Source: Alphaproteobacteria bacterium (GTDB lineage: Bacteria; Pseudomonadota; Alphaproteobacteria; Bin98). Taken from it: a stretch of DNA of 64,000 nucleotides. The position numbers and the translations under genes are program-made. Shown piece by piece: positions 1 to 64,000 of the stretch (positions are counted from its first letter, which is position 1; every line of letters starts with the position of its first letter). A model generated the notes under the pieces. It had not been told where the DNA came from. It ran no database searches and saw only the letters and a list, made by a program, of their open reading frames with translations. The stretch covers positions 57,046 through 121,045 of the forward strand of contig OZ253461.1 of the NCBI GenBank assembly GCA_965261615.1, read 5' to 3'.

Positions 1-678
1 TAGCCCTTTGCCTTCACTTGCACCCTCTATTAAACCAGGAATATCTTCAAAGATCACCTCTTGGTAATCATATACCACCATGCCTAAATTGGGGTACAGG
101 GTTGTAAAAGGAAAGCTCGCCACACGAGGTTTTGCACGCGATATTGTGCGTAAGAAAGAAGATTTACCAGCATTTGGTAAACCGACAAGCCCCACATCCG
201 CCAACAGGGTTAGCTGCAAATGGACCGACAGTCCACAACCTTCTCCTGGCTCCGATGTTTGACGGGTTCTTTGGTTAGTGGAGCTTTTAAAACAAGCGTT
301 TCCGGCTCCTCCACGTCCGCCAGCTAACACCAAGCAGCGTGGAACATCTGGAGAGACTTCTGCTAAAACACTTTCGCGAGACTCATCCAACACTTTAGTG
401 CCATACGGAACTTTCAAAAGAACAGGCTTAGCATCCGCACCTGTACGGCGCTTACCCATCCCTGCTTGACCATCTGCACCTTTCCAGGCTTTTTGATAAC
501 GATAGTCAACTAGCGTGTTCAGGTTTGGATCTGCGACAAGCCACACATCCGCACCTGCTCCACCATTGCCACCATCCGGGCCACCAAAGGGGTTATACTT
601 TGCTCGCAAAAAACTTACACAGCCACGACCACCAGAGCCGCTTTGTATATAAATGCGAACATCATCTACAAATTTCAT
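1..678 (-). CDS. obg: GTPase Obg/CgtA, N-terminal ~225 aa; C-terminus runs off the window edge
   Basis: Reverse-complement translation from the ATG at 676-678 reads [50 protein letters not shown]...[39 protein letters not shown]. This is the glycine-rich Obg fold followed by the G1 P-loop. Its ATG overlaps the rpmA stop (ATGA). Confidence 0.9.
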
Positions 679-935
679 GCAGACATCGGGTCAATAGCAA
701 CAAACACACGATTGTTTGCGCCTCGACGGAACTTCACAGTTCCGTTATGCTTAGCAAATAACGTGTGATCACGACCGATCCCCACGAAATCTCCAGCTCT
801 CATTTTAGTACCTCGCTGACGCACAATTATAGATCCTGCAAGAACAAACTGTCCGTCACCACATTTTACTCCCAACCTTTTACTGTGGGATTCTCGACCA
901 TTTCGGGAACTACCGCCCGCTTTTTTCGTAGCCAT
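675..935 (-). CDS. rpmA: 50S ribosomal protein L27
   Basis: The 86-aa [47 protein letters not shown]... is a canonical L27. It sits in the conserved rplU-rpmA-obg order. Confidence 0.95.
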
Positions 936-937
936 AC

Positions 938-1510
938 CTACTCCTTCTTCTCAGCAGCATCAGCTTTTGTCACTGTTTTTTTAGCTGCCGGCTTTTTAGC
1001 TGCTGGCTTTTTAGGAGCCGCTGCTTTCTCTTCTTCTTTTTTCGCTGTACTTGCTTTTGTTGCCGCTTTCGGCTTATCTGCAGCCTGTGCTTTTGCAGGG
1101 GCCGCTTTTGCACTTGGCGCACCACCTAAAACCGCAACATCCACAGCTCCAGAAACTGTACCAACTTCACAAACCTTTTCCTGATTAGCATCAAAGTCTA
1201 CGATAAAGCGCAAAACCTCTAGCCTTGTTTGATCGGCACGAAAACCCTTCAAACGCTTATACCCTTGACGACGCTTCTTTTTAAAAGCAAAAACCTTTTT
1301 GTCACGAGCATGCTCTTGAACACGAACCACAACTCCAGAAGTCGCATCAAACGGCTCTCCCAAACGAAAATCTGCCTCATTAACAAAAAGGGCAACTCTT
1401 CGTATCAAAAAAACATCCCCTACTTCATACTGCAATCTATCTACCCAAAAACAATCTCCGTCAGACACTGAAAATTGCTTACCAGATATATCTATAATTC
1501 CTAACGCCAT
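938..1510 (-). CDS. rplU: 50S ribosomal protein L21 with a ~70-aa Lys/Ala/Pro-rich C-terminal extension
   Basis: [26 protein letters not shown]...[29 protein letters not shown] matches the L21 core. The start is probably the internal Met at ~1510 (MALGII) rather than the ORF start at 1537. The C-terminus [45 protein letters not shown] is a low-complexity, histone-H1-like tail. Confidence 0.85.
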
Positions 1511-1606
1511 AACGCTCCTTATCCTGAATTGTACCATAACTGATCCAACATCTCAACTCCCGCCGCCCATCTCTTCCAAATATACGACAAAAGCTATCAA
1601 ACAGGA

Positions 1607-2485
1607 CTACACTTTAGCAAAAAACTCTTTCTCAACCGCCTCTTGGCCACGCAACCAATTTACGCTACCACACAATCGCTGGTTTTGCATAAGATCTGTC
1701 AAGACAGCGGTTGTCGTACATACCGGCACAGTAATTATAGAAGGCATATCATAAATGCTCTCATCAGATAACATCTGCAAAGTCATTTTCCCATGAACTT
1801 CTACGAACGACATACTATGGATTAAAGGGCTAAAAACCCCCACCGGGACATTTCGGTGCGCTTTTAAGAACACATCTTTTATCTTCCCTGAAAAAAACAC
1901 ATTTTCCCTGTCCACTCGAGCCATATAACGGCCTTTTGATGCCATCGTAAAGTCTACACAAAAAGACTGCTTTATGGCCTTTATATCAAAATCCCAGGCC
2001 ATAGCAAAGCGCAAAAAGGAGACCCCCTCTTCCACCACTGAAATCGCATTCATGAAGGAGACCTCTGTTTCTGAGTAAGGCCGGTTTTGCTGCGCGGCCT
2101 TAATGGTTGCGGGATTCAATCGACCCACTGTCTGTATTTTTTCTATGCTTCTTTCTGGCAAAAAGGCCAGCAAGAACCGTCTCAAATTGCTGGCCTGCTC
2201 TGCGTCCAATTCAAACCGTGTCGAGGCTGGCAGTCTCACCGGCAACGGCCTAGGCACCGCAGAGCTACGGTCTTGCCACCACTCTGCCACAAACCGGACA
2301 CACATGCTCAAGGCCGTGCCCACACTTGGACTAAATACCAATAATGTCACAGCACGCACACCAACATCTGCTACGTCTTCTAAATCACTCGTCTGCAACT
2401 CTCCACGCTGAAAGGCTCCAGCACTTAGGGGGCTTGCGCTCCAAAACATCACACAAAAAAGCAGACTAACAACTCTCTTCATCAC
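1607..2485 (-). CDS. Hypothetical secreted protein (N-terminal signal peptide)
   Basis: 292-aa ORF. The N-terminus MMKRVVSLLFCVMFWSASPLSAGA looks like a Sec signal. No motifs recognised. Confidence 0.5.
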   Translation of the reverse strand: MMKRVVSLLFCVMFWSASPLSAGAFQRGELQTSDLEDVADVGVRAVTLLVFSPSVGTALSMCVRFVAEWWQDRSSAVPRPLPVRLPASTRFELDAEQASNLRRFLLAFLPERSIEKIQTVGRLNPATIKAAQQNRPYSETEVSFMNAISVVEEGVSFLRFAMAWDFDIKAIKQSFCVDFTMASKGRYMARVDRENVFFSGKIKDVFLKAHRNVPVGVFSPLIHSMSFVEVHGKMTLQMLSDESIYDMPSIITVPVCTTTAVLTDLMQNQRLCGSVNWLRGQEAVEKEFFAKV

Positions 2486-3869
2486 CCCACCTTATGGAAA
2501 CAGTCTCTGAAGCAAACTCTTTTGACACAGTTACGCCCAAAGGAGCCCCCAGAATAAGGGCCTCATACGCATAGCAAATCGTTGGCAATACAATCTGCGG
2601 GCCATACCGCACCCTTATCTTCGAAAAATCGTGGTTTGCCTCCACCTTGTCTATAGAGCCAACCAACACTGCCCGCAGATCTGCCAAAAAATCTTGCAGA
2701 CCATTTACATCTCTCGGCTGCACATGATTATCAAACACACTCTTTATTCGTTTAACCCTAAAGTCCAAACCAATGCATTGTTGCATCCATTCAAACCCCT
2801 TAGAGCACCCCATGAGGTATGATAGTACATAGTCTCTATCTAAAGGAACCTCCTCCCCCAAAAGAACAGCCTTCTCAGCATTTTTTGACCAAAACAGTAA
2901 CAGCGCATCATAAAAGTAATATAAATAGGGATCTTTGTCCTTTAGTTTGTGGCGCACAGTTTGGTCGTTAGCAGGCAAAATATAAAACATTGAGTGGGGC
3001 AAAATTGGCACAGCAGCCACCTTCAACGGCGTTGCATCCCCATCCAAAGGGCTCTTCACATCTAAAACTTCAGCATTTGGAAGAGACTGAAATGACGCAT
3101 CTATTGCATCCTCGTGCACACTCCAAAGCAAAAGAGAGTCTACCGCATGCTCTACTGCCATTGCAACAAATGTTGCAATGGGCTTTACTGTGTTAAAAAC
3201 AATAACACGCTTATTCCCAGAAAGTACACGATGCGACCCCACAGTCGGCTCTGGCAGTTCGGCCTCAAGCAACAAGTAACACTCTACAAAAGACTTAGTT
3301 GTTGTCAAAAACTTTGGAACAGAAAATAAGGCCTGAAATTTCTGAATACCCTCCATCTTTACCCCAAACAGCTCCTTTATAAAGCCACGGGATCGGGAGC
3401 TTTCCTTTGCAGCAGCAAACAAACTATTGTCCGTCAAGTTTTGTCCTGATAGGCACTGAAAGTCGCTGCGTGCTTTAAACAGATCAACCATAACTCCTGC
3501 CATATCCCGCTCTAACCCCACATACATCAGCTCATCATAAGATTTTGAGTAGCGCAGATAAATGGACTTGCCCTTTAGCTTCTGTGACTCTGGCAAAGGC
3601 TTGACCATTTTTGCTACGTGCCCGGCCTCTGCATCCAAACCCTTTGTTTTCAAAACCGCCACCAAAGACAGCACACAAGGCAAAATTGTATAAGGGTCAA
3701 GCCAACCAGGCAGTCGTCCACTAACCCAAGACACAGGAGATGCGGTGCCATTAAGCCAATCAGTCTCATTACCTGCCTGCAAACTTTGGGATCCCCACAA
3801 ACCAACAAACAGCACAAAACAAAACTTACCCATAATAGTGACTTTACTGAGGATAGAACAAAAAATCAA
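2466..3869 (-). CDS. Hypothetical secreted protein
   Basis: 467-aa ORF with a hydrophobic N-terminus (MGKFCFVLFVGLWGSQSLQAG; the true start may be ~3833). No recognisable catalytic motifs. Confidence 0.5.
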   Translation of the reverse strand: MIFCSILSKVTIMGKFCFVLFVGLWGSQSLQAGNETDWLNGTASPVSWVSGRLPGWLDPYTILPCVLSLVAVLKTKGLDAEAGHVAKMVKPLPESQKLKGKSIYLRYSKSYDELMYVGLERDMAGVMVDLFKARSDFQCLSGQNLTDNSLFAAAKESSRSRGFIKELFGVKMEGIQKFQALFSVPKFLTTTKSFVECYLLLEAELPEPTVGSHRVLSGNKRVIVFNTVKPIATFVAMAVEHAVDSLLLWSVHEDAIDASFQSLPNAEVLDVKSPLDGDATPLKVAAVPILPHSMFYILPANDQTVRHKLKDKDPYLYYFYDALLLFWSKNAEKAVLLGEEVPLDRDYVLSYLMGCSKGFEWMQQCIGLDFRVKRIKSVFDNHVQPRDVNGLQDFLADLRAVLVGSIDKVEANHDFSKIRVRYGPQIVLPTICYAYEALILGAPLGVTVSKEFASETVSIRWGDEESC

Positions 3870-4035
3870 CTCGACCTTAATAGGTGGAGGGTTTTCTCTG
3901 TCTTTTGTTGCGCTCGAACAACTTTTCTGACAACCTGTGCCAGAACGGCATCGACACGTCCATTTACACCTCTCTTATGAAAGCTATCTCTTGTGCCTAA
4001 TTGCCGCATCACGCTAATATGTTTTTGGAGGTTTA

Positions 4036-4668
4036 ATGCACTTATTCAAGTCTTTTTGCAGCGCCAGCCTTTTAGAGCAGGTGCTAGCTATTACATTATC
4101 GAGCATGTCAATTATCAGCTGGGGAATTGCGATTTTCACCTATCGTGTACTGCTCTCTCTACAGAAAGAGGCTCACAAACTCCAAAGTTTGACAAAAAAC
4201 CCAGCCGGTTTAGAGCAGCTGTACACAATCTCACAAAACGGACGGTCTCTTAACTGCTCAACTCTACAAAGCTTTTTTGAATTGTGGAAACAGTGCCAGA
4301 ATAAGGCAAATTTCGTTAAGGATTCCACAGACTTGCTCGTTCAAGAAGCCGCCACGCGCGCATCCGCTTTTGTGCCCTGGCTCGCAACTATTGCAAGCTC
4401 CGCCCCATTCATAGGGCTGCTAGGCACTGTTCTCGGCATTATGGAAAGCTTTGAATCAATTGCTAACGCGCAAAACACCCAACTTTCTGTTGTTGCCCCC
4501 GGAATCGCCGCTGCACTAGCCGCAACCGCACTAGGACTTATTGCCGCCATTCCCGCCTCTATTTTATATAATGCCTTATGCGCAAAAACAGATGTGTTTG
4601 AACAAAACTTACATCGAATAATCTTTCTCTGCCAACAGACTTTACAACAAAAACAATCTAATGCCTAA
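4036..4668 (+). CDS. tolQ: Tol-Pal system proton channel TolQ (MotA/TolQ/ExbB family)
   Basis: SSAPFIGLLGTVLGIMESF...APGIAAALAATALGLIAAIPASILYN is the MotA/TolQ/ExbB signature. TolR, TolA and TolB follow it. Confidence 0.85.
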   Translation: MHLFKSFCSASLLEQVLAITLSSMSIISWGIAIFTYRVLLSLQKEAHKLQSLTKNPAGLEQLYTISQNGRSLNCSTLQSFFELWKQCQNKANFVKDSTDLLVQEAATRASAFVPWLATIASSAPFIGLLGTVLGIMESFESIANAQNTQLSVVAPGIAAALAATALGLIAAIPASILYNALCAKTDVFEQNLHRIIFLCQQTLQQKQSNA

Positions 4669-5062
4669 AAAACGCACTTTACAGTCCTCTATTAACGTGA
4701 CTCCTTTCATTGACGTCATGTTAGTCCTTCTTGTTGTTTTTATTATTACAGCGCCACTCATAACGTCACAGCTAGACCTGTCGTTACCTCAAAGTCATGG
4801 ACCTACTGTAGAAACTAAAGACGGCATTATAACCATATCTATGGATCGTCACGGAGACATTTTTTATGAAAATAAAAAAACCTCTTTAGAAAACCTCCTC
4901 AGTATATTGCGTTCAATTGTAAAAAACAACCCGCAGGTTCAGTGCTCTATTGAGGCACACAAAAGTTTATCGTATGAAAAGGTTTTATCCATTCTTGACC
5001 ACATTAGTCAGTTAGGACTGCTCAATGTTTCACTCATCACTCAAACAGCACACGCCTCATAA
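4661..5062 (+). CDS. tolR: TolR/ExbD biopolymer transport protein
   Basis: NVTPFIDVMLVLLVVFIITAPL is the ExbD/TolR TM motif. It overlaps the tolQ stop by 8 nt (operon). Confidence 0.8.
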   Translation: MPKKRTLQSSINVTPFIDVMLVLLVVFIITAPLITSQLDLSLPQSHGPTVETKDGIITISMDRHGDIFYENKKTSLENLLSILRSIVKNNPQVQCSIEAHKSLSYEKVLSILDHISQLGLLNVSLITQTAHAS

Positions 5063-5918
5063 AACAATTTCGCTTATTCACTGCATCGGGCTCGCAGCTT
5101 TAATCGAGATTACCGTTGCTATCCTTATGGCTTGCAAATTTCCCTCCATGCCAGTGGAACCTAAAATTTTAGTGCCTCCCAAAAGTGTAACGGTAATGAT
5201 CAAAGCACCCATCCAAGAAAAAACTAGCACCCCCGATCATACTCCTCTTACTCCCCCTCAGGCCCCACCCTCAAAATCTGAGCAAGCCCTGAAGCCAGCA
5301 CCATTTATCGGAAGCACCACCCCACCCTCACAATCCAGTCCAGCCAAAAAGGACTCTGCCCCAAAAAAGAAAAAAAAATCCCCAAAGCCACTATCCCCCA
5401 AAAACAACACACCCAAACCATCAGTCACACCTGAGCCCAAAGCGCAGCAGAAAGACCCCGATCCATCTGCTTCAGCAAGCCTTCCTAACAAAACACCAGC
5501 GTCTGAACAGTCCTACGAAGAAGCCGCACCTCTCCTTAAAAACCTAGCCGCACCTACGCCTCCAGAAACGGTTCCAGAAAATCCATCCCCAGAACCACAT
5601 GATCCAGAAGACATTTCCAAAGCACTCTCTATTTCTGAGCTTGATGCCTTTAAAAAGCAGCTAGCACGCTGCTGGATTATGCCCGCCTCCGCAGCGGACA
5701 AAGCCATCGCAGTAACCTTAGAAGTGCAAGCGCTTCCTTCCGGAGCCATCTCTAAAGTCAAAGTGGTTGCTCCCAAAACAAAAAGTCCAGCGACACGGCG
5801 CGTTATAAAAAGAGCAAAAGCCACATTTTCTCACCCTGACTGCGCCACCCTTTTTCTACCTAAAGATCGTTATGATCAATGGCAATCTTTTCTTATTACA
5901 TTTTCATCGGAGAATTAA
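5025..5918 (+). CDS. tolA: TolA-like protein (TM anchor, Pro/Lys-rich spacer, TolA/TonB-type C-terminal domain)
   Basis: An N-terminal membrane anchor, a long Pro/Lys/Ser-rich low-complexity region, and a C-terminus (FKKQLARCWIMPASAADKAIAVTLEVQALPSGAISKVKVV) that resembles the TolA C-terminal domain. Its position between tolR and tolB supports the call. Confidence 0.6.
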   Translation: MFHSSLKQHTPHKTISLIHCIGLAALIEITVAILMACKFPSMPVEPKILVPPKSVTVMIKAPIQEKTSTPDHTPLTPPQAPPSKSEQALKPAPFIGSTTPPSQSSPAKKDSAPKKKKKSPKPLSPKNNTPKPSVTPEPKAQQKDPDPSASASLPNKTPASEQSYEEAAPLLKNLAAPTPPETVPENPSPEPHDPEDISKALSISELDAFKKQLARCWIMPASAADKAIAVTLEVQALPSGAISKVKVVAPKTKSPATRRVIKRAKATFSHPDCATLFLPKDRYDQWQSFLITFSSEN

Positions 5919-5919
5919 C

Positions 5920-7203
5920 ATGCTTTTCTTACTTTTAATTACAGTTGCTTCTTATACCCTTCAAGCCTTGTCCGTCTCTCTTAACGCCGGACGCGCACCA
6001 TCCTTTAACTTTACCGTGATTCCCACACAAAAACCACACACAACTATCACGGATATACTCTGCGATGACTTAAAATCTACTTCATTTTTTGCAGAGCACG
6101 CCGCGGTGATCGAAAATGTAGCATACCCCAACCCACCACAATTTAACTTGTGGTCAGCAAATAAAACACACTATGTCGTTTCTGCTAATGTAACTCAGTC
6201 AGAAAAAAACACCTTTGATGTAAGTTATAAAGTTTGGGATATTTTAGGTCGTCAGGTGCTTTTTTCTGGAGCCCTTCAAACAGAAGAAAAGTTTTTACGT
6301 CGAACGTCCCACATTATTGCTGACCGTATTCATGAGCAGGTAACAGGGCTTCCCTCCTGCTTTGATACACAAATCACCTTTATTCACGAAGAGCAGCAAG
6401 GCAATAAAATCATAAAGCGACTCGCAATTATGGATCAAGACGGTCATAACTGCAGACTACTCACTCCACCAAACCTACACGTGCTTGCCCCTGTTTTTGC
6501 CCCGGACCCACGCTATATTTGCTTTACCAGCTTTCGTAAAGGTATGGCCATGGCATATATTTTTGACCTAGAAACGGGAAAAGTCCAATTTTTAACAGAC
6601 TTTCCTGGCATCTCTTATGCTCCACGCTTTTCCCCCGACGGAAAAAAACTCATTTTTAGTGGTGCGCGAGAGGCAGCTTCCAACATTTTTACATACGACA
6701 TTAACTCCAAAAAAATAAACCAGCTCACAACAACAAACTTAACAGAAACATCCCCTTGTTACTCCCCTGACGGTGAAAGCATTGTCTTTACTGCCGGACA
6801 AAACTCAACGCCCCACCTTTTCATTATGGACAAATACGGAAAAAACAGAAAACAAATCACGTTCTCAAAAGGTGGATATAGCGCCCCTGCATGGTCTCCT
6901 GATGGACGCACCATAGCCTTTACCAAATACTACAAGGGACGCGCTTATTTAGGTGTTATTCTCCCAGACGGATCCGGTGAGCGTCTTATCACAGAAGGGT
7001 ATATGATTGCCGGACCTCAGTGGTCTCCAGATGGCCAAAGTATTGTTTTTTGCCGAAAAGAAAAACGCTCAGGCAAACAAATCAATTCTAGCAAAATTTG
7101 CTGTATTGACCTTACAGGGCACAAAGAGCGCACTATTAAAACAATTAAGTTTGGCTCTGACCCTTCTTGGTCCACTCGCCTTCCCGTTCAAACGAAAGAA
7201 TAG
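5920..7203 (+). CDS. tolB: Tol-Pal system beta-propeller protein TolB
   Basis: Repeated SPDG beta-propeller blades (FSPDGKKLIFSG, YSPDGESIVFTA, WSPDGRTIAFTK, WSPDGQSIVFCR). The start is taken at ATG 5920, which is preceded by GGAGAA and lies immediately after the tolA stop. Confidence 0.85.
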   Translation: MLFLLLITVASYTLQALSVSLNAGRAPSFNFTVIPTQKPHTTITDILCDDLKSTSFFAEHAAVIENVAYPNPPQFNLWSANKTHYVVSANVTQSEKNTFDVSYKVWDILGRQVLFSGALQTEEKFLRRTSHIIADRIHEQVTGLPSCFDTQITFIHEEQQGNKIIKRLAIMDQDGHNCRLLTPPNLHVLAPVFAPDPRYICFTSFRKGMAMAYIFDLETGKVQFLTDFPGISYAPRFSPDGKKLIFSGAREAASNIFTYDINSKKINQLTTTNLTETSPCYSPDGESIVFTAGQNSTPHLFIMDKYGKNRKQITFSKGGYSAPAWSPDGRTIAFTKYYKGRAYLGVILPDGSGERLITEGYMIAGPQWSPDGQSIVFCRKEKRSGKQINSSKICCIDLTGHKERTIKTIKFGSDPSWSTRLPVQTKE

Positions 7204-7235
7204 ATAAGCGCTTGTTAACCAGGCGGGCTATTACT

Positions 7236-8516
7236 TTAGCCCGTCACCTTCACACCCCATGACGCCCAGTCCTCTCCTACTGGAACACCACTTTCGTCAG
7301 CAGACAAAATAACGCAGGTTCCAAGCGAAGACAAAATGTCAGCAGCAACCCTCCTCACCTCATCTTTCGTCGTTGCACACAGCTCCTTCACCCTTATAGC
7401 AGAGTCAAATATCTCACCTTTATGTAAGTAAAACTCCGCAATGGATCGCGCACGACTACCGCTAGACTCCCAACGCATGAAGCTTTGAGCATATATCTGT
7501 TTGCGCGCCTGCTCCATCTCCTCATCTGTTGGACCGTTTTCTGCTAAATCACGTACTTGCTCAATGGTCAAACGCAGAACTTTTTTTATTTCCTCGTTAG
7601 AGGTCCCTGCATACATACCCCACAAACCAGCTTCTTTAAACGCAGAATAAAAAGTACTAATTGTATACACTAAACCAAATTTTTCACGAACTTCGTACAC
7701 CAGTCGAGAGGACATTCCTCCACTCAATAAAATATTAGTAAACATCCATGCATCCGCCAGTGGTGCACCTATTTTAGGTGCCCGACAGCCCCAAATTAAC
7801 TGCGCCTGCTTCATCTCTTTTCGGCAGTAATGGTGCGTGCCCCCTTGGTGTATGGGCTCTTCACTGTCACTCAAAGGCAACTCATTCGGCGGAATGCTGT
7901 AACTCTTTTCGATGTAGCTCACAATAGTATCATGATCAACATCTCCAGACGCCACCATTACAGTACGACTAGGGCTATAGTATCTCGTAATAAACTCCCT
8001 CAACACTTCTGGCGTCATGGCTTTTATAGTTTCTTCAGAGCCCAAAATAGGCCGAGCTAAGCTATGTTTTCCAAAAACATGCTCTTGAAAATAATCAAAT
8101 ATAATGTCGTCTGGTGTATCAATTGACTGCATCAACTCTTGCAAAATAACAGTACGCTCACGCTCCATTTCTTCTTGGTCGAGGGTAGAATTTTGTAGCA
8201 TATCACTTAACACGTCTACCAGAACATGTGCATCGCTTGACAGAACCTTTCCATAGTAGGCGGTTACTTCTCGTGAAGTATAGGCGTTAAAATACCCCCC
8301 TAGCCTCTCAATTTCTAAAGAAATATCTAACGCACTTCTTTTCTCTGTGCCTTTAAACGCCATATGCTCAAAAAAATGAGCAGCTCCATTATTAGCATCT
8401 TGCTCACAAACGCTCCCAGCTTTAATCCAAAACCCAAGGGAAGCTGTCTGAACTTCTGGCATTTTATCGGTAATAACCACTAACCCATTTTTTAATTTTG
8501 TTTTTTGTATACTCAT
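7236..8516 (-). CDS. M16-family zinc metallopeptidase (insulinase/pitrilysin-like)
   Basis: An inverted zinc motif HFFEH, then ...ERLGGYFNAYTSREVTAYY, which is typical of M16 peptidases. 426 aa. Confidence 0.85.
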   Translation of the reverse strand: MSIQKTKLKNGLVVITDKMPEVQTASLGFWIKAGSVCEQDANNGAAHFFEHMAFKGTEKRSALDISLEIERLGGYFNAYTSREVTAYYGKVLSSDAHVLVDVLSDMLQNSTLDQEEMERERTVILQELMQSIDTPDDIIFDYFQEHVFGKHSLARPILGSEETIKAMTPEVLREFITRYYSPSRTVMVASGDVDHDTIVSYIEKSYSIPPNELPLSDSEEPIHQGGTHHYCRKEMKQAQLIWGCRAPKIGAPLADAWMFTNILLSGGMSSRLVYEVREKFGLVYTISTFYSAFKEAGLWGMYAGTSNEEIKKVLRLTIEQVRDLAENGPTDEEMEQARKQIYAQSFMRWESSGSRARSIAEFYLHKGEIFDSAIRVKELCATTKDEVRRVAADILSSLGTCVILSADESGVPVGEDWASWGVKVTG

Positions 8517-8585
8517 CGCTTTATTTAAATACTACTACAAAACCCTCGATTTTACCTTAAAAGATATAACAGCGTAAACGATTTT

Positions 8586-9179
8586 CTACAAGAACTTTTC
8601 TCTCAGCAACTGCGCAGCCCTATTTCCCACGCAATAGCTCATTCTTACAAGCATCTTATTTTCGGCCCTCAGCGGCAGTGCACATTCATATCTCTCCTCA
8701 CTATACACACTCTCCCAATACTGCTTTGCCTTATCTAAAAATTTACACTTTACGTCTGCACTTGCCTTGTCCCAACTGCACACATCCTCACCCTCTAAAA
8801 GCTCTGCCAAATTATGTACCCATTTTTTTTCTAGCCGCACAGGGCGACTACTGTTCAAAACGTAGTCCAATCGTGTAAGCGTTTCTCCAGATTGAAAAGA
8901 TTCGTCTTTCAGATTTTCCAATGTCGCGTACGCCTCTTCATCAATCCGGGGCGATTTGATGAAGCCCTCTAAAAGGCGCACTCGTTTTACTGTGGCTTCC
9001 CTTGCATTCTCATACGCTTTCAAATCAGCTTCACACAGCCACTGGCTTACTGCAGAAGAGTTCACTAAAACCTCCTCACCTTTTTCCAGTTTTTGATACA
9101 AACCTAGCTCGTCTTCCCTAAGAAAACCAGCTGAATACACACTACTGGCAATAATTAATACACACAACGCTTTAAACAT
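8586..9179 (-). CDS. Hypothetical secreted protein; paralog of 10422..11021
   Basis: Signal peptide MFKALCVLIIASSVYSAG. It shares LVNSS..QWL and a C-terminal Cys-containing region with the 199-aa ORF at 10422..11021. Confidence 0.5.
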   Translation of the reverse strand: MFKALCVLIIASSVYSAGFLREDELGLYQKLEKGEEVLVNSSAVSQWLCEADLKAYENAREATVKRVRLLEGFIKSPRIDEEAYATLENLKDESFQSGETLTRLDYVLNSSRPVRLEKKWVHNLAELLEGEDVCSWDKASADVKCKFLDKAKQYWESVYSEERYECALPLRAENKMLVRMSYCVGNRAAQLLREKFL

Positions 9180-9186
9180 AATTCAC

Positions 9187-10314
9187 CTATTTTTCTTCAT
9201 CCCAAAGGAGCTTCTTTTCTTGAATTTTTCCCAGAATCACCCGGGCCCAATCCAACACAATCAACATCTGGTTACTCCCATACGCTCGACGCACTGTTGC
9301 TGAAGAGTGCGATAAAGCCAGGTGCCAAAACAAAGTCGATAGAGCTTTCGCATGCTCTTTGACACCACTCGACAAATAAGCATCACTCCTTTGCACCATC
9401 GTGCGCACAGAACTCAAGACACTATATACTGAATCGTCTAAACACCAAGCAGAACTTTCATACAAACCTCTCAGCTCTTCGACATACTGCTCCAAAAGAT
9501 CTTTCTGTGCACTATCAACGCACAACAACTCAGGGCCTTTAAGGGCCTGAATCTGATCCAACACCTTCTGGCAAACACTATATGGCGCCTGCCCTCTAAA
9601 CCACGCAAGCAAATTACCATCTCCACTTTCTGCACATACATCAGACAAGTCCCACTCTTTTTCCTTCTCTGAAAACAAGTTGCAAAATGCAGTAGGAGCA
9701 ACATCCTTCTTCTTTAATAAACTCTCAAAAAAAGACGTATTCTTCAATCCTATCGCACTCACTGCGCCACTATCCGCACCAGGAAATTGAATCCTAGCAC
9801 TTTTCACTGCCTTTACCAAACTCTGGTAAATTTCTCCACTAGACTGTTTTTCGTTCATAACAAGCTTCGGAGCCTCGCGCTCCAGCCTCTTCACCCGCTC
9901 AATAGCATGACTGTCTGCAAAGGGTCGGGAATGGGGTGGGCAAATAACCGGACAATCAACCTTCAAAAGTGATGTTCTCTCCATTTCCAGAGCTCGCCTT
10001 TTTTTAGACGCGACAGCACAAGCAAATAGACGTTGTGCCACCACATCTGCCTCACCTTCATCAACCTTTTCCCACGATTTAGTACGATCCACCGCTTTTT
10101 CTAAAGCGTTTTTATGTTCATGAAAGACACCTTCCCACGTCTTGAGATCTTGCCCAACAACAGCCAGCCGCTCTTGTGCAGCATTGAACGCTAACCTCTG
10201 CTCCTCTATACGCCGACGCCTTTCCAAGGCTTTCGTCAACTCTTCATCTGCTGCAATTGCAACTACACTCACCATCAGCATTACGAATACTTTCATCACA
10301 TATCTCCAATACAC
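9187..10314 (-). CDS. Hypothetical secreted protein; paralog of 11018..11998
   Basis: Signal peptide MKVFVMLMVSVVAIAADEELTKALE. It resembles the N-terminus and overall layout of the 326-aa ORF at 11018..11998. Confidence 0.5.
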   Translation of the reverse strand: MYWRYVMKVFVMLMVSVVAIAADEELTKALERRRRIEEQRLAFNAAQERLAVVGQDLKTWEGVFHEHKNALEKAVDRTKSWEKVDEGEADVVAQRLFACAVASKKRRALEMERTSLLKVDCPVICPPHSRPFADSHAIERVKRLEREAPKLVMNEKQSSGEIYQSLVKAVKSARIQFPGADSGAVSAIGLKNTSFFESLLKKKDVAPTAFCNLFSEKEKEWDLSDVCAESGDGNLLAWFRGQAPYSVCQKVLDQIQALKGPELLCVDSAQKDLLEQYVEELRGLYESSAWCLDDSVYSVLSSVRTMVQRSDAYLSSGVKEHAKALSTLFWHLALSHSSATVRRAYGSNQMLIVLDWARVILGKIQEKKLLWDEEK

Positions 10315-10421
10315 TATTTGCCTTATCTAAAAATCACTCACAACAGAAAGTCACTACACGACCCTCTCATACACAACTTTGTACCTTTAACCTCACTCTA
10401 ATACAGTTACCAAAGAAACAC

Positions 10422-11021
10422 CTAATGCCGTTTCAGCAAATCCTCTAGCTTGTCTTGCACACTCCCAGCCAAGTCTCTCCAGAGACGATTTTCCTCAGCC
10501 ACCTCCACCCAACGCCGGTCTTTTCTTTGATCCAAGGCGCACTGCCAGACCTCCTTGGCAAAATCTGCACACCTACCCTTTATTTCTGGACTCGCATCAT
10601 CCCAGAAGGTGTCACTATCACCCAACAGTAAGCTCAACTCCTTGCGCCAATTTGGGTTTAACTCTCGAGGGCTATGAAGTTTCACAATCGTCTCCATATT
10701 ATAAAAACATTGGCAATCCAGCTTAGAGGCTATTTCTTCCGCTGTCGCACGCATATCGCCCACTATTTGAGCAGCGTTACTGTGCTCCTCTGCAAATGTC
10801 ATTCCTTGTATTGTCAATGCCTTTGCCTTTTCATACTCTTCAACCTCATCTTCCTTAAGCCACAGCCTTAACTCAGAAGAGTTGAGAACTAGCCCCTCAC
10901 CACGCTGCACCTTATTAAAAAAAGCCATCTCTCGCTCTTGGCGAATTCTGGGATCACACCACCAAGAAGCAGACTGAACGCAGCTGGCTATCACTAACAA
11001 TACACTAAGTAACTTAATCAT
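10422..11021 (-). CDS. Hypothetical secreted protein; paralog of 8586..9179
   Basis: Signal peptide MIKLLSVLLVIASCVQSASW. LVLNSSELRLWLKEDEVEEYEKAKA aligns with the 8586..9179 product. Confidence 0.5.
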   Translation of the reverse strand: MIKLLSVLLVIASCVQSASWWCDPRIRQEREMAFFNKVQRGEGLVLNSSELRLWLKEDEVEEYEKAKALTIQGMTFAEEHSNAAQIVGDMRATAEEIASKLDCQCFYNMETIVKLHSPRELNPNWRKELSLLLGDSDTFWDDASPEIKGRCADFAKEVWQCALDQRKDRRWVEVAEENRLWRDLAGSVQDKLEDLLKRH

Positions 11022-11998
11022 ATAACACCTACTCTTTTCTGGCTTAACACAGAAGCTTTGCTTCCCTTTTGCAGTTTATGATCACAGGCTTTAATACGCG
11101 ACATCACACCCCGAACCTGCAATAACGCATGCTCTCTCAGCTCTTCTTTTGAGCGAGCTACAACATACTGAAAAAACTCATCGGCCATTTCGCGCGCCCT
11201 CAGCACCCTCTTATCCGATTTTACTTCAAGCAGTTCTTGCCAAGCAGTCACCACACGGCCTTCCTTATCCCGCTTCAAATCAGCGCCCGAGGAATCCATT
11301 ATGTTCTCCTTACTACACATATGTGCTAAACTCTCTCTTTTATCTTGAAGCTCTCTTTGCACATTACTAGCCAAAGAGCTCACATCACAGCGCTCTATAC
11401 TCTGCACCACTGTCAAGGCATCGCGATAATAGCTGTGTATCGCATGACTTTCAAATCTCTGCTCCATCTCTTGTGGGGACTCTACGCATGCCGCTCGAAA
11501 ATCCCACGCGCTCTCTTGTGCTGCAAGCTCTTCAAAAATCTCCCCTTGAAAAGATGAAATGTCCCCGCTTCTAGCACGGGAAATAGCCTCGCCCACTGTC
11601 TGAGGCTCATGACCGTTCAAAGAGCTCTCTCCTGCAGAGGCATGAGTGTCGCCTTTACGCAAAAACTCAAGCAAATCATCTCTCTGACTTAAAAGATTTT
11701 GCTTCTTTCTTTCAGCAACAGCACAATAAAAAACAGCTGCACTTATTTCATTAGCACAATCAGAATCAAGATCCTCCCACGCTAGAGATAAACCCAATGT
11801 ACTATCCACAACTGAATGTAACGAACCCTCGTAACCCTCCACGGCAGATGTCCATTGCATAATTTCTTGCTCAACAACATCAAGAGAGACCTGGTCTCTT
11901 GGTCCGCCCAAAACAAGGCGCGTTTCCAGCGCCTTCGCCAACTCTTCTTCTGCTGCAGTTGCAACTATACCTATCAGCATAAACACTACGGTTTTCAT
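11018..11998 (-). CDS. Hypothetical secreted protein; paralog of 9187..10314
   Basis: Signal peptide MKTVVFMLIGIVATAAEEELAKALE. It contains the AWDFRAACVESPQEMEQRF block that is also seen in 14010..14591. Confidence 0.5.
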   Translation of the reverse strand: MKTVVFMLIGIVATAAEEELAKALETRLVLGGPRDQVSLDVVEQEIMQWTSAVEGYEGSLHSVVDSTLGLSLAWEDLDSDCANEISAAVFYCAVAERKKQNLLSQRDDLLEFLRKGDTHASAGESSLNGHEPQTVGEAISRARSGDISSFQGEIFEELAAQESAWDFRAACVESPQEMEQRFESHAIHSYYRDALTVVQSIERCDVSSLASNVQRELQDKRESLAHMCSKENIMDSSGADLKRDKEGRVVTAWQELLEVKSDKRVLRAREMADEFFQYVVARSKEELREHALLQVRGVMSRIKACDHKLQKGSKASVLSQKRVGVI

Positions 11999-12354
11999 CC
12001 AACATCTCCAATAAAGCTATTTTACCTTATCGAAAAATTTACTCCAAACACCAAGGGATTAGACGGTCTCTTGATAGCCTAAGTTTGTGTTGCGAGTGTT
12101 ACAGTCAAAAATACAAGCACAAATAATAAGCGAAAAATGCTGAAAAGCTCAGCACTCTGCATTAATTACTTGCCATCGTACGTGGGCCCCTTCAGTGAAC
12201 TGAGCCCTCTTAACACAGCTAAAAATTACTCTCACTTCTTTAGCTCGCAATCACAGCTTCTCTCTGATCGACCCAAATACACACTCTATGCTGCTGCCAT
12301 CTCGGAGCATCACCCCTACCAAGCCAAGACCTTTGCATCTCAAGTGAGGGCTTT

Positions 12355-13638
12355 CTACATTTCAAAATAAACGTCTTGCATCATAGCTGCTATCTCGGAA
12401 CAGTCTTCTTCTAAGTGTGGTGCACTAAAAGCCACTATTATTTTTTTAGACTGCTCTAAGCTCAATGTAGCAAACTGCCCAACACTTTTTGTTATCCGAG
12501 GCAAATGCTCCTTTATAAAATCTTTACGTTGAAGGTTCTGAGTATAAGACCTTGCCTGATCTGCCAGCAAGAGAAGTATTATCTCATGATTTGCATCTTC
12601 GCGTTGGTTGTATATAGGTGCAAGGGCATCCATCACACTAAATATTTTGGTCAAAGATAAGGCACTTAGGTTTTTTAAATCCTCTGATTTTGCAAATGTG
12701 TAGTCCAGCCACTCCACACCTTCCTCTGGACGCACTTCCCTTATATATTGTTGCGCGACGTAAAGCTCCCTTTCCGCCCAATAAGAACCCACATCCTTCG
12801 CCTCTGCCCTCCAAAGATATACTATACCAGGCAAAACTCTATCAACCTGAGCATAAGCTACAAACCGCCCAAACTTCTTCTTCCACTCAACTTCTTGTAC
12901 CGTCTTGATGCAAGTTGCAAGCCTTGTGCCATCCTTCACGTCCTCACAAGTTAGAGCTCTCAATAATCCCCATAAAACAGAAGACAAGTGAACTGTTATC
13001 TTCTGATCTCTCCAAATCTCTACCCCCACCACTTCTTGCAAAGCGTCAGGCTTATTTTTCTGTTTCGCCACGTAGTCTATTAAAAATTGCATCGGTGGCG
13101 TCTGTGTAATTTCACAAACATGCTTGGCGACTTCACCCTCAAAATTTGGAAAGATTGGAGACAACCATGGATTCTGATTCAATGCCACACGAAACAATTG
13201 TATCTGCCCAATAGCAGAGCAAACCTTCGTCAACTGACGAAGAGAGACAGCAAGCTCCCATCCTGGCAACAAAGGCCCCGGAAGCTTAAGCTCCTTATTT
13301 TGCAGCAAGGCCTTTTGCAACCTATCACATGGTAGGCGATAGTTCTGTTCCCACTTGTTAAAGGAGGAGGGCAACACACCCACAGCGTCAGGAACCTCAT
13401 ATTGCAAAGCTGTCTGCACTATATCAAAAACTTGTCCCATATAACCATAAAATTGCTCCGTAAAGGCATCCGTTGCCAGAGCGTTGGATTCAAACAGATC
13501 CATTACCGTTAAAACTCTTTTTATTTGCGATAACATGTCACTAGAAAACACGTCACTGTGGAAAGACGCCGCTTTTGCTCCACACACGCACCATATCATT
13601 ATTATAGAAAAAATTCTCTGCATGTCATACTCTATCAC
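12355..13638 (-). CDS. Hypothetical protein (427 aa)
   Basis: Long ORF with a hydrophobic N-terminus and no recognisable motifs. Confidence 0.45.
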   Translation of the reverse strand: MIEYDMQRIFSIIMIWCVCGAKAASFHSDVFSSDMLSQIKRVLTVMDLFESNALATDAFTEQFYGYMGQVFDIVQTALQYEVPDAVGVLPSSFNKWEQNYRLPCDRLQKALLQNKELKLPGPLLPGWELAVSLRQLTKVCSAIGQIQLFRVALNQNPWLSPIFPNFEGEVAKHVCEITQTPPMQFLIDYVAKQKNKPDALQEVVGVEIWRDQKITVHLSSVLWGLLRALTCEDVKDGTRLATCIKTVQEVEWKKKFGRFVAYAQVDRVLPGIVYLWRAEAKDVGSYWAERELYVAQQYIREVRPEEGVEWLDYTFAKSEDLKNLSALSLTKIFSVMDALAPIYNQREDANHEIILLLLADQARSYTQNLQRKDFIKEHLPRITKSVGQFATLSLEQSKKIIVAFSAPHLEEDCSEIAAMMQDVYFEM

Positions 13639-13904
13639 AAAAACTTAAAAATTCCCATCCTAGCTTAAACAACCAGAGCACAAACCACATGTAGCGCCAC
13701 AGTCTTTTCCAAGTTGCGACCCATAAGCGTTGCAACTGCGCTTGCCCCGCACTTATATTAGGGAACAATGTTTGGTCGTCCTCTTAATTACTCCGCAGAC
13801 ACGTTTTGCAAAATTTTTCCACCCAAGCCTAGAGTTGCGCAACAACATTTTTCGTAACCGCCGGACCTTAATCAAAACGCTCCCGCAAACAGGCCATGCC
13901 GCTT

Positions 13905-13962
13905 CTGGCTATACGGTCACAACTACACTCACCATCGGCATGACTAATATTTTCGCCCGCTC
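13905..13962 (-). pseudogene. Decayed 5' remnant of a secreted-protein paralog (signal-peptide fragment only)
   Basis: The reverse complement reads ...KILVMPMVSVVVTV*. The DNA caccatcggcatgactaatattttc resembles the start region of 9187..10314 (caccatcagcattacgaatactttcat). No downstream ORF follows. Confidence 0.3.
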
Positions 13963-14009
13963 ATAAGGAGTCCCCCCAATCATCAAATGGCTATATAGCG
14001 CCTCTATGA

Positions 14010-14591
14010 TTAATCGACAGCAGCCACATTGCTTTTAACATTGCCTCCGGCTTTAACACGCAAACGCATGTCCTCCACTTGACCTAATGCATATTGATTC
14101 AACTCATTTTCTGAGCGCACAAACACATAAGTAAACAGCTGAATCGCCACTTCACGCACCATCAACTCTCTGTCACTCCCTGATGCACAAAAGCTTTTCC
14201 AAGCAGCTTCCAAATGGCTCTCTCTATCTTGCAAAGATACAGGTTTGCCCAATGCCTTTATACAACAATCCAGTTTGGCGTGCAGCTCCTCTTCCTTTTT
14301 TTGAAGTTGCGCAGAACCCAGAGTGTCTGTTTCTATTTGCCGCACTAACGCCCAGGCCTCCTGAAACGTGCGGTATATTCTCTCCCTCTTAAATCTCTCC
14401 CGAAGCTCGTGTGGTGGCTCTACACATGCAGCACGAAAATCCCATGCACTCCCTATCTTAAGAAGAGCTGTAAAGTGGCCTGGGTAAACGTCGACTTTTT
14501 CACTGGTTCTAGCCGCACGAATGTCGTCCTCTATTGACGAGCATACAGCTGTCACTGTCCATACCATTAGCATCAATATTATTTTCATCAC
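14010..14591 (-). CDS. Hypothetical secreted protein; paralog of the C-terminal half of 11018..11998
   Basis: Signal peptide MMKIILMLMVWTVTAVCSS. GSAWDFRAACVEPPHELRERF matches ESAWDFRAACVESPQEMEQRF in 11018..11998. Confidence 0.5.
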   Translation of the reverse strand: MMKIILMLMVWTVTAVCSSIEDDIRAARTSEKVDVYPGHFTALLKIGSAWDFRAACVEPPHELRERFKRERIYRTFQEAWALVRQIETDTLGSAQLQKKEEELHAKLDCCIKALGKPVSLQDRESHLEAAWKSFCASGSDRELMVREVAIQLFTYVFVRSENELNQYALGQVEDMRLRVKAGGNVKSNVAAVD

Positions 14592-14619
14592 TCCCCCTTA
14601 TAAAGCTAACGCAACCGCC

Positions 14620-14988
14620 TTACACTGATCCGGTTCGCCGCTTCTCTAAAGCCTCAGCTAACCGTTCATCCCAAAACAGTCCTGCAGGCTTTTGTTGCAA
14701 GCGCGCTATTTCCTCATTCAGGGACACAAGATCCAGGGGGTGAGCTATCTCTCTGATGCGCTGATCAACTACTCTTCGCTTCTCTAAAGCCTCAGCTAAC
14801 CGTTCATCCCGAAACAGTCCTGCAGGCTTTTTTTGCAAGCGATCTATCTCCACGTTCAAAGGCACAAGTTTCTGCTTCTCTTGCGCTATTTGCGCGTCAC
14901 GCTCCTTTTGATCACATTCTTCATTAGATGCAGCAACCGCAGCCACACTCACAAACATCAACGCTAATATTTTCATTAAATTCTCCAT
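14620..14988 (-). CDS. Small secreted coiled-coil protein with an internal ~40-aa tandem repeat
   Basis: Signal peptide MKILALMFVSVAAVAASNEE. Two copies of L(Q)KKPAGLF(R/W)DERLAEALEKRR are encoded by a ~120-bp direct repeat (approx. 14625-14705 and 14765-14845). Confidence 0.5.
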   Translation of the reverse strand: MENLMKILALMFVSVAAVAASNEECDQKERDAQIAQEKQKLVPLNVEIDRLQKKPAGLFRDERLAEALEKRRVVDQRIREIAHPLDLVSLNEEIARLQQKPAGLFWDERLAEALEKRRTGSV

Positions 14989-15211
14989 TGTTTAGATTAT
15001 AGCCCAAAACCTCACACACGACAATACAGAAGATAAGCGCTACTTTGATCGACCTATATCACCCAGGTAAACACCCTCCAAAAACACAAAGGCAATCTCA
15101 TGCACCCATGTTTTTGTGTCTTCTTTCAACCAATCGGGCCCTTTAGTGCGCGAGACGATTGCACCCAACGAAACAATCTACACGCCATCAAGCAAAAGGT
15201 GCATTTGCTGC

Positions 15212-15292
15212 TCTAGGTCCATTTTGACAATAGTTTTTTTCTGATGCCGCAACTGCTGCTATACTCACTAGCATCAATAATATTATTTTCAT
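15212..15292 (-). pseudogene. Truncated remnant of a small-secreted-protein family member
   Basis: The reverse complement from ATG 15290-15292 encodes MKIILLMLVSIAAVAASEKKLLSKWT* (26 aa). This matches the family signal peptide but stops immediately afterwards. Confidence 0.35.
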
Positions 15293-15328
15293 CAAAATCT
15301 CCTTATGTCTTTAAAAACCAAATACACT

Positions 15329-15727
15329 CTAATCGAGGGCCTTTTTTACGCACGCTAATCTCTCCTGTGTCGCTTTCAACTCCTCTTTTTTCTCTTTTAG
15401 ACGTTGGTTCTCGCCAGGCTGTGTCTCCCAGAAGCTTACATCTTTTTGCAACAACTGGGCAATCTCGCTAGCGATCTTAAAATCATTAAGCATTTTTACG
15501 CGCCCACTCCACATCTTCCGTTCTTCTTTCTTCCCCTCTAGCCTTGCCCGCTCTTGAGGCAAATCCCCCAAGTATTTTATATCTGCGTCAAGCAAATCAA
15601 TTGTATACTTTACATCTCGCATTTCAGTCATTCTTCGATTGTATTCTTGCTGCTCAAAATACTGCAACCCTTCATCCTGTGCTGCAGCCGCCACTATACT
15701 CACTATCATCAATAATATTATTTTCAT
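15329..15727 (-). CDS. Small secreted coiled-coil protein (family with 14620, 15766, 16010)
   Basis: MKIILLMIVSIVAAAAQDEGLQYFEQQEY...; the likely start is the Met at ~15727. The C-terminal part is charged and helical. Confidence 0.5.
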   Translation of the reverse strand: MKIILLMIVSIVAAAAQDEGLQYFEQQEYNRRMTEMRDVKYTIDLLDADIKYLGDLPQERARLEGKKEERKMWSGRVKMLNDFKIASEIAQLLQKDVSFWETQPGENQRLKEKKEELKATQERLACVKKALD

Positions 15728-15765
15728 AACTATCTCCACTCTCATTAACTGCCCGCAATGCCACG

Positions 15766-15963
15766 CTAGAGGATCTCATTAAGCGCTGCCCGCAACTCCT
15801 TTTCCTGCCACGCTAAACTTTGGCTCTGGATGGGCCTTTCCCTCAAAATGCTTATATCTCTTTTAAGAAGCCAAATCTCAGCTTCCTTGAGCTTCACCCA
15901 TGCAACACCTTCATCCTGTGCTGCAGCCGCCACTATACTCATAAGCATCACCATTACTATCAT
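15766..15963 (-). CDS. Small secreted protein, same family (65 aa)
   Basis: MIVMVMLMSIVAAAAQDEGVAWVKLKEAE... shares the signal peptide and QDEG motif with neighbouring genes. Confidence 0.4.
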   Translation of the reverse strand: MIVMVMLMSIVAAAAQDEGVAWVKLKEAEIWLLKRDISILRERPIQSQSLAWQEKELRAALNEIL

Positions 15964-16009
15964 CTAAAGCCTCCGCTAAACTATGTCCTAACTCAAAGCA
16001 CTCCAAGTC

Positions 16010-16279
16010 TTAGTCTGTTCCGCCTGAAGAAACAAAAGTCGTCAACACATCTAAGCGCGTTTTCCACCAACCCAGATCCTTTAGCTTGGCCTCTAGCCTT
16101 GACCACTCTTTAGGATTACCCTTCAAGAGTTTTACATCTTCCTCAAGCAAAGTAACCATATGTTGCGCGTCCCGCATCTCCACCATTATTTGAGCTTTTT
16201 CTTGCTCAGCCCACTGCAACCCTTCATTCTGTGCTGCAATCGCCGCTATACTCACAATCATAAATGCTAATGTTTTCAT
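16010..16279 (-). CDS. Small secreted coiled-coil protein, same family
   Basis: MKTLAFMIVSIAAIAAQNEGLQWAEQEKAQIMVEMRD... has the same layout as 15329..15727. Confidence 0.5.
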   Translation of the reverse strand: MKTLAFMIVSIAAIAAQNEGLQWAEQEKAQIMVEMRDAQHMVTLLEEDVKLLKGNPKEWSRLEAKLKDLGWWKTRLDVLTTFVSSGGTD

Positions 16280-16483
16280 CAAAATCTCCATTATCCAGAT
16301 TGTATCCTATGTAAAAAAATCCCACAAACTACAACACCAATCCGCCAGAGATCCGCGACTCAATCTGTATCATATAAGTAACTAGCAGACGAACCCATGC
16401 CATCAGACTTTAGCGCTACTCTTTAAGCCAAAAGACTATTAGCCAAAGTGGTGCGTTTTGAGGGGGTTCACTTACACACCCGT

Positions 16484-16687
16484 CTAAGTTTTATAAGCCA
16501 GACAATCCTGAAGCTCTTTCAGATCTCGCCAATACAAGTGAACTCTTGCTTGCACCATCTCGCTTTGAGGCTGCTTCTTCCAATACTCAATGTTTGCACA
16601 AACGTGTCGTATCTCCTTTTCCACTTGCGAAACCGTCATACTATCCCAATCAAATGCCATCGCCGCTACACTCACCATCACCAACAC
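16484..16687 (-). CDS. Small hypothetical protein (67 aa), possibly related to the family
   Basis: MLVMVSVAAMAFDWDS... has an N-terminus in the same style. Support is weaker. Confidence 0.3.
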   Translation of the reverse strand: MLVMVSVAAMAFDWDSMTVSQVEKEIRHVCANIEYWKKQPQSEMVQARVHLYWRDLKELQDCLAYKT

Positions 16688-16755
16688 GAATAGTTCACCT
16701 TACACCACCCCCAAGCTCGCATCCTAAGGCCTTCTTGTCCACCCGTTACATTCAA

Positions 16756-18033
16756 TCAGCTATACACAAATTGTATCAAAATGTGCTGCTTCTTCCCACA
16801 CCTTACGTGCAAAAGTCCACGTCCAACGACATCTCGGGTAATCATAAAAAGCTCATCTAAAATTTTGTCCCCATTCAAGCGCAGACCACCATCACGCACC
16901 ATCCGACGTAAACTTCCTTTAGACATATCTGGACGCACAGCATGAATCACATCGATTAGCGACTGCGGCTCCTCTAAGGAGCTTATACTTTGCTGAAAAA
17001 CAGGGAGCTCCGAGGTTACTTTCAAGTTCCCTTTTTCATCAACACCATCTACTATAAAGGGCTCTGATGACTGCTCCAACTGCACAACCATCTTACGAAT
17101 TTCCTGCAGAACTTCCGGACCATGCAGCAATCCAGTAGCTTCATCGGCTAGAATTTTTTTGGCATCATTCGGGTTTTCATTTTGAGTAACACGAGAAATC
17201 TCCTCCAAAGACAGCATGGTAAAGAGCTTTAAGAAACGCTCTATATCCTCATCCATCACATTACGCCAATACTGCCAGTAATCATAAGGATTTAATTTTT
17301 CTTTAGACAACCAAACGGCCCCTTGCGCGGTTTTTCCCATTTTTTCCCCTTTGCTATTTTGCAAAAGAGGAACCGTAAACCCAAAAGCTTGCTTACTCAG
17401 CTTCCGGCGAATCAGGTCTATTCCACTTACAATATTTCCCCACTGGTCCGAGCCTCCCGCTTGCACTAGACACTCTTGCTCCTTCGCTAACACATAAAAA
17501 TCATACGCCTGACAAACCATATAGTTAAACTCTAAAAAAGATAGAGGCTGGTCGCGGTCAAGGCGTCGCTTTACGCTTTCAAAAGACAACATTGCATTGA
17601 CAGAGAACAGAGCTCCAAACTCACGCAAAAAAGGCAGATATTTCAAATGAGGAAGCCATTCCTTGTTGTTAAGGACTGAAATCTCCCCAAGGGGCAAAAC
17701 TTGCCCTATGCTTTCACGAATACCTTCGGCAAAAGAATCAATTGTATCCTCTTGAAGCATTTTTCGCGTTGCATCCTTTTCTGAAGGGTCTCCCACCTGC
17801 GTGGTTCCCCCCCCCAACAAAAGTATCGGGTGGTGTCCACACTCTTTTGCCCAGCGTAACACCATAAGTGGCAGCAGGCTGCCCACATGCAGGCTATTGG
17901 CAGTTGCATCAAATCCAATATACATTTTTCGAGGCTGTGCAAAGTACTCCTGCAACTCTTTTTTATGAGTACACTGGTACAAAAAACCTCTTTCTTCAAG
18001 AATTTGTAAAAAATCCCCCGGGCATTTTTCCAT
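16756..18033 (-). CDS. tyrS: Tyrosine--tRNA ligase
   Basis: Class I HIGH-type motif (GFDATANSLHVGSL), a KMSKS-type motif (GEKMGKT), and a C-terminal S4-like region. 425 aa. Confidence 0.9.
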   Translation of the reverse strand: MEKCPGDFLQILEERGFLYQCTHKKELQEYFAQPRKMYIGFDATANSLHVGSLLPLMVLRWAKECGHHPILLLGGGTTQVGDPSEKDATRKMLQEDTIDSFAEGIRESIGQVLPLGEISVLNNKEWLPHLKYLPFLREFGALFSVNAMLSFESVKRRLDRDQPLSFLEFNYMVCQAYDFYVLAKEQECLVQAGGSDQWGNIVSGIDLIRRKLSKQAFGFTVPLLQNSKGEKMGKTAQGAVWLSKEKLNPYDYWQYWRNVMDEDIERFLKLFTMLSLEEISRVTQNENPNDAKKILADEATGLLHGPEVLQEIRKMVVQLEQSSEPFIVDGVDEKGNLKVTSELPVFQQSISSLEEPQSLIDVIHAVRPDMSKGSLRRMVRDGGLRLNGDKILDELFMITRDVVGRGLLHVRCGKKQHILIQFVYS

Positions 18034-18124
18034 GCTATATTTTACCCTATCCCTCTCACAAGAACAAGAGACGCCCTCTGCTTAGGCGCAGCAAAACTCA
18101 GCTCGCCTGTTTTGCATTACCGAA

Positions 18125-19768
18125 CTATTGCCAAGGCACTCCCTTAAAGAAAATCTCCTCCAAAGCACCGCATCTATTCAAACGCAGCAGCGGTTTGCCC
18201 GGAACAGGAATCTCAGCAGAACAGTTAAACCTTAATTGCCAATCTTCCCAGGAAGGCACACCCTTCACCCACGATAAAGAGCTCTCTTTCTGTGCGCTTT
18301 GTTCAAAAAGCGCATCTGTTTGCCCAGTACAAAAAAGCGCATGCCGTAATTTCTCTCTCTGAAGTGGACTCAAAACATCACGCAGCGGCACCGCACTAAG
18401 TTGCGCGCTAATATCCGTAAAGTATGCAAATGTTGGGCAGAACTTTTCTTTCCAAAAACCAGAAGAAGTCAGCCTAGACAGTTCCTCAGATCTCACGCTA
18501 GAGATTGCACTCCTGAATGCAGCAACCGTTTCCTCGCCTAACGGTAGGCGAAAGGAGCAACTCACTTTAGCCTGTTTATTGTCATCATAGCCTATCTGGT
18601 ATTTTACATAAGGTTCCGGCACTAACATCACACGTCGTGCTTGTCCTTGCGTCTTCCAAAAGCGATCTAACACAAAAGCCATTATATCAAGCTCATGTTC
18701 TCTCAAAACATCATCCTTCTGAAACAGCAAGGCAACCTGCTTCAAGTAATGCCGAAAACTCCCTAAGTCACACAGCTCAGGCTGCCAGGTGCGCTCCTGG
18801 TTTTGATCCACTGTACTGAGCGTCCGTCCAAAAGCACGCGCCATATTACAAATTACAGGACTCCGAACAGCGTCCAGCCACCCCTTTAGCATGCCCCATG
18901 GATCTACACCACAATTTACTGCCGGCCCATACCAGGAAAATACACGCTCTACCTCCTTGCTTATCCATTGCTCTCGTTTTTTCCATAAACTGTCTATTAT
19001 CTCTACAATCTCTGGCGCCACTGTGCACAGCACGCCTCCCCACATCTCAGGCGTATCCGGCTCCTGACATCCTATTGCAAATATATCGGCCACCACATGC
19101 AAAAACTGGCTCACCCTCAAAGCGAATATATTCTCTGATCTATGCTCCACGCTGCCCCACACTTGCGGCACCAGCTTTTGCACCCTCCAGTAAGCATCCA
19201 CAGCAGCCCACATTGCTAAGCAATTAATTTGCCGCCTCAAGCACGGCAAATGTAAATCACAAAACCACTCAGGGCACAACGACACAGCGTTATTTTGCAC
19301 CATTTCTCCAACACTTATACTGTCATCAGCATATCCCACGCTTAAATCCGGGCTATTAGCGTTTTGCATCATTTCTTCCAGCAACACACAAGCCCCACCA
19401 CAGCGCACGAGTGTTGTAAGCGCATTCGCAAACTCCCGCACCACTGACTCTGGCACACAAACCTGCTCTGTGTATGCATGTAGTTCAGAGCACAAGGGAC
19501 CTGCGCTACAGTGTGAACTCAAAACACTCTCCCCCAGCCCATTCGACCGCAAATCGGCACACGGGCTACCCTGCACTGGCGCAGAAAGTTGAGGCTCCCT
19601 GTACCCAAGAGCTCCCGCAATTTTTTCATTAAACAAATTAGTAACGGGCCTATAGGCGGCCCCACTCACCACATAACGTAAAATGGAGGTTTCCAACGCC
19701 TCAGCAGGGATCAAACCCGAACTAGAGGCAAAAACCGCACCAGAAATAACCAAGATTAACAAATTCAT
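18125..19768 (-). CDS. Hypothetical secreted protein (547 aa)
   Basis: Signal peptide MNLLILVISGAVFASSSG. No recognisable motifs. Confidence 0.5.
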   Translation of the reverse strand: MNLLILVISGAVFASSSGLIPAEALETSILRYVVSGAAYRPVTNLFNEKIAGALGYREPQLSAPVQGSPCADLRSNGLGESVLSSHCSAGPLCSELHAYTEQVCVPESVVREFANALTTLVRCGGACVLLEEMMQNANSPDLSVGYADDSISVGEMVQNNAVSLCPEWFCDLHLPCLRRQINCLAMWAAVDAYWRVQKLVPQVWGSVEHRSENIFALRVSQFLHVVADIFAIGCQEPDTPEMWGGVLCTVAPEIVEIIDSLWKKREQWISKEVERVFSWYGPAVNCGVDPWGMLKGWLDAVRSPVICNMARAFGRTLSTVDQNQERTWQPELCDLGSFRHYLKQVALLFQKDDVLREHELDIMAFVLDRFWKTQGQARRVMLVPEPYVKYQIGYDDNKQAKVSCSFRLPLGEETVAAFRSAISSVRSEELSRLTSSGFWKEKFCPTFAYFTDISAQLSAVPLRDVLSPLQREKLRHALFCTGQTDALFEQSAQKESSLSWVKGVPSWEDWQLRFNCSAEIPVPGKPLLRLNRCGALEEIFFKGVPWQ

Positions 19769-19967
19769 ATTACAGAATTATATCACACAAAAACTATCTC
19801 CTAAGATAACCGCCACACAATATGCCGCCCCCGCAAAGGAAGAGCACAACCTTGCCTGGCAAGGTGTGCCACGTGCTGTAGCACACGGTTAAAGGCTCCT
19901 ACCTCCACGCCGTTGTCACCTTCGCCTCAAAGGAAAAAACTCGCACACCACCGGAAATCAAGAGAAA

Positions 19968-20013
19968 TGATAAAAACATAAATTCTGTAACGATAAAAAC
20001 ATAAATTCTGTAA
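19968..20013. repeat. 2 x 23-bp direct tandem repeat (gataaaaacataaattctgtaac) upstream of the first family-A gene
   Basis: 19968-19990 and 19991-20013 are identical apart from the last base. Confidence 0.7.
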
Positions 20014-20045
20014 TTCTAAAGGTTTCTGTGATATATTAAGTAACG

Positions 20046-20927
20046 ATGAATTTTATCCTTATTTTCACTCTATGCATATCAACCTACTCGATTGGCGCTA
20101 GTTCTCACGCAACCACTTCTATTTGGAATGAGTGGAGCGTGGAAGAGCTCGCCTACTTTTTGCAATTCAACAGTGCTATTGTAGAGAGTTGTTCAACCGC
20201 CTTGCAGTATAACTATAAAAGCACTCACGAGACAAGAATCAAGACAGCTCTAAGTCACTTACACCAGCAATACACCGAAGCAGTCGTATCTTGTGCTGAA
20301 GCATTTTATGACGCTTTATACCCCCAGGAGCACGCTAAGGCAAGTGACACAGAGCCTCTCAGCTATCAATCACTGCCCTCCTTCAGGAAAAGTGCGCTCT
20401 TCCAGAACGACAAGTTCCACCCCGAATTAGCCCGTTTAATAAAAAAGCATGCTAGCAAAGACGGCCCAACCTGGAACACCGACCTCCCCAGTGACTATTT
20501 TCCCTTCGCAATCCTCTCTGAAAATAGTTTTGGTAGCATTACACACATCACAATCCCACTTTATATTGCAAAAAAGGGCAGCCTTCAACAAACACACATA
20601 CACAAACATGACGCAGAGGTCTTGATCCCCACAGACAGCACATTAGCCTTAAGCAAACACGCACTACTGACCATAGAAACCGGAGCCATATTTATATTTG
20701 CAAAAATCGCCATTTCCCCTTTAACTAAAGCCCTGTCTCAGAAGCTATCTTTTACCGCATACGAAACAAAAAGATCGCCCACATCACCCTTAGAAGCACG
20801 TCCGCGTAGTCAACAGATAGAGCTCTGTCTCGCACAGCTCTATCAGCATCGCCCAAAGTCTTCTCCAAGCGCAACACCTGACCTTATAAGACCGGAGCCA
20901 CCCACAGCTACACTTATAAAATTTTAA
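20046..20927 (+). CDS. Family-A secreted paralog 1 (293 aa)
   Basis: Signal peptide MNFILIFTLCISTYSIGASSHA. Conserved blocks SCAEAFYDAL, LFQNDKFHPELARLIKKH, IPLYI, HIHKHDAEVLIPT, GAIFIFAKI, SFTAYETK, and a C-terminus IRPEPPTATLIKF. Confidence 0.7.
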   Translation: MNFILIFTLCISTYSIGASSHATTSIWNEWSVEELAYFLQFNSAIVESCSTALQYNYKSTHETRIKTALSHLHQQYTEAVVSCAEAFYDALYPQEHAKASDTEPLSYQSLPSFRKSALFQNDKFHPELARLIKKHASKDGPTWNTDLPSDYFPFAILSENSFGSITHITIPLYIAKKGSLQQTHIHKHDAEVLIPTDSTLALSKHALLTIETGAIFIFAKIAISPLTKALSQKLSFTAYETKRSPTSPLEARPRSQQIELCLAQLYQHRPKSSPSATPDLIRPEPPTATLIKF

Positions 20928-21084
20928 TAGATAATTTGGAAGGAAGCTACCCACCCTGTATACCCCCCAGATAAGGCCCCTACTGACAAGCCTTTTAGGT
21001 TTGAAAGCTTGCGCACACCGCCGGATATTCAGAGGCAGCGATAAAATAAGTTCCTTAACAGAGCTTTCTGTGATAAACTGCGTA

Positions 21085-22050
21085 ATGATGAATTTTACCC
21101 TTATTTTTACTCTATGCATATCAACCTACTCAATTGGCGCTAGTTCTCACACAACCACTTCTGTTTGGGATGGATGGGGCATAACAGAACTCGCAACCTT
21201 TTTGCGATGCAACAATCCTTGTCTCAAGTGTTTTTCAGCCGCCTTACAGTATAACTACAACAGTAAGCACGAAGACAATATCAAAGAGGCCCTAGGGCAC
21301 GTACACCGGCAGATCACCGAGGCGATAGAATCTTGCGCTAAAGCATTCTACAATGCTTTACGCCACCTCCCGGCCCCAAATACGGGAACCGCCTCTACTG
21401 AACACACCGCATTACTCTCCCGTCAACCATTGTCCGCCCATCAGTCATTGCCTGACCTCGAAGCAAGAGAGCTCTTCAAAAGTGGCATGATCCACCCAGA
21501 TTTAGATCGTTTAATAAAACAATATGCTAAAATACAGCCTTCTTGCTGGAACTCACGCCTCGACAACTTAACAAAATACTTTGAGTGCATAAAGTTCGAG
21601 CGAAGTAATGCTGAAAACATTTTACACATATCGCTTCCACTTTATATAGTAGACACGAACGACCATCAGTTAACACAAACACACATAAGCAAACGTGACG
21701 CAAACACCTTAATCCCCACAAACAGCACATTAGTTTTTAACTCAGACGCACTGCATGCCGCAAACACCGGAGCTATATTTGTATATGCAAAAATTACCGT
21801 TGACTCTCTATTGAGACTCTTGGGTAAGAAACTATCTTTTATCGCATATGAGACAAAAGCATCGCCGACATCACCTCTAAAAGCAAGACCAGAAGACGCA
21901 AAGTTTGCCCAAAGGATACAGGAAGAGTGCGAATACCTAACCCAACTCAGCACCCCCCCAAAGCACTCCCTCAAGGAAGCACCAGAGCAAGCATCGAACA
22001 CCACCAGGCAGGAGCCACCAACAGATACACTGATAGCCATTGACTCTTAG
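21085..22050 (+). CDS. Family-A secreted paralog 2
   Basis: MMNFTLIFTLCISTYSIGASSHT... with SCAKAFYNAL, LFKSGMIHPDLDRLIKQ, LPLYI, THISKRDANTLIPT, GAIFVYAKI, SFIAYETK, and a C-terminus TRQEPPTDTLIAIDS. Confidence 0.7.
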   Translation: MMNFTLIFTLCISTYSIGASSHTTTSVWDGWGITELATFLRCNNPCLKCFSAALQYNYNSKHEDNIKEALGHVHRQITEAIESCAKAFYNALRHLPAPNTGTASTEHTALLSRQPLSAHQSLPDLEARELFKSGMIHPDLDRLIKQYAKIQPSCWNSRLDNLTKYFECIKFERSNAENILHISLPLYIVDTNDHQLTQTHISKRDANTLIPTNSTLVFNSDALHAANTGAIFVYAKITVDSLLRLLGKKLSFIAYETKASPTSPLKARPEDAKFAQRIQEECEYLTQLSTPPKHSLKEAPEQASNTTRQEPPTDTLIAIDS

Positions 22051-22185
22051 ACAGGTTTCCCCCATACACCTCGTCCTGCAAGGGACGGCCTGTTCTCCAT
22101 GCGACATCTCGGGCATCACAACAAACCGCATATCCCAAAACACATATAAACTTGACTTTCTGTGCGTTTAAAGTATAATAAGGTT

Positions 22186-23151
22186 ATGATGAAATTTATG
22201 TTTATTGTTACACTACTCATTTCTACTTGCTCTGTCGCAGCTAGTATAGAGCCCCCCTCGTCAAAGTGGGAAGGGTGGGACCTACCAAATCTAGCTACAT
22301 TTTTAAAAACATTCGCAACTCCCGTTACGGCTCTTTCGCACGCCTTGGAGCATCCCAGTTTAGAGGCCTCCACTTCAGAGCAAGAGGGATGGGGTTTAGT
22401 CAATCTAACTACGAGTTTAAGACAATACGCACCTCCCATTAATTATCTGTTGGACTCACTGGGTTGCCCCAATCAGTCTAAGCACTCGAAAAACATAAAA
22501 GAAGCACTCACAGCTCAACTCCAGTGCACCACCCAGTATGTAGAATCCTGCGCCAAAGCATTCTATGCTTTATACCTCCAAACACAGTATAAAAACTCCT
22601 CTAATGAAACAACACCATTACTTACCGGTCAACCATTGATAGCCTTAGATGAGAGTGAACTCTTCAAAAATGCTGAGCTTCACCCAACACTCTCCAATTT
22701 AATTGAAGAGTACGCATGCCCAACGTTTACTGACGTCAAGCCACACCCCGCCCAATTAGGAGACCCCTTTCCTTGCGTAAGATACTGTAGCGATGCAAAG
22801 GCTCAAACCGCAAGCATCGGAGTCCCTCTGTATATATTAGAAAAACACATACTCTATCTACAAAAAACCCACCTAGATATACAAACGGCAGATGCCTTGA
22901 TTCCCACAAGCAGCCCTCCCGCAACTATCGAGAGCGCGCTCTGCTCAGTATACTCCGGTGCCGTATTTATATATGCAGTTGTCCCCATTGCGCCCCGCTC
23001 TTCCATATCGTTTATCGCATACGAAACACAACCTCATCCTGAATCACCTCTACATGAAATCTCTGAAAACCACACAGAATTCAGAAAAGCAATAGAGCGC
23101 TGTGTACAGTCCCAGCATCAGATTTATGTATCTCAATTGAACCACCAATAG
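22186..23151 (+). CDS. Family-A secreted paralog 3 (divergent)
   Basis: MMKFMFIVTLLISTCSVAAS... with SCAKAFYALY, LFKNAELHPTLSNLIEEY, VPLYI, GAVFIYAV, SFIAYETQ. Confidence 0.65.
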   Translation: MMKFMFIVTLLISTCSVAASIEPPSSKWEGWDLPNLATFLKTFATPVTALSHALEHPSLEASTSEQEGWGLVNLTTSLRQYAPPINYLLDSLGCPNQSKHSKNIKEALTAQLQCTTQYVESCAKAFYALYLQTQYKNSSNETTPLLTGQPLIALDESELFKNAELHPTLSNLIEEYACPTFTDVKPHPAQLGDPFPCVRYCSDAKAQTASIGVPLYILEKHILYLQKTHLDIQTADALIPTSSPPATIESALCSVYSGAVFIYAVVPIAPRSSISFIAYETQPHPESPLHEISENHTEFRKAIERCVQSQHQIYVSQLNHQ

Positions 23152-23347
23152 TTATACTTATCGGACTCTAATTGAATAGTCTGGGGCGTTTCCCCCCGTT
23201 TAATGGTGGGTACGCCCTAGATCAGGCTCCCACTGCCAAGCCTTTTTGATTTGAAAGCTTGCGCATGCTACCGAAAGGATGAGCAAATACAGCAAAAATA
23301 TAAACTAAGTAGGGGGCTAGCATTTTTTGTGATATAACTACTGTACG

Positions 23348-24187
23348 ATGAAATTTATACTTATATTTACACTATTCATATCAGGCTACTCTGTCGCAGC
23401 TAGTTCAGACGCATACTCTTCAGTGTGGACAGGATGGGGCGTCGCAGATCTCGCAACCTTTTTAAAATACAACAGTGGTTGTGTAAACAGTTTGTCAGTC
23501 GCCTTACAACATAAATATAACAGTGATCATGAATCAAACATCAAGGAAGCTCTAACGCACTTACACCAGCAATACACCGATGCAGTAGTGTCTTGCGCTA
23601 AAGCATTTTATGACTCTTTATTCCTCCAAGAGAAGACTACACTCAGCTACCAACCACTACCTTCCTTCAAGAAAAATGATCTTTTTAAAAACGACAAATT
23701 CCACCCGGACTTAGAGCGTTTAATAAAAAAACACAGCACAAAGAGTCCAGTGTGGAACCCTCGCCTCAACGAATTACAAGACTACTACCACCGATTAAGG
23801 GTCTATCGAAATACTTTGCGCGAGGTGACACACATCGAGATTCCACTTTATATAGAAAGCAAGAGCAACCATCAGTTAACGCACAGACACATAAGCAAAC
23901 GTGACGCAAGTGCCTTGAACCCGACATCAAGAACATTAGCTTTTACAAAAGATGCACAGCTTACCGCACACAACGGGGCTACATTTATATTTGCAAGAAT
24001 CGCCGTCCACCCTATGAGTTTTTCTCTGCGGTTTAAACGCCTTTCATTTACCGCATACGAAACACAATCTCAGCCTGAATCACCCCTAAAGGCAAGCCCA
24101 GAAGACATAGGGTTTTGCAAACTAGTCGCACAAGAGTGCGAAGCACTAGCGAAGCACAGCAAAACCACAAGTCGAATCTACAGATAG
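23348..24187 (+). CDS. Family-A secreted paralog 4
   Basis: MKFILIFTLFISGYSVAASSDA... with SCAKAFYDSL, LFKNDKFHPDLERLIKKH, IPLYI, RHISKRDASAL, GATFIFARI, SFTAYETQ. Confidence 0.7.
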   Translation: MKFILIFTLFISGYSVAASSDAYSSVWTGWGVADLATFLKYNSGCVNSLSVALQHKYNSDHESNIKEALTHLHQQYTDAVVSCAKAFYDSLFLQEKTTLSYQPLPSFKKNDLFKNDKFHPDLERLIKKHSTKSPVWNPRLNELQDYYHRLRVYRNTLREVTHIEIPLYIESKSNHQLTHRHISKRDASALNPTSRTLAFTKDAQLTAHNGATFIFARIAVHPMSFSLRFKRLSFTAYETQSQPESPLKASPEDIGFCKLVAQECEALAKHSKTTSRIYR

Positions 24188-24364
24188 GCACTTATAGGCA
24201 TTTAATTGGATAATTTGGGACATTTTCCCCCCGTTTAGTGGTGGGTACGCCCTAGATCAGGCTCCCATTGCCAAGCCTTTTAGCTTTGAAAGCTTCATAG
24301 GATGACAAGCACATCAAATACATTATGTGGACTTTTAGAGTGTTCTATGCTATAAGTTGTTACT

Positions 24365-25243
24365 ATGAAGCTGATCCTTATATTGACACTATTTATATCT
24401 ACCTATTCTATCGGCGCTAGTTCACACGCAGCCACTTCAGTTTGGAGTGGGTGGAACATAGAAGAGCTCGCCTCCTTTTTACAAAGCAAACAGGCTGTAC
24501 TAAAGAGTTGTTCAGCCGCCTTGCAGTATAACTATGAAAGTGATCACGGGCCAAACATCAAGGAAGCCCTAAGGCACTTACACAGGCAATACACCGAAGC
24601 CGTCGTATCTTGCGCTAAAGCATTTTATACTGCATGCACCCAAGAACAGGAGGGCAAATCTTCCACCACTCACAGCACGTCGTTACTCCCCCGCAAGTCA
24701 TTACCACGCTTAGAGGAAAAAGAACTCTTCAAAAATGGCAAGTTCCATCCCGCCTTAGCCCGCTTAATACAGGCACATGATATCCAAGAACACGAGTCTT
24801 GGAACGGGCGCCTCGACCACTTAACTGACCATTTCTCAGCCATGTCTTTCATTACAGATGGTTTTGACGACATTACGCACATCTGTATTCCACTTTACAT
24901 AATAGACAAGAGCAGCCACCGGTTAACGCAAACGCATATAAGCAAAAGTGACGCAAACATCTTGCTCTCCATAAAAAGCCCATTAGCCTTTAACAAAGAA
25001 GCGCTGCTTACCGCACACACCGGTGCCGTATTTATATATGCACAAATCGCCGTTAACTTTTGGCATAGAACCCTGTGTAAGCGCCTGTCGTTTATCGCAT
25101 ACGAAACACAACCTCATCCTGAATCACCTCTACAGGAAATCTCTGAAGACGACACAAATCGTCGCCAAGAAATAGAGAAAGAAGTCCAACATCTAAGAAA
25201 GATCAGAGACGCCTCAGAGCCACCCACAGATGCACTTAATTAA
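24365..25243 (+). CDS. Family-A secreted paralog 5
   Basis: MKLILILTLFISTYSIGASSHA... with SCAKAFYTAC, LFKNGKFHPALARLIQAH, IPLYI, THISKSDANIL, GAVFIYAQI, SFIAYETQ. Confidence 0.7.
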   Translation: MKLILILTLFISTYSIGASSHAATSVWSGWNIEELASFLQSKQAVLKSCSAALQYNYESDHGPNIKEALRHLHRQYTEAVVSCAKAFYTACTQEQEGKSSTTHSTSLLPRKSLPRLEEKELFKNGKFHPALARLIQAHDIQEHESWNGRLDHLTDHFSAMSFITDGFDDITHICIPLYIIDKSSHRLTQTHISKSDANILLSIKSPLAFNKEALLTAHTGAVFIYAQIAVNFWHRTLCKRLSFIAYETQPHPESPLQEISEDDTNRRQEIEKEVQHLRKIRDASEPPTDALN

Positions 25244-25284
25244 CTTCAGTTAGATTAAAATTTTCTGTGATATAATCTCACACG

Positions 25285-26235
25285 ATGAAATTTATACTCA
25301 TATTTACACTCTTCCTCTCAACTTATTCTATCGGTGCTAGTTCACATGCAGACGATTCTGTTTGGGAGGAATGGAGTGTAACAGAACTCGCCAATTTTTT
25401 GAGGGACAAAAGCAGTATGCTGAACTGCTTTTCAGTGGCCTTACAACGTAGCTATGCAAATGATCACGAGGATAATATCAAGCAAGCTCTGACACACCTG
25501 CATCAGAAACATACCCAAGCGTTAGAGTCGTGTGCTGGAGCGTTCTACCGTACTTTACTCCTCCAAAATCCAAATACGACAACAAACTCTTCTGCACACT
25601 CAACATTACTCCCCCGCAAACCACTGCCGCTCTTAGACGAAAGTGAGCTCTTCAAAAACGGTAAATTTCACCCCGATTTCGCTCGCTTAGTAAAAAAACA
25701 TTGCAGCAGAGAGCGCTCTACCTACAACACACGCCTTATCCACGAACAAGACTACCTGCCCTTCATTGCCTGCATCCGCAATATTTATGGCGAAATTATA
25801 TACATGGAAATCCCTCTTTATATAATAAACAAGAGCAGCCATCAATTCACACACACTCACATAAGCAAACGTAACGCAAAAACTTTAATCCCCAAAGAGG
25901 GCACACCGTCTTTTCTAAAAAGCGCTCTATCCACAACACACACCGGGGCCATATTTATATTTGCAAAAATCTCCTTTCGCTCTCTCTTTAACACTCTATC
26001 TTTTAGCGCATATGAAACAAAGGCATCACCTACTGCACGCCTCAAAGCACGACCAAAAGACAAGGAATTTAGCAAAACAATAGAGCAAGGGCTCGACTAT
26101 CTAGCAAAGATGTTAAAAAAAGCAGAAACATCGAGCCCTCAGAAACACCCAGGGCCTTCTCCCAGCACCACCTCTAAGAAAACACCTGACATCACAAGAC
26201 AAGAGCCACCAACAGGTGTACTTATAAACTTTTAG
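25285..26235 (+). CDS. Family-A secreted paralog 6
   Basis: MKFILIFTLFLSTYSIGASSHA... with SCAGAFYRTL, LFKNGKFHPDFARLVKKH, IPLYI, THISKRNAKTL, GAIFIFAKI, SFSAYETK, and a C-terminus ITRQEPPTGVLINF. Confidence 0.7.
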   Translation: MKFILIFTLFLSTYSIGASSHADDSVWEEWSVTELANFLRDKSSMLNCFSVALQRSYANDHEDNIKQALTHLHQKHTQALESCAGAFYRTLLLQNPNTTTNSSAHSTLLPRKPLPLLDESELFKNGKFHPDFARLVKKHCSRERSTYNTRLIHEQDYLPFIACIRNIYGEIIYMEIPLYIINKSSHQFTHTHISKRNAKTLIPKEGTPSFLKSALSTTHTGAIFIFAKISFRSLFNTLSFSAYETKASPTARLKARPKDKEFSKTIEQGLDYLAKMLKKAETSSPQKHPGPSPSTTSKKTPDITRQEPPTGVLINF

Positions 26236-26271
26236 TTGCCCCCCCCTTTTTCTCTGTGATACACTTATGCG

Positions 26272-27201
26272 ATGAAATTTATACTTATATTTACCCTATT
26301 CATATCAACCTATTCTATAGCCGCCAGTTCACACGCAAACGATTCTATTTGGGAGGGGTGGAGCACAACAGAAATCGCTTCCCTTTTAAGACGCACCATG
26401 CCTTGTGTAGACGCTGTTTCATCCGCCTTGCGGTATAACTATAAAAGTGATCATGAGACAAGCATCAAGAAAGCTCTAGAACACCTCCACCAGCAAAACA
26501 CCAAAATCGTAGAATCTTGTGCTCAAGCGCTCTACGAAACTTTACTTCTCCAAGAGCAAGCAAAGGCAAGCAAAACAACACCTCCCAGCAGCTATCAACC
26601 ACTGCCATCCTTCAAGAAAAGCGATCTCTTCAAAGCGGGCAAACTCCACCCCAGCTTATCTCGTTTCATAAAACAGCATGGGAACAAAGACACACATAAA
26701 TGGAACCCAAAACTCAACCACTTAAGAAACTATTTTAAGGTAGGGTTCACTCCAAACGCTAATGGCGAAATTATAGAAGTGGAACTCCCTCTTTATATAA
26801 TAAAAAAGAACGACTGTCAGTTAACGCAAACGCACATAAGCAAACGTGACGCAAACACCTTAATCTCCACAGACAGCACATTAGCCTTTGTCAAAGACGC
26901 TCTACAAACCACAGAAACAGGAGCCATATTTATATATGCTAAAATCACCCTTCAGCCTCTATTGAGACTGCTGAATGGAACCTGCTCTTTTTCCGCATAT
27001 GAAACAAAACCATCTCCCCTATCACGCCTAAAAGCACGCCCAAAAGACATACAATTTAGCAAAGAAATAGAGCAAGCGTGCGCAGATCTAGCAAAGATCA
27101 GCAAAAAAGAAATAAGTCGGCCCCCCAGCAGAACACCTGAGCCCACGACTGACGTCACAAGGCCAGAGCTACCAACCGGTATACTTATAACTTTTTGTTA
27201 G
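26272..27201 (+). CDS. Family-A secreted paralog 7
   Basis: MKFILIFTLFISTYSIAASSHA... with SCAQALYETL, LFKAGKLHPSLSRFIKQH, LPLYI, THISKRDANTL, GAIFIYAKI, SFSAYETK, and a C-terminus TRPELPTGILITFC. Confidence 0.7.
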   Translation: MKFILIFTLFISTYSIAASSHANDSIWEGWSTTEIASLLRRTMPCVDAVSSALRYNYKSDHETSIKKALEHLHQQNTKIVESCAQALYETLLLQEQAKASKTTPPSSYQPLPSFKKSDLFKAGKLHPSLSRFIKQHGNKDTHKWNPKLNHLRNYFKVGFTPNANGEIIEVELPLYIIKKNDCQLTQTHISKRDANTLISTDSTLAFVKDALQTTETGAIFIYAKITLQPLLRLLNGTCSFSAYETKPSPLSRLKARPKDIQFSKEIEQACADLAKISKKEISRPPSRTPEPTTDVTRPELPTGILITFC

Positions 27202-27230
27202 ATTTAAAATTTTCTGTGATACAGTACATC

Positions 27231-28160
27231 ATGAAATTTATACTTATATTTACCCTATTCATATCAACCTATTCTATCGGCGCTAGTTCACATGCAGCTA
27301 CTTCAGCCTGGGAAGGGTGGAGCGTAACAGAACTCGCAACATTTTTACAATACAACAGTCGTCGTATAAACGGCCTTTCAACTGCCTTACAATATAAATT
27401 TAACAGCACTCATGCGACAAACATCAAGGAAGCTCTAGCGAACTTGCACCGGCAATACACCGATGCGGTAGTGTCTTGCGCTAAAGCATTTTATGATGCT
27501 TTATTCCTCCAAGAAAAGACTGTACTCAGCTATCAACCACTACCTGCCTTCAAGAAAGATGATCTTTTTAAAAACGACAAATTCCACCCGGACTTAGAGC
27601 GTTTAATAAAAAAACACAGCACACAGAGCCCAATGTGGAACCCTTGCCTCGACGAATTACAAGACTACTTCAACCACGTAGGGGTACTCCATAATGACTC
27701 TCACGAGATAACATACATCGAAATTCCACTTTATATAGAAAGCAAGAGCAGCCATCAGCTAACACAAAAACATATAAGCAAACGTGACGTAAATGCCTTG
27801 AGCCCTACAGAACGCACATTAGCTTTTAACAAAGACGCTCTACGAACCACAGACACCGGCGCCGTATTTATATATGCAAAAATCGCGGTCCACCCTATGA
27901 AAATTCTGTTTAAGACCCTGTCTTTTATAGCATATGAAACAAAGCCATCTCCCACATCACCCCTAAAGGCACGCCCAAAAGACATGGCATTTTGCCAAAA
28001 AATGGAGAAAAAGTGCGCAGAGCTAGCAAAGCTCAGCAAAAAAATAAATGAGTCCGCCTCCCAGCAACAACCCGATCCTTCCTCAAAAAGCACAACCCCT
28101 GAGGAAACGTCTGACATCACAAGGCAGGAGCCACCAACAGGTATACTTGTAAACTTTTAG
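27231..28160 (+). CDS. Family-A secreted paralog 8
   Basis: MKFILIFTLFISTYSIGASSHA... with SCAKAFYDAL, LFKNDKFHPDLERLIKKH, IPLYI, KHISKRDVNAL, GAVFIYAKI, SFIAYETK, and a C-terminus ...KINESASQQQPDPSS...SDITRQEPPTGILVNF. Confidence 0.7.
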   Translation: MKFILIFTLFISTYSIGASSHAATSAWEGWSVTELATFLQYNSRRINGLSTALQYKFNSTHATNIKEALANLHRQYTDAVVSCAKAFYDALFLQEKTVLSYQPLPAFKKDDLFKNDKFHPDLERLIKKHSTQSPMWNPCLDELQDYFNHVGVLHNDSHEITYIEIPLYIESKSSHQLTQKHISKRDVNALSPTERTLAFNKDALRTTDTGAVFIYAKIAVHPMKILFKTLSFIAYETKPSPTSPLKARPKDMAFCQKMEKKCAELAKLSKKINESASQQQPDPSSKSTTPEETSDITRQEPPTGILVNF

Positions 28161-29300
28161 TTGGATAATCTGGGGCGTTATCCACCTTGTAATTAACAAG
28201 GTGGAGGCACCTTATATATGACCACACACTTACGGTTTTCATTTCACCCACTGCAAATGCAGAGACCCAACTATAGCCAAAACATAAACTAACTTGTCTT
28301 ACGGCCTGATCTATGATAATATCTCTCCATGATGCAACTTATACTTATATTTACCCTCTTCATATCAACCTATTCTGTGGCCGCCAGTTCACAGGAAGAC
28401 GGTTCTATTTGGGAGGGATGGAACACAGCAGATCTTGCCTCCTTTTTAAGACGCGTCGTGCCTTGTGTAGACGCTATTTCATCCGCCTTGCAGTATAACT
28501 ATAACAATAAGCATGAGCAACACATCAAGAAAGCTCTAACGCACCTCCACCAGCAAAACACCAAAGCCGTAGAGTCTTGTGCTCATGCGCTCTACGATGC
28601 TTTATTCCTCCAAGAGCAAGCCAAGGAAGGTGCAACAACACCTCTCAGCAGCTATCAACAACTGCCCTCCTTCAAGAAAAGTGAGCTCTTCAAAGCGGGC
28701 AAACTCCACCCCAGATTATCTCGTTTCATAAAACAGCATGGGAGCAACAAAAGACATCTGGGCAACCCACAACTCGACAGCTTAACGGACTATTTTTGTG
28801 GGGCATATTTCACTCCAAACGCCGCTGGCGAAATTATAGAAGTGGAAATCCCTCTTTATATAATAAAAAAGAACGACTGTCCATTAACGCAAACGCACAT
28901 AAGCACACACGACGCAAACACCTTAACCCCAGGCACATTAGTCTGGAACCAAGACGCTCTACTAACAACAGAAACCGGAGCCATATTTATATATGCAAAA
29001 ATCAACCTTCCACCTCTGTTGAGACTCTTTAGTGGAACCTGCTCTTTTGCTGCATATGAAACAAAACCATCTCCCACACCACGCCTAAAAGCAAGCCCAG
29101 AAGGCATAAAATTCAGCCAGAAAATAGAGCAAAAGTGCGCATATCTAGCAACGCTCAGCATAGAACAAAGATCAGCAGCACAAAGATCAATGAGTCGGCC
29201 CCCCAGCCACAACCAGACCCTTCCTCAAGAAGCATAACTCCTGAGCAAACGTCTGACATCACAAGGCAGGAGCCACCAACAGGTATACTTATAGAATTTT
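28161..29300. repeat. Copy 1 of a ~1.14 kb near-identical tandem duplication (intergenic element plus a family-A gene)
   Basis: 28161-29300 is ~99% identical to 29301-~30440. The two begin ttggataatctggggcgttatccaccttgtaattaacaaggtgg and ttgaataatctggggcgttatccacctttaattaacaaggtgg respectively. Confidence 0.8.
28329..29237 (+). CDS. Family-A secreted paralog 9, C-terminus frameshifted relative to its duplicate
   Basis: MMQLILIFTLFISTYSVAASSQ... The protein is identical to the first module of 29470..32319 until ~29160. There a ~16-nt deletion inside the 84-bp linker repeat shifts the frame. The ORF then ends ...SMSRPPSHNQTLPQEA*, while the canonical family C-terminus (SDITRQEPPTGILIEF*) lies in another frame and ends at ~29301. 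Confidence 0.6.
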   Translation: MMQLILIFTLFISTYSVAASSQEDGSIWEGWNTADLASFLRRVVPCVDAISSALQYNYNNKHEQHIKKALTHLHQQNTKAVESCAHALYDALFLQEQAKEGATTPLSSYQQLPSFKKSELFKAGKLHPRLSRFIKQHGSNKRHLGNPQLDSLTDYFCGAYFTPNAAGEIIEVEIPLYIIKKNDCPLTQTHISTHDANTLTPGTLVWNQDALLTTETGAIFIYAKINLPPLLRLFSGTCSFAAYETKPSPTPRLKASPEGIKFSQKIEQKCAYLATLSIEQRSAAQRSMSRPPSHNQTLPQEA

Positions 29301-30440
29301 AGTTGAATAATCTGGGGCGTTATCCACCTTTAATTAACAAGGTGGAGACACCTTATATATGACCACACACTTACGGTTTTCATTTCACCCACTGCAAATG
29401 CAGAGACCCAACTATAGCCAAAACATAAACTAACTTGTCTTACGGCCTGATCTATGATAAAATCTCCCCATGATGCAACTTATACTTATATTTACCCTCT
29501 TCATATCAACCTATTCTGTGGCCGCCAGTTCACAGGAAGACGGTTCTATTTGGGAGGGATGGAACACAGCAGATCTTGCCTCCTTTTTAAGACGCGTCGT
29601 GCCTTGTGTAGACGCTATTTCATCCGCCTTGCAGTATAACTATAACAATAAGCATGAGCAACACATCAAGAAAGCTCTAACGCACCTCCACCAGCAAAAC
29701 GCCAAAGCCGTAGAGTCTTGTGCTCATGCGCTCTACGATGCTTTATTCCTCCAAGAGCAAGCCAAGGAAGGTGCAACAACACCTCTCAGCAGCTATCAAC
29801 AACTGCCCTCCTTCAAGAAAAGTGAGCTCTTCAAAGCGGGCAAACTCCACCCCAGATTATCTCGTTTCATAAAACAGCATGGGAGCAACAAAAGACATCT
29901 GGGCAACCCACAACTCGACAGCTTAACGGACTATTTTTGTGGGGCATATTTCACTCCAAACGCCGCTGGCGAAATTATAGAAGTGGAAATCCCTCTTTAT
30001 ATAATAAAAAAGAACGACTGTCCATTAACGCAAACGCACATAAGCACACACGACGCAAACACCTTAACCCCAGGCACATTAGTCTGGAACCAAGACGCTC
30101 TACTAACAACAGAAACCGGAGCCATATTTATATATGCAAAAATCAACCTTCCACCTCTGTTGAGACTCTTTAGTGGAACCTGCTCTTTTGCTGCATATGA
30201 AACAAAACCATCTCCCACACCACGCCTAAAAGCAAGCTCAGAAGGCATAAAATTCAGCCAGAAAATAGAGCAAAATTGCGCATATCTAGCAACGCTCAGC
30301 ACAAAGATAAATGAGTCAGCTCCCCAGCAACAACCAGACCCTTCAAGCATAGAGCAAGAGTGTGCAGACCAAAAGATCAGCAGCACAAAGATCAATGAGT
30401 CGGCCCCCCAGCCACAACCAGACTCTTCTATTTGGGCGGG
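29301..30440. repeat. Copy 2 of the ~1.14 kb tandem duplication
   Basis: See copy 1 at 28161..29300. A third, partial copy follows at ~30428-31230 (tctatttgggcgggatggaacacagcagatcttgcc... matches 28403 onward). Confidence 0.8.
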
Positions 30441-32319
30441 ATGGAACACAGCAGATCTTGCCTCCTTTTTAAGACGCGTCGTGCCTTGTGTAGACGCTAT
30501 TTCATCCGCCTTGCAGTATAACTATAACAATAAGCATGAGCAACACATCAAGAAAGCTCTAACGCACCTCCACCAGCAAAACGCCAAAGCCGTAGAGTCT
30601 TGTGCTCATGCGCTCTACGATGCTTTATTCCTCCAAGATAAGGAAGGTGCAGCAACACCTCTCAGCGGCCATCAAACACTGCTATCCCTCAAGAAAAGTG
30701 AGCTCTTCAAAGCGGGCAAACTCCACCCCAGATTATCTCGTTTCATAAAACAGCATGGGAGCAACAAAAGACATCTGGGCAACCCACAACTCGACAGCTT
30801 AACGGACTATTTTTGTGGGGCATATTTCACTCCAAACGCCGCTGGCGAAATTATAGAAGTGGAAATCCCTCTTTATATAATAAAAAAGAACGACTGTCCA
30901 TTAACGCAAACGCACATAAGCACACACGACGCAAACACCTTAACCCCAGGCACATTAGTCTGGAACCAAGACGCTCTACTAACAACAGAAACCGGAGCCA
31001 TATTTATATATGCAAAAATCAACCTTCCACCTCTGTTGAGACTCTTTAGTGGAACCTGCTCTTTTGCTGCATATGAAACAAAACCATCTCCCACACCACG
31101 CCTAAAAGCAAGCCCAGAAGGCATAAAATTCAGCCAGAAAATAGAGCAAAATTGCGCATATCTAGCAACGCTCAGCACAAAGATAAATGAGTCAGCTCCC
31201 CAGCAACAACCAGACCCTTCAAGCATAGAGCAAGAGTGTGCAGACCAAAAGATCAGCAGCACAAAGATCAATGAGTCGGCCCCCCAGCCACAACCAGACT
31301 CTTCAAGCATAGAGCAAGAGTGTGCAGACCAAAAGATCAGTAGCACAAAGATAAATGAGTCGGCCCCCCAGCCACAACCAGACTCTTCAAGCATAGAGCA
31401 AGAGTGTGCAGACCAAAAGATCAGTAGCACAAAGATAAATGAGTCGGCCCCCCAGCAACAACCAGACCCTTCCTCAAGCACAGCCACCTCAGACTGGGAC
31501 GGGTGGAACATCGCAGACCTCGCCACCTTTTTACAGTGCCACCAACCAACTGCCGCCAACCTTGCAAGGGCATCTAAAAAAAGCTATACAAGTGATCACT
31601 GGAATTATATCGCATACAACCTGACCGCAATACACCAGAGGTTCTCTCGAGCGATATCCTCCTGTGCCCAAGCATTCTATGATGCTTTACAAGACCAATC
31701 TGCGCCACTGCCTGTTTTAAAGCACGATGAACTGTACAAAAATGGTAAGCTTCACCCCGCTTTATCCCGTTTAGTAAAAAAACATGCCAACCGAAGGTAT
31801 AAGATTGGCAATTCACGCACCCGCCGACCGGGAGATCTATTCTCAGTCCTGTATTCCAATCGCAATGGTTGGGGTCTAACCTCACACATATGCATCCCCC
31901 TTTATATATATAAAAGCGATAGCCTTCAATTAACAAGCCCCCACATTAGCAAGTATCAGGAAGCAACCTTACTACCCCCCAGAGGCCCTATTGCTTCAGA
32001 GGCCAATGCACTACTCACGGCTCACGATAGCGCCCTTTTTATATATGCAGAAATCCCTCTTCTCCCCCTATTGGGACCTGTGCGGCTTGTCGCATATCAA
32101 ACAAAACAACAGCCAGGATCACGCTTAACAAACAATGCTGACCACCAAAAATTCACACAACGTATAGAACAGTCTATCCGCGAAATCCCTCAAACGTCCG
32201 CTGCCTCTCATTCAGATCTATTGCCACACCCACTAGCAGCACAAACGCGCACACTGCTGTCTCCACACCAACTAGCAGCAAACGCTATCCGCGCCACATA
32301 TACGCCTGGACAAGTCTGA
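29470..32319 (+). CDS. Tri-modular family-A fusion protein (949 aa): three family-A modules joined by 28-aa repeat linkers
   Basis: Module 1 is nearly identical to 28329..29237. Module 2 (from IWAGWNTADLASFL, no signal peptide) is nearly identical again. 84-bp (28-aa) tandem linker repeats SIEQECADQKISSTKINESAPQPQPDSS follow. Module 3 is divergent (SDWDGWNIADLATFL...SCAQAFYDAL...LYKNGKLHPALSRLVKKH...IPLYIY...PHISKYQEATL...ALFIYAEI...VAYQTK). Confidence 0.6.
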   Translation: MMQLILIFTLFISTYSVAASSQEDGSIWEGWNTADLASFLRRVVPCVDAISSALQYNYNNKHEQHIKKALTHLHQQNAKAVESCAHALYDALFLQEQAKEGATTPLSSYQQLPSFKKSELFKAGKLHPRLSRFIKQHGSNKRHLGNPQLDSLTDYFCGAYFTPNAAGEIIEVEIPLYIIKKNDCPLTQTHISTHDANTLTPGTLVWNQDALLTTETGAIFIYAKINLPPLLRLFSGTCSFAAYETKPSPTPRLKASSEGIKFSQKIEQNCAYLATLSTKINESAPQQQPDPSSIEQECADQKISSTKINESAPQPQPDSSIWAGWNTADLASFLRRVVPCVDAISSALQYNYNNKHEQHIKKALTHLHQQNAKAVESCAHALYDALFLQDKEGAATPLSGHQTLLSLKKSELFKAGKLHPRLSRFIKQHGSNKRHLGNPQLDSLTDYFCGAYFTPNAAGEIIEVEIPLYIIKKNDCPLTQTHISTHDANTLTPGTLVWNQDALLTTETGAIFIYAKINLPPLLRLFSGTCSFAAYETKPSPTPRLKASPEGIKFSQKIEQNCAYLATLSTKINESAPQQQPDPSSIEQECADQKISSTKINESAPQPQPDSSSIEQECADQKISSTKINESAPQPQPDSSSIEQECADQKISSTKINESAPQQQPDPSSSTATSDWDGWNIADLATFLQCHQPTAANLARASKKSYTSDHWNYIAYNLTAIHQRFSRAISSCAQAFYDALQDQSAPLPVLKHDELYKNGKLHPALSRLVKKHANRRYKIGNSRTRRPGDLFSVLYSNRNGWGLTSHICIPLYIYKSDSLQLTSPHISKYQEATLLPPRGPIASEANALLTAHDSALFIYAEIPLLPLLGPVRLVAYQTKQQPGSRLTNNADHQKFTQRIEQSIREIPQTSAASHSDLLPHPLAAQTRTLLSPHQLAANAIRATYTPGQV
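30301..30425. repeat. 84-bp coding tandem repeat, ~1.5 copies (linker between modules 1 and 2)
   Basis: This DNA encodes KINESAPQQQPDPSSIEQECADQKISSTKINESAPQPQPDSS. Confidence 0.7.
31178..31478. repeat. 84-bp coding tandem repeat, ~3.5 copies (linker between modules 2 and 3)
   Basis: Repeated agcatagagcaagagtgtgcagaccaaaagatcag(c/t)agcacaaagat(c/a)aatgagtcggccccccagccacaaccagactcttca, with units starting near 31221, 31305 and 31389. Confidence 0.75.
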
Positions 32320-32438
32320 TTCCAGCACATCCGCCGCGCTCTTCTTGGCCGACCTAAGGTTCCTGAAGAGCGTTTTGCGGATCAGGCTGTTCCTAAATAT
32401 TTTCTAGCAACGTCAGCTTAACCAGAGCATCTCGTTCC

Positions 32439-33140
32439 TTATTCTGCAGGAACGCCATTCTCCCACCAGTTCTTATATTTGCTTTTCTCATCCTTTCCCA
32501 TATGCCGAAGTATCTTCTGAGCGGTGACTTTACCACCCCGACTAGCATATGGCTCAAGAGTCTCTTGCGCATACTGAAGTCGCCACAAACCAAGCTCACA
32601 CTTCTTAGCATACTCTTCACCAGCTGCACAAACACCAGGATCCAGCGGTTCCCCTTTAGTAGCAGCCTGAGCCCCCTTTATAACATCATCATAATCACAC
32701 AAAAAAGAATGCTCTTTTGCTAGCATCAACCGAAAATCTGCCAAATCTTTTGCTAGTACACCGCCAAACCCAGTCTTTAATTGACTTAACAAGCTAAAAG
32801 CCTGTAGGCGGCCTAAGTTTCCTTCCTCATAGATTTTCTGGGCAGAGTCTTTGTCTATATCCTTGTCAAGCACGCTCACATATAGCCGTCTTAAGCTAAC
32901 GGCACTTTCTGTTACAGAACGAGCTGACTCCCATTTTTCACATAACTTATTATAGGCATCAACTACTTCCTTATCGGCCCACCTTAGGTTGATTTCCAGG
33001 CTTTTAAGAACACCATACACTTCCGCAGTCGTGCTCACTTTAAACGCCCCCGCACCAGCGGGGCGCGCCTGATCAGACGCAAGAGCGCTCAAAACACACA
33101 AAAAAACACTGATCCTCCCCCACATAAACTCTGCTAACAT
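32439..33140 (-). CDS. Hypothetical secreted protein (233 aa)
   Basis: Hydrophobic N-terminus (ISVFLCVLSALASDQA). No motifs recognised. Confidence 0.45.
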   Translation of the reverse strand: MLAEFMWGRISVFLCVLSALASDQARPAGAGAFKVSTTAEVYGVLKSLEINLRWADKEVVDAYNKLCEKWESARSVTESAVSLRRLYVSVLDKDIDKDSAQKIYEEGNLGRLQAFSLLSQLKTGFGGVLAKDLADFRLMLAKEHSFLCDYDDVIKGAQAATKGEPLDPGVCAAGEEYAKKCELGLWRLQYAQETLEPYASRGGKVTAQKILRHMGKDEKSKYKNWWENGVPAE

Positions 33141-33214
33141 ATCATAGGTTGGGGAGGCAGCGCGATACTCAGAAGTTATCAGTCTGCTTTAAGGCCGGCA
33201 CTGCTCTTTCAATC

Positions 33215-34102
33215 CTATTCAGCTGGGCCAGTTCGTCGCAAAAGCCTATCCGCACAGAAGCCCATCTTTTTCACGTCCCAAATCAATGCACGAACATTCA
33301 CCCACGCTGCATCCTTATTATGTTCAACATCCACCTTACTCAAGTGGCCCTTTTTCGACGCAATATACTCATCCCAATTATATCGCAAACAAAGAGCCAA
33401 AGAACACTCATAGTCCCTAAGCTCCTTATACATCTGCAGGTGCTGCAAAATTGTTACCGCTTCCTCTGGCGCACTGTACACGCCTACTTTTACTCTGTAG
33501 TTTGGCGTTTTTTGTATGCTCACATCACAAACCTCTCGCAAAGCATCCCCTACCTTTTCTTTAAAACCCTGAAGGTTTCGCAAACGTACGTTCAACATCT
33601 CCGGCAAAGGCTCTAGACCTTCAACGTCTCTTAATGCAAACGCATTACTCGCCCACTTCACACACCACAAGACTCGGTTGATTTCCTGATTAACAGCCCG
33701 CAACACACATTGCAGAACCATTGTTTGAGTCGCCTCATCCTGCAAATAAACAACCGACCCCTCCGCATCTTTTGGCATAGTGAAAAAAGCATCCCCCAGT
33801 AGCGCAATTTGATCGTCACTTAAAGCATCCCCCAATAGCGCAGTTTGCCGGTTACTTGGCGTCGCCCCTTCATTCTGGCAGATCTCCTCCAGGCCTTGTA
33901 TTGTTAAACCAACGGCTTTCCACCACTTTTGACACATGTCTGTCTCATCATTGTTGCTCACACCTTGCTCGTGCAACCTAGCCAAGCCTTGTTGCTTAAG
34001 TTTACGATTTATTGAACTTAAAAGGCTCTCATCTTCTACACAGTTTCCCCGGCACGACACAAACATAATACAAATCAAAAATAATTGTCTCAAGAAATTC
34101 AT
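33215..34102 (-). CDS. Hypothetical secreted protein (295 aa)
   Basis: Signal peptide MNFLRQLFLICIMFVSCRGNC. No motifs recognised. Confidence 0.45.
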   Translation of the reverse strand: MNFLRQLFLICIMFVSCRGNCVEDESLLSSINRKLKQQGLARLHEQGVSNNDETDMCQKWWKAVGLTIQGLEEICQNEGATPSNRQTALLGDALSDDQIALLGDAFFTMPKDAEGSVVYLQDEATQTMVLQCVLRAVNQEINRVLWCVKWASNAFALRDVEGLEPLPEMLNVRLRNLQGFKEKVGDALREVCDVSIQKTPNYRVKVGVYSAPEEAVTILQHLQMYKELRDYECSLALCLRYNWDEYIASKKGHLSKVDVEHNKDAAWVNVRALIWDVKKMGFCADRLLRRTGPAE

Positions 34103-34258
34103 GTAATCAGTGTACGGGTCTTTTAGCCATATGTCTAGTCAAAACTCTGCTAAGAACACAGTTCTTTCAGTAAAAATATAGCGTAAACTAAACATTTCCA
34201 ACCAAAATATCTTTATGGGAGCAAATCTTAATTTTCTATATCAACAAAATATGCTACA

Positions 34259-34930
34259 ATGACAGGGTCAAGAATTATGTCGTTTTTTATTCACACCATA
34301 GGAGACCGTCGCCTTGAAACAAGATTGCGCACATCTCCAGAGCCTACAAGCCCTTTAGTTATTATTGTCCACCCTGACCCGAACCTCGGAGGAAGCATGA
34401 ACAACCCCTCCGTTGTTGCTGTCGAAGATGCCTTCTTTGAGTCCGGGTTTAGCACACTCGCCTTCAATTACTCCAAAAACCCTAATCCGGTTTTAAAAGC
34501 ACACGGCGAGAAAACACCCTTATTTTTGGATGTTTCCCTTGCCCTTGACTGGGTCATGCAAGAACATTCCCAATTTAAACACTTTTGGATTGCTGGTATT
34601 TCTCTTGGGGCATACCTTGCAATGCAGGTTACTATGCGTCGACCTGAAATACTACACTTTGTGGTAGCGTCCATCCCCCTATGGCAACATGATTTTTCCT
34701 TTTTATCGCCATGCCCTGTATCTGGGTTAATTTTAAAAAGCAACCTTGCGGACCGCACATTGCAAACAGCTACGGAAGCTTGGGGAGAAAAACTATCGCA
34801 GGGCGATGTAAAGGTTGAGGTGCGCACCGTAAACGGAACAGACCCAATATTTACACGCAACACAGATCTCCTAAAGACAGAAATTTTAGCTTACTTAAAG
34901 GACATCAACCGCTTTACGGGCAAACCTTAG
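34259..34930 (+). CDS. Alpha/beta-hydrolase fold protein (predicted esterase)
   Basis: VIIVHPDPNLGGSMNN...FWIAGISLGAYLAM carries a GxSxG nucleophile elbow (GISLG) and has the typical ~220-aa size. Confidence 0.6.
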   Translation: MTGSRIMSFFIHTIGDRRLETRLRTSPEPTSPLVIIVHPDPNLGGSMNNPSVVAVEDAFFESGFSTLAFNYSKNPNPVLKAHGEKTPLFLDVSLALDWVMQEHSQFKHFWIAGISLGAYLAMQVTMRRPEILHFVVASIPLWQHDFSFLSPCPVSGLILKSNLADRTLQTATEAWGEKLSQGDVKVEVRTVNGTDPIFTRNTDLLKTEILAYLKDINRFTGKP

Positions 34931-35459
34931 TTAAAAAGCATACGTGCTTATACGTATATATCCGGTCAGCCGCAATCTGCCAACCTTCTGGCAGAACAAG
35001 CTCTTCTTTAGTTTCTTTTTGCACGACTATAACGCCATTATTGTGAAGGTTCGAAGCACAACACGCCACACCCTTTTCAAGCATACCTTTTCCAAAAGGA
35101 GGGTCAACAAACCCCACCTTAGCCTTCCAAGGCAGTGTATAAGGGGAGGTGGCATCCACAGACAAATAGCTTGTTTTTTCTAAAAGCGGTTTGGCTACCT
35201 TTTTGATATTGTTAATGTTTTCCAAACGAATTTCAGCAAAACAAACATGCCGCGCCCCTCGAGAAAGAGCTTCTAGCCCCAAGGAGCCGGATCCCGCAAA
35301 ACTATCGAGAATCTCCGATTCACTCCAATTAACAGCAAAGCGGTGTGCTAATATGTTAAACACGGCTTCTTTCATCCGTTGGCCCATAGGGCGCACAACC
35401 GCTCGATCAGGTAGGGCAATTTTTTTCCCTTTTAACAAGCCTTGACTAATTGTTAGCAC
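34914..35459 (-). CDS. rsmD: 16S rRNA (guanine966-N2)-methyltransferase RsmD
   Basis: A SAM-binding motif (DSFAGSGSLGLEALSRGA) and a DPPF motif (GFVDPPFGKG). 181 aa. Confidence 0.8.
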   Translation of the reverse strand: MLTISQGLLKGKKIALPDRAVVRPMGQRMKEAVFNILAHRFAVNWSESEILDSFAGSGSLGLEALSRGARHVCFAEIRLENINNIKKVAKPLLEKTSYLSVDATSPYTLPWKAKVGFVDPPFGKGMLEKGVACCASNLHNNGVIVVQKETKEELVLPEGWQIAADRIYTYKHVCFLTKVCP

Positions 35460-36657
35460 TTTCGCCCACTAGTTTCTTGCGGTAGGCATCCACATCCCCA
35501 TTGGAAATTTGCGCAACACCTGTCTCCACAGCAGCCTTATATACAGCAGCTGCGATTTCCACTAAAAGCTGCTGGTCTGTAAAAGGCGGAACGATAGTTT
35601 CGTATTTTTCAGCAACCACAGATAGACCTTCTGCTGCAGCCATTCTCATCTCCATGTTGATTGTTGATGCTCGACTATCAAGAGCACCCCGCAACAGGAA
35701 TGGGAAGCAAAGTAGATTATTTACTTGATTCGGGTCATCCGAACGTCCAGTTGCCACAAGAACGTCACTTCGTGCCGCCTTTGCTTTTTCTATAGAAATT
35801 TCTGGAACTGGGTTGGCCATAGCAAACACCACTGGATTGGGAGCCATAGACTGCAGCATCTCTTCTGTCATAAGATCAGCTGAAGACAGCCCTACAAAAA
35901 CATTTGCCCCCTCTAGCGCATCTTTTAAGGTACGCGCAGAAGTTTCTCTTGCAAAAGTTTTTTTAAAGTCGTTCATATTTTCTTGCCGCCCTTTATAAAT
36001 CACTCCCGCTCGATCCACGATCAGCATATTTTCAGAATCAACTCCGCAAGCCACCATAAGGTTGGCTGTTGCCAAAGCACTTGCCCCTGCACCCGAAAAA
36101 ACCACCTTAGCATCTTTAAGAGACAGGCCTTGTTTGGTCGCTGCTTTTTTAAGAGCAGAAACGACACAAACCGCCGTTCCATGCTGATCATCATGGAAGA
36201 CCGGAATATCCAGCAATTCTTGGAGACGCGATTCAATATAAAAGCACTCTGGAGCCTTTATATCTTCTAAGTTAATAGCTCCAAAGGAAGGGCTTAAAGC
36301 CTTTACTATTTCTACAATTTTTTCAGGGTCCTTTTCATCAATATTAATGTCTATGGCATCAATATTCCCATACGCTTTCATCAAAGCAGCTTTACCTTCC
36401 ATCACAGGTTTTGCGGCATAAGGGCCAATATCACCAAGGCCTAGCACTGCAGTTCCATTGGTCACTACCGCAACCAAGTGCCCTCGATTTGTATAGTCAA
36501 AAGATTTTAAAGGGTCCTTCGCTATTTCCAGGCACACATCAGCCACACCAGGAGTATAGGCAAGTTCTAAATCCTCCCGACCTCTTAAAGGTTTAAGGAT
36601 AGACGTTCCAATTTTTCCACCTATTGGCTCTTTATGATATTGTAAGCTTTTCTTCAT
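35446..36657 (-). CDS. NAD(P)-dependent malic enzyme (short form, no PTA domain)
   Basis: LELAYTPGVADVCLEI, VVTNGTAVLGLGDIGPYAAKPVMEGKAALMK, FHDDQHGTAVCVVSAL and VVFSGAGASALA are hallmark malic-enzyme blocks. 403 aa. Confidence 0.85.
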   Translation of the reverse strand: MKKSLQYHKEPIGGKIGTSILKPLRGREDLELAYTPGVADVCLEIAKDPLKSFDYTNRGHLVAVVTNGTAVLGLGDIGPYAAKPVMEGKAALMKAYGNIDAIDINIDEKDPEKIVEIVKALSPSFGAINLEDIKAPECFYIESRLQELLDIPVFHDDQHGTAVCVVSALKKAATKQGLSLKDAKVVFSGAGASALATANLMVACGVDSENMLIVDRAGVIYKGRQENMNDFKKTFARETSARTLKDALEGANVFVGLSSADLMTEEMLQSMAPNPVVFAMANPVPEISIEKAKAARSDVLVATGRSDDPNQVNNLLCFPFLLRGALDSRASTINMEMRMAAAEGLSVVAEKYETIVPPFTDQQLLVEIAAAVYKAAVETGVAQISNGDVDAYRKKLVGESANN

Positions 36658-36710
36658 ATTTCACTTTATCAAAAATAATCTGTCGTGTATACTGTAGTAG
36701 AGAAAACCCT

Positions 36711-37277
36711 ATGTTGTTTGATGTTTTATTGCTTCTAATTGTTGTTTGGGTCGGCTTTCGCCTCTTTTCCGCTTTAGGCCAAAACCCCTTAAGCGTTCAG
36801 GGTGAGGTTGGTTTAAAGGAGCCCAAAAAAGCGCCAATTTTAACCATGGAGAACGAAATCAAATCTCTCCTGCCCTCCTACTCAGAAAACAGTTTCAAAC
36901 AAGGGGCTACTCAAGCCTTTGAGTATATTATCCAATCCTTCACGTCCGGGGAAACTAAAAATCTTGAACCACTCCTTGAAAAAGAAATGTTCGAAACATA
37001 TCAGTTAACCATCCAAAAGCGCCTTGAAAAAAAAATCTCCTGCAAGCTACTCTTTTTTCGTCATATTAGCACCCAGCCTATAAGTTTTAGCCACAAAGGG
37101 AATAAAATTTTCATAAAAGTGCGCTTTCGCTCTGAGCAAACACTTGCGCTGTACGACAGAGACGATCAACTCATTCAGGGCAATCCTGATCAATCCGAGA
37201 TTTTGGAAGATGTTTGGACCTTTGCCTGCACCCTTCCCACAAAAAAGGAAGCTTGGCTATTATCTGCCATTAGCTAA
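36711..37277 (+). CDS. Tim44-like domain membrane protein (alphaproteobacterial type)
   Basis: An N-terminal TM helix (MLFDVLLLLIVVWVGF), then a ~150-aa domain ending ...EDVWTFACTLPTKKEAWLLSAIS. That ending resembles the conserved WTF...W-L C-terminus of bacterial Tim44-like proteins. Confidence 0.5.
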   Translation: MLFDVLLLLIVVWVGFRLFSALGQNPLSVQGEVGLKEPKKAPILTMENEIKSLLPSYSENSFKQGATQAFEYIIQSFTSGETKNLEPLLEKEMFETYQLTIQKRLEKKISCKLLFFRHISTQPISFSHKGNKIFIKVRFRSEQTLALYDRDDQLIQGNPDQSEILEDVWTFACTLPTKKEAWLLSAIS

Positions 37278-37282
37278 TAGTC

Positions 37283-37750
37283 ATGTCTGATAAGTTTGAA
37301 AGCTTTTTAAAGGGCGTGCAGCCTCTCAAAGAACAAAAGCCTCAAGTTAAAGCACCCCGACCAAATAAACCCACATACCCCTGCGCAGACAGACTTCCCT
37401 CCACTCACACCCCAACGATCTTTACTCTCGAAGACGTCTTAACCCGCTCCAAAGTGCTACCTTCACTTCCGCCCATTCGCCGCTCTTTAGACCTCCACAA
37501 CCTGCGATACGAGCTCGCAGAATCTATGACAATCAAATTTATTAAAGAGAGTTTTCAACTCAATATATACTCGATCTGCATTATCACTGGAAAAGGTCTA
37601 AACGGCCAAGGGGTTTTGAAGGAAAGCCTACCTTTATGGGTCCTTTCCCCAGCCATTTCTCCCTATGTTTTACATGCCATCCCCATCCTAGAAAAAAACG
37701 AGTGTTTTGGATCATACCACATTCTGTTAAAAAAACCCACACATCCCTGA
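37283..37750 (+). CDS. Smr-domain protein
   Basis: LDLHNLRYELAESM...ICIITGKGLNGQGVLKESLPLWL matches the Smr (MutS2 C-terminal) domain pattern LDLHG...ITGKG. Confidence 0.6.
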   Translation: MSDKFESFLKGVQPLKEQKPQVKAPRPNKPTYPCADRLPSTHTPTIFTLEDVLTRSKVLPSLPPIRRSLDLHNLRYELAESMTIKFIKESFQLNIYSICIITGKGLNGQGVLKESLPLWVLSPAISPYVLHAIPILEKNECFGSYHILLKKPTHP

Positions 37751-37907
37751 ACCGCAAGGAATATCTCACATACAGCTCGTGGTGATATTGCAACTTTTTG
37801 ATGATTAAAATACGTCACATTCAATGGATTTATATATTTTACCTCAAAAAAACTGTACCTTTGTTCTTAGGGAGGCGACCCACAGCAAAGGGGGTCAAAT
37901 ATTTGTT

Positions 37908-38324
37908 ATGAAAAAAGACTATAAACCGTCAGAAAGTGAGCCGTTTATGAATGTAGATCAGTTAAATTATTTTAAAAGCAAAATACTAACACTTAAAGAA
38001 AAAATCGTTTTGTCCATCGAAAAACTTGAGGACGAAGCAACTGCTGCTGTTTCTCTTTCAGGAGATATAGTAGACCAAGCCACAGAAGTTGCGGACTCTT
38101 CATCTGTTGCTTCACTATTTTTGCGTGAGCAAGCTACCCTCGAGTCTTTAGAGAAAGCTTTAGCACGTATCGAAAATGGTACTTATGGGTACTGTGAAAT
38201 GACAGGAAACCCTATTAGCATTGCCCGTTTAGAGGCACGTCCTACTGCGACATTAAGCATAGAAGCCCAAGAAGCAATGGAAATCCAGGCGAGAATGTCT
38301 CGCGTCAGTCGGGCATCTTCTTAA
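37908..38324 (+). CDS. dksA: RNA polymerase-binding protein DksA, zinc-finger-less variant
   Basis: [28 protein letters not shown] aligns with E. coli [29 protein letters not shown]. Only 1 of the 4 Zn-ligand Cys is retained. A coiled-coil region precedes it. The start is uncertain (37908 or 37947). Confidence 0.75.
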   Translation: [138 protein letters not shown]

Positions 38325-38390
38325 GAGGATCAAGGGTGTTTAACACCCTTGACGGCCCACTTAGTGTAATAGTACACATCTCCCATTGCT

Positions 38391-38424
38391 AAAAGGCCAA
38401 GAGAAATCTCTTGGCCTTTTGTTA
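38391..38424 (+). terminator. Rho-independent terminator after dksA
   Basis: aaaaggccaagagaaatctcttggccttttgtt has a GC stem ggccaagaga/tcttggcc followed by a T-tract. Confidence 0.6.
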
Positions 38425-38452
38425 TTCCAACCTCTAACCTCGAGGGTTAAAA

Positions 38453-39646
38453 CTATACAAGCAAAATACTCCAGTTTTTCTGATAGCCCGCCAGTATGCC
38501 TCTTGGCCCCACAACATGCTTTGAAAGGTCTTTACTCATAACAAACGCCAGAGAACCATCCAAACTCTTCCCTGACCGAGCCACAACCTCCTGCCATGTC
38601 CTTACCAGATCGCCCTGCACTAAAAGATTTACATCCTTAAACACGTTAGGTGTACTCCAGCCTCTTTGCTGATCCACAAAAAAGAGTAGCATCTCACCTT
38701 CCTCACACCCTGACCAAAAGGAAAGCTCTTGACTCGCCGGCACTAAACCAAAGCTGTTGCGCAAAATAGCTACTTGCACAGGCTCATAGCGATACTGAGT
38801 AAGCGGTACACTTATCTTTTTTTCGACACCATCACGCTTTACTATAAACTCAAATTGAGTAAGGTGCGTTGATACAGGGATTTGCCAAGCCTCGCTGATT
38901 TTTTTACCATTTACTTGCAAAATTACATCCCCCACTTCCAGCTCAGGTGGTGCAAATCTTTCTTTTGCAGATAAAATCACCTCTTTTTCTAATTTGCACG
39001 CCTTATTTTTGCTGAAAGAAAGAAACGCACAGCTAGGCAGTACATATTCTTTTTGCTCAACATATGTGCCCTCTACTTTAGCAATTGCACGTTTTAACAA
39101 CGCACGCATGTGCGCTTGCAACACACACACGCCTCCACTAACAACCATAGCAAACACCTCGTCACGCACATTACACAATAGTGTTCCTAAAGAAAACTGA
39201 CCGCTTGTTTCATGCAAATATACAGTTGCTAAGGGACTTAGCATAATAGGCACAGAAGGATCGCGACTCACTACAGCCTGCCTCCCCTTTAATGTTGTTC
39301 CATCCTCGCTAATAGACACTGGATGTAATAACTCGTCAGACGAACCTAAGTAAGCGCTCTGCACATTTGACAGCGCTTCCTCTTTTTTCACCCGCAGAAT
39401 ACAAATACCATGCAAACGATCTACCGCCACAACGTCACAAGGCGATTTGTTCACAGAAAAGCTATCACAACCAAAAGGCCCTTGGTTGTAAGGCGCCAAC
39501 ACCAAACCTTTGTTTTTATCTACACACACCCCAGAAAAAAATAAGTGCCCTCCATTACGGTCATGCTGACTTTGAATCAAAACTAATGATCGAGCCGCCC
39601 ATAACGTCCCTGAACATAAAAAAAGTAACAAAATTTTCTTAATCAT
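38453..39646 (-). CDS. HtrA/DegP-like paralog P1 (trypsin fold + PDZ); catalytic triad degenerate
   Basis: Signal/lipobox-like N-terminus MIKKILLLFLCSG. The Asp region (VVAVDRLHGICILRV, cf. DLAVLRV) is kept, but the His block and the GxSGG block are lost (HETSGQFSLGTLLCNVRDEVFAMVVSGG). PDZ-like LEVGDVILQVNGKKI. Confidence 0.6.
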   Translation of the reverse strand: MIKKILLLFLCSGTLWAARSLVLIQSQHDRNGGHLFFSGVCVDKNKGLVLAPYNQGPFGCDSFSVNKSPCDVVAVDRLHGICILRVKKEEALSNVQSAYLGSSDELLHPVSISEDGTTLKGRQAVVSRDPSVPIMLSPLATVYLHETSGQFSLGTLLCNVRDEVFAMVVSGGVCVLQAHMRALLKRAIAKVEGTYVEQKEYVLPSCAFLSFSKNKACKLEKEVILSAKERFAPPELEVGDVILQVNGKKISEAWQIPVSTHLTQFEFIVKRDGVEKKISVPLTQYRYEPVQVAILRNSFGLVPASQELSFWSGCEEGEMLLFFVDQQRGWSTPNVFKDVNLLVQGDLVRTWQEVVARSGKSLDGSLAFVMSKDLSKHVVGPRGILAGYQKNWSILLV

Positions 39647-40923
39647 TTTGACCTTACCTTACTTGGATAACCCACAACAAAGCAGGGTGACGTCTCTTCT
39701 GGAGTGTAAAACAGCTCAACTGCCTCCGGGTAATTTGAAAAAAAGATGCGCTTTTTCTTGCCAACTATATCATCCAGTCGCACCCTGCTCCCATCCAAGT
39801 TCGATATAGTCTGCGTACGAAAAAACGTCGCCCACTCAAAATTATTTCTTCGACCCTGATAAGAAGACTCCGTATTTTTCCTCAACGGATCTCGAGAGCT
39901 AAGCTGATACACTGGGTTCACTGGAGATCTATTAACGATCCGTCCCTGATACACGCAGACATCCCCTGCACTTTCCAAAGGTTCCTGTGGACTAAAATCA
40001 GAGTCTTGAAGGTCGACTTCTAACACTTCACCGTTTCGCAACACCCTCACACGATTCGTTTGGACAAAAGGACGTCCGCTTCCCCACGCCATCATACTTT
40101 TTGCATTTAAACGGACTGGCTCGTAACGCAATACGTCACCAACCTTTAGAGAGGTTGTGTCGCGATCAAGTGTTAACAAATATCGTGGCATTGCTTCACC
40201 TTTTTCTAAGGCAAGAGCTGCGTCAATTTCCTGAGAGTATTTATTGATAAATATAAATCGGGAAGTTGGAGTAATACGCATTGGAGCCTCTATTCTTTCT
40301 ACCTTGCCTCCCGGAAGTTGAGACTGGGTTAATTGCTGCACAACCTCTTTAATGATATAGCTTGGTACATAAGTCGCCTCGCTCTCTGCAAAACTATTCC
40401 CAGCAAACGCAACGACCTCTTCTGTATTCTTTCTCAAAAAGACTCCCCCAGAAAAGGGCGCAATACCCTTCCAATAGTATTTAACTCCATCAAAATCTTG
40501 CTCACTAAGCGTTACGTGCGTTTTTTGATACCCTTTCACCAAAAATCGTAAATCCGTCGGTCCAGCATAATATTTCGCAGCAAGTTTTGCCTCCTTCACA
40601 TAGGATGGTAGTTTTTTCACTTGTACAATCGCAAACCCCAAAAGTTCACTTGAAAATAGCTTCTTTGCCTCCAAGATAGCAGATTTACCTTCAGGCCCTT
40701 GAATCACCACAGAACAGGACTCAACTATCCCAAAACTCCAAGGGCTCGAGCTCACCACTATATAACCATGCTTTTTAGAGACAACAACACCCAAAGCAGA
40801 AATAGGAGCTTGTGTTGACGCAACAAAGGATAGGCTGGGTGTAGCATGGACCTCCACTAAGCTACGATCCCCCCCACAAAGCACATGTCCGATCAATATA
40901 AGCAAACCTAGAAATATACTCAT
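39643..40923 (-). CDS. HtrA/DegP-like paralog P2; triad partly degenerate
   Basis: MSIFLGLLILIGHVLCG signal. GFAIVQV (Asp→Phe) and IAPFSGGVFLRKNTEEVVAFAGN (the Ser of a GxSGG-like block is retained, but the canonical His block is absent). PDZ-like LKVGDVLRYEPVRLN. The stop overlaps the P1 start. Confidence 0.55.
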   Translation of the reverse strand: MSIFLGLLILIGHVLCGGDRSLVEVHATPSLSFVASTQAPISALGVVVSKKHGYIVVSSSPWSFGIVESCSVVIQGPEGKSAILEAKKLFSSELLGFAIVQVKKLPSYVKEAKLAAKYYAGPTDLRFLVKGYQKTHVTLSEQDFDGVKYYWKGIAPFSGGVFLRKNTEEVVAFAGNSFAESEATYVPSYIIKEVVQQLTQSQLPGGKVERIEAPMRITPTSRFIFINKYSQEIDAALALEKGEAMPRYLLTLDRDTTSLKVGDVLRYEPVRLNAKSMMAWGSGRPFVQTNRVRVLRNGEVLEVDLQDSDFSPQEPLESAGDVCVYQGRIVNRSPVNPVYQLSSRDPLRKNTESSYQGRRNNFEWATFFRTQTISNLDGSRVRLDDIVGKKKRIFFSNYPEAVELFYTPEETSPCFVVGYPSKVRSK

Positions 40924-42266
40924 GTTACATCCTCCACAAATGCTTTTTGAGGCTCCATACCCTCCGCGCACTCTATTCTTTCAAAAAAGGACAGCAAACG
41001 CTCAACCCTATTTGGATGATGCGTAAAGTGCCCTCGTATTTCATCTCGTGGAATCGCAATAGACCAAACTGACACTGACTCTAGCACCATGTCTACTGAT
41101 CCACCTTTAGACTGTCGCAGAATCTGCTCTACTTGAGAAAGGTTCTTAATTTCTTGGCCATTCATTTTTTTGACCTCACTGCTCTCAAACGCGCCCACAT
41201 CATGCTTCTCACACACAATATGTTCTCCCTGTAAATCGGTGAAAATAAAGAATGTGTATGGGCCAAATGTTATTGTGCCTTGAGGGTTGGCTCGCATAGT
41301 ACGAGTGTTCAGCGGCACCTCCACTTCTTGTTCTGCCCCCACACGCATAACCTTTGCCTTAAAAGATTGTGCTCCAGATAGCCACTCCTGCCAAATAGCT
41401 CGAACCACCCCTTCATGAGAAAACACTTTCTTTCCTGCCACTTCTAGAAACACATCCCCCGGCAACAAAACACCTTCACGGCGGTTACAATACCAAGCAA
41501 TCAAAGTAGGCACCTTTCCTAGCGGATAAGATTTTTCCTGCTCTAAAGTCACTTTACGCTGCCAGTTTTCTTCCAATTCACCCAAATTCACAGTCTCTAG
41601 AGCCCACTGCATACGAACTGTATTCCCATTATTCTCAACTTCAGAGTCTAACAGCATGCGCAAATAGTACCCAGGAATCATCTCCATCGTCGCACGATAG
41701 CCCCCAAACAACGCCCCCACAATAGCATTTGTTTCCACATCCAGCACAGGAGATCCGCGCACAACTGTCCTCAACAATCCAGAACACTCCACAAGCGGAA
41801 CACACCCAGCAGCAGTAGCGAAGGAGTTTATTTCCCCGCCATCCCATAAAAGCTTTTCCTTTTCCACAATCCAACGCACTTTCTGGCAAGGGGTCAACTC
41901 TTTTTGTGAAGAACTTATGTCAAACTGGTGCAAACCCTGCAATAAACCTTTGTCCTCATCACAGACATAAAGAAAATTAATGCCATAATAAGTAACGACC
42001 TTTGAGCAGCGAATATGGATGCCCTTTGCATGGCTTAAAAAGGCCTCCGCCTGCACTTGCTCATTCGGAGAAAAAGAGAAGTTGCTCGAAACATATAGAA
42101 AAATTCCCCTTTTTTTATCAACTAAAAAAGCGACGCCATCTTCATAAAAAATATTTTTCGTCTTCCCTTGCTTAACATGCATTGAAACATTAAATATGCC
42201 TGTTTCATATCCAAAGGCCGCACTTGTTAGCCCCCCCAAAAATATACAAAAAATTATGAAGAGCAT
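40920..42266 (-). CDS. HtrA/DegP-like paralog P3; triad degenerate
   Basis: Signal MLFIIFCIFLGGLTSAAFG. GVAFLVDKKRGIFLYVSSNF (no His), VRGSPVLDVETNAIVGALFGG (GDSGGP lost). PDZ-like GDVFLEVAGKKVFSHEGVV. Confidence 0.55.
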   Translation of the reverse strand: MLFIIFCIFLGGLTSAAFGYETGIFNVSMHVKQGKTKNIFYEDGVAFLVDKKRGIFLYVSSNFSFSPNEQVQAEAFLSHAKGIHIRCSKVVTYYGINFLYVCDEDKGLLQGLHQFDISSSQKELTPCQKVRWIVEKEKLLWDGGEINSFATAAGCVPLVECSGLLRTVVRGSPVLDVETNAIVGALFGGYRATMEMIPGYYLRMLLDSEVENNGNTVRMQWALETVNLGELEENWQRKVTLEQEKSYPLGKVPTLIAWYCNRREGVLLPGDVFLEVAGKKVFSHEGVVRAIWQEWLSGAQSFKAKVMRVGAEQEVEVPLNTRTMRANPQGTITFGPYTFFIFTDLQGEHIVCEKHDVGAFESSEVKKMNGQEIKNLSQVEQILRQSKGGSVDMVLESVSVWSIAIPRDEIRGHFTHHPNRVERLLSFFERIECAEGMEPQKAFVEDVT

Positions 42267-43597
42267 GACTCGTCCTCCTTGCCCAATGGCTGAATCTTCT
42301 GCACTGTTAGCTCCCCTGTTTTTTCATTCAGGTTAGACTTATAGCAAAACCTCAAGTTAGCGTGCGGGGCTTGATAGGCGTAGCTTATCACTATCTGACG
42401 TATCGGCCATACGCTCTCATCCGCCAAAACTTCCCAAAGAGCCGGTTCCCATAAACTCTTACTCAAAGCTTGCTCTAAATCATCTATTGTATAAATCTCT
42501 TGGCCTTTTATGGACTTTAATATACCGACCCTATGGCCACGTTCCCTGAAAACCACTCTATACCGCATATCACCTAGCAAAAGGCTCTCTGGCATTTCAA
42601 AAAAGTCTATATCTCCATAAACAATAAAGCGCGACACACCTGCGTTAAGTTTATCAAACTTTTTTTGCACATCTAGAGTATGCCCATAACGAAAAACCTT
42701 CAAAACTATATGATCTTTACTCGTCTTTTGAACTTCATCATACAAGGTCAAAAAGCTTCCTTTCACAGGAACACCATTAGCCTCAAGAATAATATCCCCA
42801 ACCTCAAGGCCACTTTCATCATCTCGATTCAGCTTACTTTCAAGCTGCAGCACTTTATCACAGCCCTTAAAATCATCTAAAGGTGGAAGGTCTAGCGCCC
42901 ATACCGCCATTGGGAAAAAGCCATAACCCCTAAAACCACGGTGCATCCAATCATCAGCAGGGTTATCGTACTGCGCACGAGCTCGATTCAAAAACGACCT
43001 TACATGCGTCAAGGTAACCGCCCCTGTCGTGCCTATATTAAAAGATAAGGCAATCACCCCTATAAGCTCCCCTCGGTCATTAACAAGAGGAGAGCCACTA
43101 GACCCAGGAGCGCATAAACTTGCCAGCAAATATATTGACTCTAGACCTAAAAAACCTGTATTTGGCTTTTCACGCAGAAAGTGTCCTCTTCGGCTGACAA
43201 AACCACGCCCATCTTCATTACCCAAGAAAAAAACCTCATCACCAGGACATGGGCTTCTCTCGGCCACTTTAACCTCAACCATACCTTCTAGAAACTGTGG
43301 GTCTACCCTGAGCACCGCTAAATCAGCATCCGTATCTGAAAGTAAAATATGTGCTGGAGCACTCTCTCCTTGATGGTTTTGCAAGCGAAATGTTTTTCGC
43401 CCCTGCTCCATCACCACATGTAGGTTGGTCAAAACAAGACCACGCTTCTTGTCTACCACAAAACCACTTGCAGTTCCTTGGTGGTGCGCCACAAACACGT
43501 CTTGCATATTAATCACAACAAAGGATTTTTTCAAATCCACCATCTCTGCTTTTAAGGCAAAGACGGCAAGCAGCATTGCATAAATCGGCCTCATCAC
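42254..43597 (-). CDS. HtrA/DegP-family serine protease P4 with an intact catalytic triad and a PDZ domain
   Basis: His block GFVVDKKRGLVLTNLHVV, Asp block DADLAVLRV, Ser block CAPGSSGSPLVNDRGELIGV, and PDZ GLEVGDIILEANGVPV. Signal peptide MMRPIYAMLLAVFALKA. Confidence 0.75.
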   Translation of the reverse strand: MMRPIYAMLLAVFALKAEMVDLKKSFVVINMQDVFVAHHQGTASGFVVDKKRGLVLTNLHVVMEQGRKTFRLQNHQGESAPAHILLSDTDADLAVLRVDPQFLEGMVEVKVAERSPCPGDEVFFLGNEDGRGFVSRRGHFLREKPNTGFLGLESIYLLASLCAPGSSGSPLVNDRGELIGVIALSFNIGTTGAVTLTHVRSFLNRARAQYDNPADDWMHRGFRGYGFFPMAVWALDLPPLDDFKGCDKVLQLESKLNRDDESGLEVGDIILEANGVPVKGSFLTLYDEVQKTSKDHIVLKVFRYGHTLDVQKKFDKLNAGVSRFIVYGDIDFFEMPESLLLGDMRYRVVFRERGHRVGILKSIKGQEIYTIDDLEQALSKSLWEPALWEVLADESVWPIRQIVISYAYQAPHANLRFCYKSNLNEKTGELTVQKIQPLGKEDESCSS

Positions 43598-44892
43598 ACT
43601 CCCACTCCTTTTTTGACAAAAAGCATGCCAGATCCTGAGTATGGAAAAGCCCTACGTGACACAAGAAGCTGATTTGTTTGCGTCTCTAACATACTCTTAA
43701 CGTCTAGTATAGTCATGGTCTCTGGCGTATGCTGCAAAAAAACATCTCCCCTCATCACATTATCTAGTGGACGAATGGCGGTCATATGGTTGCTTTTTGC
43801 AAAAAAGGCCAATGTCCCTATGCTGTAATTGGGGAAAAACAATGACTGCAAAAACGGAGTAAGAAACACAGCCACAAAGGACGGGTGCACCAACAAACCC
43901 ACCTTATCTTCAGGAAAAGTGGACGTCTGAACCTTAACAGTTTGGCGTTCTGCCTTTCGCACCACATCTAAGCTTAACTCCTGCATATCCCGGCCTTCTT
44001 TTTGCAAGCTACCCAAACCAACATCCTTTCCGTTCATTTTTAGAATCACATCTTCTGTTTCTAGGCCATTTTTATTTTCTATCACAACAAGCACTGTGTC
44101 TTGTTTAATCTCACGAATATGCTCTTTATTGAGCAACCCTGAATACATCAGCGAGCTCACAGATACTTCCCGCACATTTATATCCACAAATCTTGGCTGA
44201 TAGCTTTGCCCTTTTTCGAAGCTTTGCAAAGCTTTACGCATATCTGCTGCACCGACAAAGAACTGGCCTTCCTCAAGTTCTGGACTCACAGTAAACCCAA
44301 CCAGCCGCTGGCTATCTGAAACAAGAGCACCTCGAACGTCAAGCGCTGGGTAATCTTCTTGCGGCACCCACCGCATAAAAGTACGCCCTCTAACCTCATT
44401 AACAAAGTCTACAGTAATTGGCACCCCTTTATTTTCACCTAAATTGTGATACACTCTTCCAGACGTTTCGGTGCCATCAGCAAGCTTCAAAGCCTCCACG
44501 CCCTTTGGAAGCTGCGACACTTGTATCATCGCAATACCCAGCACAACATCTTGATAAACAAGACTACCTTTCTGGCGATCTCCATTATAAAATTCCACCG
44601 TGATTTCTTCAAAAGCACTCGCATATAAAGAAGGGTGCGAAACCATTATTAAGTTCTTCTTTTTACTTACCACAGCACCTAAAACACGCAACGTTGGGCC
44701 TGGCAGCGCACCCTCATGTGTAAAGCTAAACTTATACAACTTGGCCTCTGGGATCAAAATCGAACCATGAGAAAAAACATCTACAAACACAAGGGATTGC
44801 TCTATTTCAAAACCTTTTTTTTGATACAAAGAGCGGATCAAAAACAAAGACGCCACCCCAACACAAATACTTAAAAATAGTTTACGTTGCAT
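43594..44892 (-). CDS. HtrA/DegP-like paralog P5; triad degenerate
   Basis: Signal MQRKLFLSICVGVASLFLI. VLGIAMIQV replaces DLAVLRV, and LDVRGALVSDSQRLVGFTV replaces the GDSGGP block. PDZ-like TEDVILKMNGKDV. Confidence 0.55.
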   Translation of the reverse strand: MQRKLFLSICVGVASLFLIRSLYQKKGFEIEQSLVFVDVFSHGSILIPEAKLYKFSFTHEGALPGPTLRVLGAVVSKKKNLIMVSHPSLYASAFEEITVEFYNGDRQKGSLVYQDVVLGIAMIQVSQLPKGVEALKLADGTETSGRVYHNLGENKGVPITVDFVNEVRGRTFMRWVPQEDYPALDVRGALVSDSQRLVGFTVSPELEEGQFFVGAADMRKALQSFEKGQSYQPRFVDINVREVSVSSLMYSGLLNKEHIREIKQDTVLVVIENKNGLETEDVILKMNGKDVGLGSLQKEGRDMQELSLDVVRKAERQTVKVQTSTFPEDKVGLLVHPSFVAVFLTPFLQSLFFPNYSIGTLAFFAKSNHMTAIRPLDNVMRGDVFLQHTPETMTILDVKSMLETQTNQLLVSRRAFPYSGSGMLFVKKGVGV

Positions 44893-46303
44893 CTTCCCTA
44901 TCCTTTTGTTTTACTTCACGCCACAAACCACCTCGGTTACGTTGAAATCGCGTCATACGCCCTGAAATTGATGTCCTAAAGAGCTGATGCGCTGCAAAAA
45001 GTTGAGGAAAGGGGCCACTCGCCCCACATATCATACGAACAGGACTACATGGCGCCGCAACTAGATCCAACTGCCGCCCTGTATATGTTGTTAAGTATGT
45101 CCAAAGTTCATCTAAGCTTGCCATATACAAACCGTTAATCCGTTCAAGCATAGAGTTTGGACACAGGGACTCTAAAACAGTCCCCTGGCCTACACTGTTA
45201 GCTACCATCATTATTTGCTGTAACCGCTCATCCCAAACAAAACAAATCTCCCCCAAAAACACAACATCTGTATGATAAGGCACCACATCAAAAGCCACCT
45301 CAGCATTTTTCACTTCATTTCCACGCAAAACCTTAACATTAAGGTGGGTTTCCCCACGGTCCAGCGCTTTATGCACAGCACGCGCCCATATGCCATAGCT
45401 CGTGACACGAACGTCCTTGTCTTCCTCCACAGAAACGAGCACATCTCCGGCCTTTACTGTTGTTTTCGGCCGCAAATCAACCCCATAAAACTGCACTCCT
45501 GAAGTACTATCCGGAAAAAGCTCTCGCGTTTTATCTTCCGGAACCCCAGCCTCTCGAGCAACCAACACAACATCCCTTCTAAGGATATTGGCCGTCCCCT
45601 CCCCTAGAGACACGCCAAAACCCTTTTCCTTAATCCGCTCATAATAGACATTAATAACCTCTGAGCGAATTAAGCAGTGCGATTCATCCACAACACCCAC
45701 TACAGTGCCTCTAGCACCCACAACAGGAGTTCCTACACCAGCCACCTGACTGTCTCGATCTCGAAACCGAGCTCCATCTGTACTGTCCTCACGCCACGCC
45801 ACTAAGCCTTCATCACCTTCCAAGCAAATATGCACAGGACCAGAGTAGTTCTCTGCTAAATCAAGAGTCCATTCTTTCACTCGCTGTAAGCAAGATTTAT
45901 CCCCAACAACCTGTGCAAAGGCCAAAGTATTAAAACGGGTGATTAAAAAAGCAACCTCTACCTTTTGCCCATCGACAATAATGAAGTGTCGTAAAGCATC
46001 TTCACTAATACCCCACTCCCAACTGGTTACAAAAATACCATTTTTTCGATCAATTAAAAACGCCTTACGCTCCACACGACAAGCGACACAACCACTTGCA
46101 AGAGCCGACCCCAAAAACTCAGCTCTCATTACAACGGTATCGATAGGATGATCTGTGTCTGCAAAGGCGGATTCCTGCAAACAGACACTAGCGACGATCA
46201 GCAAAAAACTGCTGCAAAAGCCGACACGACTCTTCTGCACACACACCGCCAATAACCTGCTCAGACCCCACTGATTTCCAAACACTTCCATCGCTGCAAC
46301 CAT
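44882..46303 (-). CDS. HtrA/DegP-like paralog P6; triad degenerate
   Basis: NTLAFAQVV replaces DLAVLKV, and GTPVVGARGTVVGVV replaces GDSGGPLV..GEVIGI. PDZ-like VKAGDVLVSVEEDKDV. The start is uncertain: the ORF start at 46303 overlaps the tadA 3' end, and a likely alternative GTG start near 46240 gives a signal peptide beginning (M)CVQKSRVGFCSSFLLIVASVCLQESAFA. Confidence 0.5.
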   Translation of the reverse strand: MVAAMEVFGNQWGLSRLLAVCVQKSRVGFCSSFLLIVASVCLQESAFADTDHPIDTVVMRAEFLGSALASGCVACRVERKAFLIDRKNGIFVTSWEWGISEDALRHFIIVDGQKVEVAFLITRFNTLAFAQVVGDKSCLQRVKEWTLDLAENYSGPVHICLEGDEGLVAWREDSTDGARFRDRDSQVAGVGTPVVGARGTVVGVVDESHCLIRSEVINVYYERIKEKGFGVSLGEGTANILRRDVVLVAREAGVPEDKTRELFPDSTSGVQFYGVDLRPKTTVKAGDVLVSVEEDKDVRVTSYGIWARAVHKALDRGETHLNVKVLRGNEVKNAEVAFDVVPYHTDVVFLGEICFVWDERLQQIMMVANSVGQGTVLESLCPNSMLERINGLYMASLDELWTYLTTYTGRQLDLVAAPCSPVRMICGASGPFPQLFAAHQLFRTSISGRMTRFQRNRGGLWREVKQKDREDAT

Positions 46304-46577
46304 AGCATATCCTCATGACTCTACACCTACGAATAATTGCAGCACACATAGCACATGGCTGTGCTGTAACATAAATACAACTAGTAGAGTCAATCGCCAC
46401 CTGACTTTTTAACACCACTTTAAGCACCTCATGCTCCGCGTGAGCGAGCGGATCACCACAAGACTTCACTTTATTATGAGACTGACATACAAGCTCCCCT
46501 TGATGCCAAAAGCTTGCAGCCACCGGCACCTCACCTTTTGCCACCGCACATCGCGCCACTTCAAGAGTCTGACGCAT
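46188..46577 (-). CDS. tadA: tRNA-specific adenosine deaminase TadA
   Basis: Zinc-binding motifs PLAHAEHEVL and AQPCAMCAAI. The likely start is MRQTLEVARCAVAKGEVPVAASF at ~46577. Confidence 0.85.
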   Translation of the reverse strand: MRQTLEVARCAVAKGEVPVAASFWHQGELVCQSHNKVKSCGDPLAHAEHEVLKVVLKSQVAIDSTSCIYVTAQPCAMCAAIIRRCRVMRICYGCSDGSVWKSVGSEQVIGGVCAEESCRLLQQFFADRR

Positions 46578-46653
46578 TCTTAACTCATGCTGCTCCGGAG
46601 ACTCCAACCAAAAATCAAGGTTCTGTAGCTCGCTATCCCACAATAGTTTGTGC

Positions 46654-47292
46654 CTATTTTCTAACAAGGGCATCCTTTCCAGCCTCTTTCAGTGCACGAC
46701 ACAACCTACCTGCATCCTCAGGCTCAAGATCCACAATAGACAGCACGTAATAGCGACAGCGCCCATCTCTTTCGCAAATTACAGCCTGATCCATATAGTC
46801 TTTAAGAAGTGTTTTATATGGCTCTTTACGTGCAATGTCATGCAACATACGCAAAGCTTGGGCTCTCTCAGTAAATGTTCCTAAATCCAAAGAGGGCCCT
46901 TCTTTTTGAGATCCAGCCCCTTCACTATTTTTAACAGCATCCCGATCACTGCAAATATTCACAACATCAGTATGAATTGTGTAGTAGTGGCGAGACTCCT
47001 TCTCAGCAACACGCACCACCTCTTCTTTTTGGCCCGGAGATCCTTTATCAACGAGCTTATATACGGCATAACCCTTATCATCCGCACGGAACCCCCCTGG
47101 ATCTAACGGAACTGCGCGAACCCCTCCATCAACATTTTTTACATACACGACGCCTCGACTCTCAGGAGGGGATAAAATAAACCACGTCAAGAATACTAAC
47201 AAAAGCACCCCAAGAACTATAGCCAGCCGAACTAACGTTGTCTTGTTGATGTAAATACGGCCTTTCATTCTTTTATCTTTTAAATCTTGCAC
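46654..47292 (-). CDS. SPOR-domain-like membrane protein (possible peptidoglycan-binding/septal protein)
   Basis: An N-terminal TM (LVRLAIVLGVLLLVFLTWFIL). The C-terminal ~75 aa (LGTFTERAQALRMLHDIARKEPY...YYVLSIVDLEPEDAGRLCRALKEAGKDALVRK) follow the SPOR pattern. Confidence 0.45.
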   Translation of the reverse strand: MQDLKDKRMKGRIYINKTTLVRLAIVLGVLLLVFLTWFILSPPESRGVVYVKNVDGGVRAVPLDPGGFRADDKGYAVYKLVDKGSPGQKEEVVRVAEKESRHYYTIHTDVVNICSDRDAVKNSEGAGSQKEGPSLDLGTFTERAQALRMLHDIARKEPYKTLLKDYMDQAVICERDGRCRYYVLSIVDLEPEDAGRLCRALKEAGKDALVRK

Positions 47293-47307
47293 AACACCCC
47301 CTTCACT

Positions 47308-47832
47308 TTAACAAAAATCACTTTTTTTTCTAGTATCCCCCAACAAGAGGCGCATTTTTTCCAGAATCCACTGTGGAGGAAGCGCACACCCCGTGTACCC
47401 GCTCAACCACGCCAAATATAAAGTAGGCATGGGCTCCAAAACGGCAAGCCCACAAATATTATATAAGAGAACACGCAAACATATTTCTAAAAAATAGGGG
47501 TCACGCTCGATGCACTTATCACGAAAAGGGCCTGGGCTAATTTCTAAGGCCCAAAGAAGATTACGAGCATACACTACACGCTGATCACCATCAGGAAAAC
47601 TGTAGTCCCGTATTTCTGCATCCGCAAAAAGCTCTCCAAGGGACAGCGAGTGCGGCTCCACATAAACCACTTCTTGCTCCTCTCTCTGCACAGTCCACCC
47701 AGAAACTGCCAAAAAAGCCTCTAAACCCAAAGATTTTTTGCTCAAGCACAAAAGGTACGAGCCTCTGACCGCGACACAGCAGCCAGAGATCGCACCTTTT
47801 TGTTTTTTTAAAAAATTATAAAAATCAAGCAA
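47308..47832 (-). CDS. Hypothetical protein (174 aa)
   Basis: ORF with no confident motif match. Confidence 0.4.
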   Translation of the reverse strand: MLDFYNFLKKQKGAISGCCVAVRGSYLLCLSKKSLGLEAFLAVSGWTVQREEQEVVYVEPHSLSLGELFADAEIRDYSFPDGDQRVVYARNLLWALEISPGPFRDKCIERDPYFLEICLRVLLYNICGLAVLEPMPTLYLAWLSGYTGCALPPQWILEKMRLLLGDTRKKSDFC

Positions 47833-47849
47833 ATCGAAAAAGCTTTCCG

Positions 47850-48059
47850 TTAAAAGCTTCCGTCTTTCGATGTCCCCTTGTAAGACATTTTGCGAATACG
47901 TCTAAGAGCTTCTGCTTTCAACCGCGCACGCTTCTCTGACGGCTTCTCATAACACTGATGCATCTTGAAGGATTTAAGGATTCCTTCCTGCAAAACACGT
48001 CGCTTAAATATGCGCAATGCGTGCTCTGCCTTGTTTTCCATTACGTAAACTTTTACCAA
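47850..48059 (-). CDS. rpsU: 30S ribosomal protein S21
   Basis: MVKVYVMENKAEHALRIFKRRVLQEGILKSFKMHQCYEKPSEKRARLKAEALRR matches the S21 pattern (ALRRFKR...EKPS..RKR). Confidence 0.85.
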   Translation of the reverse strand: MVKVYVMENKAEHALRIFKRRVLQEGILKSFKMHQCYEKPSEKRARLKAEALRRIRKMSYKGTSKDGSF

Positions 48060-48284
48060 AAAACACCTCTTAATATATGTAATACTAACACAACTGCCCC
48101 TCTAAACTCAAGCGTTGCCCATAAAAAATTTTTGGCGCCTGTACCTTCCCACCCACATTTGTTCAATAAAATGCTTTAAACACCCCCCGCCCCCAACACT
48201 AAATATCAATTTTCTAGTATTATTAACTAGGATGTTATCGTATAACTTGTATAATGAGTTATAAATTCACTACGGAGGTTTGAA

Positions 48285-48764
48285 ATGCTTTTTTTATTGT
48301 TTGTTCTTTTAGTCGGGTTAACAGGGTGTCTCCACAAGATGCACGACACCATAGACTCTTTGCCAGTGGGAGCCTACTCACTTGACAAATCCTTTGAGTC
48401 CGCACCTGAGCCTGTGCGTCCCATAATTGCTAGAATCTTCCAGCGCAAAGGATTTGTGTTAGAGGACATTAACATCAACTCAGATCAAAACCGCGCTGCC
48501 CGTTACCGGTACGTACTCTCAACGAAATTCACCATGGAGCAGTCCGGCTCTGACAGCGTTTTGTGCCTGAAGCTATTAATCACAGCACTGCACAACAGGA
48601 ACGCAAACAGCCTTCTAACGATTCGACGCACTTTGGACCCAAGACTGCCGGTAGAACAAAACATCAAGCTTATGGTCACCGCATTAGAAAACAAATTCCC
48701 AATCTTATCTCAAGCTGGGACAGGATCTAGCACCTTTGAAGTAGGGCCACAAGTCAAGCTATAA
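48285..48764 (+). CDS. Putative lipoprotein
   Basis: MLFLLFVLLVGLTGC has a lipobox LTGC. It is preceded by GGAGG and a TATAAT-like box. Confidence 0.5.
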   Translation: MLFLLFVLLVGLTGCLHKMHDTIDSLPVGAYSLDKSFESAPEPVRPIIARIFQRKGFVLEDININSDQNRAARYRYVLSTKFTMEQSGSDSVLCLKLLITALHNRNANSLLTIRRTLDPRLPVEQNIKLMVTALENKFPILSQAGTGSSTFEVGPQVKL

Positions 48765-48793
48765 CGTCACCCACCATCCAAAGGCTCGCTTTA

Positions 48794-49324
48794 GTGAGCC
48801 TTTTGAAAATGATAATAACTCTCATTTACCTTGCCTCAGCCTTAATGTCTAGTGAGGCGCACGACACTCCCCCTTTATCCAGGGGCCATATTCAGGATTT
48901 CATTCTCTCCCAGGAGCGCTCAACCGCTCGCGAGATTATAAAGCTCATAGATGGCGCACAAAGCAGTGTACTCGTTTTTAGCTATGCATTCACTTCTGCT
49001 CACATTCTTAGAGCCCTTAATAGGGCCGTAAAACGCGGCGTCACCGTCAGCCTCTTAGGCGACAAAAAAACCTTTCAAAAAGATCAAATATGCAAATTGC
49101 GCCACCCACAAATAACGGCCTTTGTCTACACAGGAAAAGGCCTGCAGCATGCAAAGGCTATGGTAGTCGATAACTCAACTGTCATTATGGGGTCCTACAA
49201 TTTCACCGATAAGGCGGAGCACCTAAACAGTGAAGCAACCATTATCCTGCACTCCCCTCAAATAGCAAAAAAAATATATGGTCTTTTTCTCAGCATACCC
49301 AAAGCCCCCTGCCGCATAGATTAG
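48794..49324 (+). CDS. Secreted phospholipase D-family (Nuc-like, single HKD) nuclease/phosphodiesterase
   Basis: HKD motif HAKAMVVDNSTVIMGSYNFTD (HxKx4Dx6GSxN) in a ~176-aa protein with signal peptide MSLLKMIITLIYLASALMSSEA. This is the single-domain Nuc-type layout. Confidence 0.7.
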   Translation: MSLLKMIITLIYLASALMSSEAHDTPPLSRGHIQDFILSQERSTAREIIKLIDGAQSSVLVFSYAFTSAHILRALNRAVKRGVTVSLLGDKKTFQKDQICKLRHPQITAFVYTGKGLQHAKAMVVDNSTVIMGSYNFTDKAEHLNSEATIILHSPQIAKKIYGLFLSIPKAPCRID

Positions 49325-49707
49325 CGAAAGCCTTTTAGTGAGCATACAGTTTTACCTCTAAACCCATTATTAAGTGCTCCCAACAACACCAAGCGGCTGT
49401 ACACGGGCCCACACTTGCCCCTCCAAAATAAAAGCTTTTATGTGCCGCGGAACCAGCTTATAGCATGCAAAAGTTTCTTTTGATGAAGTCTTACAACTTT
49501 GTCTAATAACACGAAACAAAAACCTGTAAAATACTACTCTCTTTTCAGGCGCGTTCAAAAGCCGTACAAATTGACAGTTTATGCCGTCAAACCCCAAAAG
49601 CACATTTAGCGTATAATTTTCTGTCACCTTAGTCGCTCAATACCGCAAGAGTACGCAATATTACTTGTTTTTCAACTGACACTAATATACACTATGCGAG
49701 GAGGAAG

Positions 49708-50262
49708 GTGATGCTGCATATTTTACTAATGCTATTGCTTGGATCTTGCTGTAAAGATCATGGTTTTCAAAAGCCACATTTTATTTTCGAAAAGAGTCAA
49801 ATACCCTTGGCGGTTAAAAAAGTTGTTTTTTCTGTTGACCCTTGCACAGAGGGCGCTACGATTGAGGAAGAAGATCGTATTATGTTAGCCCATTACTTGC
49901 GTCAATGGAGCAAGTCCCGCTTCAAGACCGTCGGTAGTAGCGGTGTTCTTATGATTAACGTGAAGCTAGTTGCTTTGTCTGCTCAAAACCACGGAAAAGT
50001 GAAGAATGCCTTATCTAATCACGCGGTACAGATTAAAGCCTTTGTTCAGGAGTCTGACCTTTACTCTGACCTAGACATAGACATTCAAGCACATCGCTCC
50101 CTCAACACATCTCCGAAGAGCCCGAAAGTCGGAACATCAGAGTGGGCTGAATACTTGAAGAACTTTATTGATACAATAGACACACAGTTTATGTACGCAC
50201 TGCGTCGCTATGGTCCAAAGTTATTGCCAGCAAAACTACAAGAAAAAAATGAGAAAAAGTAG
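49708..50262 (+). CDS. Hypothetical secreted protein (184 aa)
   Basis: Signal peptide MMLHILLMLLLGSCC. No motifs recognised. Confidence 0.45.
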   Translation: MMLHILLMLLLGSCCKDHGFQKPHFIFEKSQIPLAVKKVVFSVDPCTEGATIEEEDRIMLAHYLRQWSKSRFKTVGSSGVLMINVKLVALSAQNHGKVKNALSNHAVQIKAFVQESDLYSDLDIDIQAHRSLNTSPKSPKVGTSEWAEYLKNFIDTIDTQFMYALRRYGPKLLPAKLQEKNEKK

Positions 50263-50280
50263 CACCCTGGCTCATAGAAA

Positions 50281-50310
50281 AAAGGAGAGGGTTTCCTCTC
50301 CTTTTTTTAT
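50281..50310 (+). terminator. Rho-independent terminator
   Basis: aaaggagagggtttcctctcctttttttat has the stem ggagagg/cctctcc and a T7 tract. Confidence 0.65.
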
Positions 50311-50572
50311 GAGCAGAAAACTTTAATAACGGAGCGAGCACCTTAATAAACCCACGCAGCCACAACCTACCTACCCCTTCTAAGCAAGAGACTCTGTGTG
50401 CGCGTACTGTAGGCTCTTCTTCCGCATATTAAAGCGAAAAGCCATTTAGGTCCTTTAATACTGTCTTTGTACACCTCTTTCTATGTTATTTAGTAAGGTG
50501 GCAGCCTCCCATATTAGCGCAGCTTATTCTTTGCACAGCCTGAGAAAGACTCCGTAGCAAAGATTTAAAACT

Positions 50573-50604
50573 AAAAAAGGCCCCTTTTTAGGGGCCTTTA
50601 CAGA
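50573..50604. terminator. Bidirectional hairpin terminator between convergent genes
   Basis: aaaaaaggcccctttttaggggccttta is a palindromic GC stem flanked by A- and T-tracts. Confidence 0.6.
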
Positions 50605-50622
50605 TCTGTCGTTTACACAACA

Positions 50623-51237
50623 TTAATTAATGAAAGGAGCAACCCCTTTCCAAAGGCCTTCTAGCCCATAATATACGATAAGCACCGGCGCGATCTTATT
50701 CGCCTTAATCACCGCACTCTGAGAAAACTTCCGAGAACAAAAGTACGACAAAGAACAAAACATAACATAGCCCAAAAAAGAGCCTAAAATAGAACCTGTT
50801 CCCACGCTCACAATCGGCAGGACACCATTAGGCAACGTTCCTAATCGCGCTGTAATCAGGTTAACTAGCAAAATTGTTGTAAAAGGACACACAAAGGACA
50901 ACAGTGCCGGGTAATAAGTTTTAACTTTACTTATATCCGGGTTTAAGACCAATTTTTTGTTAGCAACAAACATCTGTATAGCTACACCAAGCACAATTAA
51001 CCCCATAATTATTTGAATTATATTCATGTACTCTGTAATGTATTTCTCTATCACTGTAATAGCCACAAGCCCCAAAAAAGCATGCACTCCCACAGAACAA
51101 CTTGTCAACATTCCCGCACGCATAGCTTTAAAAAAACCATACAGCGAAGCCATACGCATATGCAATATGACCACGGGCCCCACTGGAGCCGCAACCATAA
51201 ATCCGATTTTCGCTCCTACTATTAGATTTTCTAACAT
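50623..51237 (-). CDS. LysE/RhtB-family amino-acid exporter
   Basis: A multi-TM protein with the N-terminal AAPVGPVV (PGP-type) motif typical of the LysE family. The start is probably MLENLIVGAKIGF, just downstream of the xth stop. Confidence 0.65.
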   Translation of the reverse strand: MLENLIVGAKIGFMVAAPVGPVVILHMRMASLYGFFKAMRAGMLTSCSVGVHAFLGLVAITVIEKYITEYMNIIQIIMGLIVLGVAIQMFVANKKLVLNPDISKVKTYYPALLSFVCPFTTILLVNLITARLGTLPNGVLPIVSVGTGSILGSFLGYVMFCSLSYFCSRKFSQSAVIKANKIAPVLIVYYGLEGLWKGVAPFIN

Positions 51238-51241
51238 TTTC

Positions 51242-52003
51242 TTACTCCCAATAGCACCAGACAGGTGCATGATCTGACGGCTTCACCTCTTGGCGCAGGC
51301 ATTGCAACACACCATACGCACGAATCAACGAACCTACAGATACCGTAGCAAAAATTGCATCTATGCGCAACCCCTTTTCCGGGAAAGAAGGCGTTCTATA
51401 GTCCCACCACGTATAGCGATCTGTTGTTGCACGCCCCTCAGTCACTATATCGCCTATATCAATCATCTCATGGACAAGTGTACGCAACCACACCCTTTCC
51501 TGAGCGCTAAATAGCAACTGCCTCTTAAATCTTTGAGGGGCATAGCTATCATTTGGACGCCGTGCTATATTAAAATCCCCCATTAAAAGCAGAGGCTCTT
51601 CCTTATAAGGAGCCAAATAATCTGTTAAATCTTGGTAAAACTTTGCTTTATATTGAAACTTTTCACTCGTTAAACTTTCTCCATTGGGGGCATACACATT
51701 CACGATGTGCACCCCACCTATCACCACATGCAAAAAACGCCCTGGCTGATGGCCGTCCATAGGAAGGTCTTGCTGCTTAAGGGTAATGGGATGATCTGAC
51801 AAAATAGCGACTCCATTACGACCTTTATTGCCAACCCAACACCGATAAGGGTGTGTTTCTTCTAAAAGATGATGCGGAAACTCTGCATCAGATACCTTGG
51901 TCTCCTGCAAAGCAATAATATTCGGCCGCAAAGTTTCCACACATTGAGTAATTAAAGGGTAACGCACCCGGACAGAGTTAACATTCCAAGAAACAACCTT
52001 CAT
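51242..52003 (-). CDS. xth: Exodeoxyribonuclease III
   Basis: MKVVSWNVNSVRVRYPLI...IALQETKV is the ExoIII/AP-endonuclease N-terminus. 253 aa. Confidence 0.9.
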   Translation of the reverse strand: MKVVSWNVNSVRVRYPLITQCVETLRPNIIALQETKVSDAEFPHHLLEETHPYRCWVGNKGRNGVAILSDHPITLKQQDLPMDGHQPGRFLHVVIGGVHIVNVYAPNGESLTSEKFQYKAKFYQDLTDYLAPYKEEPLLLMGDFNIARRPNDSYAPQRFKRQLLFSAQERVWLRTLVHEMIDIGDIVTEGRATTDRYTWWDYRTPSFPEKGLRIDAIFATVSVGSLIRAYGVLQCLRQEVKPSDHAPVWCYWE

Positions 52004-52327
52004 TTAATCTTTCCTTGGAATCTGAAAAGATATCCCACAGCCACAACCCGTCTCGACCTTTGGGTTATCAAAGACAAAGTGTGAGTGCATCACCTCTTCC
52101 ACAAAATTCAATGTTCCACCCTCCAGAAAAGCATGACACCTCCTAGCTATCACTATATTTTTACCGTCTGGACCTTCCACCAAAATATCATCTTCTTGCT
52201 GCTCACAAACCTTGAACACATATTGAAACCCATGACACCCGCCACTTTCTATCCCCACACGAAAAACTTGCCCGCTGCTTGTAATACTACCCACCCGATT
52301 CCAAGCACTCTCTGTGACCTTAATCAT
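52004..52327 (-). CDS. erpA: Iron-sulfur cluster insertion protein ErpA/IscA (HesB family)
   Basis: GGCHGFQY...CGCGISF C-terminal Cys motif in a 107-aa protein. Confidence 0.85.
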   Translation of the reverse strand: MIKVTESAWNRVGSITSSGQVFRVGIESGGCHGFQYVFKVCEQQEDDILVEGPDGKNIVIARRCHAFLEGGTLNFVEEVMHSHFVFDNPKVETGCGCGISFQIPRKD

Positions 52328-53450
52328 TCGTCTCTCCTCCTTTATACACCAGTGCCGCTTCTAAAAATACATCGATCTCTCCTTGCAGTACAGCCTCTGG
52401 GTTTTGTACCTCCACTTTTGTGCGCAAGTCCTTTACGAGGCGATACGGATGCAAAACATATGAGCGAATTTGATGACCCCATCCAATGCTTGTTTTTTCC
52501 ACACTTTGCTCTTGCTCTTTTTTTTCCTGCTCCTTTTGAGCATAAAGCCTTGCATGCAGCATCTTCATCGCCTGATCTTTATTCCTGTGCTGCGATCGGT
52601 CACTTTGACACTGTACACTTATTCCCGTCGGCAAATGTGTAATACGCACCGCACTGTCTGTTTTATTCACATGCTGCCCTCCAGCTCCAGACGCTCGGTA
52701 CGTATCTATTCGTAAATCTTTTTCTAAAATTTCAACAGTTATACCTTCCTCCACTATTGGCATAACTAACACGGACGCAAAACTTGTCTGCCTTTTACTC
52801 GCAGCATTAAACGGTGATTGACGCACCAAACGATGTATCCCCGTTTCTGTTTTCAAAAAGCCATACGCAAATTTACCACCCACACGTAAAACTGCATGCT
52901 TTATGCCCGCCTCTTCGCCGTCCATACTATCATCGATTATAGCAGTATGGCCTTGTGTTCCGCACCAGCGCATATACATTTGCAAGAGCATATAGGCCCA
53001 ATCTTGCGCGTCCGTACCTCCCACACCACTTTGAATCAAAAGATAGCATCCTCCACTATCTTCAGGCGCAGACAGCATAATTCGATACACCAACGTATGC
53101 GCGCTCTTTGCGCATTCAGTTACATCTCGATAAACCTCGACCAGCATTTCCCCATCAATGGATTCCTCCAACATACCCACAAGCTCTTGCCCCTCTAAAG
53201 CGCTTCGCTCTAACCCTTGAATGGATTGGTATATTGAGTCCACGCGTGTAAACTCGCGCAAACACTCCTTAGCTGTGTCTGGGTTTTCCCACAAATCCTG
53301 ATCCTCTGTTTTTTGCTGCAGACGACTCCTTTCCTGAATGAAACTTTCCCAGCTTACGTAATCTTTGCACTTTTGAATATCCGATCTTATCGTTGTAAGC
53401 GTCGATTTTATAATAGATAACTTTTCTTTATCGTCCACAGAGCCTCTCAA
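52320..53450 (-). CDS. prfB: Peptide chain release factor 2, contiguous ORF (no programmed frameshift)
   Basis: An SPF tripeptide (VRQSPFNAASKRQTSF) and GGQ (YRASGAGGQHVNKTDSAVRITHLPTGI). The whole protein sits in one frame. Confidence 0.9.
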   Translation of the reverse strand: MRGSVDDKEKLSIIKSTLTTIRSDIQKCKDYVSWESFIQERSRLQQKTEDQDLWENPDTAKECLREFTRVDSIYQSIQGLERSALEGQELVGMLEESIDGEMLVEVYRDVTECAKSAHTLVYRIMLSAPEDSGGCYLLIQSGVGGTDAQDWAYMLLQMYMRWCGTQGHTAIIDDSMDGEEAGIKHAVLRVGGKFAYGFLKTETGIHRLVRQSPFNAASKRQTSFASVLVMPIVEEGITVEILEKDLRIDTYRASGAGGQHVNKTDSAVRITHLPTGISVQCQSDRSQHRNKDQAMKMLHARLYAQKEQEKKEQEQSVEKTSIGWGHQIRSYVLHPYRLVKDLRTKVEVQNPEAVLQGEIDVFLEAALVYKGGETND

Positions 53451-53771
53451 TAATTATACTCAAAATTTCATCAATTGCGAAAATCTAGCCACAAAGATGC
53501 CCTCTAACAAACACAGACTCCTTAATCAGACAAGATCCACCACGCTGCACAACCCTTTATGACACACCTCTCTATGGTTTTTAGTATATCCCGCACCTAA
53601 TGCAAATTCCGCATAACGTCCACATGCTATCCTTCAGCGTACTATAGAGCTCTCTAGCACTCACCAACATCCCAGCCGAAGAGGTTTAATGCAGCCTCTT
53701 ACAATACACTTGTACTCTTAGTCTCACAAACTAGAAGTTGCCAAGACAACGCAAAACATATATAATTTACC

Positions 53772-54878
53772 ATGTTCCTGAAATTCTTGCTTACTGTATT
53801 TCATATTAGCGCAACCAGCCTTATCGCGGCAAACGGTACATCAGATTACGAGTTAACTATACAACCACCTCATTTATGCTCTCAATGCGCGCAGCCAGCG
53901 CTCTCACAGGAGTTCCATAATACTCTAGCTTTCTCCAAACAGCCACTCAAAGTACAAGCTGCCCATCTCTTACTGTACTCCTACCAAGCAGGCATTTTTC
54001 TTCTGCTTGCACAACAGTCACGCACAGATAGACACTGGAAAAACATTCAAAAAGCTCTTGGCTCACTGTATCTCAATGAGCTCGAACTACTCCATGAGCT
54101 TAGCCACATCACTTACGAGCGCTTTTACAGGCGACTATGCCCCGACTCCTTAAAAAACGCCCCTGTTTACAGCGAGCATAACCTTCGCCCAGACTTTTTC
54201 GAGTTTCTAACAAAACATGCCACACACCACTCAGTGAGCCTCTGTGTAAATATTCGTAACGCTCAAAGAATAATTCCTCTTTGGCGCCCTCGCACCTCAA
54301 TATTGGGAAACATCAATTCACTGTGTATTTGTCTGTACACAATAGATGCTGTTTCCGCACAACCCATCATACACTCTGCCCCAGCGACATCAGCACAAGT
54401 AGATCCCGAATCAATCCCCGAAGCAAGCACGCCTGCCACTTTAGCCAGCCTCTTCAGCGCCATAGTTACGCCACCTCCTCACAGCGGGACACACTACACC
54501 CTAGTCGAGGTACCTCTAACCACAAACAGCCCTTTGAACTTTTTTATCATAAAAGAAGGAGAACCTTGCTCATTGCCACGTTGCTTCGCTGACATGCCAG
54601 ACCGCATACGCAACCTGCGTTCCGTATTACAAAAAGACTGGTCTCTAAGCTCACAAAATAGCCACTGTTTTCGCAAACAAATCGACGCAGACGCACCCTT
54701 TACAACCCCTATTAAAACCACAAGTTTTTTTGAAACACCACACACCAACCTCATGCACCAAGAACCCTCTGCCTCCCTTCCTCCCTTTCCGTCTCAAGCG
54801 GTAGTTACTACCACCCTCCCCCAAACTATCTCAGCTAAAGAGTCACAATCTCTACAGCCAGGAGAATTCTGGATTTAA
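53772..54878 (+). CDS. Family-B secreted paralog 1 (368 aa)
   Basis: Signal MFLKFLLTVFHISATSLIAA. It shares QPLK.QA.HLL.Y...A......Q....D.HW..I..AL.SL...E...L..L...TY and RPDF..FL..HA with 56820..57848. Confidence 0.6.
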   Translation: MFLKFLLTVFHISATSLIAANGTSDYELTIQPPHLCSQCAQPALSQEFHNTLAFSKQPLKVQAAHLLLYSYQAGIFLLLAQQSRTDRHWKNIQKALGSLYLNELELLHELSHITYERFYRRLCPDSLKNAPVYSEHNLRPDFFEFLTKHATHHSVSLCVNIRNAQRIIPLWRPRTSILGNINSLCICLYTIDAVSAQPIIHSAPATSAQVDPESIPEASTPATLASLFSAIVTPPPHSGTHYTLVEVPLTTNSPLNFFIIKEGEPCSLPRCFADMPDRIRNLRSVLQKDWSLSSQNSHCFRKQIDADAPFTTPIKTTSFFETPHTNLMHQEPSASLPPFPSQAVVTTTLPQTISAKESQSLQPGEFWI

Positions 54879-54884
54879 TGCACC

Positions 54885-55712
54885 ATGACTATAATCGCCT
54901 TAGCACTCTCACTGCTCTCATCTATCTCCGCTGCCACAACATCAATCTGGGAGGGGAGCAGCATTGAAGCCCTCGCCGCCTGCTTGAGATTCCACCCACA
55001 GTCTGTGGCTAATCTTTCAGCCGCCCTACAGCTCAAACCTACAAATGCTCACGAAATAAACATCAAGAGCAGCCTAACAGCAATACACCAACAATACACA
55101 AAAATGCTCACAAGCTGCGCTCAAGCATTTTATGACGCTTTAGACGCCAATGAGCAAAAGCGGCAAGCTACTCCCACGACCCCGCTGCTCACAAAAAAAG
55201 TAATCCCTGCTTTAGAGTCCAGTGAGCTCTTCAAAAACGACAAAGTTCATCCAGCCTTATCTCCTTTTGTCCAAAAGTATGCAAAAAAAACCGCACCGAC
55301 CCTAAAGACCCCATGGGACCCAAAAGAAATTTTTGATCTCGTATTCTTCGATCGCACTATCTTTAGGCAGCTTTCTCACATAGAAGTGCCCCTATATATA
55401 TTAGATACAAGCGAACATACACTACCCCGCACTATGAGCATGCAGGACGCAAACAACTTAATCCCTCCATCAAGCCCACTAGCGTCTAACGAACTGTGTG
55501 CTCTAAGCGCAGCTCCAACACTTATATACGCTAAAATTCCAGTTTTGTCCCAATCTGAAGCCATAACATTTGTCACCTATGAAATAAACCCACAAACCAC
55601 ATCACGCCTACAGGAACGATCTAAATACACAGCGCGCAGAAAGGAGATTGCACAAACTTGTCAAGGATACGCCAGGTTAGAAAAGCTCTCTAAGGCGACA
55701 CCCCTTCAGTAA
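54885..55712 (+). CDS. Family-A secreted paralog 11 (divergent; no conserved C-terminus)
   Basis: SIWEGSSIEALAACL, SCAQAFYDAL, LFKNDKVHPALSPFVQKY, VPLYI, TLIYAKI, FVTYE. Confidence 0.6.
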   Translation: MTIIALALSLLSSISAATTSIWEGSSIEALAACLRFHPQSVANLSAALQLKPTNAHEINIKSSLTAIHQQYTKMLTSCAQAFYDALDANEQKRQATPTTPLLTKKVIPALESSELFKNDKVHPALSPFVQKYAKKTAPTLKTPWDPKEIFDLVFFDRTIFRQLSHIEVPLYILDTSEHTLPRTMSMQDANNLIPPSSPLASNELCALSAAPTLIYAKIPVLSQSEAITFVTYEINPQTTSRLQERSKYTARRKEIAQTCQGYARLEKLSKATPLQ

Positions 55713-55813
55713 AATGCACCTCTGGCTAATGGTCCTTAAAACTCATCAATTTTGCAGAAAGATAGCCGTATATTAAAAGTTTGACAATGGACACAGGTGT
55801 GATATAATTTTAT

Positions 55814-56629
55814 ATGGTTATGTTTGTATTTACATTCACGCTACTGACATCTATCAGCTCTATCGCTGCAACTTTAGTTTGGTCAGGATGGAGCGCTTCA
55901 GAAATGGCCTCCTTTTTAAGCAATCAACAAGCTGTTATCTCTCATTTGTCAGCGGCGATGCAGCATGACTACAAAGGGGTCCACCGGGCCAACCTCCACC
56001 AAACCCTAACTGAACTACACCAGAAGTACACCACACCAACGACATCTTGTGCCAAAGCGTTCTATACCACTGTATACCGCCAAGAGCAGGCCATCGCTAA
56101 CCTTTACGCCGAGGAGCACACGCCTCTGCTCCTCCCCAATAAGCTCCCACATATAGCACCCTGCGACCTCTTCAAAAATGATAAGTTTCACCCAATTTTA
56201 GATCATTTAATAAAAGAGCATCCCCTAACACAACGTTTCCTAAATCCACGCCTCTACAGCCTCATAGGGCCCTTCAGCATCACAATCACCAATAGGCAAG
56301 ATGGGCGAGACTCACATATATCAGTTCCCCTTTACATATTCAGCAAAGAACACAATCGTTTGGAAAGCCCCTACATTAGCGCGCGTGATGCCGAAACCTT
56401 AATCCCCTCAACAGGCCCCCGATCCTCTGAGGTAAACGCACAAAAAACTGTACATTCTGGTGCTATATTTATATACGCTAGAGTCCCCATTGCAAACTTA
56501 TCTGAAGAAGTGACATTTGTCGCATATGAAACAAAAGCTCAACCTGATTCACTCTTAAACGGAAACACAAAAGCCGCACAAGCGATAGAAGCCGCTGTAG
56601 AAAATTTGCCCCACCCTCCCCAAAGCTAG
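55814..56629 (+). CDS. Family-A secreted paralog 12 (divergent)
   Basis: LVWSGWSASEMASFL, SCAKAFYTTV, LFKNDKFHPILDHLIKEH, VPLYI, YISARDAETLIPS, GAIFIYARV, TFVAYETK. Confidence 0.6.
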   Translation: MVMFVFTFTLLTSISSIAATLVWSGWSASEMASFLSNQQAVISHLSAAMQHDYKGVHRANLHQTLTELHQKYTTPTTSCAKAFYTTVYRQEQAIANLYAEEHTPLLLPNKLPHIAPCDLFKNDKFHPILDHLIKEHPLTQRFLNPRLYSLIGPFSITITNRQDGRDSHISVPLYIFSKEHNRLESPYISARDAETLIPSTGPRSSEVNAQKTVHSGAIFIYARVPIANLSEEVTFVAYETKAQPDSLLNGNTKAAQAIEAAVENLPHPPQS

Positions 56630-56819
56630 CCCCTCTCTCAAGCAACAGTTGCCAACATAACACCCTCAACCCCAAGAGGTTTCTCGAAAAAGGGTTTTCA
56701 CCATCATGCACAACCGTCTCTTTTTAATATTGAGCGCCGAACACCTGTCAAGACTTATCACGCATTAGCAAAAGTGATATAACCCTTGATTTTAATTAAA
56801 AAATTATATATAATTTCCT

Positions 56820-57848
56820 ATGTTTATTATATTCGTTATTGCAGCAATAAGCCTTACTTCACTTTGTGCAGCCAGCGCTCCACACGACTTTACTCCCCAT
56901 ACGTTTGCGCAGCTACCTCTTAAAACTCAAGCCTACCACCTCTTGAGCTACGCGCAGGAGGCACAGCGACTTGACCAGCTTGCCGCACACCATCATGCAG
57001 ACCCCCACTGGCCCCTAATCCACCAGGCCCTGTGCTCATTAGCTAAAAACGAAATGCTTGCTCTTCAACAGCTAGGTACCGTCACTTATAAAATGCATTA
57101 TGAGAGCAAGTGCCCAGAGGCACACAAGCTTCAGACCTGCATTAACGACTATCATATACGCCCAGACTTTGCTGCATTCTTGAAATCACACGCCGCAAAT
57201 GACGGGCCCACTCCACGAGCAAAAATTGGTGACGCCCAAGGCTTTATGCCCGTTACAGCATACCAATTCAATTGGTTTGGGTCCTTCAAGTCTTTCTGTT
57301 TTTGCCTCTACCACCTAAGCAGCACAAGTGGTAAAGAAATCATAAACAAAATACCCCCAGCCACAACAGCCATCAAAGGAACTGACATCCCCACCTCAAG
57401 CACTCCCGCGACCTTACTTCACTTTTTTTCCACAGAGGTTAATCCGCCATCCCACAAACGACCTTATTATATACTAGCCGAAGTCCCATTCAACGCCAGC
57501 AGCCCTATAAACTACTTTATCGTAAAAGCCCACGCACCAGCCACACTACCAAGCGCTTTTGCTAAAATGCCTCAGGACATACACCTCATGCATACGCTCA
57601 TTAAGAAAAAAGGGGAAGTTTCAGACAAAAAAAAGGGAGTTCAGATACGCTACCCAGCAAAACCTAAACCTAGCTCAATCCACCAGACTACGTTACATTC
57701 AAACGCTTTAGCTATCCCTGCAACAGCTGAACCGAGCGAAAAACAAAAAACTCACCCCAAAAGATTCCCTCCGGAAAAAATACACACTTACCTGATCACC
57801 CCCAAGGATAACAGTGATCAAGATTCGCTCACGGCCACTTTCGTGTAG
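56820..57848 (+). CDS. Family-B secreted paralog 2 (342 aa)
   Basis: Signal MFIIFVIAAISLTSLCAASA. Paralogous to 53772..54878. Confidence 0.6.
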   Translation: MFIIFVIAAISLTSLCAASAPHDFTPHTFAQLPLKTQAYHLLSYAQEAQRLDQLAAHHHADPHWPLIHQALCSLAKNEMLALQQLGTVTYKMHYESKCPEAHKLQTCINDYHIRPDFAAFLKSHAANDGPTPRAKIGDAQGFMPVTAYQFNWFGSFKSFCFCLYHLSSTSGKEIINKIPPATTAIKGTDIPTSSTPATLLHFFSTEVNPPSHKRPYYILAEVPFNASSPINYFIVKAHAPATLPSAFAKMPQDIHLMHTLIKKKGEVSDKKKGVQIRYPAKPKPSSIHQTTLHSNALAIPATAEPSEKQKTHPKRFPPEKIHTYLITPKDNSDQDSLTATFV

Positions 57849-57872
57849 CTACATCAATTAGATGGAAATACA

Positions 57873-57910
57873 AAAAGCCCACTGCAATGCTATCGCAGTG
57901 GGCTTTTATC
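57873..57910. terminator. Hairpin terminator (aagcccactgcaatgctatcgcagtgggctttt)
   Basis: A 10-bp GC-rich inverted repeat agcccactgc/gcagtgggct with an A-tract upstream and a T-tract downstream. It sits between the convergent genes 56820..57848 (+) and 57958..58383 (-). Confidence 0.7.
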
Positions 57911-57957
57911 AAAAACTTTTGATCGGCAGAAGCTTTGCCGCACAGTCAAAAGCTCAC

Positions 57958-58383
57958 TTAAACCTGAAGATTTTCGCACGATTTTTCGTCAGCACTACAT
58001 TCAGGATTAACAAAATCACAACCTTTTAGCTCCTCCGTAGAACATTCATCCTCGTCGAGAATCGATTCGTCACCAGAACTCCACTTAGGCTCAACAGGCA
58101 CGAAAACCAGTCCCTCTGTCTTCTTCCTCTCCTCTATAACACGCTCAGCGTTTTGGAGATCCTGCAATTGCGCTTTCAGCGCTTTAACCTGACAAACCTT
58201 TTCCGCAAAAGCATAACTGTTCAAGCCTACACTTTTTACTAAGCAGTCCCTTTCTTTATCTAAACGCCCTTGTACAAGAGCGATCTCAGAAGCTAGAGCT
58301 TCCTCACTCCACTCTTCCGCATGCCCAGCAGCGCTGACTTGCGCTCCCAAAAGTATCAGCATCACACCTAACATATTCATCAT
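57958..58383 (-). CDS. Small secreted acidic Cys-containing protein
   Basis: True start MMNMLGVMLILLGAQVSAAG (signal peptide). The upstream MKWKF... extension in the ORF track runs through the promoter region. Confidence 0.5.
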   Translation of the reverse strand: MMNMLGVMLILLGAQVSAAGHAEEWSEEALASEIALVQGRLDKERDCLVKSVGLNSYAFAEKVCQVKALKAQLQDLQNAERVIEERKKTEGLVFVPVEPKWSSGDESILDEDECSTEELKGCDFVNPECSADEKSCENLQV

Positions 58384-58402
58384 AAAGTTTTCTCCTATGA
58401 TG

Positions 58403-58430
58403 ATTGTATCATAAGTCAAACGTCTTGCAA
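58403..58430 (-). promoter_or_regulatory. Sigma-70-like promoter TTGCAA-N16-TACAAT with AGGAGA RBS, upstream of 57958..58383
   Basis: Minus strand: ttgcaa (58425-58430), a 16-nt spacer, tacaat (58403-58408), AGGAGA (58391-58396), then ATGATG at 58378-58383. Confidence 0.55.
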
Positions 58431-58454
58431 ACAAACAAAAGCTAAACTTCCACT

Positions 58455-59171
58455 TCATGATTCTGAATTTTTCAAAATATCGAATAGCATTTCTTTGATT
58501 TTTTTCCTTTTAAGTAAATGCCCATCTATCGCGCACTGCACCAGGTCCATAAACTCTCCACCCGTCATATCATATACTCCATCCTCTAGACGGAGTGTAC
58601 TGTCAGAAAGCATGAGCTCTGGGTGCCCCTCAAGAATCTCACACAACTTGTTTACCTTCTCCTGCAGTAAAAAACTTTTCCCATATTCCAGATTCGTTTC
58701 GCATAAGGTCTTGTGCATTTTTCTCTTTTTTTCAAATAATTTGTCGTAGGCGACCGACTCGTTACGCAGTAAACCAATCTCTACATTCTCCTTGCTTTTC
58801 ATTAAACCACCTCGAGCTTCAAGTTCTACACTCGCTTGCTCGTGCCTCGATAAACCTAATGTTGAATCTGCTATTTCTATATACTTGATAATTTGGTCCT
58901 CAGCCGCTTGCCATGCCTTCAAAACTTCCTTTTGTATTTGATCAACGGCCTCCTGTCCTTGCAAAACCCTGGAATTCAAGGCGCGTATCAGATCTTGCCA
59001 CAAAGCCTCCTCTCGAGTTCTATCAACAGCCGCCTGCGTCTGCATAACCTCTAAGGATGCAATATTGAGCTGTCCTCGTATTTCGTCTACACCCTCTGCA
59101 GCGCTGCACACAAACGGCAAAACACACGCGCTCACCAAAAGTATCAGCATCACACCTAGCATATTCATCAT
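58455..59171 (-). CDS. Secreted coiled-coil protein (approx. 238 aa from the MMNML start)
   Basis: Start MMNMLGVMLILLVSACVLPFVCSAAEG (signal peptide). The body is charged and helical. Confidence 0.5.
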   Translation of the reverse strand: MMNMLGVMLILLVSACVLPFVCSAAEGVDEIRGQLNIASLEVMQTQAAVDRTREEALWQDLIRALNSRVLQGQEAVDQIQKEVLKAWQAAEDQIIKYIEIADSTLGLSRHEQASVELEARGGLMKSKENVEIGLLRNESVAYDKLFEKKRKMHKTLCETNLEYGKSFLLQEKVNKLCEILEGHPELMLSDSTLRLEDGVYDMTGGEFMDLVQCAIDGHLLKRKKIKEMLFDILKNSES

Positions 59172-59190
59172 AAAGTTTTCTCCTATGATG

Positions 59191-59218
59191 ACTGTATCAT
59201 AAGTCAAACGTCTTGCAA
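59191..59218 (-). promoter_or_regulatory. Second copy of the TTGCAA-N16-TACAgT promoter cassette, upstream of 58455..59171
   Basis: ttgcaa at 59213-59218, a 16-nt spacer, tacagt at 59191-59196, AGGAGA, then ATGATG ending at 59171. The surrounding ~80 nt are identical to the copy at 58381-58458. Confidence 0.5.
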
Positions 59219-59242
59219 ACAACCAAAAGCTAAACTTCCACT

Positions 59243-59900
59243 TCATGATTCTGAATTTTTCAAAATATCGAATAGCATTTCTTTGATTTTTTTCCTTTTA
59301 AGTAAATGCCCATCTATCGCGCACTGCACCAGGTCCATAAACTCTCCACCCGTCATATCATATACTCCATCCGCTAGACGGAGTGTACTGTCAGAAAGCA
59401 TGAGCTCTGGGTGCCCCTCAAGAATCTCACACAACTTGTTTACCTTCTCCTGCAGTAAAAAACTTTTCCCATATTCCAGATTCGTTTCGCATAAGGTCTT
59501 GTGCATTTTTCTCTTTTTTTCAAATAATTTGTCGTAGGCGACCGACTCGTTACGCAGTAAACCAATCTCTACATTCTCCTTGCTTTTCATTAAACCACCT
59601 CGAGCTTCAAGTTCTACACTCGCTTGCTCGTGCCTCGATAAACCTAATGTTGAATCTGCTATTTGTATATACTTGATAGTTTGGTCCTCAGCCGCTTGCT
59701 ATGCCTTCAAAACTTCCTTTTGTATTTGATCAACGGCCTCCTGTCCTTGCAAAACCCTGGAGTTCAAGGCGCGTATCAGATCTTGCCACAAAGCCTCCTC
59801 TCGAGTTCTATCAACAGCCGCCTGCGTCTGCATAACCTCTAAGGATGCAATATCGAGCTGTCCTCGTATTTCGTCTACACTCTCTGCAGCGCTGCACCAG
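59243..59900 (-). pseudogene. Duplicate of 58455..59171 inactivated by a nonsense mutation and a diverged 5' end
   Basis: 59243-59880 is ~98% identical to 58455-59100. gcttgccatgcc (Trp) in copy 1 becomes gcttgctatgcc (amber) in copy 2 at ~59695. Only the C-terminal 115-aa ORF (59243..59590) stays open. Upstream of ~59880 the sequence diverges. Confidence 0.6.
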
Positions 59901-60271
59901 TCCCATAAACTCTCTGCCCGATCCGCACTACAGAGTGTGGTCTTCTATAAGCGACTGCCCAGCAGCCGGCGGCAACCCAGAACTCTGTGAAACCTTTACC
60001 TATATCGGCTTATTGCGAATTATCCAATTTAGAGGTGTATTCCAGGGTAGAGTCCTCTATGCGCGCGATCTCTGCAGACCTCACCGCATTTCAACACAAC
60101 ACCCTCCATCCACTAAAGTTTTTTGCTATACAACTTAATCGTTCACCTTACAAGTGCAGCACTAATCTGCAAAAAACCCACTGCGAAACCTTAACAATGG
60201 GCCTAAAGTCAAAGGTCAGGAGTAAGCGAGGTCTACGCCCCATCCTCAACCATTGCCCGCGAAATATTCGC

Positions 60272-60718
60272 TCAAGAAGATAACACTTCTAGACCGCCAA
60301 GCAGAGCACCGCCAAAACCCTCCCTCCAGGCTTTTACCGGATTTCCCATGGTGGCTTGTTTTACCTGGGACTCCTGACTTGCTTGGTGCTGTGCGCGACT
60401 AGGGTCCATCTCTAACAAAATTGAATTTGACAGCCCTTTTTGGTTTATATGACACTCCAAGCTTTCTTCGCGCAATGCGTTACTAGAATGCTCTTGCAAT
60501 GAAAAAAGATGCCCCCTTATTTTCTCCTCACGGCTCAGCTCTGTTTTCAAATCCACAAGAAGTTCTGAAATCTTTCGATGATCAATTTCCTCAGATGGCA
60601 ACACTTTTTGTTGCTGTTCCTTGAATAACGTAATCTTTTCATCATCTTTCTCTTGCGCCCCATACATTAGCTGCACTCCACAAAACATTAGTATAAAATA
60701 AAACGGTTTTTTAAACAT
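60272..60718 (-). CDS. Family-C small secreted protein
   Basis: Start MFKKPFYFILMFCGVQLMYGAQEKDDE (signal peptide). The body is charged. Confidence 0.5.
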   Translation of the reverse strand: MFKKPFYFILMFCGVQLMYGAQEKDDEKITLFKEQQQKVLPSEEIDHRKISELLVDLKTELSREEKIRGHLFSLQEHSSNALREESLECHINQKGLSNSILLEMDPSRAQHQASQESQVKQATMGNPVKAWREGFGGALLGGLEVLSS

Positions 60719-61023
60719 ACTTACCCCTATATCCTCTATATTTATCACAGAACAAATAATTTGTCACTAAAATATCTTTTGTGTTAGTGGTCTCTTTTTG
60801 CTCAATTAGGTCATGCACCATTTTAGCTTTGAGGCCAAATGCGCCCAACTGAACTCCCCTTTTACAACAAAAATCGACCAATAAAAACCCACTGCAAACT
60901 TTATTACAGCGGGTCTTACAAAGTAAGGAGTAAAGGCAGCCTATGGCTCTATCTTCGAGCATTAGCTCGTCAAATAGTTCCAGCGCTTCACAAACCTTAC
61001 TTAGAGTGTGGTACAAGTGTACT

Positions 61024-61356
61024 TTAATTTTGTTTTTTTACGCTTTCTATAAAATCTTGCGACGCTTTTAAAGTCTCTGCTTGTGTTCGCAGGGATTCAT
61101 GAAGTCTTTCCACGAGGGCTTTACTAGGCTCCTTCCTTGACAAAAACAATTCTCCTAATAGGTTGAAAGAATCGTTCAGCTCTTCTTGCACTTCCACTAA
61201 AAAACCTGCAGCCGCTATAGATTCTGCCTCTGTATATGGCGACACCTTTTGCTGCTGTACCTGTGCCTGTGCCCTCTCAACGTCTTGCCCATCCGCACCA
61301 TACATTGACTGGATTCCACAAAACATTAGTGTAAAATAAAAAGATTTTTTAAACAT
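61024..61356 (-). CDS. Family-C small secreted protein
   Basis: Start MFKKSFYFTLMFCGIQSMYGADGQDVE. It is preceded by AAGGAGA and a tacaat box. Confidence 0.5.
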   Translation of the reverse strand: MFKKSFYFTLMFCGIQSMYGADGQDVERAQAQVQQQKVSPYTEAESIAAAGFLVEVQEELNDSFNLLGELFLSRKEPSKALVERLHESLRTQAETLKASQDFIESVKKQN

Positions 61357-61535
61357 AATTTTTCTCCTTGTTAGGATTGTATTACAAAAAAAACCATTTG
61401 TCATTAAAAAATAATTTTTTGAGTTAGCGCTCTCTTTTTGCTCAATTAGGCCATGCAAGTTTTTAGACTTGAGGCCAAATGCATCCAACTACACGCACCT
61501 GTTTACAACTTGCAACAAAAATCAACCAATAAAAA

Positions 61536-61570
61536 AACCCACTGCAATCACAGTGGGTTTCTTTAGATTT
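61536..61570 (-). terminator. Hairpin terminator downstream of 61603..62255
   Basis: On the minus strand: aaacccactgtgattgcagtgggttttttt (stem cccactg/cagtggg plus a T7 tract). A weaker related copy lies at ~60886-60915. Confidence 0.65.
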
Positions 61571-61602
61571 AGCGCTTTTAACTTAAAGCTCTTGCTAGCA
61601 AT

Positions 61603-62255
61603 TTACGCTTTGCGGACACGCAAGAGGCCTTGCACATCCTCAAAAGCACTCTGGAGCCTCTTTTTCGCACTCCGCACTTCTACTGCCGTCCCATTTTTAC
61701 ATCCGTAATTTAGAGCGTCATACGCCTCACACAAAGCACCGTGGGCCTTACGTAAATCCCCCGGATCCTGCGTCAAGGCAAATGACTGTACATCCGCTGC
61801 CTTAAACCTTTCGTCTAAATTCAATAGAGCTGGGATAAGATTACGCACCCCTTCTACCTCGCTCACCAAGTTGTTTATTTCCACCTTCTCTGGAAATGGA
61901 AAACCGTCTAAGTGTGGACTGCTAAATCGTGAATGGACCGACTCCACAATCTCCACCTCTCTTGTAAGAGCCTGCGAACTCCGAATATCCCCTTTGGGAG
62001 CCTCAATATTTTGCGGCTTTTTTTTACGCAATTCAAAACTATAGCTCCCATTATCTCTCTGAGCCGTTTGAAAAGGCCCCTCACTAATTCTTGGTGCTAG
62101 ACTCAACTCAATCCCATTAGGCCCCTGTTTCGGAACAACCCTGAAAGGTACGGACCTACCTTCTTTACCGGTCAGGTCGAATTCGCTTGCCTTAGAAGCA
62201 GCGCCTGCCTGTGCTCCCACAAGGACAAGTTTAAATATAATGATCTTTTAAACAT
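61603..62255 (-). CDS. Family-C secreted protein with an apparent 1-nt frameshift in the signal-peptide region
   Basis: ATG at 62253-62255 gives MFKRSLYLNLSLWEHRQ..., but the long ORF (from GTG 62220: VGAQAGAASKASEF...) is in the +1 frame. The paralog at 62265..62615 reads MFKRSLYLTLVLFGAQVSAAS in a single frame. Confidence 0.4.
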
Positions 62256-62264
62256 ATAAGCCTC

Positions 62265-62615
62265 CTAGCTGTTCTGCTTCTCCAGAGCCTCTCCCACAAC
62301 CCTTTTTTCCAAAGCGAGGGCGTTTGCTTTTTGAGTGCACGTTTGGTAATCCGCATGCTGAAATGCAGGAATTTTTTGTTCCCGGGCTTGGAGGAGAACA
62401 TTCGTTAGGTCTATCACAGATTGATCGTGCTGTGCTTTTACCTCAGAATATCGCGTCTCTAGCTGTTCTGCAGAAAGGTTTGCAACACCTTGCTGCAAAG
62501 TGATCAAGCGCACGTTACCAGCTTCTTCAGTAGGTGCTGACACTTCTGAGCTAGCAGCACTTACCTGTGCCCCAAAAAGGACAAGTGTTAAATATAATGA
62601 TCTTTTAAACATATT
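62265..62615 (-). CDS. Family-C small secreted protein
   Basis: MFKRSLYLTLVLFGAQVSAASSEVS... The start is taken at the internal Met of ORF 62265..62720. Confidence 0.5.
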   Translation of the reverse strand, partial: NMFKRSLYLTLVLFGAQVSAASSEVSAPTEEAGNVRLITLQQGVANLSAEQLETRYSEVKAQHDQSVIDLTNVLLQAREQKIPAFQHADYQTCTQKANALALEKRVVGEALEKQNS

Positions 62616-62729
62616 AAATCTCCTTGCTGTCATTATACCACACAAACACCCCTCTTGCAAACAAAAATGCGCTGGACCTCTGCGCCATACACTACCCACG
62701 AACCATAACGCTCTTATCAAGCATCTGCT

Positions 62730-63497
62730 CTAAAGGTTTTCACACCTGTTCATTACGATTTTGATATACAACAACAAAGTCTCAGCGTTGCTTTGCTTTT
62801 CTAAAGCTTGCATCAAAGATGAGTAAAGCCTACTCTGTATACCGAGCATATCATCTATACGAGTATGAGCTTTTGCCATCGTCTGATCCGCAAGAACAAA
62901 GCTTTCCTTCACCCTTTCGTCTGCATGTTTTGAACTTTGTTGGCAAGCAAGATAAAAATCGCTCTTTCCTTTGCAAACTGACTCCTTTAATAATTTCAGC
63001 TCCTGCATCTCCGAGTCTTTTTTCTCAATCCCAGATTCCAAACTCTTCCGATGTTTTGGTAAAAGCTGTAACCTTGCTTCAACATCTCGCAATAACCGGA
63101 CAACTTCTACGTCTCTCAGCTTTTGCTTTTCTTCAGCCCCTATCTGATCTAAACCAGAGGCTCCACGCACCCCTTGAACAACTTGCACCCAGGCAACCCT
63201 TACTTCTGTTAAGTCTTCGTTGCTAGAACTCGCCACAATGTCAGAAAGGGCTATCTCTTTGCCAAGGCCTTCACTTAGCTTACCCTCCTCTATAGCAGCA
63301 AGGTAGCCCTTCCAATGCTCCTCCAGGCAGTCTATCTCCACTTTTGTGCCGTCTTCACCTATAGCGGCAATTTTCCGGCCAGCTTGAACCATGTCCTCTT
63401 GAAATTTCTCCATAAAGTCCTCGCCTACATACCCCGCAGCATTGCTTACAAACGGCACGCAACAAACACTCAGAATACAAACTGTCATTTTTATCAT
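62730..63497 (-). CDS. Hypothetical secreted protein (255 aa)
   Basis: Signal MIKMTVCILSVCCVPFVSNAAG. Charged helical body. Confidence 0.45.
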   Translation of the reverse strand: MIKMTVCILSVCCVPFVSNAAGYVGEDFMEKFQEDMVQAGRKIAAIGEDGTKVEIDCLEEHWKGYLAAIEEGKLSEGLGKEIALSDIVASSSNEDLTEVRVAWVQVVQGVRGASGLDQIGAEEKQKLRDVEVVRLLRDVEARLQLLPKHRKSLESGIEKKDSEMQELKLLKESVCKGKSDFYLACQQSSKHADERVKESFVLADQTMAKAHTRIDDMLGIQSRLYSSLMQALEKQSNAETLLLYIKIVMNRCENL

Positions 63498-63635
63498 AAA
63501 ATCTCCACTAACAAAACCCTTTATTATTCCACAAAAATCTAAAGAGCTTATCTGGCAAGCCGGTTTCCTAACAATGAAAACACCCCCAAAATTGGTATGT
63601 GCTACGCCTGATTACTCTTTATAAGCGCACAACCA

Positions 63636-63950
63636 CTACTGAGTTTCCTGTGCGGCAGCGCTAAGTATTTTCACCACAATTAGCTTTTGGCAATCATCAC
63701 TCTGAAAAATAGGATGTTTCTGTTCTTTTGCCTCCTCTAACGCAGCTTTTAATTCTTGAAGGTTTTTAGCTTGCACAATGGATGCCCCTGTTTTTTTTGC
63801 ACTTAGGTCCTTCTCTGAAAGGTATTCATTTTCTGGTCGCAAAAACTCCACAAACGCAGTGTCGGATTGCCCAGGTAGCCCATCCTTGTTAGAAGCACTT
63901 GCCTGTACTACAAAAAGTACCATTGCGAAATATAATAATTGTTTAAACAT
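63636..63950 (-). CDS. Family-C-like small secreted protein
   Basis: MFKQLLYFAMVLFVVQASASNKDGL... has the same leader style (ttgtttaaacat upstream). Confidence 0.45.
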   Translation of the reverse strand: MFKQLLYFAMVLFVVQASASNKDGLPGQSDTAFVEFLRPENEYLSEKDLSAKKTGASIVQAKNLQELKAALEEAKEQKHPIFQSDDCQKLIVVKILSAAAQETQ

Positions 63951-64000
63951 ATAATTTCCTTTTAATTTCCTTTAAAATCATTTTATCATCCACAAATTCT

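Follow-up and report, generated by a model that had tools for sequence, protein, structure and literature searches.

Ten Tandem Genes Encode Members of One Predicted Exported Protein Family

A run of ten intact open reading frames, all on the + strand, spans 12.3 kb (20046..32319; 19%) of the 64,000-nt stretch of alphaproteobacterial DNA analyzed here (the window), and it raises the question of what kind of protein builds such an array and what that protein might do. A first-pass annotation had described ten co-oriented genes of ~300 aa making up about 20% of the window. Our open reading frames, family HMM and alignment agree with this description for the first nine genes, but the tenth, A10, is a 949-aa fusion (Table 1). 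Because A10 carries three family domains behind one signal peptide, the ten genes hold 12 family domains. Members of this family (family A) are 32-68% identical to each other, with one pair at 92%. When the family HMM was run against a six-frame translation of the window, all members scored between E 1e-103 and 1e-143, while the next-best non-member scored no better than 8e-4; membership is far beyond chance.

The two additional members that had been placed at 54885..56629 (A11 and A12) proved real by the same search. They are flanked by B1 and B2, two predicted exported proteins that had not previously been linked to family A. B2 is 34-36% identical to B1, and hhalign aligned family A with this remote branch B over columns 59-258 (probability 94.7%, E 6e-8). 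The family domain, which is about 250 aa long, has been amplified at least 19 times.

Conserved core blocks separated by strongly diverged stretches, as the annotation had proposed, were evident in the alignment. The blocks that it listed as an invariant scaffold are indeed common to all ten array members, but they are consensus strings, with only 22 invariant columns across the 12 family A members, so "invariant" is too strong a word for them. A3 is the most diverged array member, and its first-helix segment (W..GW/helix-1) is partly duplicated internally. A shared N-terminal export signal was also recovered, since all ten array genes begin with the hydrophobic sequence MKFILIFTLFISTYSIGASSHA or a variant of it: a short n-region and a hydrophobic stretch of 12-15 residues, followed by small residues (IGASS or VAASS). 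These signal peptides were judged by eye, and in several members the n-region carries no positive charge. A lipobox Cys was not found in the family A N-termini.

Table 1. Genes, domains and associated elements of family A and branch B in the window. Starts of the ten array genes (A1-A10) are likely starts.
Feature	Position	Strand	Evidence or description
A1, 293 aa; signal peptide, helical hairpin, alpha/beta domain, Pro/Ser/Thr linker, C-terminal tail ...RPEPPTATLIKF	20046..20927	+	ORF; HMM E 1e-126; AlphaFold2-modelled member
A2, 321 aa, tail ...RQEPPTDTLIAIDS	21085..22050	+	ORF, alignment, dN/dS 0.56 vs orthologue
A3, 321 aa	22186..23151	+	Alignment, two HMM stretches
A4, 279 aa, without C-terminal tail	23348..24187	+	ORF, alignment, HMM
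A5, 292 aa, shortened tail ...EPPTDALN	24365..25243	+	ORF, alignment, HMM
A6, 316 aa, tail ...TRQEPPTGVLINF	25285..26235	+	ORF, alignment, HMM
A7, 309 aa, tail ...TRPELPTGILITFC	26272..27201	+	ORF, alignment, HMM
A8, 309 aa, tail ...TRQEPPTGILVNF	27231..28160	+	ORF, alignment, HMM
A9, 302 aa	28329..29237	+	Alignment, dN/dS, translation
Out-of-frame remnant of ancestral A9 C-terminus ...KISSTKINESAPQPQPDPSSRSITPEQTSDITRQEPPTGILIEF*	29102..29302	+	Translation; weak HMM match
A10, 949 aa, in-frame fusion of three family domains	29470..32319	+	ORF, HMM
A10 domain a, sole signal peptide of the fusion	29470..30423	+	HMM stretch 5-300
A10 domain b, without signal peptide, starts SSIWAGW	30424..31476	+	HMM stretch 319-592
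84-nt tandem repeat, 3.6 copies, 95% matches	31173..31472	+	Encodes 28-aa linker units SSIEQECADQKISSTKINESAPQPQPD
A10 domain c, different tail at end	31477..32319	+	HMM stretch 671-948
B1, 368 aa, predicted exported remote homologue	53772..54878	+	hhalign; weak HMM match
A11, 275 aa, outlying family A member	54885..55712	+	HMM E about 1e-103 (5e-103)
A12, 271 aa, outlying family A member	55814..56629	+	HMM E 1e-105
B2, 342 aa, predicted exported remote homologue	56820..57848	+	Alignment, hhalign
Upstream motif, example, (T)TCTGTGATAnnnT	20025..20037	+	Reads as extended -10 (TGnTAnnnT)
Stem-loop 3' of A8	28171..28214	+	-22.9 kcal/mol, z -4.9

The Array Is Shaped by Duplication, Fusion and Tail Loss

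A9 and the first domain of A10 share 92% of their amino acids in the family alignment, A9 being the recent duplicate, and a 16-nt deletion in the A9 linker repeat shifts the frame such that the ancestral C-terminal tail is lost. The A9 remnant matches the 3' end of the metagenomic locus L001 by blastn. A tail remnant, EPPIVILIGL*, is readable in another frame of A3, and altogether the tail is lost in A3, A4, A9, A10, A11 and A12. Within A10, domain b is 97% identical to domain a and is followed by the linker repeats, while domain c has diverged to 35% identity with both. The domains are joined by 28-aa SSIEQECADQKISSTKINESAPQPQPD repeats, and the starts of domains b and c coincide with the predicted mature N-terminus (SSIWAGW and TSDWDGW, respectively). 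Taken together, the recent duplicate, the triple-domain fusion, the frameshifted tail and the homologous spacers support the birth-and-death dynamics suggested by the first-pass annotation.

Family A Genes Appear to Be Separate Transcription Units

In most family A genes, the extended -10-like motif TGnTAnnnT ends 5-9 nt before the ATG, and it is present even between genes only 29-41 nt apart. Eight strict matches start at 20029, 21071, 25268, 26257, 27217, 28314, 29455 and, approximately, 55792; the last belongs to A12, which has TGATATAAT 5 nt before its ATG. A4 (23326..) and A5 carry variants ending in a base other than T, A3 instead has a promoter-like TTGACT-16-TATAAT at 22152..22179, and A11, which follows B1 after a 6-nt gap, has no upstream promoter-like motif. 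A C8 tract (26239..26246) lies directly upstream of the -10-like motif of A7. No Shine-Dalgarno sequence was found upstream of the family A genes, and the metagenomic relatives share the same upstream arrangement. At the 3' side, strong stem-loops homologous to that of A8 lie past the ancestral A9 stop (29313..29355) and past A3 (23179..23222), with degenerate forms after A1 and A4; none of the 3' stem-loops has a U-tract. Judging from these sequence features, the family A genes appear to be transcribed independently of one another, and for most of them the predicted mRNA would be leaderless or nearly so given the closeness of the -10-like motif to the ATG.

Relatives of Family A Are Found in a Single Lineage

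That the family is unrecognizable held up in every collection searched. Family A matched nothing in Pfam, NCBIfam, PADLOC or PHROG and had no recognizable homologue among PDB sequences or solved folds, and when 1.84e9 protein representatives were searched exhaustively with the HMM, only nine matched, none from a known family. Eight of these come from one 1,465,401-bp contig, and the ninth (P0013) comes from sample PANK22-1. A word-indexed search found a second PANK22-1 scaffold, which carries P0002. This metagenome holds an intact orthologue of A2 (L001/P0002) with 86-87% nucleotide and 77-78% amino-acid identity. The family was absent from every other sequenced alphaproteobacterium searched; by these searches, family A and branch B are restricted to one lineage.

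The source organism is an alphaproteobacterium with a 1.47-Mb genome and many predicted exported orphan proteins, and no relative sequenced so far comes within 90% identity of it, even in DksA or TolQ. Its genome size and gene content suggest a host-associated lifestyle; the obligate intracellular one implied by the first-pass annotation is a guess. The window is crowded with other families of exported orphan paralogues, and the neighbors of both clusters are exported orphans and housekeeping genes. Neither GC content nor GC skew sets the array apart from the remainder of the window, so recent horizontal transfer is not indicated. No route from the periplasm to the surface was identified within the window.

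A Predicted Helical Hairpin and Alpha/Beta Domain Lack Conserved Catalytic Residues

The AlphaFold2 model of A1, which is based on 12 paralogues only, reached a pLDDT of 76.8 and a pTM of 0.75. It consists of a long helical hairpin (helices 32-53 and 62-101) followed by a mixed alpha/beta domain with strands and helices over residues 120-267; residues 1-23 and 272-293 had pLDDT <50, and a separate model of the alpha/beta half had a lower score (pLDDT 69.5). Thus, "helical proteins", as the products had been called, describes the hairpin half but not the alpha/beta half. A typical member is composed, in order, of a cleavable signal peptide, the antiparallel hairpin, the compact alpha/beta domain, a Pro-, Ser-, Thr- and Gln-rich linker predicted to be disordered and, in about half of members, a conserved hydrophobic C-terminal tail (D-I-T-R-Q-E-P-P-T-G-I-L-I-x-F-COOH).

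His61, Ser82-Cys83 and His125-Pro126 are invariant in all 12 family A members of the window, but in the superfamily as a whole invariance is limited to A36, L39 and H61. Cys83 is replaced in P0013, B1 and B2, and His125 in P0010-P0013, B1 and B2. Because no family matches were found and Cys83 and His125 are replaced in homologues, family A is probably non-catalytic and, as far as its sequence indicates, is not an enzyme of known type.

At the protein level, no part is more conserved than the signal peptide (dN/dS 0.11). Its dS, at 0.83, is no lower than that of other parts, so selection rather than gene conversion preserves it. The conserved blocks have dN/dS values of 0.24-0.36, and the fold core and signal peptide are under purifying selection. 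Values of 0.67-1.0, close to the pace of silent sites, occur in three segments at A1 residues 31-60, 91-117 and 138-169 (the distal end of the hairpin, the linker joining it to the next domain, and a loop together with the first strand of the alpha/beta domain), although no 20-codon window averaged over paralogue pairs exceeded 1. The raised dN/dS is equally compatible with relaxed constraint and with diversifying selection, and the variable segments may be no more than loops free of constraint. Over whole genes, dN/dS is 0.4-1.0 and dS between copies is 0.5-1.4. Older paralogue pairs all fall below 1 (0.39-0.62), young pairs lie near 1 (A9/A10a 0.78, A7/A9 0.97, A9/A10b 1.02), and the orthologue pair A2/L001 gives 0.56 at a dS of 0.21. 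The array genes and the four outliers have no internal stops over about 270-950 codons, which, together with the older-pair and A2/L001 values, argues that all copies are functional genes.

Discussion

The reading that we favor, at a probability of roughly 55%, is that family A is a lineage-restricted, Sec-exported family, expanded in tandem, whose members bind host or envelope ligands without acting as enzymes. Structural or housekeeping envelope proteins, such as periplasmic scaffold or outer-membrane-associated proteins whose copy number reflects dosage or stage-specific isoforms, would also explain why all copies are intact and, except for A11, carry a promoter-like motif. The hydrophobic C-terminus ending in Phe resembles, in our own reading of the tails, the outer-membrane protein C-terminal signature and also PDZ-bound C-terminal peptides, and six HtrA/PDZ-like paralogues lie 6 kb away. 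However, the dN/dS values and the 32-68% identity between neighbors are unlike dosage copies of a structural protein, the tail is dispensable, and the family is missing from the other alphaproteobacteria searched, making this explanation unlikely. We regard as slightly less likely a periplasmic stockpile of immunity proteins or inhibitors, in which diversified binders would neutralize incoming toxins or host enzymes (lysozyme, proteases, lipases) in the manner of T6SS or polymorphic-toxin immunity-gene tandem arrays. Such arrays are typically orphan families of diverged tandem paralogues, and family A shares with them its signal peptides and lack of enzymatic motifs, together with fast-evolving surface segments. 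Nevertheless, no toxin, T6SS, Rhs or CDI-type gene was recognized beside either cluster, PADLOC found nothing, the stalk-like Pro/Ser/Thr linker, conserved tail and three-domain fusion are atypical of immunity proteins, and >16 kb spent on immunity would be unusual for a 1.47-Mb genome.

A secreted Cys/His hydrolase or metal-dependent enzyme using His61, Cys83 and His125 is suggested by the invariance of these residues in the window, but it is improbable given that clear homologues have replaced two of them and that no enzyme family was matched by sequence or fold. Moreover, His61 caps the start of helix 2 in the model, and Cys83 lies on that helix as well, 22 residues later, which by helix geometry puts the two about 30 Å apart. 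The near-neutral young pairs, the frameshifted A9 tail, the A3 tail remnant and the degenerate stem-loops in some spacers could be read as signs of evolutionary debris: selfish or neutral DNA, amplified not long ago, with copies on their way to becoming pseudogenes. We give this very little weight, because the ten array genes and four outliers have stayed open despite a dS of 0.5-1.4, the signal peptide and core blocks (about 0.3) are constrained, the orthologue in a second organism is intact, and no transposase, integrase or tRNA lies near the array.

The binding-module reading can be compared with known systems. Like the Anaplasmataceae OMP-1/MSP2/P44 proteins (PF01617, Surface_Ag_2), family A comprises clustered, tandem paralogues in a small alphaproteobacterial genome, with signal peptides and a conserved framework flanking hypervariable segments. 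In contrast with these beta-barrel porins, it is predicted to form a soluble hairpin and alpha/beta domain; it has no PF01617 match and no barrel in the model, and so is not of the OMP1/MSP2/P44 type, in line with the first-pass annotation. Nor does it show an expression site with silent cassettes, since all copies are full length, and each has a start and a signal peptide of its own and, except for A11, a promoter-like motif. The Borrelia PFam54 arrays (CspA/BBA68-BBA73) similarly comprise about ten exported paralogues of 250-300 aa with one fold and diverged surfaces, and their different copies bind different host ligands. These are plasmid-encoded lipoproteins, however, whereas the family A array is chromosomal and its products have no lipobox Cys but do have an alpha/beta domain, stalk and tail. 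Candidatus Liberibacter and phytoplasmas, which are not known to have dedicated effector injection systems, deliver effector repertoires through Sec; these effectors are likewise fast-evolving, lineage-specific orphans, many per small genome, whose N-terminal Sec signal is their sole recognizable feature. They are mostly <200 aa and unrelated to each other, in contrast with the repeated amplification of a single domain seen here.

Thus, family A is probably a lineage-specific host- or envelope-interaction family. Tandem duplication would have expanded it, along with branch B, in a small-genome alphaproteobacterium, and its products would be exported by Sec to the periplasm, from where they would probably move on to the cell surface or medium. 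At that site they may serve as surface antigens or effectors, binding host or envelope ligands non-enzymatically, with the variable segments conferring differing specificities or antigenic diversity. This kind of gene array is common; the protein that builds it is new.

Family A comprises complete, probably exported paralogues

The first-pass annotation had described ten co-oriented genes of about 300 aa, filling about 20% of the window, and two outlying members. Ten intact plus-strand ORFs (A1 to A10) were found in this interval, once three ORF-finder starts had been moved to a conserved methionine, and they account for 19% of the window. The outliers A11 and A12 were borne out when the ORFs of all six reading frames of the window were searched with the family profile, with each family A member scoring between E 1e-103 and 1e-143 and the next best ORFs 8e-4 and 1e-2. 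The common length did not hold, since A10 encodes 949 aa, in which a single signal peptide is followed by three family domains (a, b, and c).

Pairwise identity within family A is 32-68%, except for the 92% between A9 and the first domain of A10, and 22 alignment columns are invariant across the 12 members. Domains a and b of A10 are 97% identical, whereas domain c (35%) has diverged like any other paralogue; the three are joined by 28-aa repeats that derive from an 84-nt tandem repeat of 3.6 copies. In A3, the W..GW/helix-1 segment is partially duplicated, and A9 carries a 16-nt deletion within its linker repeat. The ancestral A9 C-terminus (…DITRQEPPTGILIEF*) can be read in another frame, and a similar out-of-frame C-terminal remnant lies downstream of A3. 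The longer array spacers are homologous to one another, indicating that the duplication unit is the gene plus its spacer. Strong stem-loops follow A3 (-27.8 kcal/mol, z -5.1), A8 (-22.9 kcal/mol, z -4.9), and the stop codon of the ancestral A9 frame (-18.8 kcal/mol, z -4.3); their counterparts after A1 and A4 are degenerate, and U-tracts are absent throughout.

Antisense ORFs of 118-228 aa lie opposite the 3' halves of A2, A8, A9, and A10, at homologous positions and without independent support, and are probably a by-product of skewed composition and paralogy. The array also holds 13 of the window's 22 homopolymer tracts (six or more C, or nine A), all 13 of them poly-C. Most occupy homologous positions in linker repeats and spacers, so they cannot be counted as independent. 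A run of eight C (C8), located between the A6 stop and the -10-like motif of A7, could vary in length.

Coordinates of the genes and sequence features discussed in the text
Feature	Coordinates	Strand	Remark
A1	20046..20927	+	
A2	21085..22050	+	
A3	22186..23151	+	
A4	23348..24187	+	
A5	24365..25243	+	
A6	25285..26235	+	
A7	26272..27201	+	
A8	27231..28160	+	
A9	28329..29237	+	
A10	29470..32319	+	three-domain fusion
A11	54885..55712		outlying family A member
A12	55814..56629	+	outlying family A member
B1	53772..54878		family B
B2	56820..57848		family B
Ancestral A9 C-terminus	29102..29302		
84-nt tandem repeat	31173..31472		
23-nt direct repeat	19969..20013		two copies
Array poly-C tracts	20963..31980		C8 26239..26246; C7 21953..21959
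Antisense ORFs	21666..22040, 27755..28120, 28856..29212, 29997..30449, 30873..31559	-	
Orphan exported family	within 8586..14591	-	8586, 10422
Orphan exported family	within 8586..14591	-	9187, 11018, 14010
Orphan exported family	57958..59246	-	57958, 58455; common 37-aa N-terminus, 95% identity
Orphan exported family	within 60272..62720	-	60272, 61024, 62265
Array neighbours	32439..34102	-	32439, 33215; both end ...PAE
Six exported paralogues	38453..46303	-	about 400-470 aa each
Small PLD-family protein	48794..49324	+	176 aa, N-terminal hydrophobic signal

Relatives are confined to one genome and one metagenome sample

Two further exported proteins, B1 and B2, which are 34-36% identical to each other, bracket A11 and A12 and are remotely homologous to family A (hhalign probability 94.7%, E 6e-8, columns 59-258). 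When the family A profile was searched exhaustively with HMMER against 1.84 billion cluster representatives, nine proteins in total were returned. Five were window members; three were distant paralogues (P0010-P0012, 25-30% identical) encoded elsewhere on the window's 1,465,401-bp contig; and one, P0013, came from a 1,990-bp ENA metagenome scaffold. A second, partial member lies directly behind P0013, so this distant branch is tandem too. A second scaffold of the same sample carries an A2 orthologue with 86-87% nucleotide and 77-78% protein identity (L001 and L082, the scaffolds of the A2 orthologue and of P0013, are scaffolds 54314 and 14163 of ENA ERZ23496358, PANK22-1_SAMN12291685).

No relatives were detected in the GTDB representative genomes or the JGI metagenome contigs that were scanned. 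Apart from a single metagenome protein, a word-indexed search with the family A profile returned solely proteins of this genome, and parallel searches with profiles of the A+B superfamily and of family B gave nothing beyond the known relatives. Family A relatives outside the window's genome are confined to the single sample PANK22-1/SAMN12291685, whose prefix may refer to the Pankey et al. 2022 sponge metagenomes. A single 1.47-Mb genome holds at least 19 domain copies: 14 family A domains and two of family B in the window, plus the three distant paralogues.

Family A matches no known family or solved structure

The annotation had reported no recognisable homology, and nothing credible emerged here from Pfam, NCBIfam, PADLOC, PHROGs, PDB sequences, or Foldseek against the PDB. 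Pfam and NCBIfam were scanned with single members and then, at permissive E-values, with all 18 superfamily members, among which no weak match recurred; the anti-phage-defence (PADLOC) and phage-protein (PHROG) profiles gave only scattered single-member matches at E 0.004 or worse. The family profile had no match among PDB sequences at E up to 1, and the best Foldseek hit to the PDB reached E 0.3 with a TM-score of at most 0.2. The lack of a known fold thus applies to solved structures only.

The family had also been judged distinct from the OMP1/MSP2/P44 type, a view that our data support. No member matched PF01617 (Surface_Ag_2) in an hmmscan at E up to 5. While OMP-1/MSP2/P44 proteins are outer-membrane beta-barrels expressed from one site that truncated silent cassettes feed, the family A model contains two long helices and a small mixed sheet with no barrel, and its copies are complete ORFs, each with a start and signal peptide. 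Family A likewise lacks structural similarity to solved members of the helical Borrelia PFam54/CspA-like surface proteins, and does not show the features of HlyD/AcrA-type periplasmic adaptors, namely an alpha-hairpin in a lipoyl domain, a beta-barrel domain, and a match to the HlyD-family profile.

Export signal, predicted fold, and C-terminal tail

The Sec signal peptide assigned earlier shows, by inspection, n-, h-, and c-regions as well as small residues at positions -3 and -1, and its region has low pLDDT in the AlphaFold2 model. There is only one per A10 fusion, the internal domains having none, which shows that one export signal per polypeptide suffices. We rejected a lipoprotein (SPase II) assignment because no lipobox ([LVI][ASTVI][GAS]C) stands at the end of the signal peptide; the cysteine of A1 and A2 (FTLCIS) lies outside a lipobox context and is replaced by Phe or Leu in the other members.

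AlphaFold2, run on the 12-member alignment (pLDDT 76.8, pTM 0.75), only partly agreed with the description of these proteins as helical. Residues 1-23 are modelled as unstructured, 32-53 and 62-101 as a long helical hairpin, about 120-240 as a mixed alpha/beta domain, and 253-267 as a C-terminal helix; a helical label thus fits only part of the model. The linker between hairpin and alpha/beta domain is of low confidence. A separate, stalk-like linker ahead of the tail is rich in Pro, Ser, Thr, and Gln.

The C-terminal tail, disordered in the model and optional among members, has the consensus R-Q-E-P-P-T-G-I-L-I-x-F-COOH. It is too short for a sortase (LPXTG) or PEP-CTERM sorting signal, since only five residues (ILINF) separate E-P-P-T-G from the stop and there is no transmembrane segment. 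In sequence, the tail is reminiscent of the signature at the C-termini of outer-membrane proteins and also of a class II PDZ ligand. The latter likeness is intriguing given the six consecutive exported HtrA/PDZ-like paralogues nearby, of which one is clearly trypsin-like with a PDZ domain, three have weak PDZ or DegP/HtrA-like matches, and two have no match. The six look like an expanded, largely degenerate HtrA-like family.

Selection differs along the protein

Whole-gene dN/dS (NG86) was 0.39-0.62 for older paralogue pairs, 0.78 for A9/A10a, 0.97 for A7/A9, 1.02 for A9/A10b, and 0.56 for the orthologue pair A2/L001 (dS 0.21). By general standards, these values lie far above those typical of bacterial housekeeping genes. 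In 20-codon windows averaged over eight core paralogues, dN/dS was 0.11 in the signal peptide and 0.24-0.36 in the conserved blocks, and rose to 0.67-1.0 in A1 residues 31-60 (distal hairpin), 91-117 (linker), and 138-169 (loop and first strand). No window mean exceeded 1, and diversifying selection on the variable segments is possible from these ratios. Since dS was 0.5-1.1 throughout, and as high in the signal peptide as elsewhere, gene conversion was ruled out as the source of signal-peptide identity, indicating that this region is conserved by selection on the protein.

A promoter-like motif precedes most family genes

When the upstream regions were aligned, a shared motif emerged, (T)TCTGTGATAnnnT, which ends 5-9 nt before the ATG and reads as an extended -10 element (TGnTAnnnT). 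Of the ten array genes, eight carry the strict form, and so does A12; A4 and A5 carry variants whose last base is not T, and A3 has TTGACT-16-TATAAT instead, ending 6 nt before the ATG, such that all array copies have a -10-like motif of some form. A11, 6 nt downstream of B1, lacks it. The motif is retained from A5 to A8 despite spacers of just 29-41 nt. It also precedes unrelated genes, that for malic enzyme among them (starts 13623, 19768, 36657, 46291; minus strand), and the metagenome homologues have a -10-like hexamer 5-6 nt before the ATG (L001 40-70; L082 515-540 and 1405-1432). No Shine-Dalgarno sequence was found ahead of the family genes, the metagenome homologues, or the motif-bearing unrelated genes. 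Scanning the array for generic sigma-70 promoters and terminators gave results no better than those on shuffles, and the motif came to light only through the alignment. This pattern suggests that the motif may be a general promoter style of the lineage, with mRNAs leaderless or nearly so; on this reading, every family gene would be transcribed independently.

Directly upstream of the A1 motif is a perfect 23-nt direct repeat, GATAAAAACATAAATTCTGTAAC, part of which (AAAACATAAAYT) reappears ahead of several other family genes, at a distance of about 35-45 nt.

Genomic setting

Recognisable genes in the window encode L21, TolQ, TolB, an M16 peptidase, TyrRS, RsmD, malic enzyme, a Tim44-like protein, Smr, DksA, a small exported PLD, exonuclease III, and a release factor. 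Tim44-like proteins are typically alphaproteobacterial, and the TyrRS is 43-49% identical to those of many Alphaproteobacteria among the matches listed from GTDB genomes; together these place the organism in the Alphaproteobacteria. Among about 15 billion proteins clustered at 90% identity, TolQ, the M16 peptidase, malic enzyme, Smr, DksA, and ExoIII each form a singleton, so no close relative has been sequenced. With a genome of this kind and a size of 1.47 Mb, the obligate-intracellular lifestyle suggested in the annotation is plausible. The small PLD-family protein resembles the small Rickettsia phospholipase D in both size and type.

Exported orphan proteins in small paralogue families, grouped by BLAST, occupy about half of the window. 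The 14 genes of families A and B all lie on the C-rich, presumably lagging, strand, and by a tally of ORF coordinates ~83% of the other coding sequence runs on the opposite strand. The window's GC content is 44%, from which the array does not differ, and GC skew is unusually strong and uniform, at -0.15 to -0.35 in every 2-kb bin regardless of gene strand, the array included. Recent horizontal acquisition of the array was rejected, since its composition matches that of its surroundings.

Interpretation

We favour the reading, at a probability of roughly 55%, that family A is an exported, non-enzymatic binding module undergoing diversification. It rests on the export signal, hydrophobic core, hypervariable surface segments, stalk-like linker, and optional hydrophobic C-terminus, together with the lack of a superfamily-wide residue triad, the strict confinement to one lineage, and the signs that duplication, fusion, and truncation are still under way. 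Surface-antigen, adhesin, and Sec-delivered effector families follow the same evolutionary logic.

The same exported, lineage-restricted copies could be structural proteins of the envelope specific to this lineage, which we think rather unlikely. Periplasmic immunity or inhibitor proteins are an unlikely identity; Pfam and NCBIfam scans of neighbours within the window revealed no toxin or secretion-system gene beside the clusters. A secreted Cys/His enzyme is very improbable: the candidate catalytic residues are not conserved in distant homologues, and only A36, L39, and H61 are invariant across 18 superfamily sequences, with no conserved residue triad. That the array represents neutral copies in decay, as the out-of-frame remnants might suggest, is scarcely credible for intact ORFs with a signal peptide dN/dS this low.

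Extending the binding-module reading, a previously unseen fold might be surface-displayed via stalk and tail, with the tail (Phi-x-Phi-COOH, usually Phe-ending) recognised by outer-membrane assembly machinery or by the six co-expanded HtrA/PDZ-like paralogues 6 kb downstream in a lineage-specific display/processing system; transcribed from leaderless-type promoters on the lagging strand, it would form a diversifying host-cell-recognition repertoire in a marine-invertebrate-associated alphaproteobacterium. As a whole, this scenario is highly speculative.

Many host-restricted bacteria deal with their hosts through tandem exported-protein families, so the phenomenon is familiar, and a tandem, fast-evolving exported family in a small host-associated-type genome is of a well-known kind. 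The protein itself is new, being a domain of about 250 residues without a match in sequence profiles or solved structures. The apparently near-leaderless promoter layout makes a simple, testable prediction about transcription starts. If surface-exposed or secreted, family A would offer a new fold for structural study and an obvious first handle on host interaction in this uncultured lineage.

Follow-up and report, generated by a model that had tools for sequence, protein, structure and literature searches.

Linker-associated duplication, fusion and frameshift at the 3' end of a tandem gene array for predicted exported proteins in an alphaproteobacterium

At one place in a 64,000-nucleotide stretch of alphaproteobacterial DNA (the window), between 28.2 and 32.3 kb, near-identical gene copies, coding tandem repeats, a fusion gene and a frameshifted copy lie next to each other. 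This raises the question whether the locus is being rearranged, and with what consequence for the protein it encodes, or whether the structure was created during assembly. The original prediction left both answers open: a locus in active unequal crossing-over or slipped-strand rearrangement that would allow length or phase variation of a secreted protein, or a collapsed or mis-joined assembly.

The array and its protein family

The ORF list, the translations, the alignment and a family HMM placed the 28.2-32.3 kb region at the 3' end of a head-to-tail array on the plus strand (20046-32319) that has 10 genes, g1 to g10, and 12 modules. The HMM also found four further members on the plus strand in a second cluster (53772-57848), those at 54885 and 55814 being clear and those at 53772 and 56820 remote, and the source genome of 1,465,401 bp holds at least 20 family modules. 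A module consists of a signal peptide, a three-helix bundle with a small beta-sheet, as predicted, and a linker rich in Pro, Gln and Ser, which is the best-conserved DNA segment among the paralogs. The AF2 model of a family protein has a pLDDT of 77 and a pTM of 0.75 and is disordered at both the N- and the C-terminal end. Half of the genes carry a conserved C-terminal tail, ...TRQEPPTGILINF (...PPTGILINF). The tail was lost in the older paralogs g3, g4 and g5 through distinct, fixed lesions, either frameshift or nonsense mutations, and with g9 the loss extends to 4 of the 10 array genes. In g3 there is in addition an internal N-terminal duplication, an older rearrangement of the same kind within the family.

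In all 10 array genes a start codon and a signal peptide are present and an extended -10-like element lies 5-9 nt before the ATG, and the family promoters look leaderless. Promoter and terminator scans of the window as a whole remained at the level of shuffled sequence. Long antisense ORFs such as that at 30873-31559 on the minus strand were judged spurious, as by-products of the repeats and the skewed composition. The 64-kb window gave no rRNA, tRNA or Rfam matches; it encodes a TyrRS with 44-49% identity to those of Alphaproteobacteria MAGs, and six HtrA-like ORFs, mostly degenerate, form an adjacent array.

Searches for relatives gave only sub-threshold noise in Pfam and no match in NCBIfam, in PADLOC, among PDB sequences at E<=1, in Foldseek against the PDB at E<=0.001 or in a plasmid megablast. 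No relatives were found when the family alignment was run against 185,579 species genomes or when JGI metagenomes were scanned. A profile search of 1.84 billion representatives returned 10 matches in all, and among these the 1991-aa repeat protein P0015 was rejected as spurious. The family is known only from the source genome and from two contigs (1.0 kb and 2.0 kb) of one metagenome, which carry other paralogs, match the source genome in GC content and GC skew and represent one related organism. In the searched collections the locus itself occurs in one genome only, and no other isolate carries it. The family is best read as an orphan, lineage-restricted set of proteins of about 300 aa that are probably exported by the Sec pathway.

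Structure of the two last genes

The last two genes, g9 and g10, are products of a near-identical duplication. From 28190 to 29155 and from 29331 to 30296 there are only 6 mismatches in 966 nt (99.4% identity). The identity of about 99% that had been claimed for 28161-29300 and 29301-30440 therefore holds for most of the length, but the offset is 1141 nt and not 1140 nt and the ends differ: the first ~30 nt from 28161 are about 90% identical between the copies, and a global alignment of the two ranges reaches only 92% because their last ~145 nt (29156-29300 and 30297-30440) are not colinear. The copies that make up this lineage, X (g9 and modules 1 and 2 of g10), are 97-99% identical to each other as against 51-80% in other array pairs, and stretches of perfect identity between copies reach 408-537 nt. 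The duplication includes the spacers. That upstream of g9 (28161-28328, plus strand) has a hairpin after the g8 stop codon and, immediately ahead of the ATG, an extended -10-like element; it is 97-100% identical to 29303-29469, where the promoter-like site of g10 (TTGTCT, 17 nt, TG-A-TAAAAT at 29435-29463) ends 6 nt before the ATG. The hairpin was not significant as a terminator (z -1.6).

The g10 ORF (29470-32319, plus strand) encodes 949 aa and is annotated publicly as P0007, of 948 aa, with its start one Met later. It begins with a signal-peptide-like sequence, followed by module 1, two linker units, module 2, four linker units and a divergent module 3; the family HMM matches residues 5-310, 319-602 and 671-944, and all three modules keep all 33 residues that are invariant in the family alignment A1. 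A single ORF with three family modules, and a third, in-frame partial copy that lacks a signal peptide, had both been predicted, and both were borne out. The module 2 copy (30412-31176) is identical to 29530-30300 at 748 of 771 positions (97.0%). Within it, a patch at 30639-30690 (plus strand) has 8 substitutions and a 6-nt deletion in the length-variable loop of the family while its flanks are otherwise identical, and no donor for this patch was found in the window. Module 3 (31477-32319, plus strand) is an old paralog with 34% aa identity to g8; its C-terminus is different and lacks the tail.

Both fusions keep the reading frame and lie exactly between the end of a linker unit and a mature N-terminus, with microhomology of 3-9 nt. 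At junction 1 (30416-30437, plus strand) the sequence ...CCAGACTCTTC is followed directly by TATTTGGGCG, so that a linker-unit end (DSS) meets the mature N-terminus (DGS-IWEGW); the microhomology is AGACnnTTC and there is a private substitution, GCG (IWAGW). At junction 2 (31468-31490, plus strand) ...PDPSS is followed by STATSDWDGW, which joins the Ser-Ser codons of a linker-unit end to residues that in the paralogs come after the end of the signal peptide (ASS-HAATS), and because module 3 is divergent the exact crossover point can be placed here only by inference. The sequences across the two junctions are CCAGACTCTTCTATTTGGGCG and CCTTCCTCAAGCACAGCCACC.

The 84-bp repeats that link the modules are present, and TRF reports them at 31173-31472 with a period of 84, 3.6 copies, a match of 95% and a score of 537. 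When they are counted in register, however, there are two units after module 1 and four after module 2, and not about 1.5 and 3.5 as was thought. The units start at 30265 and 30349 and at 31141, 31225, 31309 and 31393. In the module-1 linker (30265-30426, plus strand), unit 0 is the C-terminal helix of the module itself with a PQQQPDPSS spacer and junction 1 truncates unit 1 by 6 nt. The module-2 linker (31141-31476, plus strand) has four units of 28 aa each, IEQ(N/E)CA...KINESAPQ(P/Q)QPD(P)SS, of which unit 2 is a hybrid of the units on either side. The two linkers are 100% identical between 30265-30428 and 31141-31304.

In g9 (28329-29237, plus strand; 302 aa; HMM E 5.9e-150) the signal peptide and the module are intact and the C-terminal tail is out of frame. 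A deletion of about 16 nt had been proposed to explain this, and the frameshift and the displaced C-terminus are real, but the loss is larger: the linker remnant (29124-29227, plus strand) is 104 nt long instead of 168, and these 64 nt are made up of a 48-nt in-frame loss and a net 16-nt loss. The tail that follows (29228-29302, plus strand), SRSITPEQTSDITRQEPPTGILIEF with its stop codon, is undecayed and in the +2 frame relative to the g9 ORF. Its ending, ...SDITRQEPPTGILIEF and stop, is intact in the frame of position 29102, the family HMM detects the 29060-29299 frame with an E-value of 4.7e-6, and the tail is about 90% identical to that of g8. One extra C in the C6 tract at 29199-29204, within the linker remnant, would restore a g9 of 324 aa with its tail. 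This tract is the longest homopolymer in g9, it has the same length in all five such tracts of the X lineage, and neither the ORF nor the promoter has a short-unit repeat. Canonical -1 ribosomal frameshifting was rejected on inspection, as CGG CCC CCC AGC does not offer a zero-frame X XXY YYZ site.

Rearrangement in the linker and the alternatives

All rearrangement breakpoints fall within the linker, where identity between paralogs also switches from body to tail. The bodies of g8 and g9 share 55-75% identity, which jumps to 83-100% at about 28045 and downstream of it, and between g7 and g9 the trend is the reverse, with 80-95% in the bodies and 48-68% in the tails. There are also incompatible site patterns, in that modules 1 and 2 group together at the flanking sites but g9 groups with module 1 in the 61-nt patch, and the substitutions are clustered (P ~1e-4). 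These conflicting patterns appear to indicate gene conversion. Near-identical head-to-tail copies together with mosaic, phylogenetically incompatible sites are what a tandem paralog array displays when it evolves by unequal crossing-over and gene conversion, and the duplication, the fusion, the repeats and the frameshift are none of them features that can arise by chance.

The reading that we consider likely is that this region is the youngest and still-rearranging part of a tandem paralog array. The linker would act as a recombination hot spot, in or beside which unequal crossing-over, replication slippage and gene conversion take place. A gene lineage X may have formed from a g7-like body and a g8-like tail, and a 1141-nt whole-gene duplication would have given rise to g9 and g10. 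An 882-nt duplication or fusion would then put a second mature module immediately behind a linker unit, and a fusion to the downstream divergent paralog would add module 3; each of these two events would have precisely removed the tail, the stop codon, the spacer, the promoter and the signal peptide. The 84-nt unit was presumably amplified stepwise from the last helix of the module itself, and the 64-nt linker deletion in g9 would have detached its tail. The order of these events has no unique reconstruction. What would result is a secreted protein of three modules with 28-aa spacers between them, next to a single-module protein that lacks the tail, and both genes would have a promoter of their own, provided that the products are made and exported as their sequences suggest. 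The proposal of an actively rearranging locus is upheld in so far as several very recent recombination products are present (the gene duplication, the 882-nt module duplication or fusion, the 84-nt expansion, the linker deletion and the conversion-like sites), but not in its extension to phase variation.

That the structure was made during assembly or sequencing, by the collapse, expansion or mis-phasing of near-identical repeats and perhaps a miscalled homopolymer in g9, is quite unlikely. The long perfect identity between the copies would defeat short reads, a single extra C restores g9, and the assembly may have chosen how many 1141-nt and 84-nt units there are and how the SNPs are phased. 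The g9 and g10 copies, however, differ by 6 SNPs and in their linkers and thus are not an exact artificial copy, and all five C6 tracts of the lineage are equally long. A mis-join puts novel junctions inside a long sequence shared by the joined parts, whereas the k-mers at both junctions and at the g9 deletion are unique and have only 3-9 nt of microhomology beside them, private bases occur at the junctions, and these sequences must therefore exist in the reads. Junction 2 moreover joins wholly dissimilar sequences, and both fusions fall in frame at exact domain boundaries. The mis-joined assembly that had been offered as the source of the fusion and the frameshift is accordingly an improbable origin for either fusion junction or the deletion.

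It is equally unlikely that redundant copies at the array end are drifting toward pseudogenes in a reduced genome, with the fusion and the frameshift as neutral accidents that yield no functional product. Comparison of g7 with the X lineage gives a dN/dS of about 0.9-1.0, and the recent differences across g9, module 1 and module 2 are 17 non-synonymous against 1 synonymous; the tail losses and the degenerate HtrA-like ORFs nearby point the same way. On the other side, the 949-codon ORF is still open, the invariant residues are kept in all three modules, the promoter-like elements are conserved, and dN/dS is 0.35-0.75 among the older paralogs and 0.36-0.59 between module 3 and its paralogs. The rearrangements are too recent for decay to show either way, and the near-1 dN/dS and the non-synonymous excess seem to fit relaxed constraint as well as diversifying selection.

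Programmed variation, either as phase variation of the tail by slipped-strand mispairing at the C tract or linker or as antigenic or length variation by cassette recombination, is very unlikely. The in-frame 84-nt repeats in 2 and 4 copies, a g9 that is one C short of the in-frame state, the signs of gene conversion and the fast evolution of predicted secreted proteins would all agree with it. A contingency locus, however, has a hypermutable homopolymer of about 8 or more, or a repeat of a 2-7-nt unit, within its ORF or promoter, and the length of this tract determines the frame. Here the only tract in g9, and the only switch-like feature, is the short C6, the 84-nt unit is a multiple of 3, and the frameshift comes from an irreversible net loss of 16 nt, so that the predicted route to phase variation finds no support. 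The different fixed lesions of g3, g4 and g5 look like recurrent loss and not switching. Cassette systems of the msp2/p44, vlsE or pilE type have one expression site and promoter-less truncated donors, whereas every gene of this array has its own promoter-like element, start codon and signal peptide, which leaves no place for an expression site with silent cassettes. Length variation through the in-frame 84-nt units is plausible from their arrangement.

Comparison with known systems and meaning

The surface adhesin MSP1a is encoded by a single-copy gene and has N-terminal tandem repeats of 28-29 aa. In Anaplasma marginale its repeat unit is 28 aa or 84 nt (PMC3299730), and a second paper describes the use of repeat number for strain typing (PMC3679145). 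The likeness to g10 lies in the in-frame, Ser/Gln-rich coding repeats, the 28-aa unit and the small-genome alphaproteobacterial host, and like a size-variable repeat protein g10 has in-frame 84-nt units, 2 and 4, in a signal-peptide-bearing 949-aa ORF, known here from one sequence. There is no sequence similarity (Pfam, NCBIfam), however, and the g10 repeats are linkers between whole paralog modules that come from the last helix of the module. The OMP-1/P28/MAP1 genes of Ehrlichia and Anaplasma form head-to-tail arrays of a dozen or more paralogs of about 280-300 aa with signal peptides, short spacers and individual promoters, and their products are beta-barrel porins of a defined Pfam family. 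Array organisation, paralog size, signal peptides and individual promoters are shared with the present array, whereas the orphan family is a predicted helical bundle with a small sheet and has no Pfam match. In Ehrlichia ruminantium, Collins et al. reportedly found in 2005 genome-wide tandem repeats whose copy number varied between passages or strains. There, as here, duplication and tandem-repeat turnover reshape coding regions in a small alphaproteobacterial genome, but the organism and the genes are others, and variation was shown there while one sequence is at hand here. In contingency loci and in Mycoplasma Vlp/Vsa and streptococcal alpha C, in-frame repeats of secreted or surface proteins change length by slippage. 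Vlp/Vsa and alpha C share with g10 the in-frame tandem repeats in a (here predicted) secreted protein; unlike in all of these systems, g10 and g9 have no long homopolymer or short-unit repeat (the longest is C6) and the frameshift is not driven by repeat number.

The mechanism is textbook tandem-array dynamics, of which this locus is a clear but ordinary example, and its general significance is therefore modest. A bolder reading, in which the family is a new exported class of undescribed fold for interaction with the host or the envelope, diversified in module number and tail by linker-targeted recombination, with the C tract and the 84-nt units as genuine population switches, is unlikely, if conceivable. 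That the family may act at the cell envelope or on a host is suggested by its signal peptides, by how fast it evolves and by the small size of the genome. An orphan family of at least 20 modules in a 1.47-Mb genome, with no fold match and with leaderless-looking promoters, makes these proteins reasonable candidates for host interaction in an alphaproteobacterial lineage that is poorly known and has a small genome, and the locus would show a secreted multi-domain protein as it arises from tandem single-domain paralogs via two microhomology-mediated events.

A three-module gene at the 3' end of a tandem array

Ten head-to-tail genes of an orphan signal-peptide family (g1 to g10, 20046-32319, + strand) hold twelve modules, and the near-identical copies and the fusion gene make up the 3' end of this array. 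The feature at 28.2-32.3 kb is real. The near-identical tandem copies of the original prediction were recovered, but a shift scan gave an offset of 1141 nt and not 1140, and the predicted identity of about 99% was obtained for 28190-29155 versus 29331-30296 (6 mismatches in 966 nt, 99.4%) but was only 92% over the full length of both predicted copies because the linkers, which are rich in Pro, Gln and Ser, differ beyond 29155/30296. The third copy is in frame and without a signal peptide, as had been proposed, with 748 matches in 771 nt between 30412-31176 and 29530-30300. The tri-modular fusion also stood, since the ORF of g10 (29470-32319, 949 aa; modules 1 to 3) was matched independently three times by the family HMM; it is publicly annotated as P0007, with its start at the second Met. 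In g3 (22186-23148) the N-terminal ~50 residues were duplicated internally, an older event that shows up as two HMM domains; the duplicated segments read WEGWDLPNLATFL..., then EGWGLVNLTTSL.... A second cluster on the + strand (53772-57848) has four members, of which 54885-55712 and 55814-56629 are clear and 53772-54878 and 56820-57848 are remote, and at least four further members are encoded elsewhere in the source genome (P0011, P0012, P0013 and P0016).

Each family gene opens with MKFILIFTLFISTYSIGASS, which by inspection resembles a Sec signal peptide, and 33 positions of the module are invariant in an alignment of 13 sequences. In the AF2 model of the module (pLDDT 77, pTM 0.75) residues 1-23 have a pLDDT below 50, three long helices (32-53, 62-97 and 249-277) and a small sheet (151-236) are predicted, and the linker and the conserved tail (...PPTGILINF) at the C-terminus are disordered. 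A Pfam search of the family returned sub-threshold noise only, NCBIfam, PADLOC and PDB sequence searches gave no match, and neither did Foldseek of the model against PDB at E<=0.001.

Repeat units and fusion junctions

The predicted 84-nt repeats were confirmed by TRF as an array at 31173-31472 (3.6 copies, 95% match), and, read in register, module 1 has unit starts at 30265 and 30349 and module 2 at 31141, 31225, 31309 and 31393. The module's own last helix and its spacer (IEQNCAYLATLSTKINESAPQQQPDPSS) make up unit 0, and g8 holds the matching segment once (MEKKCAELAKLSKKINESASQQQPDPSS); the 28-aa unit is native to the module and not foreign. In module 2, units 1-3 show graded differences at a few sites, with unit 2 a hybrid of its neighbours, as expected of stepwise slippage or unequal exchange.

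Junction 1 (...CCAGACTCTTC/TATTTGGGCG) joins a unit end (AGACTCTTC, coding DSS) to the mature N-terminus (AGACGGTTC-TATTTGG, coding DGS-IW) across a microhomology of 7 out of 9 nt, with a private GCG codon directly downstream. Either an 882-nt intragenic tandem duplication or a deletion that joined two former genes could have produced it. Module 2 begins its linker with two units that match the module-1 linker (30265-30428) at 100% identity, in keeping with the intragenic duplication. At junction 2 (...PDPSS/STATSDWDGW) the unit-end Ser-Ser codons are joined to the position after the ASS of the paralogs' signal peptide (ASS-HAATSVW), and we infer the exact crossover point because module 3 is old (34% amino acid identity, dS above 1). 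Both fusions took out exactly the tail, stop codon, spacer, promoter and signal peptide. Mis-assembly of near-identical repeats, which had been raised as a source of the junctions, is an unlikely origin for both of them and was not borne out, with copy numbers that are as assembled and unverified.

Linker losses, mosaicism and selection

The frameshift predicted in g9 (28329-29237), a net 16-nt loss in the linker, was confirmed beside a 48-nt in-frame loss, and together these account for a linker of 104 nt compared to 168. The tail SRSITPEQTSDITRQEPPTGILIEF* is undamaged but lies in another frame because of these losses. The tail was lost three more times, in older paralogs: by a frameshift in g3 (23060-23200), where the remnant PPIVILIGL* is out of frame, by an in-frame TAG ahead of ALIGI* in g4 (24100-24240), and by a terminal frameshift in g5 (25150-25290). 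The original prediction had raised length or phase variation of a secreted protein as a possible outcome; phase variation in the classical sense is not supported. The sole caveat is that one C added to the C6 tract at 29199-29204 gives a 324-aa g9 with its tail restored, so a homopolymer miscall or rare slippage there could matter; C6 occurs in every linker unit of the lineage made up of g9, module 1 and module 2 (also at 30404-30409, 31280-31285, 31364-31369 and 31448-31453).

The bodies of g8 and g9 are 55-75% identical and their linker, tail and 3' flank, from about 28045 on, 83-100%, while for g7 and g9 the relation is reversed (80-95% in the bodies, 48-68% in the tails). The lineage is thus a mosaic, and its breakpoint falls within the linker. 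Site patterns were compared among g9, module 1 and module 2, g7 serving as outgroup: module 1 groups with module 2 at two flanking sites and with g9 in a 61-nt patch that has 8 substitutions and a 6-nt indel (30639-30690). In this patch, which sits in the family's length-variable loop, module 2 retains two ancestral states, the substitutions are clustered (P about 1e-4), and no donor for the module-2 sequence was found within the window. These patterns point to exchange among the copies that still goes on, and the g3 duplication and the tail losses are earlier events of this type. The dN/dS is 0.35-0.75 among older paralogs and about 0.9-1.0 between g7 and the mosaic lineage. The recent differences are few and nearly all non-synonymous, which is as compatible with relaxed constraint as with diversifying selection acting on an exposed loop; there are too few of them to choose.

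Expression signals, distribution and known systems

Upstream signals were compared over the 60 nt before each family gene (20000-29470 and 53712-56820). An extended -10-like element (TGATATAAT, tgTGATATAAT and variants) ends 5-9 nt 5' of the ATG in 14 of 14 genes and a Shine-Dalgarno sequence was found upstream of none of them; GGAGG is present at the unrelated window genes 4036 and 48285. This suggests that each family gene has one promoter and a leaderless or near-leaderless mRNA. The promoter scan of g10 gave TTGTCT, 17 nt and TAAAAT with an upstream TG (29435-29463). A C8 tract (26239-26246) lies inside the 36-nt g6-g7 spacer, directly upstream of the promoter-like element of g7.

The orphan family is extremely restricted in distribution: among 5.8 billion clustered proteins and 1.84 billion representatives, real matches came from two sources only, the source genome (a single contig of 1,465,401 bp) and one ENA metagenome (ERZ23496358, PANK22-1_SAMN12291685). 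The related organism in the latter is represented by a pair of short contigs, L001 (1-1042), with a g2 ortholog at 86% DNA identity, and L082 (1-1990), with a tandem pair of distant members. L082 and the window are alike in GC content (44%) and GC skew (-0.245); across the window (1-64000, 44% GC) the skew is very strong and negative throughout (-0.15 to -0.35 in each 2-kb segment), with no switch. The window's TyrRS is 44-49% identical to those of Alphaproteobacteria MAGs, which allows a loose placement only.

On the - strand, 38453-46303 holds six consecutive ORFs of 397-473 aa that have the appearance of an HtrA/DegP-like tandem array, in which a clear Trypsin_2 plus PDZ match survives only in 42254-43597 and a weak one to PDZ in 40920-42266. 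Tails of the orphan family finish in hydrophobic ...x-F, and PDZ proteases can bind C-termini of this type; a link between the two is pure speculation. Several small ORFs whose N-termini resemble signal peptides and whose sequence is coiled-coil-like lie at 14010-15745 and 32439-34102 (both -) and gave no family match; 32439-33140 and 33215-34102 both terminate in ...PAE.

Ordinary tandem-array dynamics, in which the linker serves as a recombination hot spot, explain the locus best and would have yielded both the three-module secreted protein and the tail-less single-module paralog. The closest systems are so by analogy and have no homology to this family. OMP-1/P28 genes form tandem arrays, and repeat turnover in E. 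ruminantium was reportedly described by Collins et al. in 2005 (cited in PMC5040723). A. marginale MSP1a has 28-29-aa repeats (PMC3299730; PMC3679145). The locus is of a known kind, a fresh example in an orphan family, and its significance is modest.

Follow-up and report, generated by a model that had tools for sequence, protein, structure and literature searches.

A conserved array of one predicted active and five triad-less HtrA-type proteins in an alphaproteobacterium

Why should a small, host-associated alphaproteobacterium carry a six-gene operon of HtrA-type protease/PDZ proteins, all of them predicted to be exported, when only one is predicted to be able to cut? The array occupies positions 38453-46303 on the minus strand of the window, i.e. 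the whole 64,000-nucleotide stretch of DNA that was analysed, and consists of six back-to-back genes, all intact in the ORF listing of the window and agreeing in number, strand and position with the consecutive ORFs of the first-pass annotation. Together with the two genes that precede them, they are as follows.

P1 (OG1), 38453..39646, minus strand: 397 aa in the ORF listing, HtrA-like protein, predicted to be dead, with protease-like, PDZ1 and PDZ2-like regions and a predicted N-terminal export signal
P2 (OG2), 39643..40923, minus strand: 426 aa from ATG 40923, HtrA-like protein, predicted to be dead
P3 (OG3), 40920..42266, minus strand: 448 aa, HtrA-like protein, predicted to be dead, with AAGGAGG upstream of the ATG
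P4 (OG4), 42254..43594, minus strand: 446 aa, HtrA-type protease with PDZ domains, the sole member predicted to be catalytically competent
P5 (OG5), 43594..44892, minus strand: 432 aa, HtrA-like protein, predicted to be dead
P6 (OG6), 44882..46240, minus strand: 452 aa from GTG 46240, predicted to be dead, the most diverged of the dead members
tadA, 46188..46673, minus strand: tRNA adenosine deaminase (NCBIfam TadA at 6.7e-18 and Pfam deaminase domains), directly upstream of the array
Gene upstream of tadA, 46654..47292, minus strand: 212-aa protein in the ORF listing, overlapping tadA by 20 nt

For P2, whose longest ORF spans 39643-40971 from a GTG at 40971, the ATG at 40923 has GGAGGA 8 nt upstream and overlaps the P3 stop in an ATGA. 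The ATG at 43594 was taken for P4, since the database copy has 446 aa (the longest ORF is 42254-43597), and the GTG at 46240 for P6 likewise follows its database copy of 452 aa (the longest ORF begins at 46303). With these starts the junctions from P1/P2 through P5/P6 overlap by 4, 4, 13, 1 and 11 nt; the 4-13 nt reported earlier thus hold only with the P2 start at ATG 40923, and the range becomes 1-13 nt with the database-matched starts of P4 and P6. A Shine-Dalgarno-like site is present for each of the six genes. The position of tadA directly upstream, with its 3′ end overlapped by the P6 start, was borne out, the overlap being 53 nt from GTG 46240 or 116 nt for the longest ORF. The 212-aa protein has no Pfam match in the window copy; by eye, without an alignment, it closely resembles g217 of lineage L002, and it corresponds to the SPOR-like gene found ahead of tadA in relatives. 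Promoter and terminator scans of the locus gave background level only. Judged by gene spacing alone, tadA is probably co-transcribed with the array, and the locus is probably an operon running from the SPOR-like gene through tadA to P6-P5-P4-P3-P2-P1. At a distance of 6 kb from the array lies an expanding secreted family, T1-T10, whose members share 32-94% identity and which contains a three-module fusion.

All six proteins have exactly one strongly hydrophobic N-terminal segment, with a Kyte-Doolittle mean of 2.3-3.1 over 11 residues, and none of them shows a later membrane-like segment, i.e. a later 19-residue window above 1.7; both observations come from a hydropathy heuristic and not from SignalP, and are consistent with export.

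P4 is the sole copy that passes the Pfam cut-off for Trypsin_2 (PF13365; 1e-19, 72 bits versus 27.6). Among solved structures it matches DegQ, DegS and HtrA1-3 best, the phmmer matches to DegQ/DegS/HtrA structures (3e-14 and weaker) are aligned through PDZ1 to residue 317, and the OG4 profile gives 99.9% against an HtrA profile over residues 38-379. At least one C-terminal PDZ domain is evident from the DegQ/DegS alignments and the OG4 profile, despite a PDZ_6 score of 24.7 bits, just below the cut-off of 27. The triad consists of His59, Asp91 and Ser166 in the motifs TNLHVV, DADLAVL and GSSGSP, respectively (codons 43418-43420, 43322-43324 and 43097-43099), and occupies invariant columns both in an alignment of 28 HtrA sequences and in the family alignment; it is also kept in the ortholog Q4 (29% identical, 3e-28). 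Orthology of P4 to a named enzyme (DegP, DegQ, DegS, HhoA and others) was ruled out by the NCBIfam equivalog models, all of which score far below their cut-offs, the best being degP_htrA_DO with 69 bits versus 416, and the identity of P4 to anything else found is at most 29%. By its sequence, P4 is accordingly a divergent but bona fide member of the HtrA family, and its fold and intact triad predict a working serine protease.

The other five proteins were compared, singly and as ortholog-group profiles, with an HtrA-only profile in hhalign, and their catalytic columns were read from a family-wide L-INS-i alignment that included canonical HtrAs. P1 alone gives 88.6% against the HtrA profile and the OG1 profile 98.7% over residues 34-381; OG2 gives 96.8% over residues 39-310, and P5 96% over residues 72-329 (OG5 profile, 97.3%). 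In P3 it is the PDZ1 and PDZ2 region that matches HtrA, at 95-97% (OG3, 97.2%), and the N-terminal domain of OG3 is linked to HtrA through OG1 (OG1-OG3, 95.7%). P6 reaches 92% over residues 60-390 only with paralogs in the profile, and 7-46% against HtrA alone. A GDV(I/L)-type PDZ block is found in all six proteins, with Pfam PDZ scores below threshold throughout. Conserved columns across the family comprise the PDZ1 core (GD, VxRxG) and, ahead of the His strand, a "DK" turn specific to the family, besides a few isolated positions. Identity between paralogs of the array is very low. All six proteins thus derive from an HtrA-type protease-PDZ-PDZ protein, P6 being the weakest case.

At the catalytic columns (His/Asp/Ser) the residues are N/G/L in P1, S/G/S in P2, S/N/R in P3, P/G/V in P5 and E/A/V in P6. 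Including the orthologs, no predicted-dead member has a His or more than one triad residue in this alignment; an Asp is left in just Q1 and Q2, a Ser in just P2 and Q5, and none of these is common to orthologs. P5 has a His one residue upstream, which is not found in Q5. The Ser of P2, noted previously to lie in FSGGV without an accompanying His, is indeed there, and the P2 orthologs have H, N or P in its column. The proposal that only P4 carries His-Asp-Ser was confirmed by the family alignment, Trypsin_2 and a codon check, and the catalytic positions of the other five, whose alignment the first-pass annotation had suggested, hold no intact triad. P1, P2, P3, P5 and P6 are therefore, as far as their aligned residues predict, pseudoproteases, in which the scaffold and the PDZ1 core are kept and the catalytic triad is lost.

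AlphaFold models of two of them point in the same direction. The P3 model (pLDDT 58) is confident in the N-terminal barrel and PDZ1, confidence in the P6 model (pLDDT 53) is limited to 55-125 and the PDZ region, and in Foldseek searches the best PDB matches of both are all DegP/DegQ (3.5e-9 and 2.8e-7, respectively), although both models have low overall confidence and their input alignment contained HtrAs, which makes the HtrA-like fold partly circular. The second barrel and active-site region is the least conserved part and has the lowest model confidence. The protease-then-PDZ layout with five triad-less paralogs is thus supported by the profile comparisons, the catalytic columns, the partial models and, above all, the conserved 1+5 arrangement described below, with the fold of P6 on weaker evidence. 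It is near certain that the locus is a conserved operon of one active and five dead HtrA paralogs.

A survey of related genomes, proposed with the original description, found a complete array in L006/L007, an alphaproteobacterium from an Aplysina sponge metagenome, and partial ones in L004 and L002, so that complete arrays are available from two lineages only and contig ends truncate the remaining two. L006/L007 has the same layout of SPOR, tadA, six genes, dksA, smr, tim44 and malic enzyme; the gene before tadA has a weak SPOR match, and a Trypsin_2 match occurs in the third array gene only, the same position as in the window. L004 retains OG3-OG2-OG1 in order with overlaps of 4-7 nt, and L002 retains OG2-OG1; relative to the SPOR-like gene and tadA, the L002 array lies on the opposite side. 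For OG1 to OG5, i.e. five of the six genes, reciprocal best hits pair genes at corresponding positions, and the P6 counterpart Q6, which matches P4 at 3e-5, was assigned by gene position alone. The orthologs are R1 (32-34% identical), Q1 and L4c (24% each) for P1; R2, L4b and Q2 for P2; Q3 and L4a for P3; and Q5 for P5 (1e-12). Divergence is very high, with 20-29% identity between orthologs and only 38% between the TadA proteins of lineages that share the array, and across it the boundaries of the array ORFs (392-452 aa) are kept. Both complete arrays have six copies in 1:1 positional orthology without recent duplicates. Outside the clade no homologues of the dead copies are detectable, and the family as a whole has its nearest relatives in genes that occur as single copies and carry the triad.

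Since the same six-gene order is found in L006/L007 and partial arrays occur in two further lineages, the five dead copies are old, retained genes, not decay products or frameshift artefacts, and the same order in distant relatives argues that they are kept for a purpose. It is scarcely credible that they are non-functional duplication relics or frameshift artefacts of fewer genes. The lost triad, the very low paralog identity and the P1 ortholog of L002, which runs over two frames with the break at an A5 run, might be read that way; however, the intact ORFs of 392-452 aa each have a start, a Shine-Dalgarno-like site and a signal segment of their own, with boundaries kept although TadA is only 38% identical, and relics would not last so long in genomes that are reduced to about 1.5 Mb. 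The earlier concern about frameshifts or chance is likewise removed by the length of the six ORFs (about 400-450 aa) and by the orthologs that each of them has elsewhere. As to the origin of the array, the nearest paralog pairs by distance and profile score are 1-4, 2-5 and 3-6, i.e. genes i and i+3, so the array may have arisen by block duplication of a three-gene unit; the bootstrap values of these pairs in the tree are moderate or poor (76% for OG2+OG5, 41% for OG3+OG6 and 1% for OG1+OG4).

The dead copies most likely serve as partners of the live P4. HtrA proteases form obligate trimers, from which 6-, 12- and 24-mers are built, and DegP without its triad still works as a chaperone. In the mechanism proposed here, to which we give a probability of about 0.45, the translationally coupled genes would yield six proteins in fixed proportion, which would assemble in the periplasm from trimers into a hetero-oligomeric HtrA-type particle; cutting would be done by P4 as the single active subunit, and the dead subunits would bind substrate or peptide, offer a holdase surface and control the active site allosterically or architecturally. 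Of the functions listed in the first-pass annotation, the data agree best with a regulated or hetero-oligomeric proteolytic/chaperone complex, and an adhesin or effector family fits poorly because of the fixed copy number and collinear 1:1 orthology.

Other arrangements would account for parts of these data. The five dead paralogs could instead be independent periplasmic holdase chaperones or peptide decoys, each homo-oligomeric with its own clients, next to P4 as a housekeeping DegP/DegQ-type protease. Conservation across the family is highest in the PDZ1 core, the chaperone activity of triad-less DegP is established, and no second canonical HtrA from this genome is found among the P4 database matches (a word-filtered search, and weak evidence), so the locus may supply all HtrA-type functions; yet such chaperones would need no fixed order, copy number or translational coupling across deeply diverged lineages, and the PDZ domains lie below Pfam thresholds in every dead copy, which leaves this arrangement unlikely. 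Still less can be said for a periplasmic scaffold or lattice with P4 as its processing or maintenance protease, comparable to PflC in the Campylobacter jejuni flagellar motor, where, as here, the active-site region is the least conserved (PMC12222027). The neighbours with family matches (tadA, dksA, smr, tim44-like and malic enzyme) suggest no flagellar, secretion-system or other envelope machine, and no partner structure is identifiable.

A secreted or surface effector or adhesin family directed toward a host, fast-diverging under host pressure with the protease fold as carrier only, is improbable. At least one carrier lineage is host-associated (sponge metagenome), orthologs are only 20-29% identical and the dead copies lack detectable homologues beyond the clade, all as such a family would predict. 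Against it stand the six copies in both complete arrays with their 1:1 positional orthology, in sharp contrast to the genuinely expanding T1-T10 family 6 kb away, and an export signal predicted to be of the N-terminal Sec type only, with no secretion-system genes beside the array.

Among known systems, the locus can be compared with the periplasmic protease-chaperones HtrA/DegP/DegQ/DegS (MEROPS S1C), with which P4 shares the Trypsin_2 domain with its H-D-S triad, PDZ1, a PDZ2-like region and a predicted export signal, and all six array proteins share the protease:PDZ:PDZ layout. Canonical HtrAs, however, are single genes or dispersed active paralogs that form homo-oligomers, whereas here five of six co-encoded paralogs are predicted to be dead. 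In the ClpP/ClpR rings of cyanobacteria and plastids and the beta rings of the eukaryotic 20S proteasome, duplicated subunits form obligate hetero-oligomers of which only some are catalytic; these belong to other protease families, and their hetero-oligomers are known, whereas that of the array is proposed from genes. The plant Deg5-Deg8 hetero-hexamers, in which both subunits are active, indicate that HtrA-family proteins can hetero-oligomerise. To our knowledge, none of these is a bacterial HtrA system with active and inactive members at 1:5. The spl operon of Staphylococcus aureus (SplA-F) also consists of six tandem genes for exported chymotrypsin-fold serine proteases, but of subfamily S1B rather than HtrA, all with intact triads and without PDZ domains, 44-95% identical and variable in number between strains; an Spl-type tandem S1 protease operon was rejected for the present locus, as five of six proteins have no triad and all six have PDZ-type regions.

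A pairing of active and dead HtrA proteins is known from magnetotactic bacteria, in which one gene cluster encodes the active protease MamE and the HtrA-derived pseudoprotease MamO, which is required for proteolysis by MamE even though the MamO triad is dispensable for this, and which has been repurposed for metal binding via a di-histidine motif and fused to a transporter domain (PMC4794232). The joint encoding is alike, but MamE and MamO pair 1+1 within a magnetosome island, whereas the array has five distinct dead paralogs without magnetosome context, and the relationship is at family level only; the neighbour genes with family matches are housekeeping ones, and the locus is not classed as MamO-like. 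PflC, the medial-disk protein of the C. jejuni flagellar motor, is a periplasmic HtrA-derived protease:PDZ:PDZ protein with an atrophied triad and a most diverged active-site cleft, which uses the HtrA tendency to oligomerise non-catalytically in a periplasmic lattice (PMC12222027). It is a single flagellar gene with a homomeric lattice together with PflD, whereas the array joins six paralogs, one of them active, and shows no flagellar context. The initial statement that no such array is known therefore needs narrowing, as single HtrA-derived pseudoproteases are already on record (MamO, PMC4794232; PflC, PMC12222027). A description of a fixed 1+5 HtrA operon was not found in the literature, and what is new relative to MamO and PflC is the fixed multi-paralog operon and its conservation.

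The six HtrA-like genes of the array lie in the order P6-P5-P4-P3-P2-P1 on the minus strand. They are listed below with the other features located in the window.

Features of the window (window coordinates)
20046-32319, plus strand: T1-T10, a tandem array of ten ORFs unrelated to the HtrA array
36624-37277, plus strand: Tim44/TimA-family gene (match 2e-30)
38453-39646, minus strand: P1, as in the ORF list
39643-40971, minus strand: P2, longest ORF; likely start ATG 40923, with GGAGGA 8 nt upstream
40920-42266, minus strand: P3, as in the ORF list
42254-43597, minus strand: P4, longest ORF; likely start ATG 43594
43594-44892, minus strand: P5, as in the ORF list
44882-46303, minus strand: P6, longest ORF; likely start GTG 46240
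46188-46673, minus strand: tadA (TadA match 6.7e-18), adjoining P6

The starts of P4 and P6 were adopted because the database copies of these proteins have 446 and 452 aa, respectively. Given the adopted starts, neighbouring genes of the array overlap by 4, 4, 13, 1 and 11 nt at their five junctions, and P6 begins 53 nt inside the 3′ part of tadA. A Shine-Dalgarno-like purine run precedes the starts of P1 to P5; the sequence upstream of GTG 46240 in P6 is weak, and a GAGGA is found only before the longest-ORF ATG 46303. Each of the six proteins carries one strongly hydrophobic N-terminal segment and no membrane-like segment further on, as judged by a hydropathy heuristic only, which is consistent with Sec export. 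A family HMM found no additional members in the 64-kb window, promoter and terminator scans gave nothing above the background level, and no Rfam family scored above threshold anywhere in the window. A mobile island was considered and rejected, as the GC content of the array is that of its flanks, mobility genes are lacking and the neighbourhood is conserved. The GC skew of the plus strand is negative in every 2-kb bin of window positions 1-64000 (-0.15 to -0.35) without a change of sign, so that the window holds neither a replication origin nor a terminus; the array sits on the G-rich strand.

By sequence comparison P4 is clearly an HtrA-family protein. It matches Pfam Trypsin_2 at 1e-19, with PDZ_6 narrowly below threshold, and its best relatives of solved structure are DegQ, DegS and HtrA1-3 (to 3e-14), the alignments extending through the first PDZ domain (PDZ1). 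Its His, Asp and Ser occupy invariant columns in an alignment of 28 HtrA sequences. Assignment as the ortholog of a named HtrA was rejected, the score being 69 bits against a cut-off of 416 bits, and the best non-self match is only 24% identical. The first-pass annotation had proposed one live and five dead copies, and this is borne out by an L-INS-i alignment of 17 family members and 12 canonical HtrAs, where within the family only P4 and the orthologous Q4 show the full triad. The catalytic His is missing from every dead member; P5 and L4c, a family member from the related locus L004, have a His one position upstream of the catalytic column, which is not found in their orthologs. The Asp is kept among dead members only in Q1 and Q2, and the Ser only in P2 and Q5. 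The possibility that P2 is a Ser-only enzyme was rejected, since the column of its FSGGV Ser holds H, N or P in the orthologs R2, Q2 and L4b. Judging from these alignments, the dead state of the five paralogs is ancient.

The five dead paralogs are only 16-25% identical to P4 and among themselves, and in Pfam searches they give PDZ scores only, all below threshold; no current domain model recognizes their families above threshold. Their relationship to HtrA becomes apparent at the profile level. Compared singly with an HtrA profile by hhalign, P5 reaches 96%, P3 95% (in the PDZ region only), P1 88.6%, P2 26% and P6 7%, and all five score 92-97% once the paralogs are added to the profile. When profiles of the ortholog groups (OG1-OG6, numbered after P1-P6) are compared with an HtrA-only profile, OG1 scores 98.7% over the protease, PDZ1 and PDZ2 domains, OG5 97.3%, OG2 96.8% and OG3 97.2% in the PDZ region, the N-terminal domain of OG3 being linked to the protease domain of OG1 at 95.7%. 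The 46% of OG6 is probably an underestimate, in part because P6 and its positional counterpart Q6 align badly as a pair, MAFFT placing the conserved LIDKKRG motif wrongly; Q6 directly matches the N-terminal barrel of P4 at 3e-5. Overall confidence is low in the AlphaFold models of P6 (pLDDT 53) and P3 (pLDDT 58), the confidently modelled parts being the N-terminal beta-barrel, PDZ1 and part of a second PDZ-like domain. The best PDB matches of the two models (2.8e-7 for P6 and 3.5e-9 for P3) all belong to DegP, DegQ, Deg or HtrA2. As the input alignments consisted only of the window paralogs and generic HtrAs, the models are supporting evidence that is not independent.

Conservation within the family is unevenly distributed. 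In the dead copies the sequence is conserved least in the second barrel, where the active-site loops are located, and this part is also modelled with the lowest confidence. The whole family shares conserved columns in the PDZ1 core (GD, VxRxG), in a "DK" turn peculiar to it and at a few isolated positions. The turn, [VI]-D-K-[KN]-[KR]-G, directly precedes the strand of the catalytic His in HtrA; among the members from the window (P1-P6), L006 (Q1-Q6), L004 and L002, its D-K core is kept in 13 of 16, active and dead ones alike. Canonical HtrAs lack it and have SPDGY at that place, and the nearest single-copy relatives read VDKENG and ADKEKG.

In two large protein searches no homologue of the five dead families was detectable beyond a small group of host-associated alphaproteobacteria. 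Their joint profile found only self matches among the matches listed from 5.8 billion proteins, and phmmer with P6 against 1.84 billion representatives returned itself and P0104 and P0105, which were rejected as homologues because both are long and highly repetitive and align in six short segments. GTDB representative genomes searched with P4 and then with a P1/R1 alignment gave no confirmed match, and the family alignments of P1 and P2 found nothing among JGI metagenome contigs. Related loci were instead reached by synteny with the neighbouring malic enzyme as a handle, and four were fetched; two other malic-enzyme matches, P0110 and P0196, were uninformative, one being a truncated contig and one an archaeal locus.

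The survey of relatives proposed in the first-pass annotation recovered the complete six-gene layout in L006/L007 and partial arrays in L004 and L002. L006/L007 was recovered from a metagenome of the sponge Aplysina aerophoba and from a JGI metagenome, its malic enzyme being labelled in the source as from an "Alphaproteobacteria bacterium" MAG; the literature gives a sponge origin for SRR8092709. Its gene order, namely a SPOR-like gene, tadA, six overlapping genes, dksA, smr, tim44 and malic enzyme, is that of the window. The six genes encode, from tadA on, proteins of 442, 392, 445, 447, 416 and 411 aa, and only the third, at the P4 position, matches Trypsin_2. By blastp the proteins pair by position (P1-Q1 2e-7, P2-Q2 1e-8, P3-Q3 9e-9, P4-Q4 3e-28, P5-Q5 1e-12), P6-Q6 being the sole positional pair with no detectable match. 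In L004, OG3, OG2 and OG1 follow in order with overlaps of 4-7 nt and the array runs past the end of the locus. L002, the closest relative (malic enzyme 75% identical), has OG2 and OG1 at the contig end, upstream rather than downstream of the SPOR-like gene and tadA. In L002 1-3624 tadA directly faces dksA, whereas in the window (38453-47292) and L006 the order is tadA, array, dksA; the placement in L002 is a local rearrangement inside the same neighbourhood. The P1 ortholog of L002 is split between two frames (g148 and g272) at 1571-1642, the frame changing near a GGGAAAAAC run, which reflects an indel of the assembly or a true frameshift. Between smr and tim44, at 4931-7202, this relative alone has two orphan genes (240 and 496 aa) which by eye share long similar stretches, such as NLMFARNFGRAL and YEVLKQAVLCA.TK.IEKGS.LE.AA.RWG, and so look like another local paralog pair.

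Each of the four related loci (L002, L004, L005 and L006) again has the block of dksA, smr, tim44, malic enzyme and an RsmD-like gene, and identities among the lineages are 38-45% for TadA and 57-75% for malic enzyme. Given such deep divergence, the six ortholog groups, their fixed order and their coupled junctions have long been retained, which excludes that the six ORFs are frameshift artefacts of fewer genes, an outcome that the first-pass annotation had allowed for.

In a neighbour-joining analysis (366 columns, 100 bootstraps) the array family groups with the single-copy, triad-bearing P0002 and P0003 in 100% of replicates, and the array family by itself appears in 71%. In another MAG, P0002 stands as a lone gene flanked by tmk and holB, and the array thus probably expanded from one active gene of this type. 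By mean distance the nearest ortholog groups are 1-4, 2-5 and 3-6, one of 15 possible pairings, in which the partners are genes i and i+3 of the operon order 6-5-4-3-2-1. A three-gene unit duplicated as a block would be expected to leave such pairs, which are no more than suggestive of this origin: in profile scores 1-4 and 2-5 are reciprocal best pairs and OG6 is closest to OG3, but OG3 is closest to OG1, and in the tree 2+5 has 76% bootstrap support, 3+6 has 41% and 1+4 has none, the slowly evolving OG4 being placed at the base.

The source lineage is very isolated, the window malic enzyme being a singleton at 90% identity. A high proportion of the window ORFs of at least 250 aa have no Pfam or NCBIfam match, among them 9187-10314, 11018-11998, 12355-13638, 18125-19768 and 53772-56629. 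The T1-T10 proteins (293, 349, 329, 279, 292, 316, 309, 321, 302 and 949 aa), encoded 6 kb from the HtrA array, likewise have no credible Pfam match. They carry nearly identical signal peptides starting MKFILIFTLFISTYSIGASS and are 32-94% identical pairwise; T10 is a three-module fusion, the first module of which is 94% identical to T9. T1-T10 is a recently expanding secreted orphan family.

It is nearly certain that six HtrA paralogs, one active and five inactive, are encoded together at this locus as a conserved set of exported proteins. HtrA proteins serve as the textbook example of a homo-oligomeric protease-chaperone in the bacterial envelope; trimerization is obligatory and the trimers stack into larger cages, with allosteric activation passing between neighbouring trimer subunits. 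Translational coupling and the fixed copy number suggest that the six proteins may be made in fixed stoichiometry, and the PDZ1 core retained by the dead copies would count toward their assembly with the active one. In the one studied bacterial pair, proteolysis by MamE requires the dead MamO but not MamO's own triad (PMC4794232). Taken together, the trimeric nature of HtrAs, the coupling and copy number, the retained PDZ1 core and the MamO-MamE precedent point to a hetero-oligomeric periplasmic HtrA machine, at a probability of about 0.45.

The dead paralogs might otherwise serve as independent chaperones or decoys, and if the six proteins do act separately the locus would still show, in compact form, how duplicated genes subfunctionalise in a reduced genome; a structural lattice of the kind formed by PflC (PMC12222027) is a further contender. 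A host-directed effector family is a weakened alternative, as T1-T10 provides an internal control in the same genome for what a truly expanding secreted family looks like, and the HtrA array is unlike it. That the five genes are relics is excluded by the long retention of groups, order and junctions. Within the hetero-oligomeric reading, a specific and rather improbable arrangement would be a single, fully asymmetric particle in which two unlike heterotrimers pair up, every paralog being present once and only one active site existing. It would derive from a block-duplicated three-gene heterotrimer operon (6~3, 5~2, 4~1), and the dead five would be distinct PDZ sensors gating the protease in trans.

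The fixed set of one live and five dead copies would amount to a natural experiment on the number of active sites an HtrA cage needs, and on what sensing, holding and architecture, the non-catalytic functions, contribute. The locus is also a clear bacterial case for the emerging theme of pseudoenzymes regulating active paralogs. Single HtrA-derived pseudoproteases are already known in MamO (PMC4794232) and PflC (PMC12222027), and no description of a multi-paralog operon of one active and five inactive HtrAs was found in the literature. Should the asymmetric particle exist, it would give bacteria their first HtrA hetero-oligomer, an equivalent of ClpP/ClpR or of the proteasome beta rings that works in the periplasm and without ATP.
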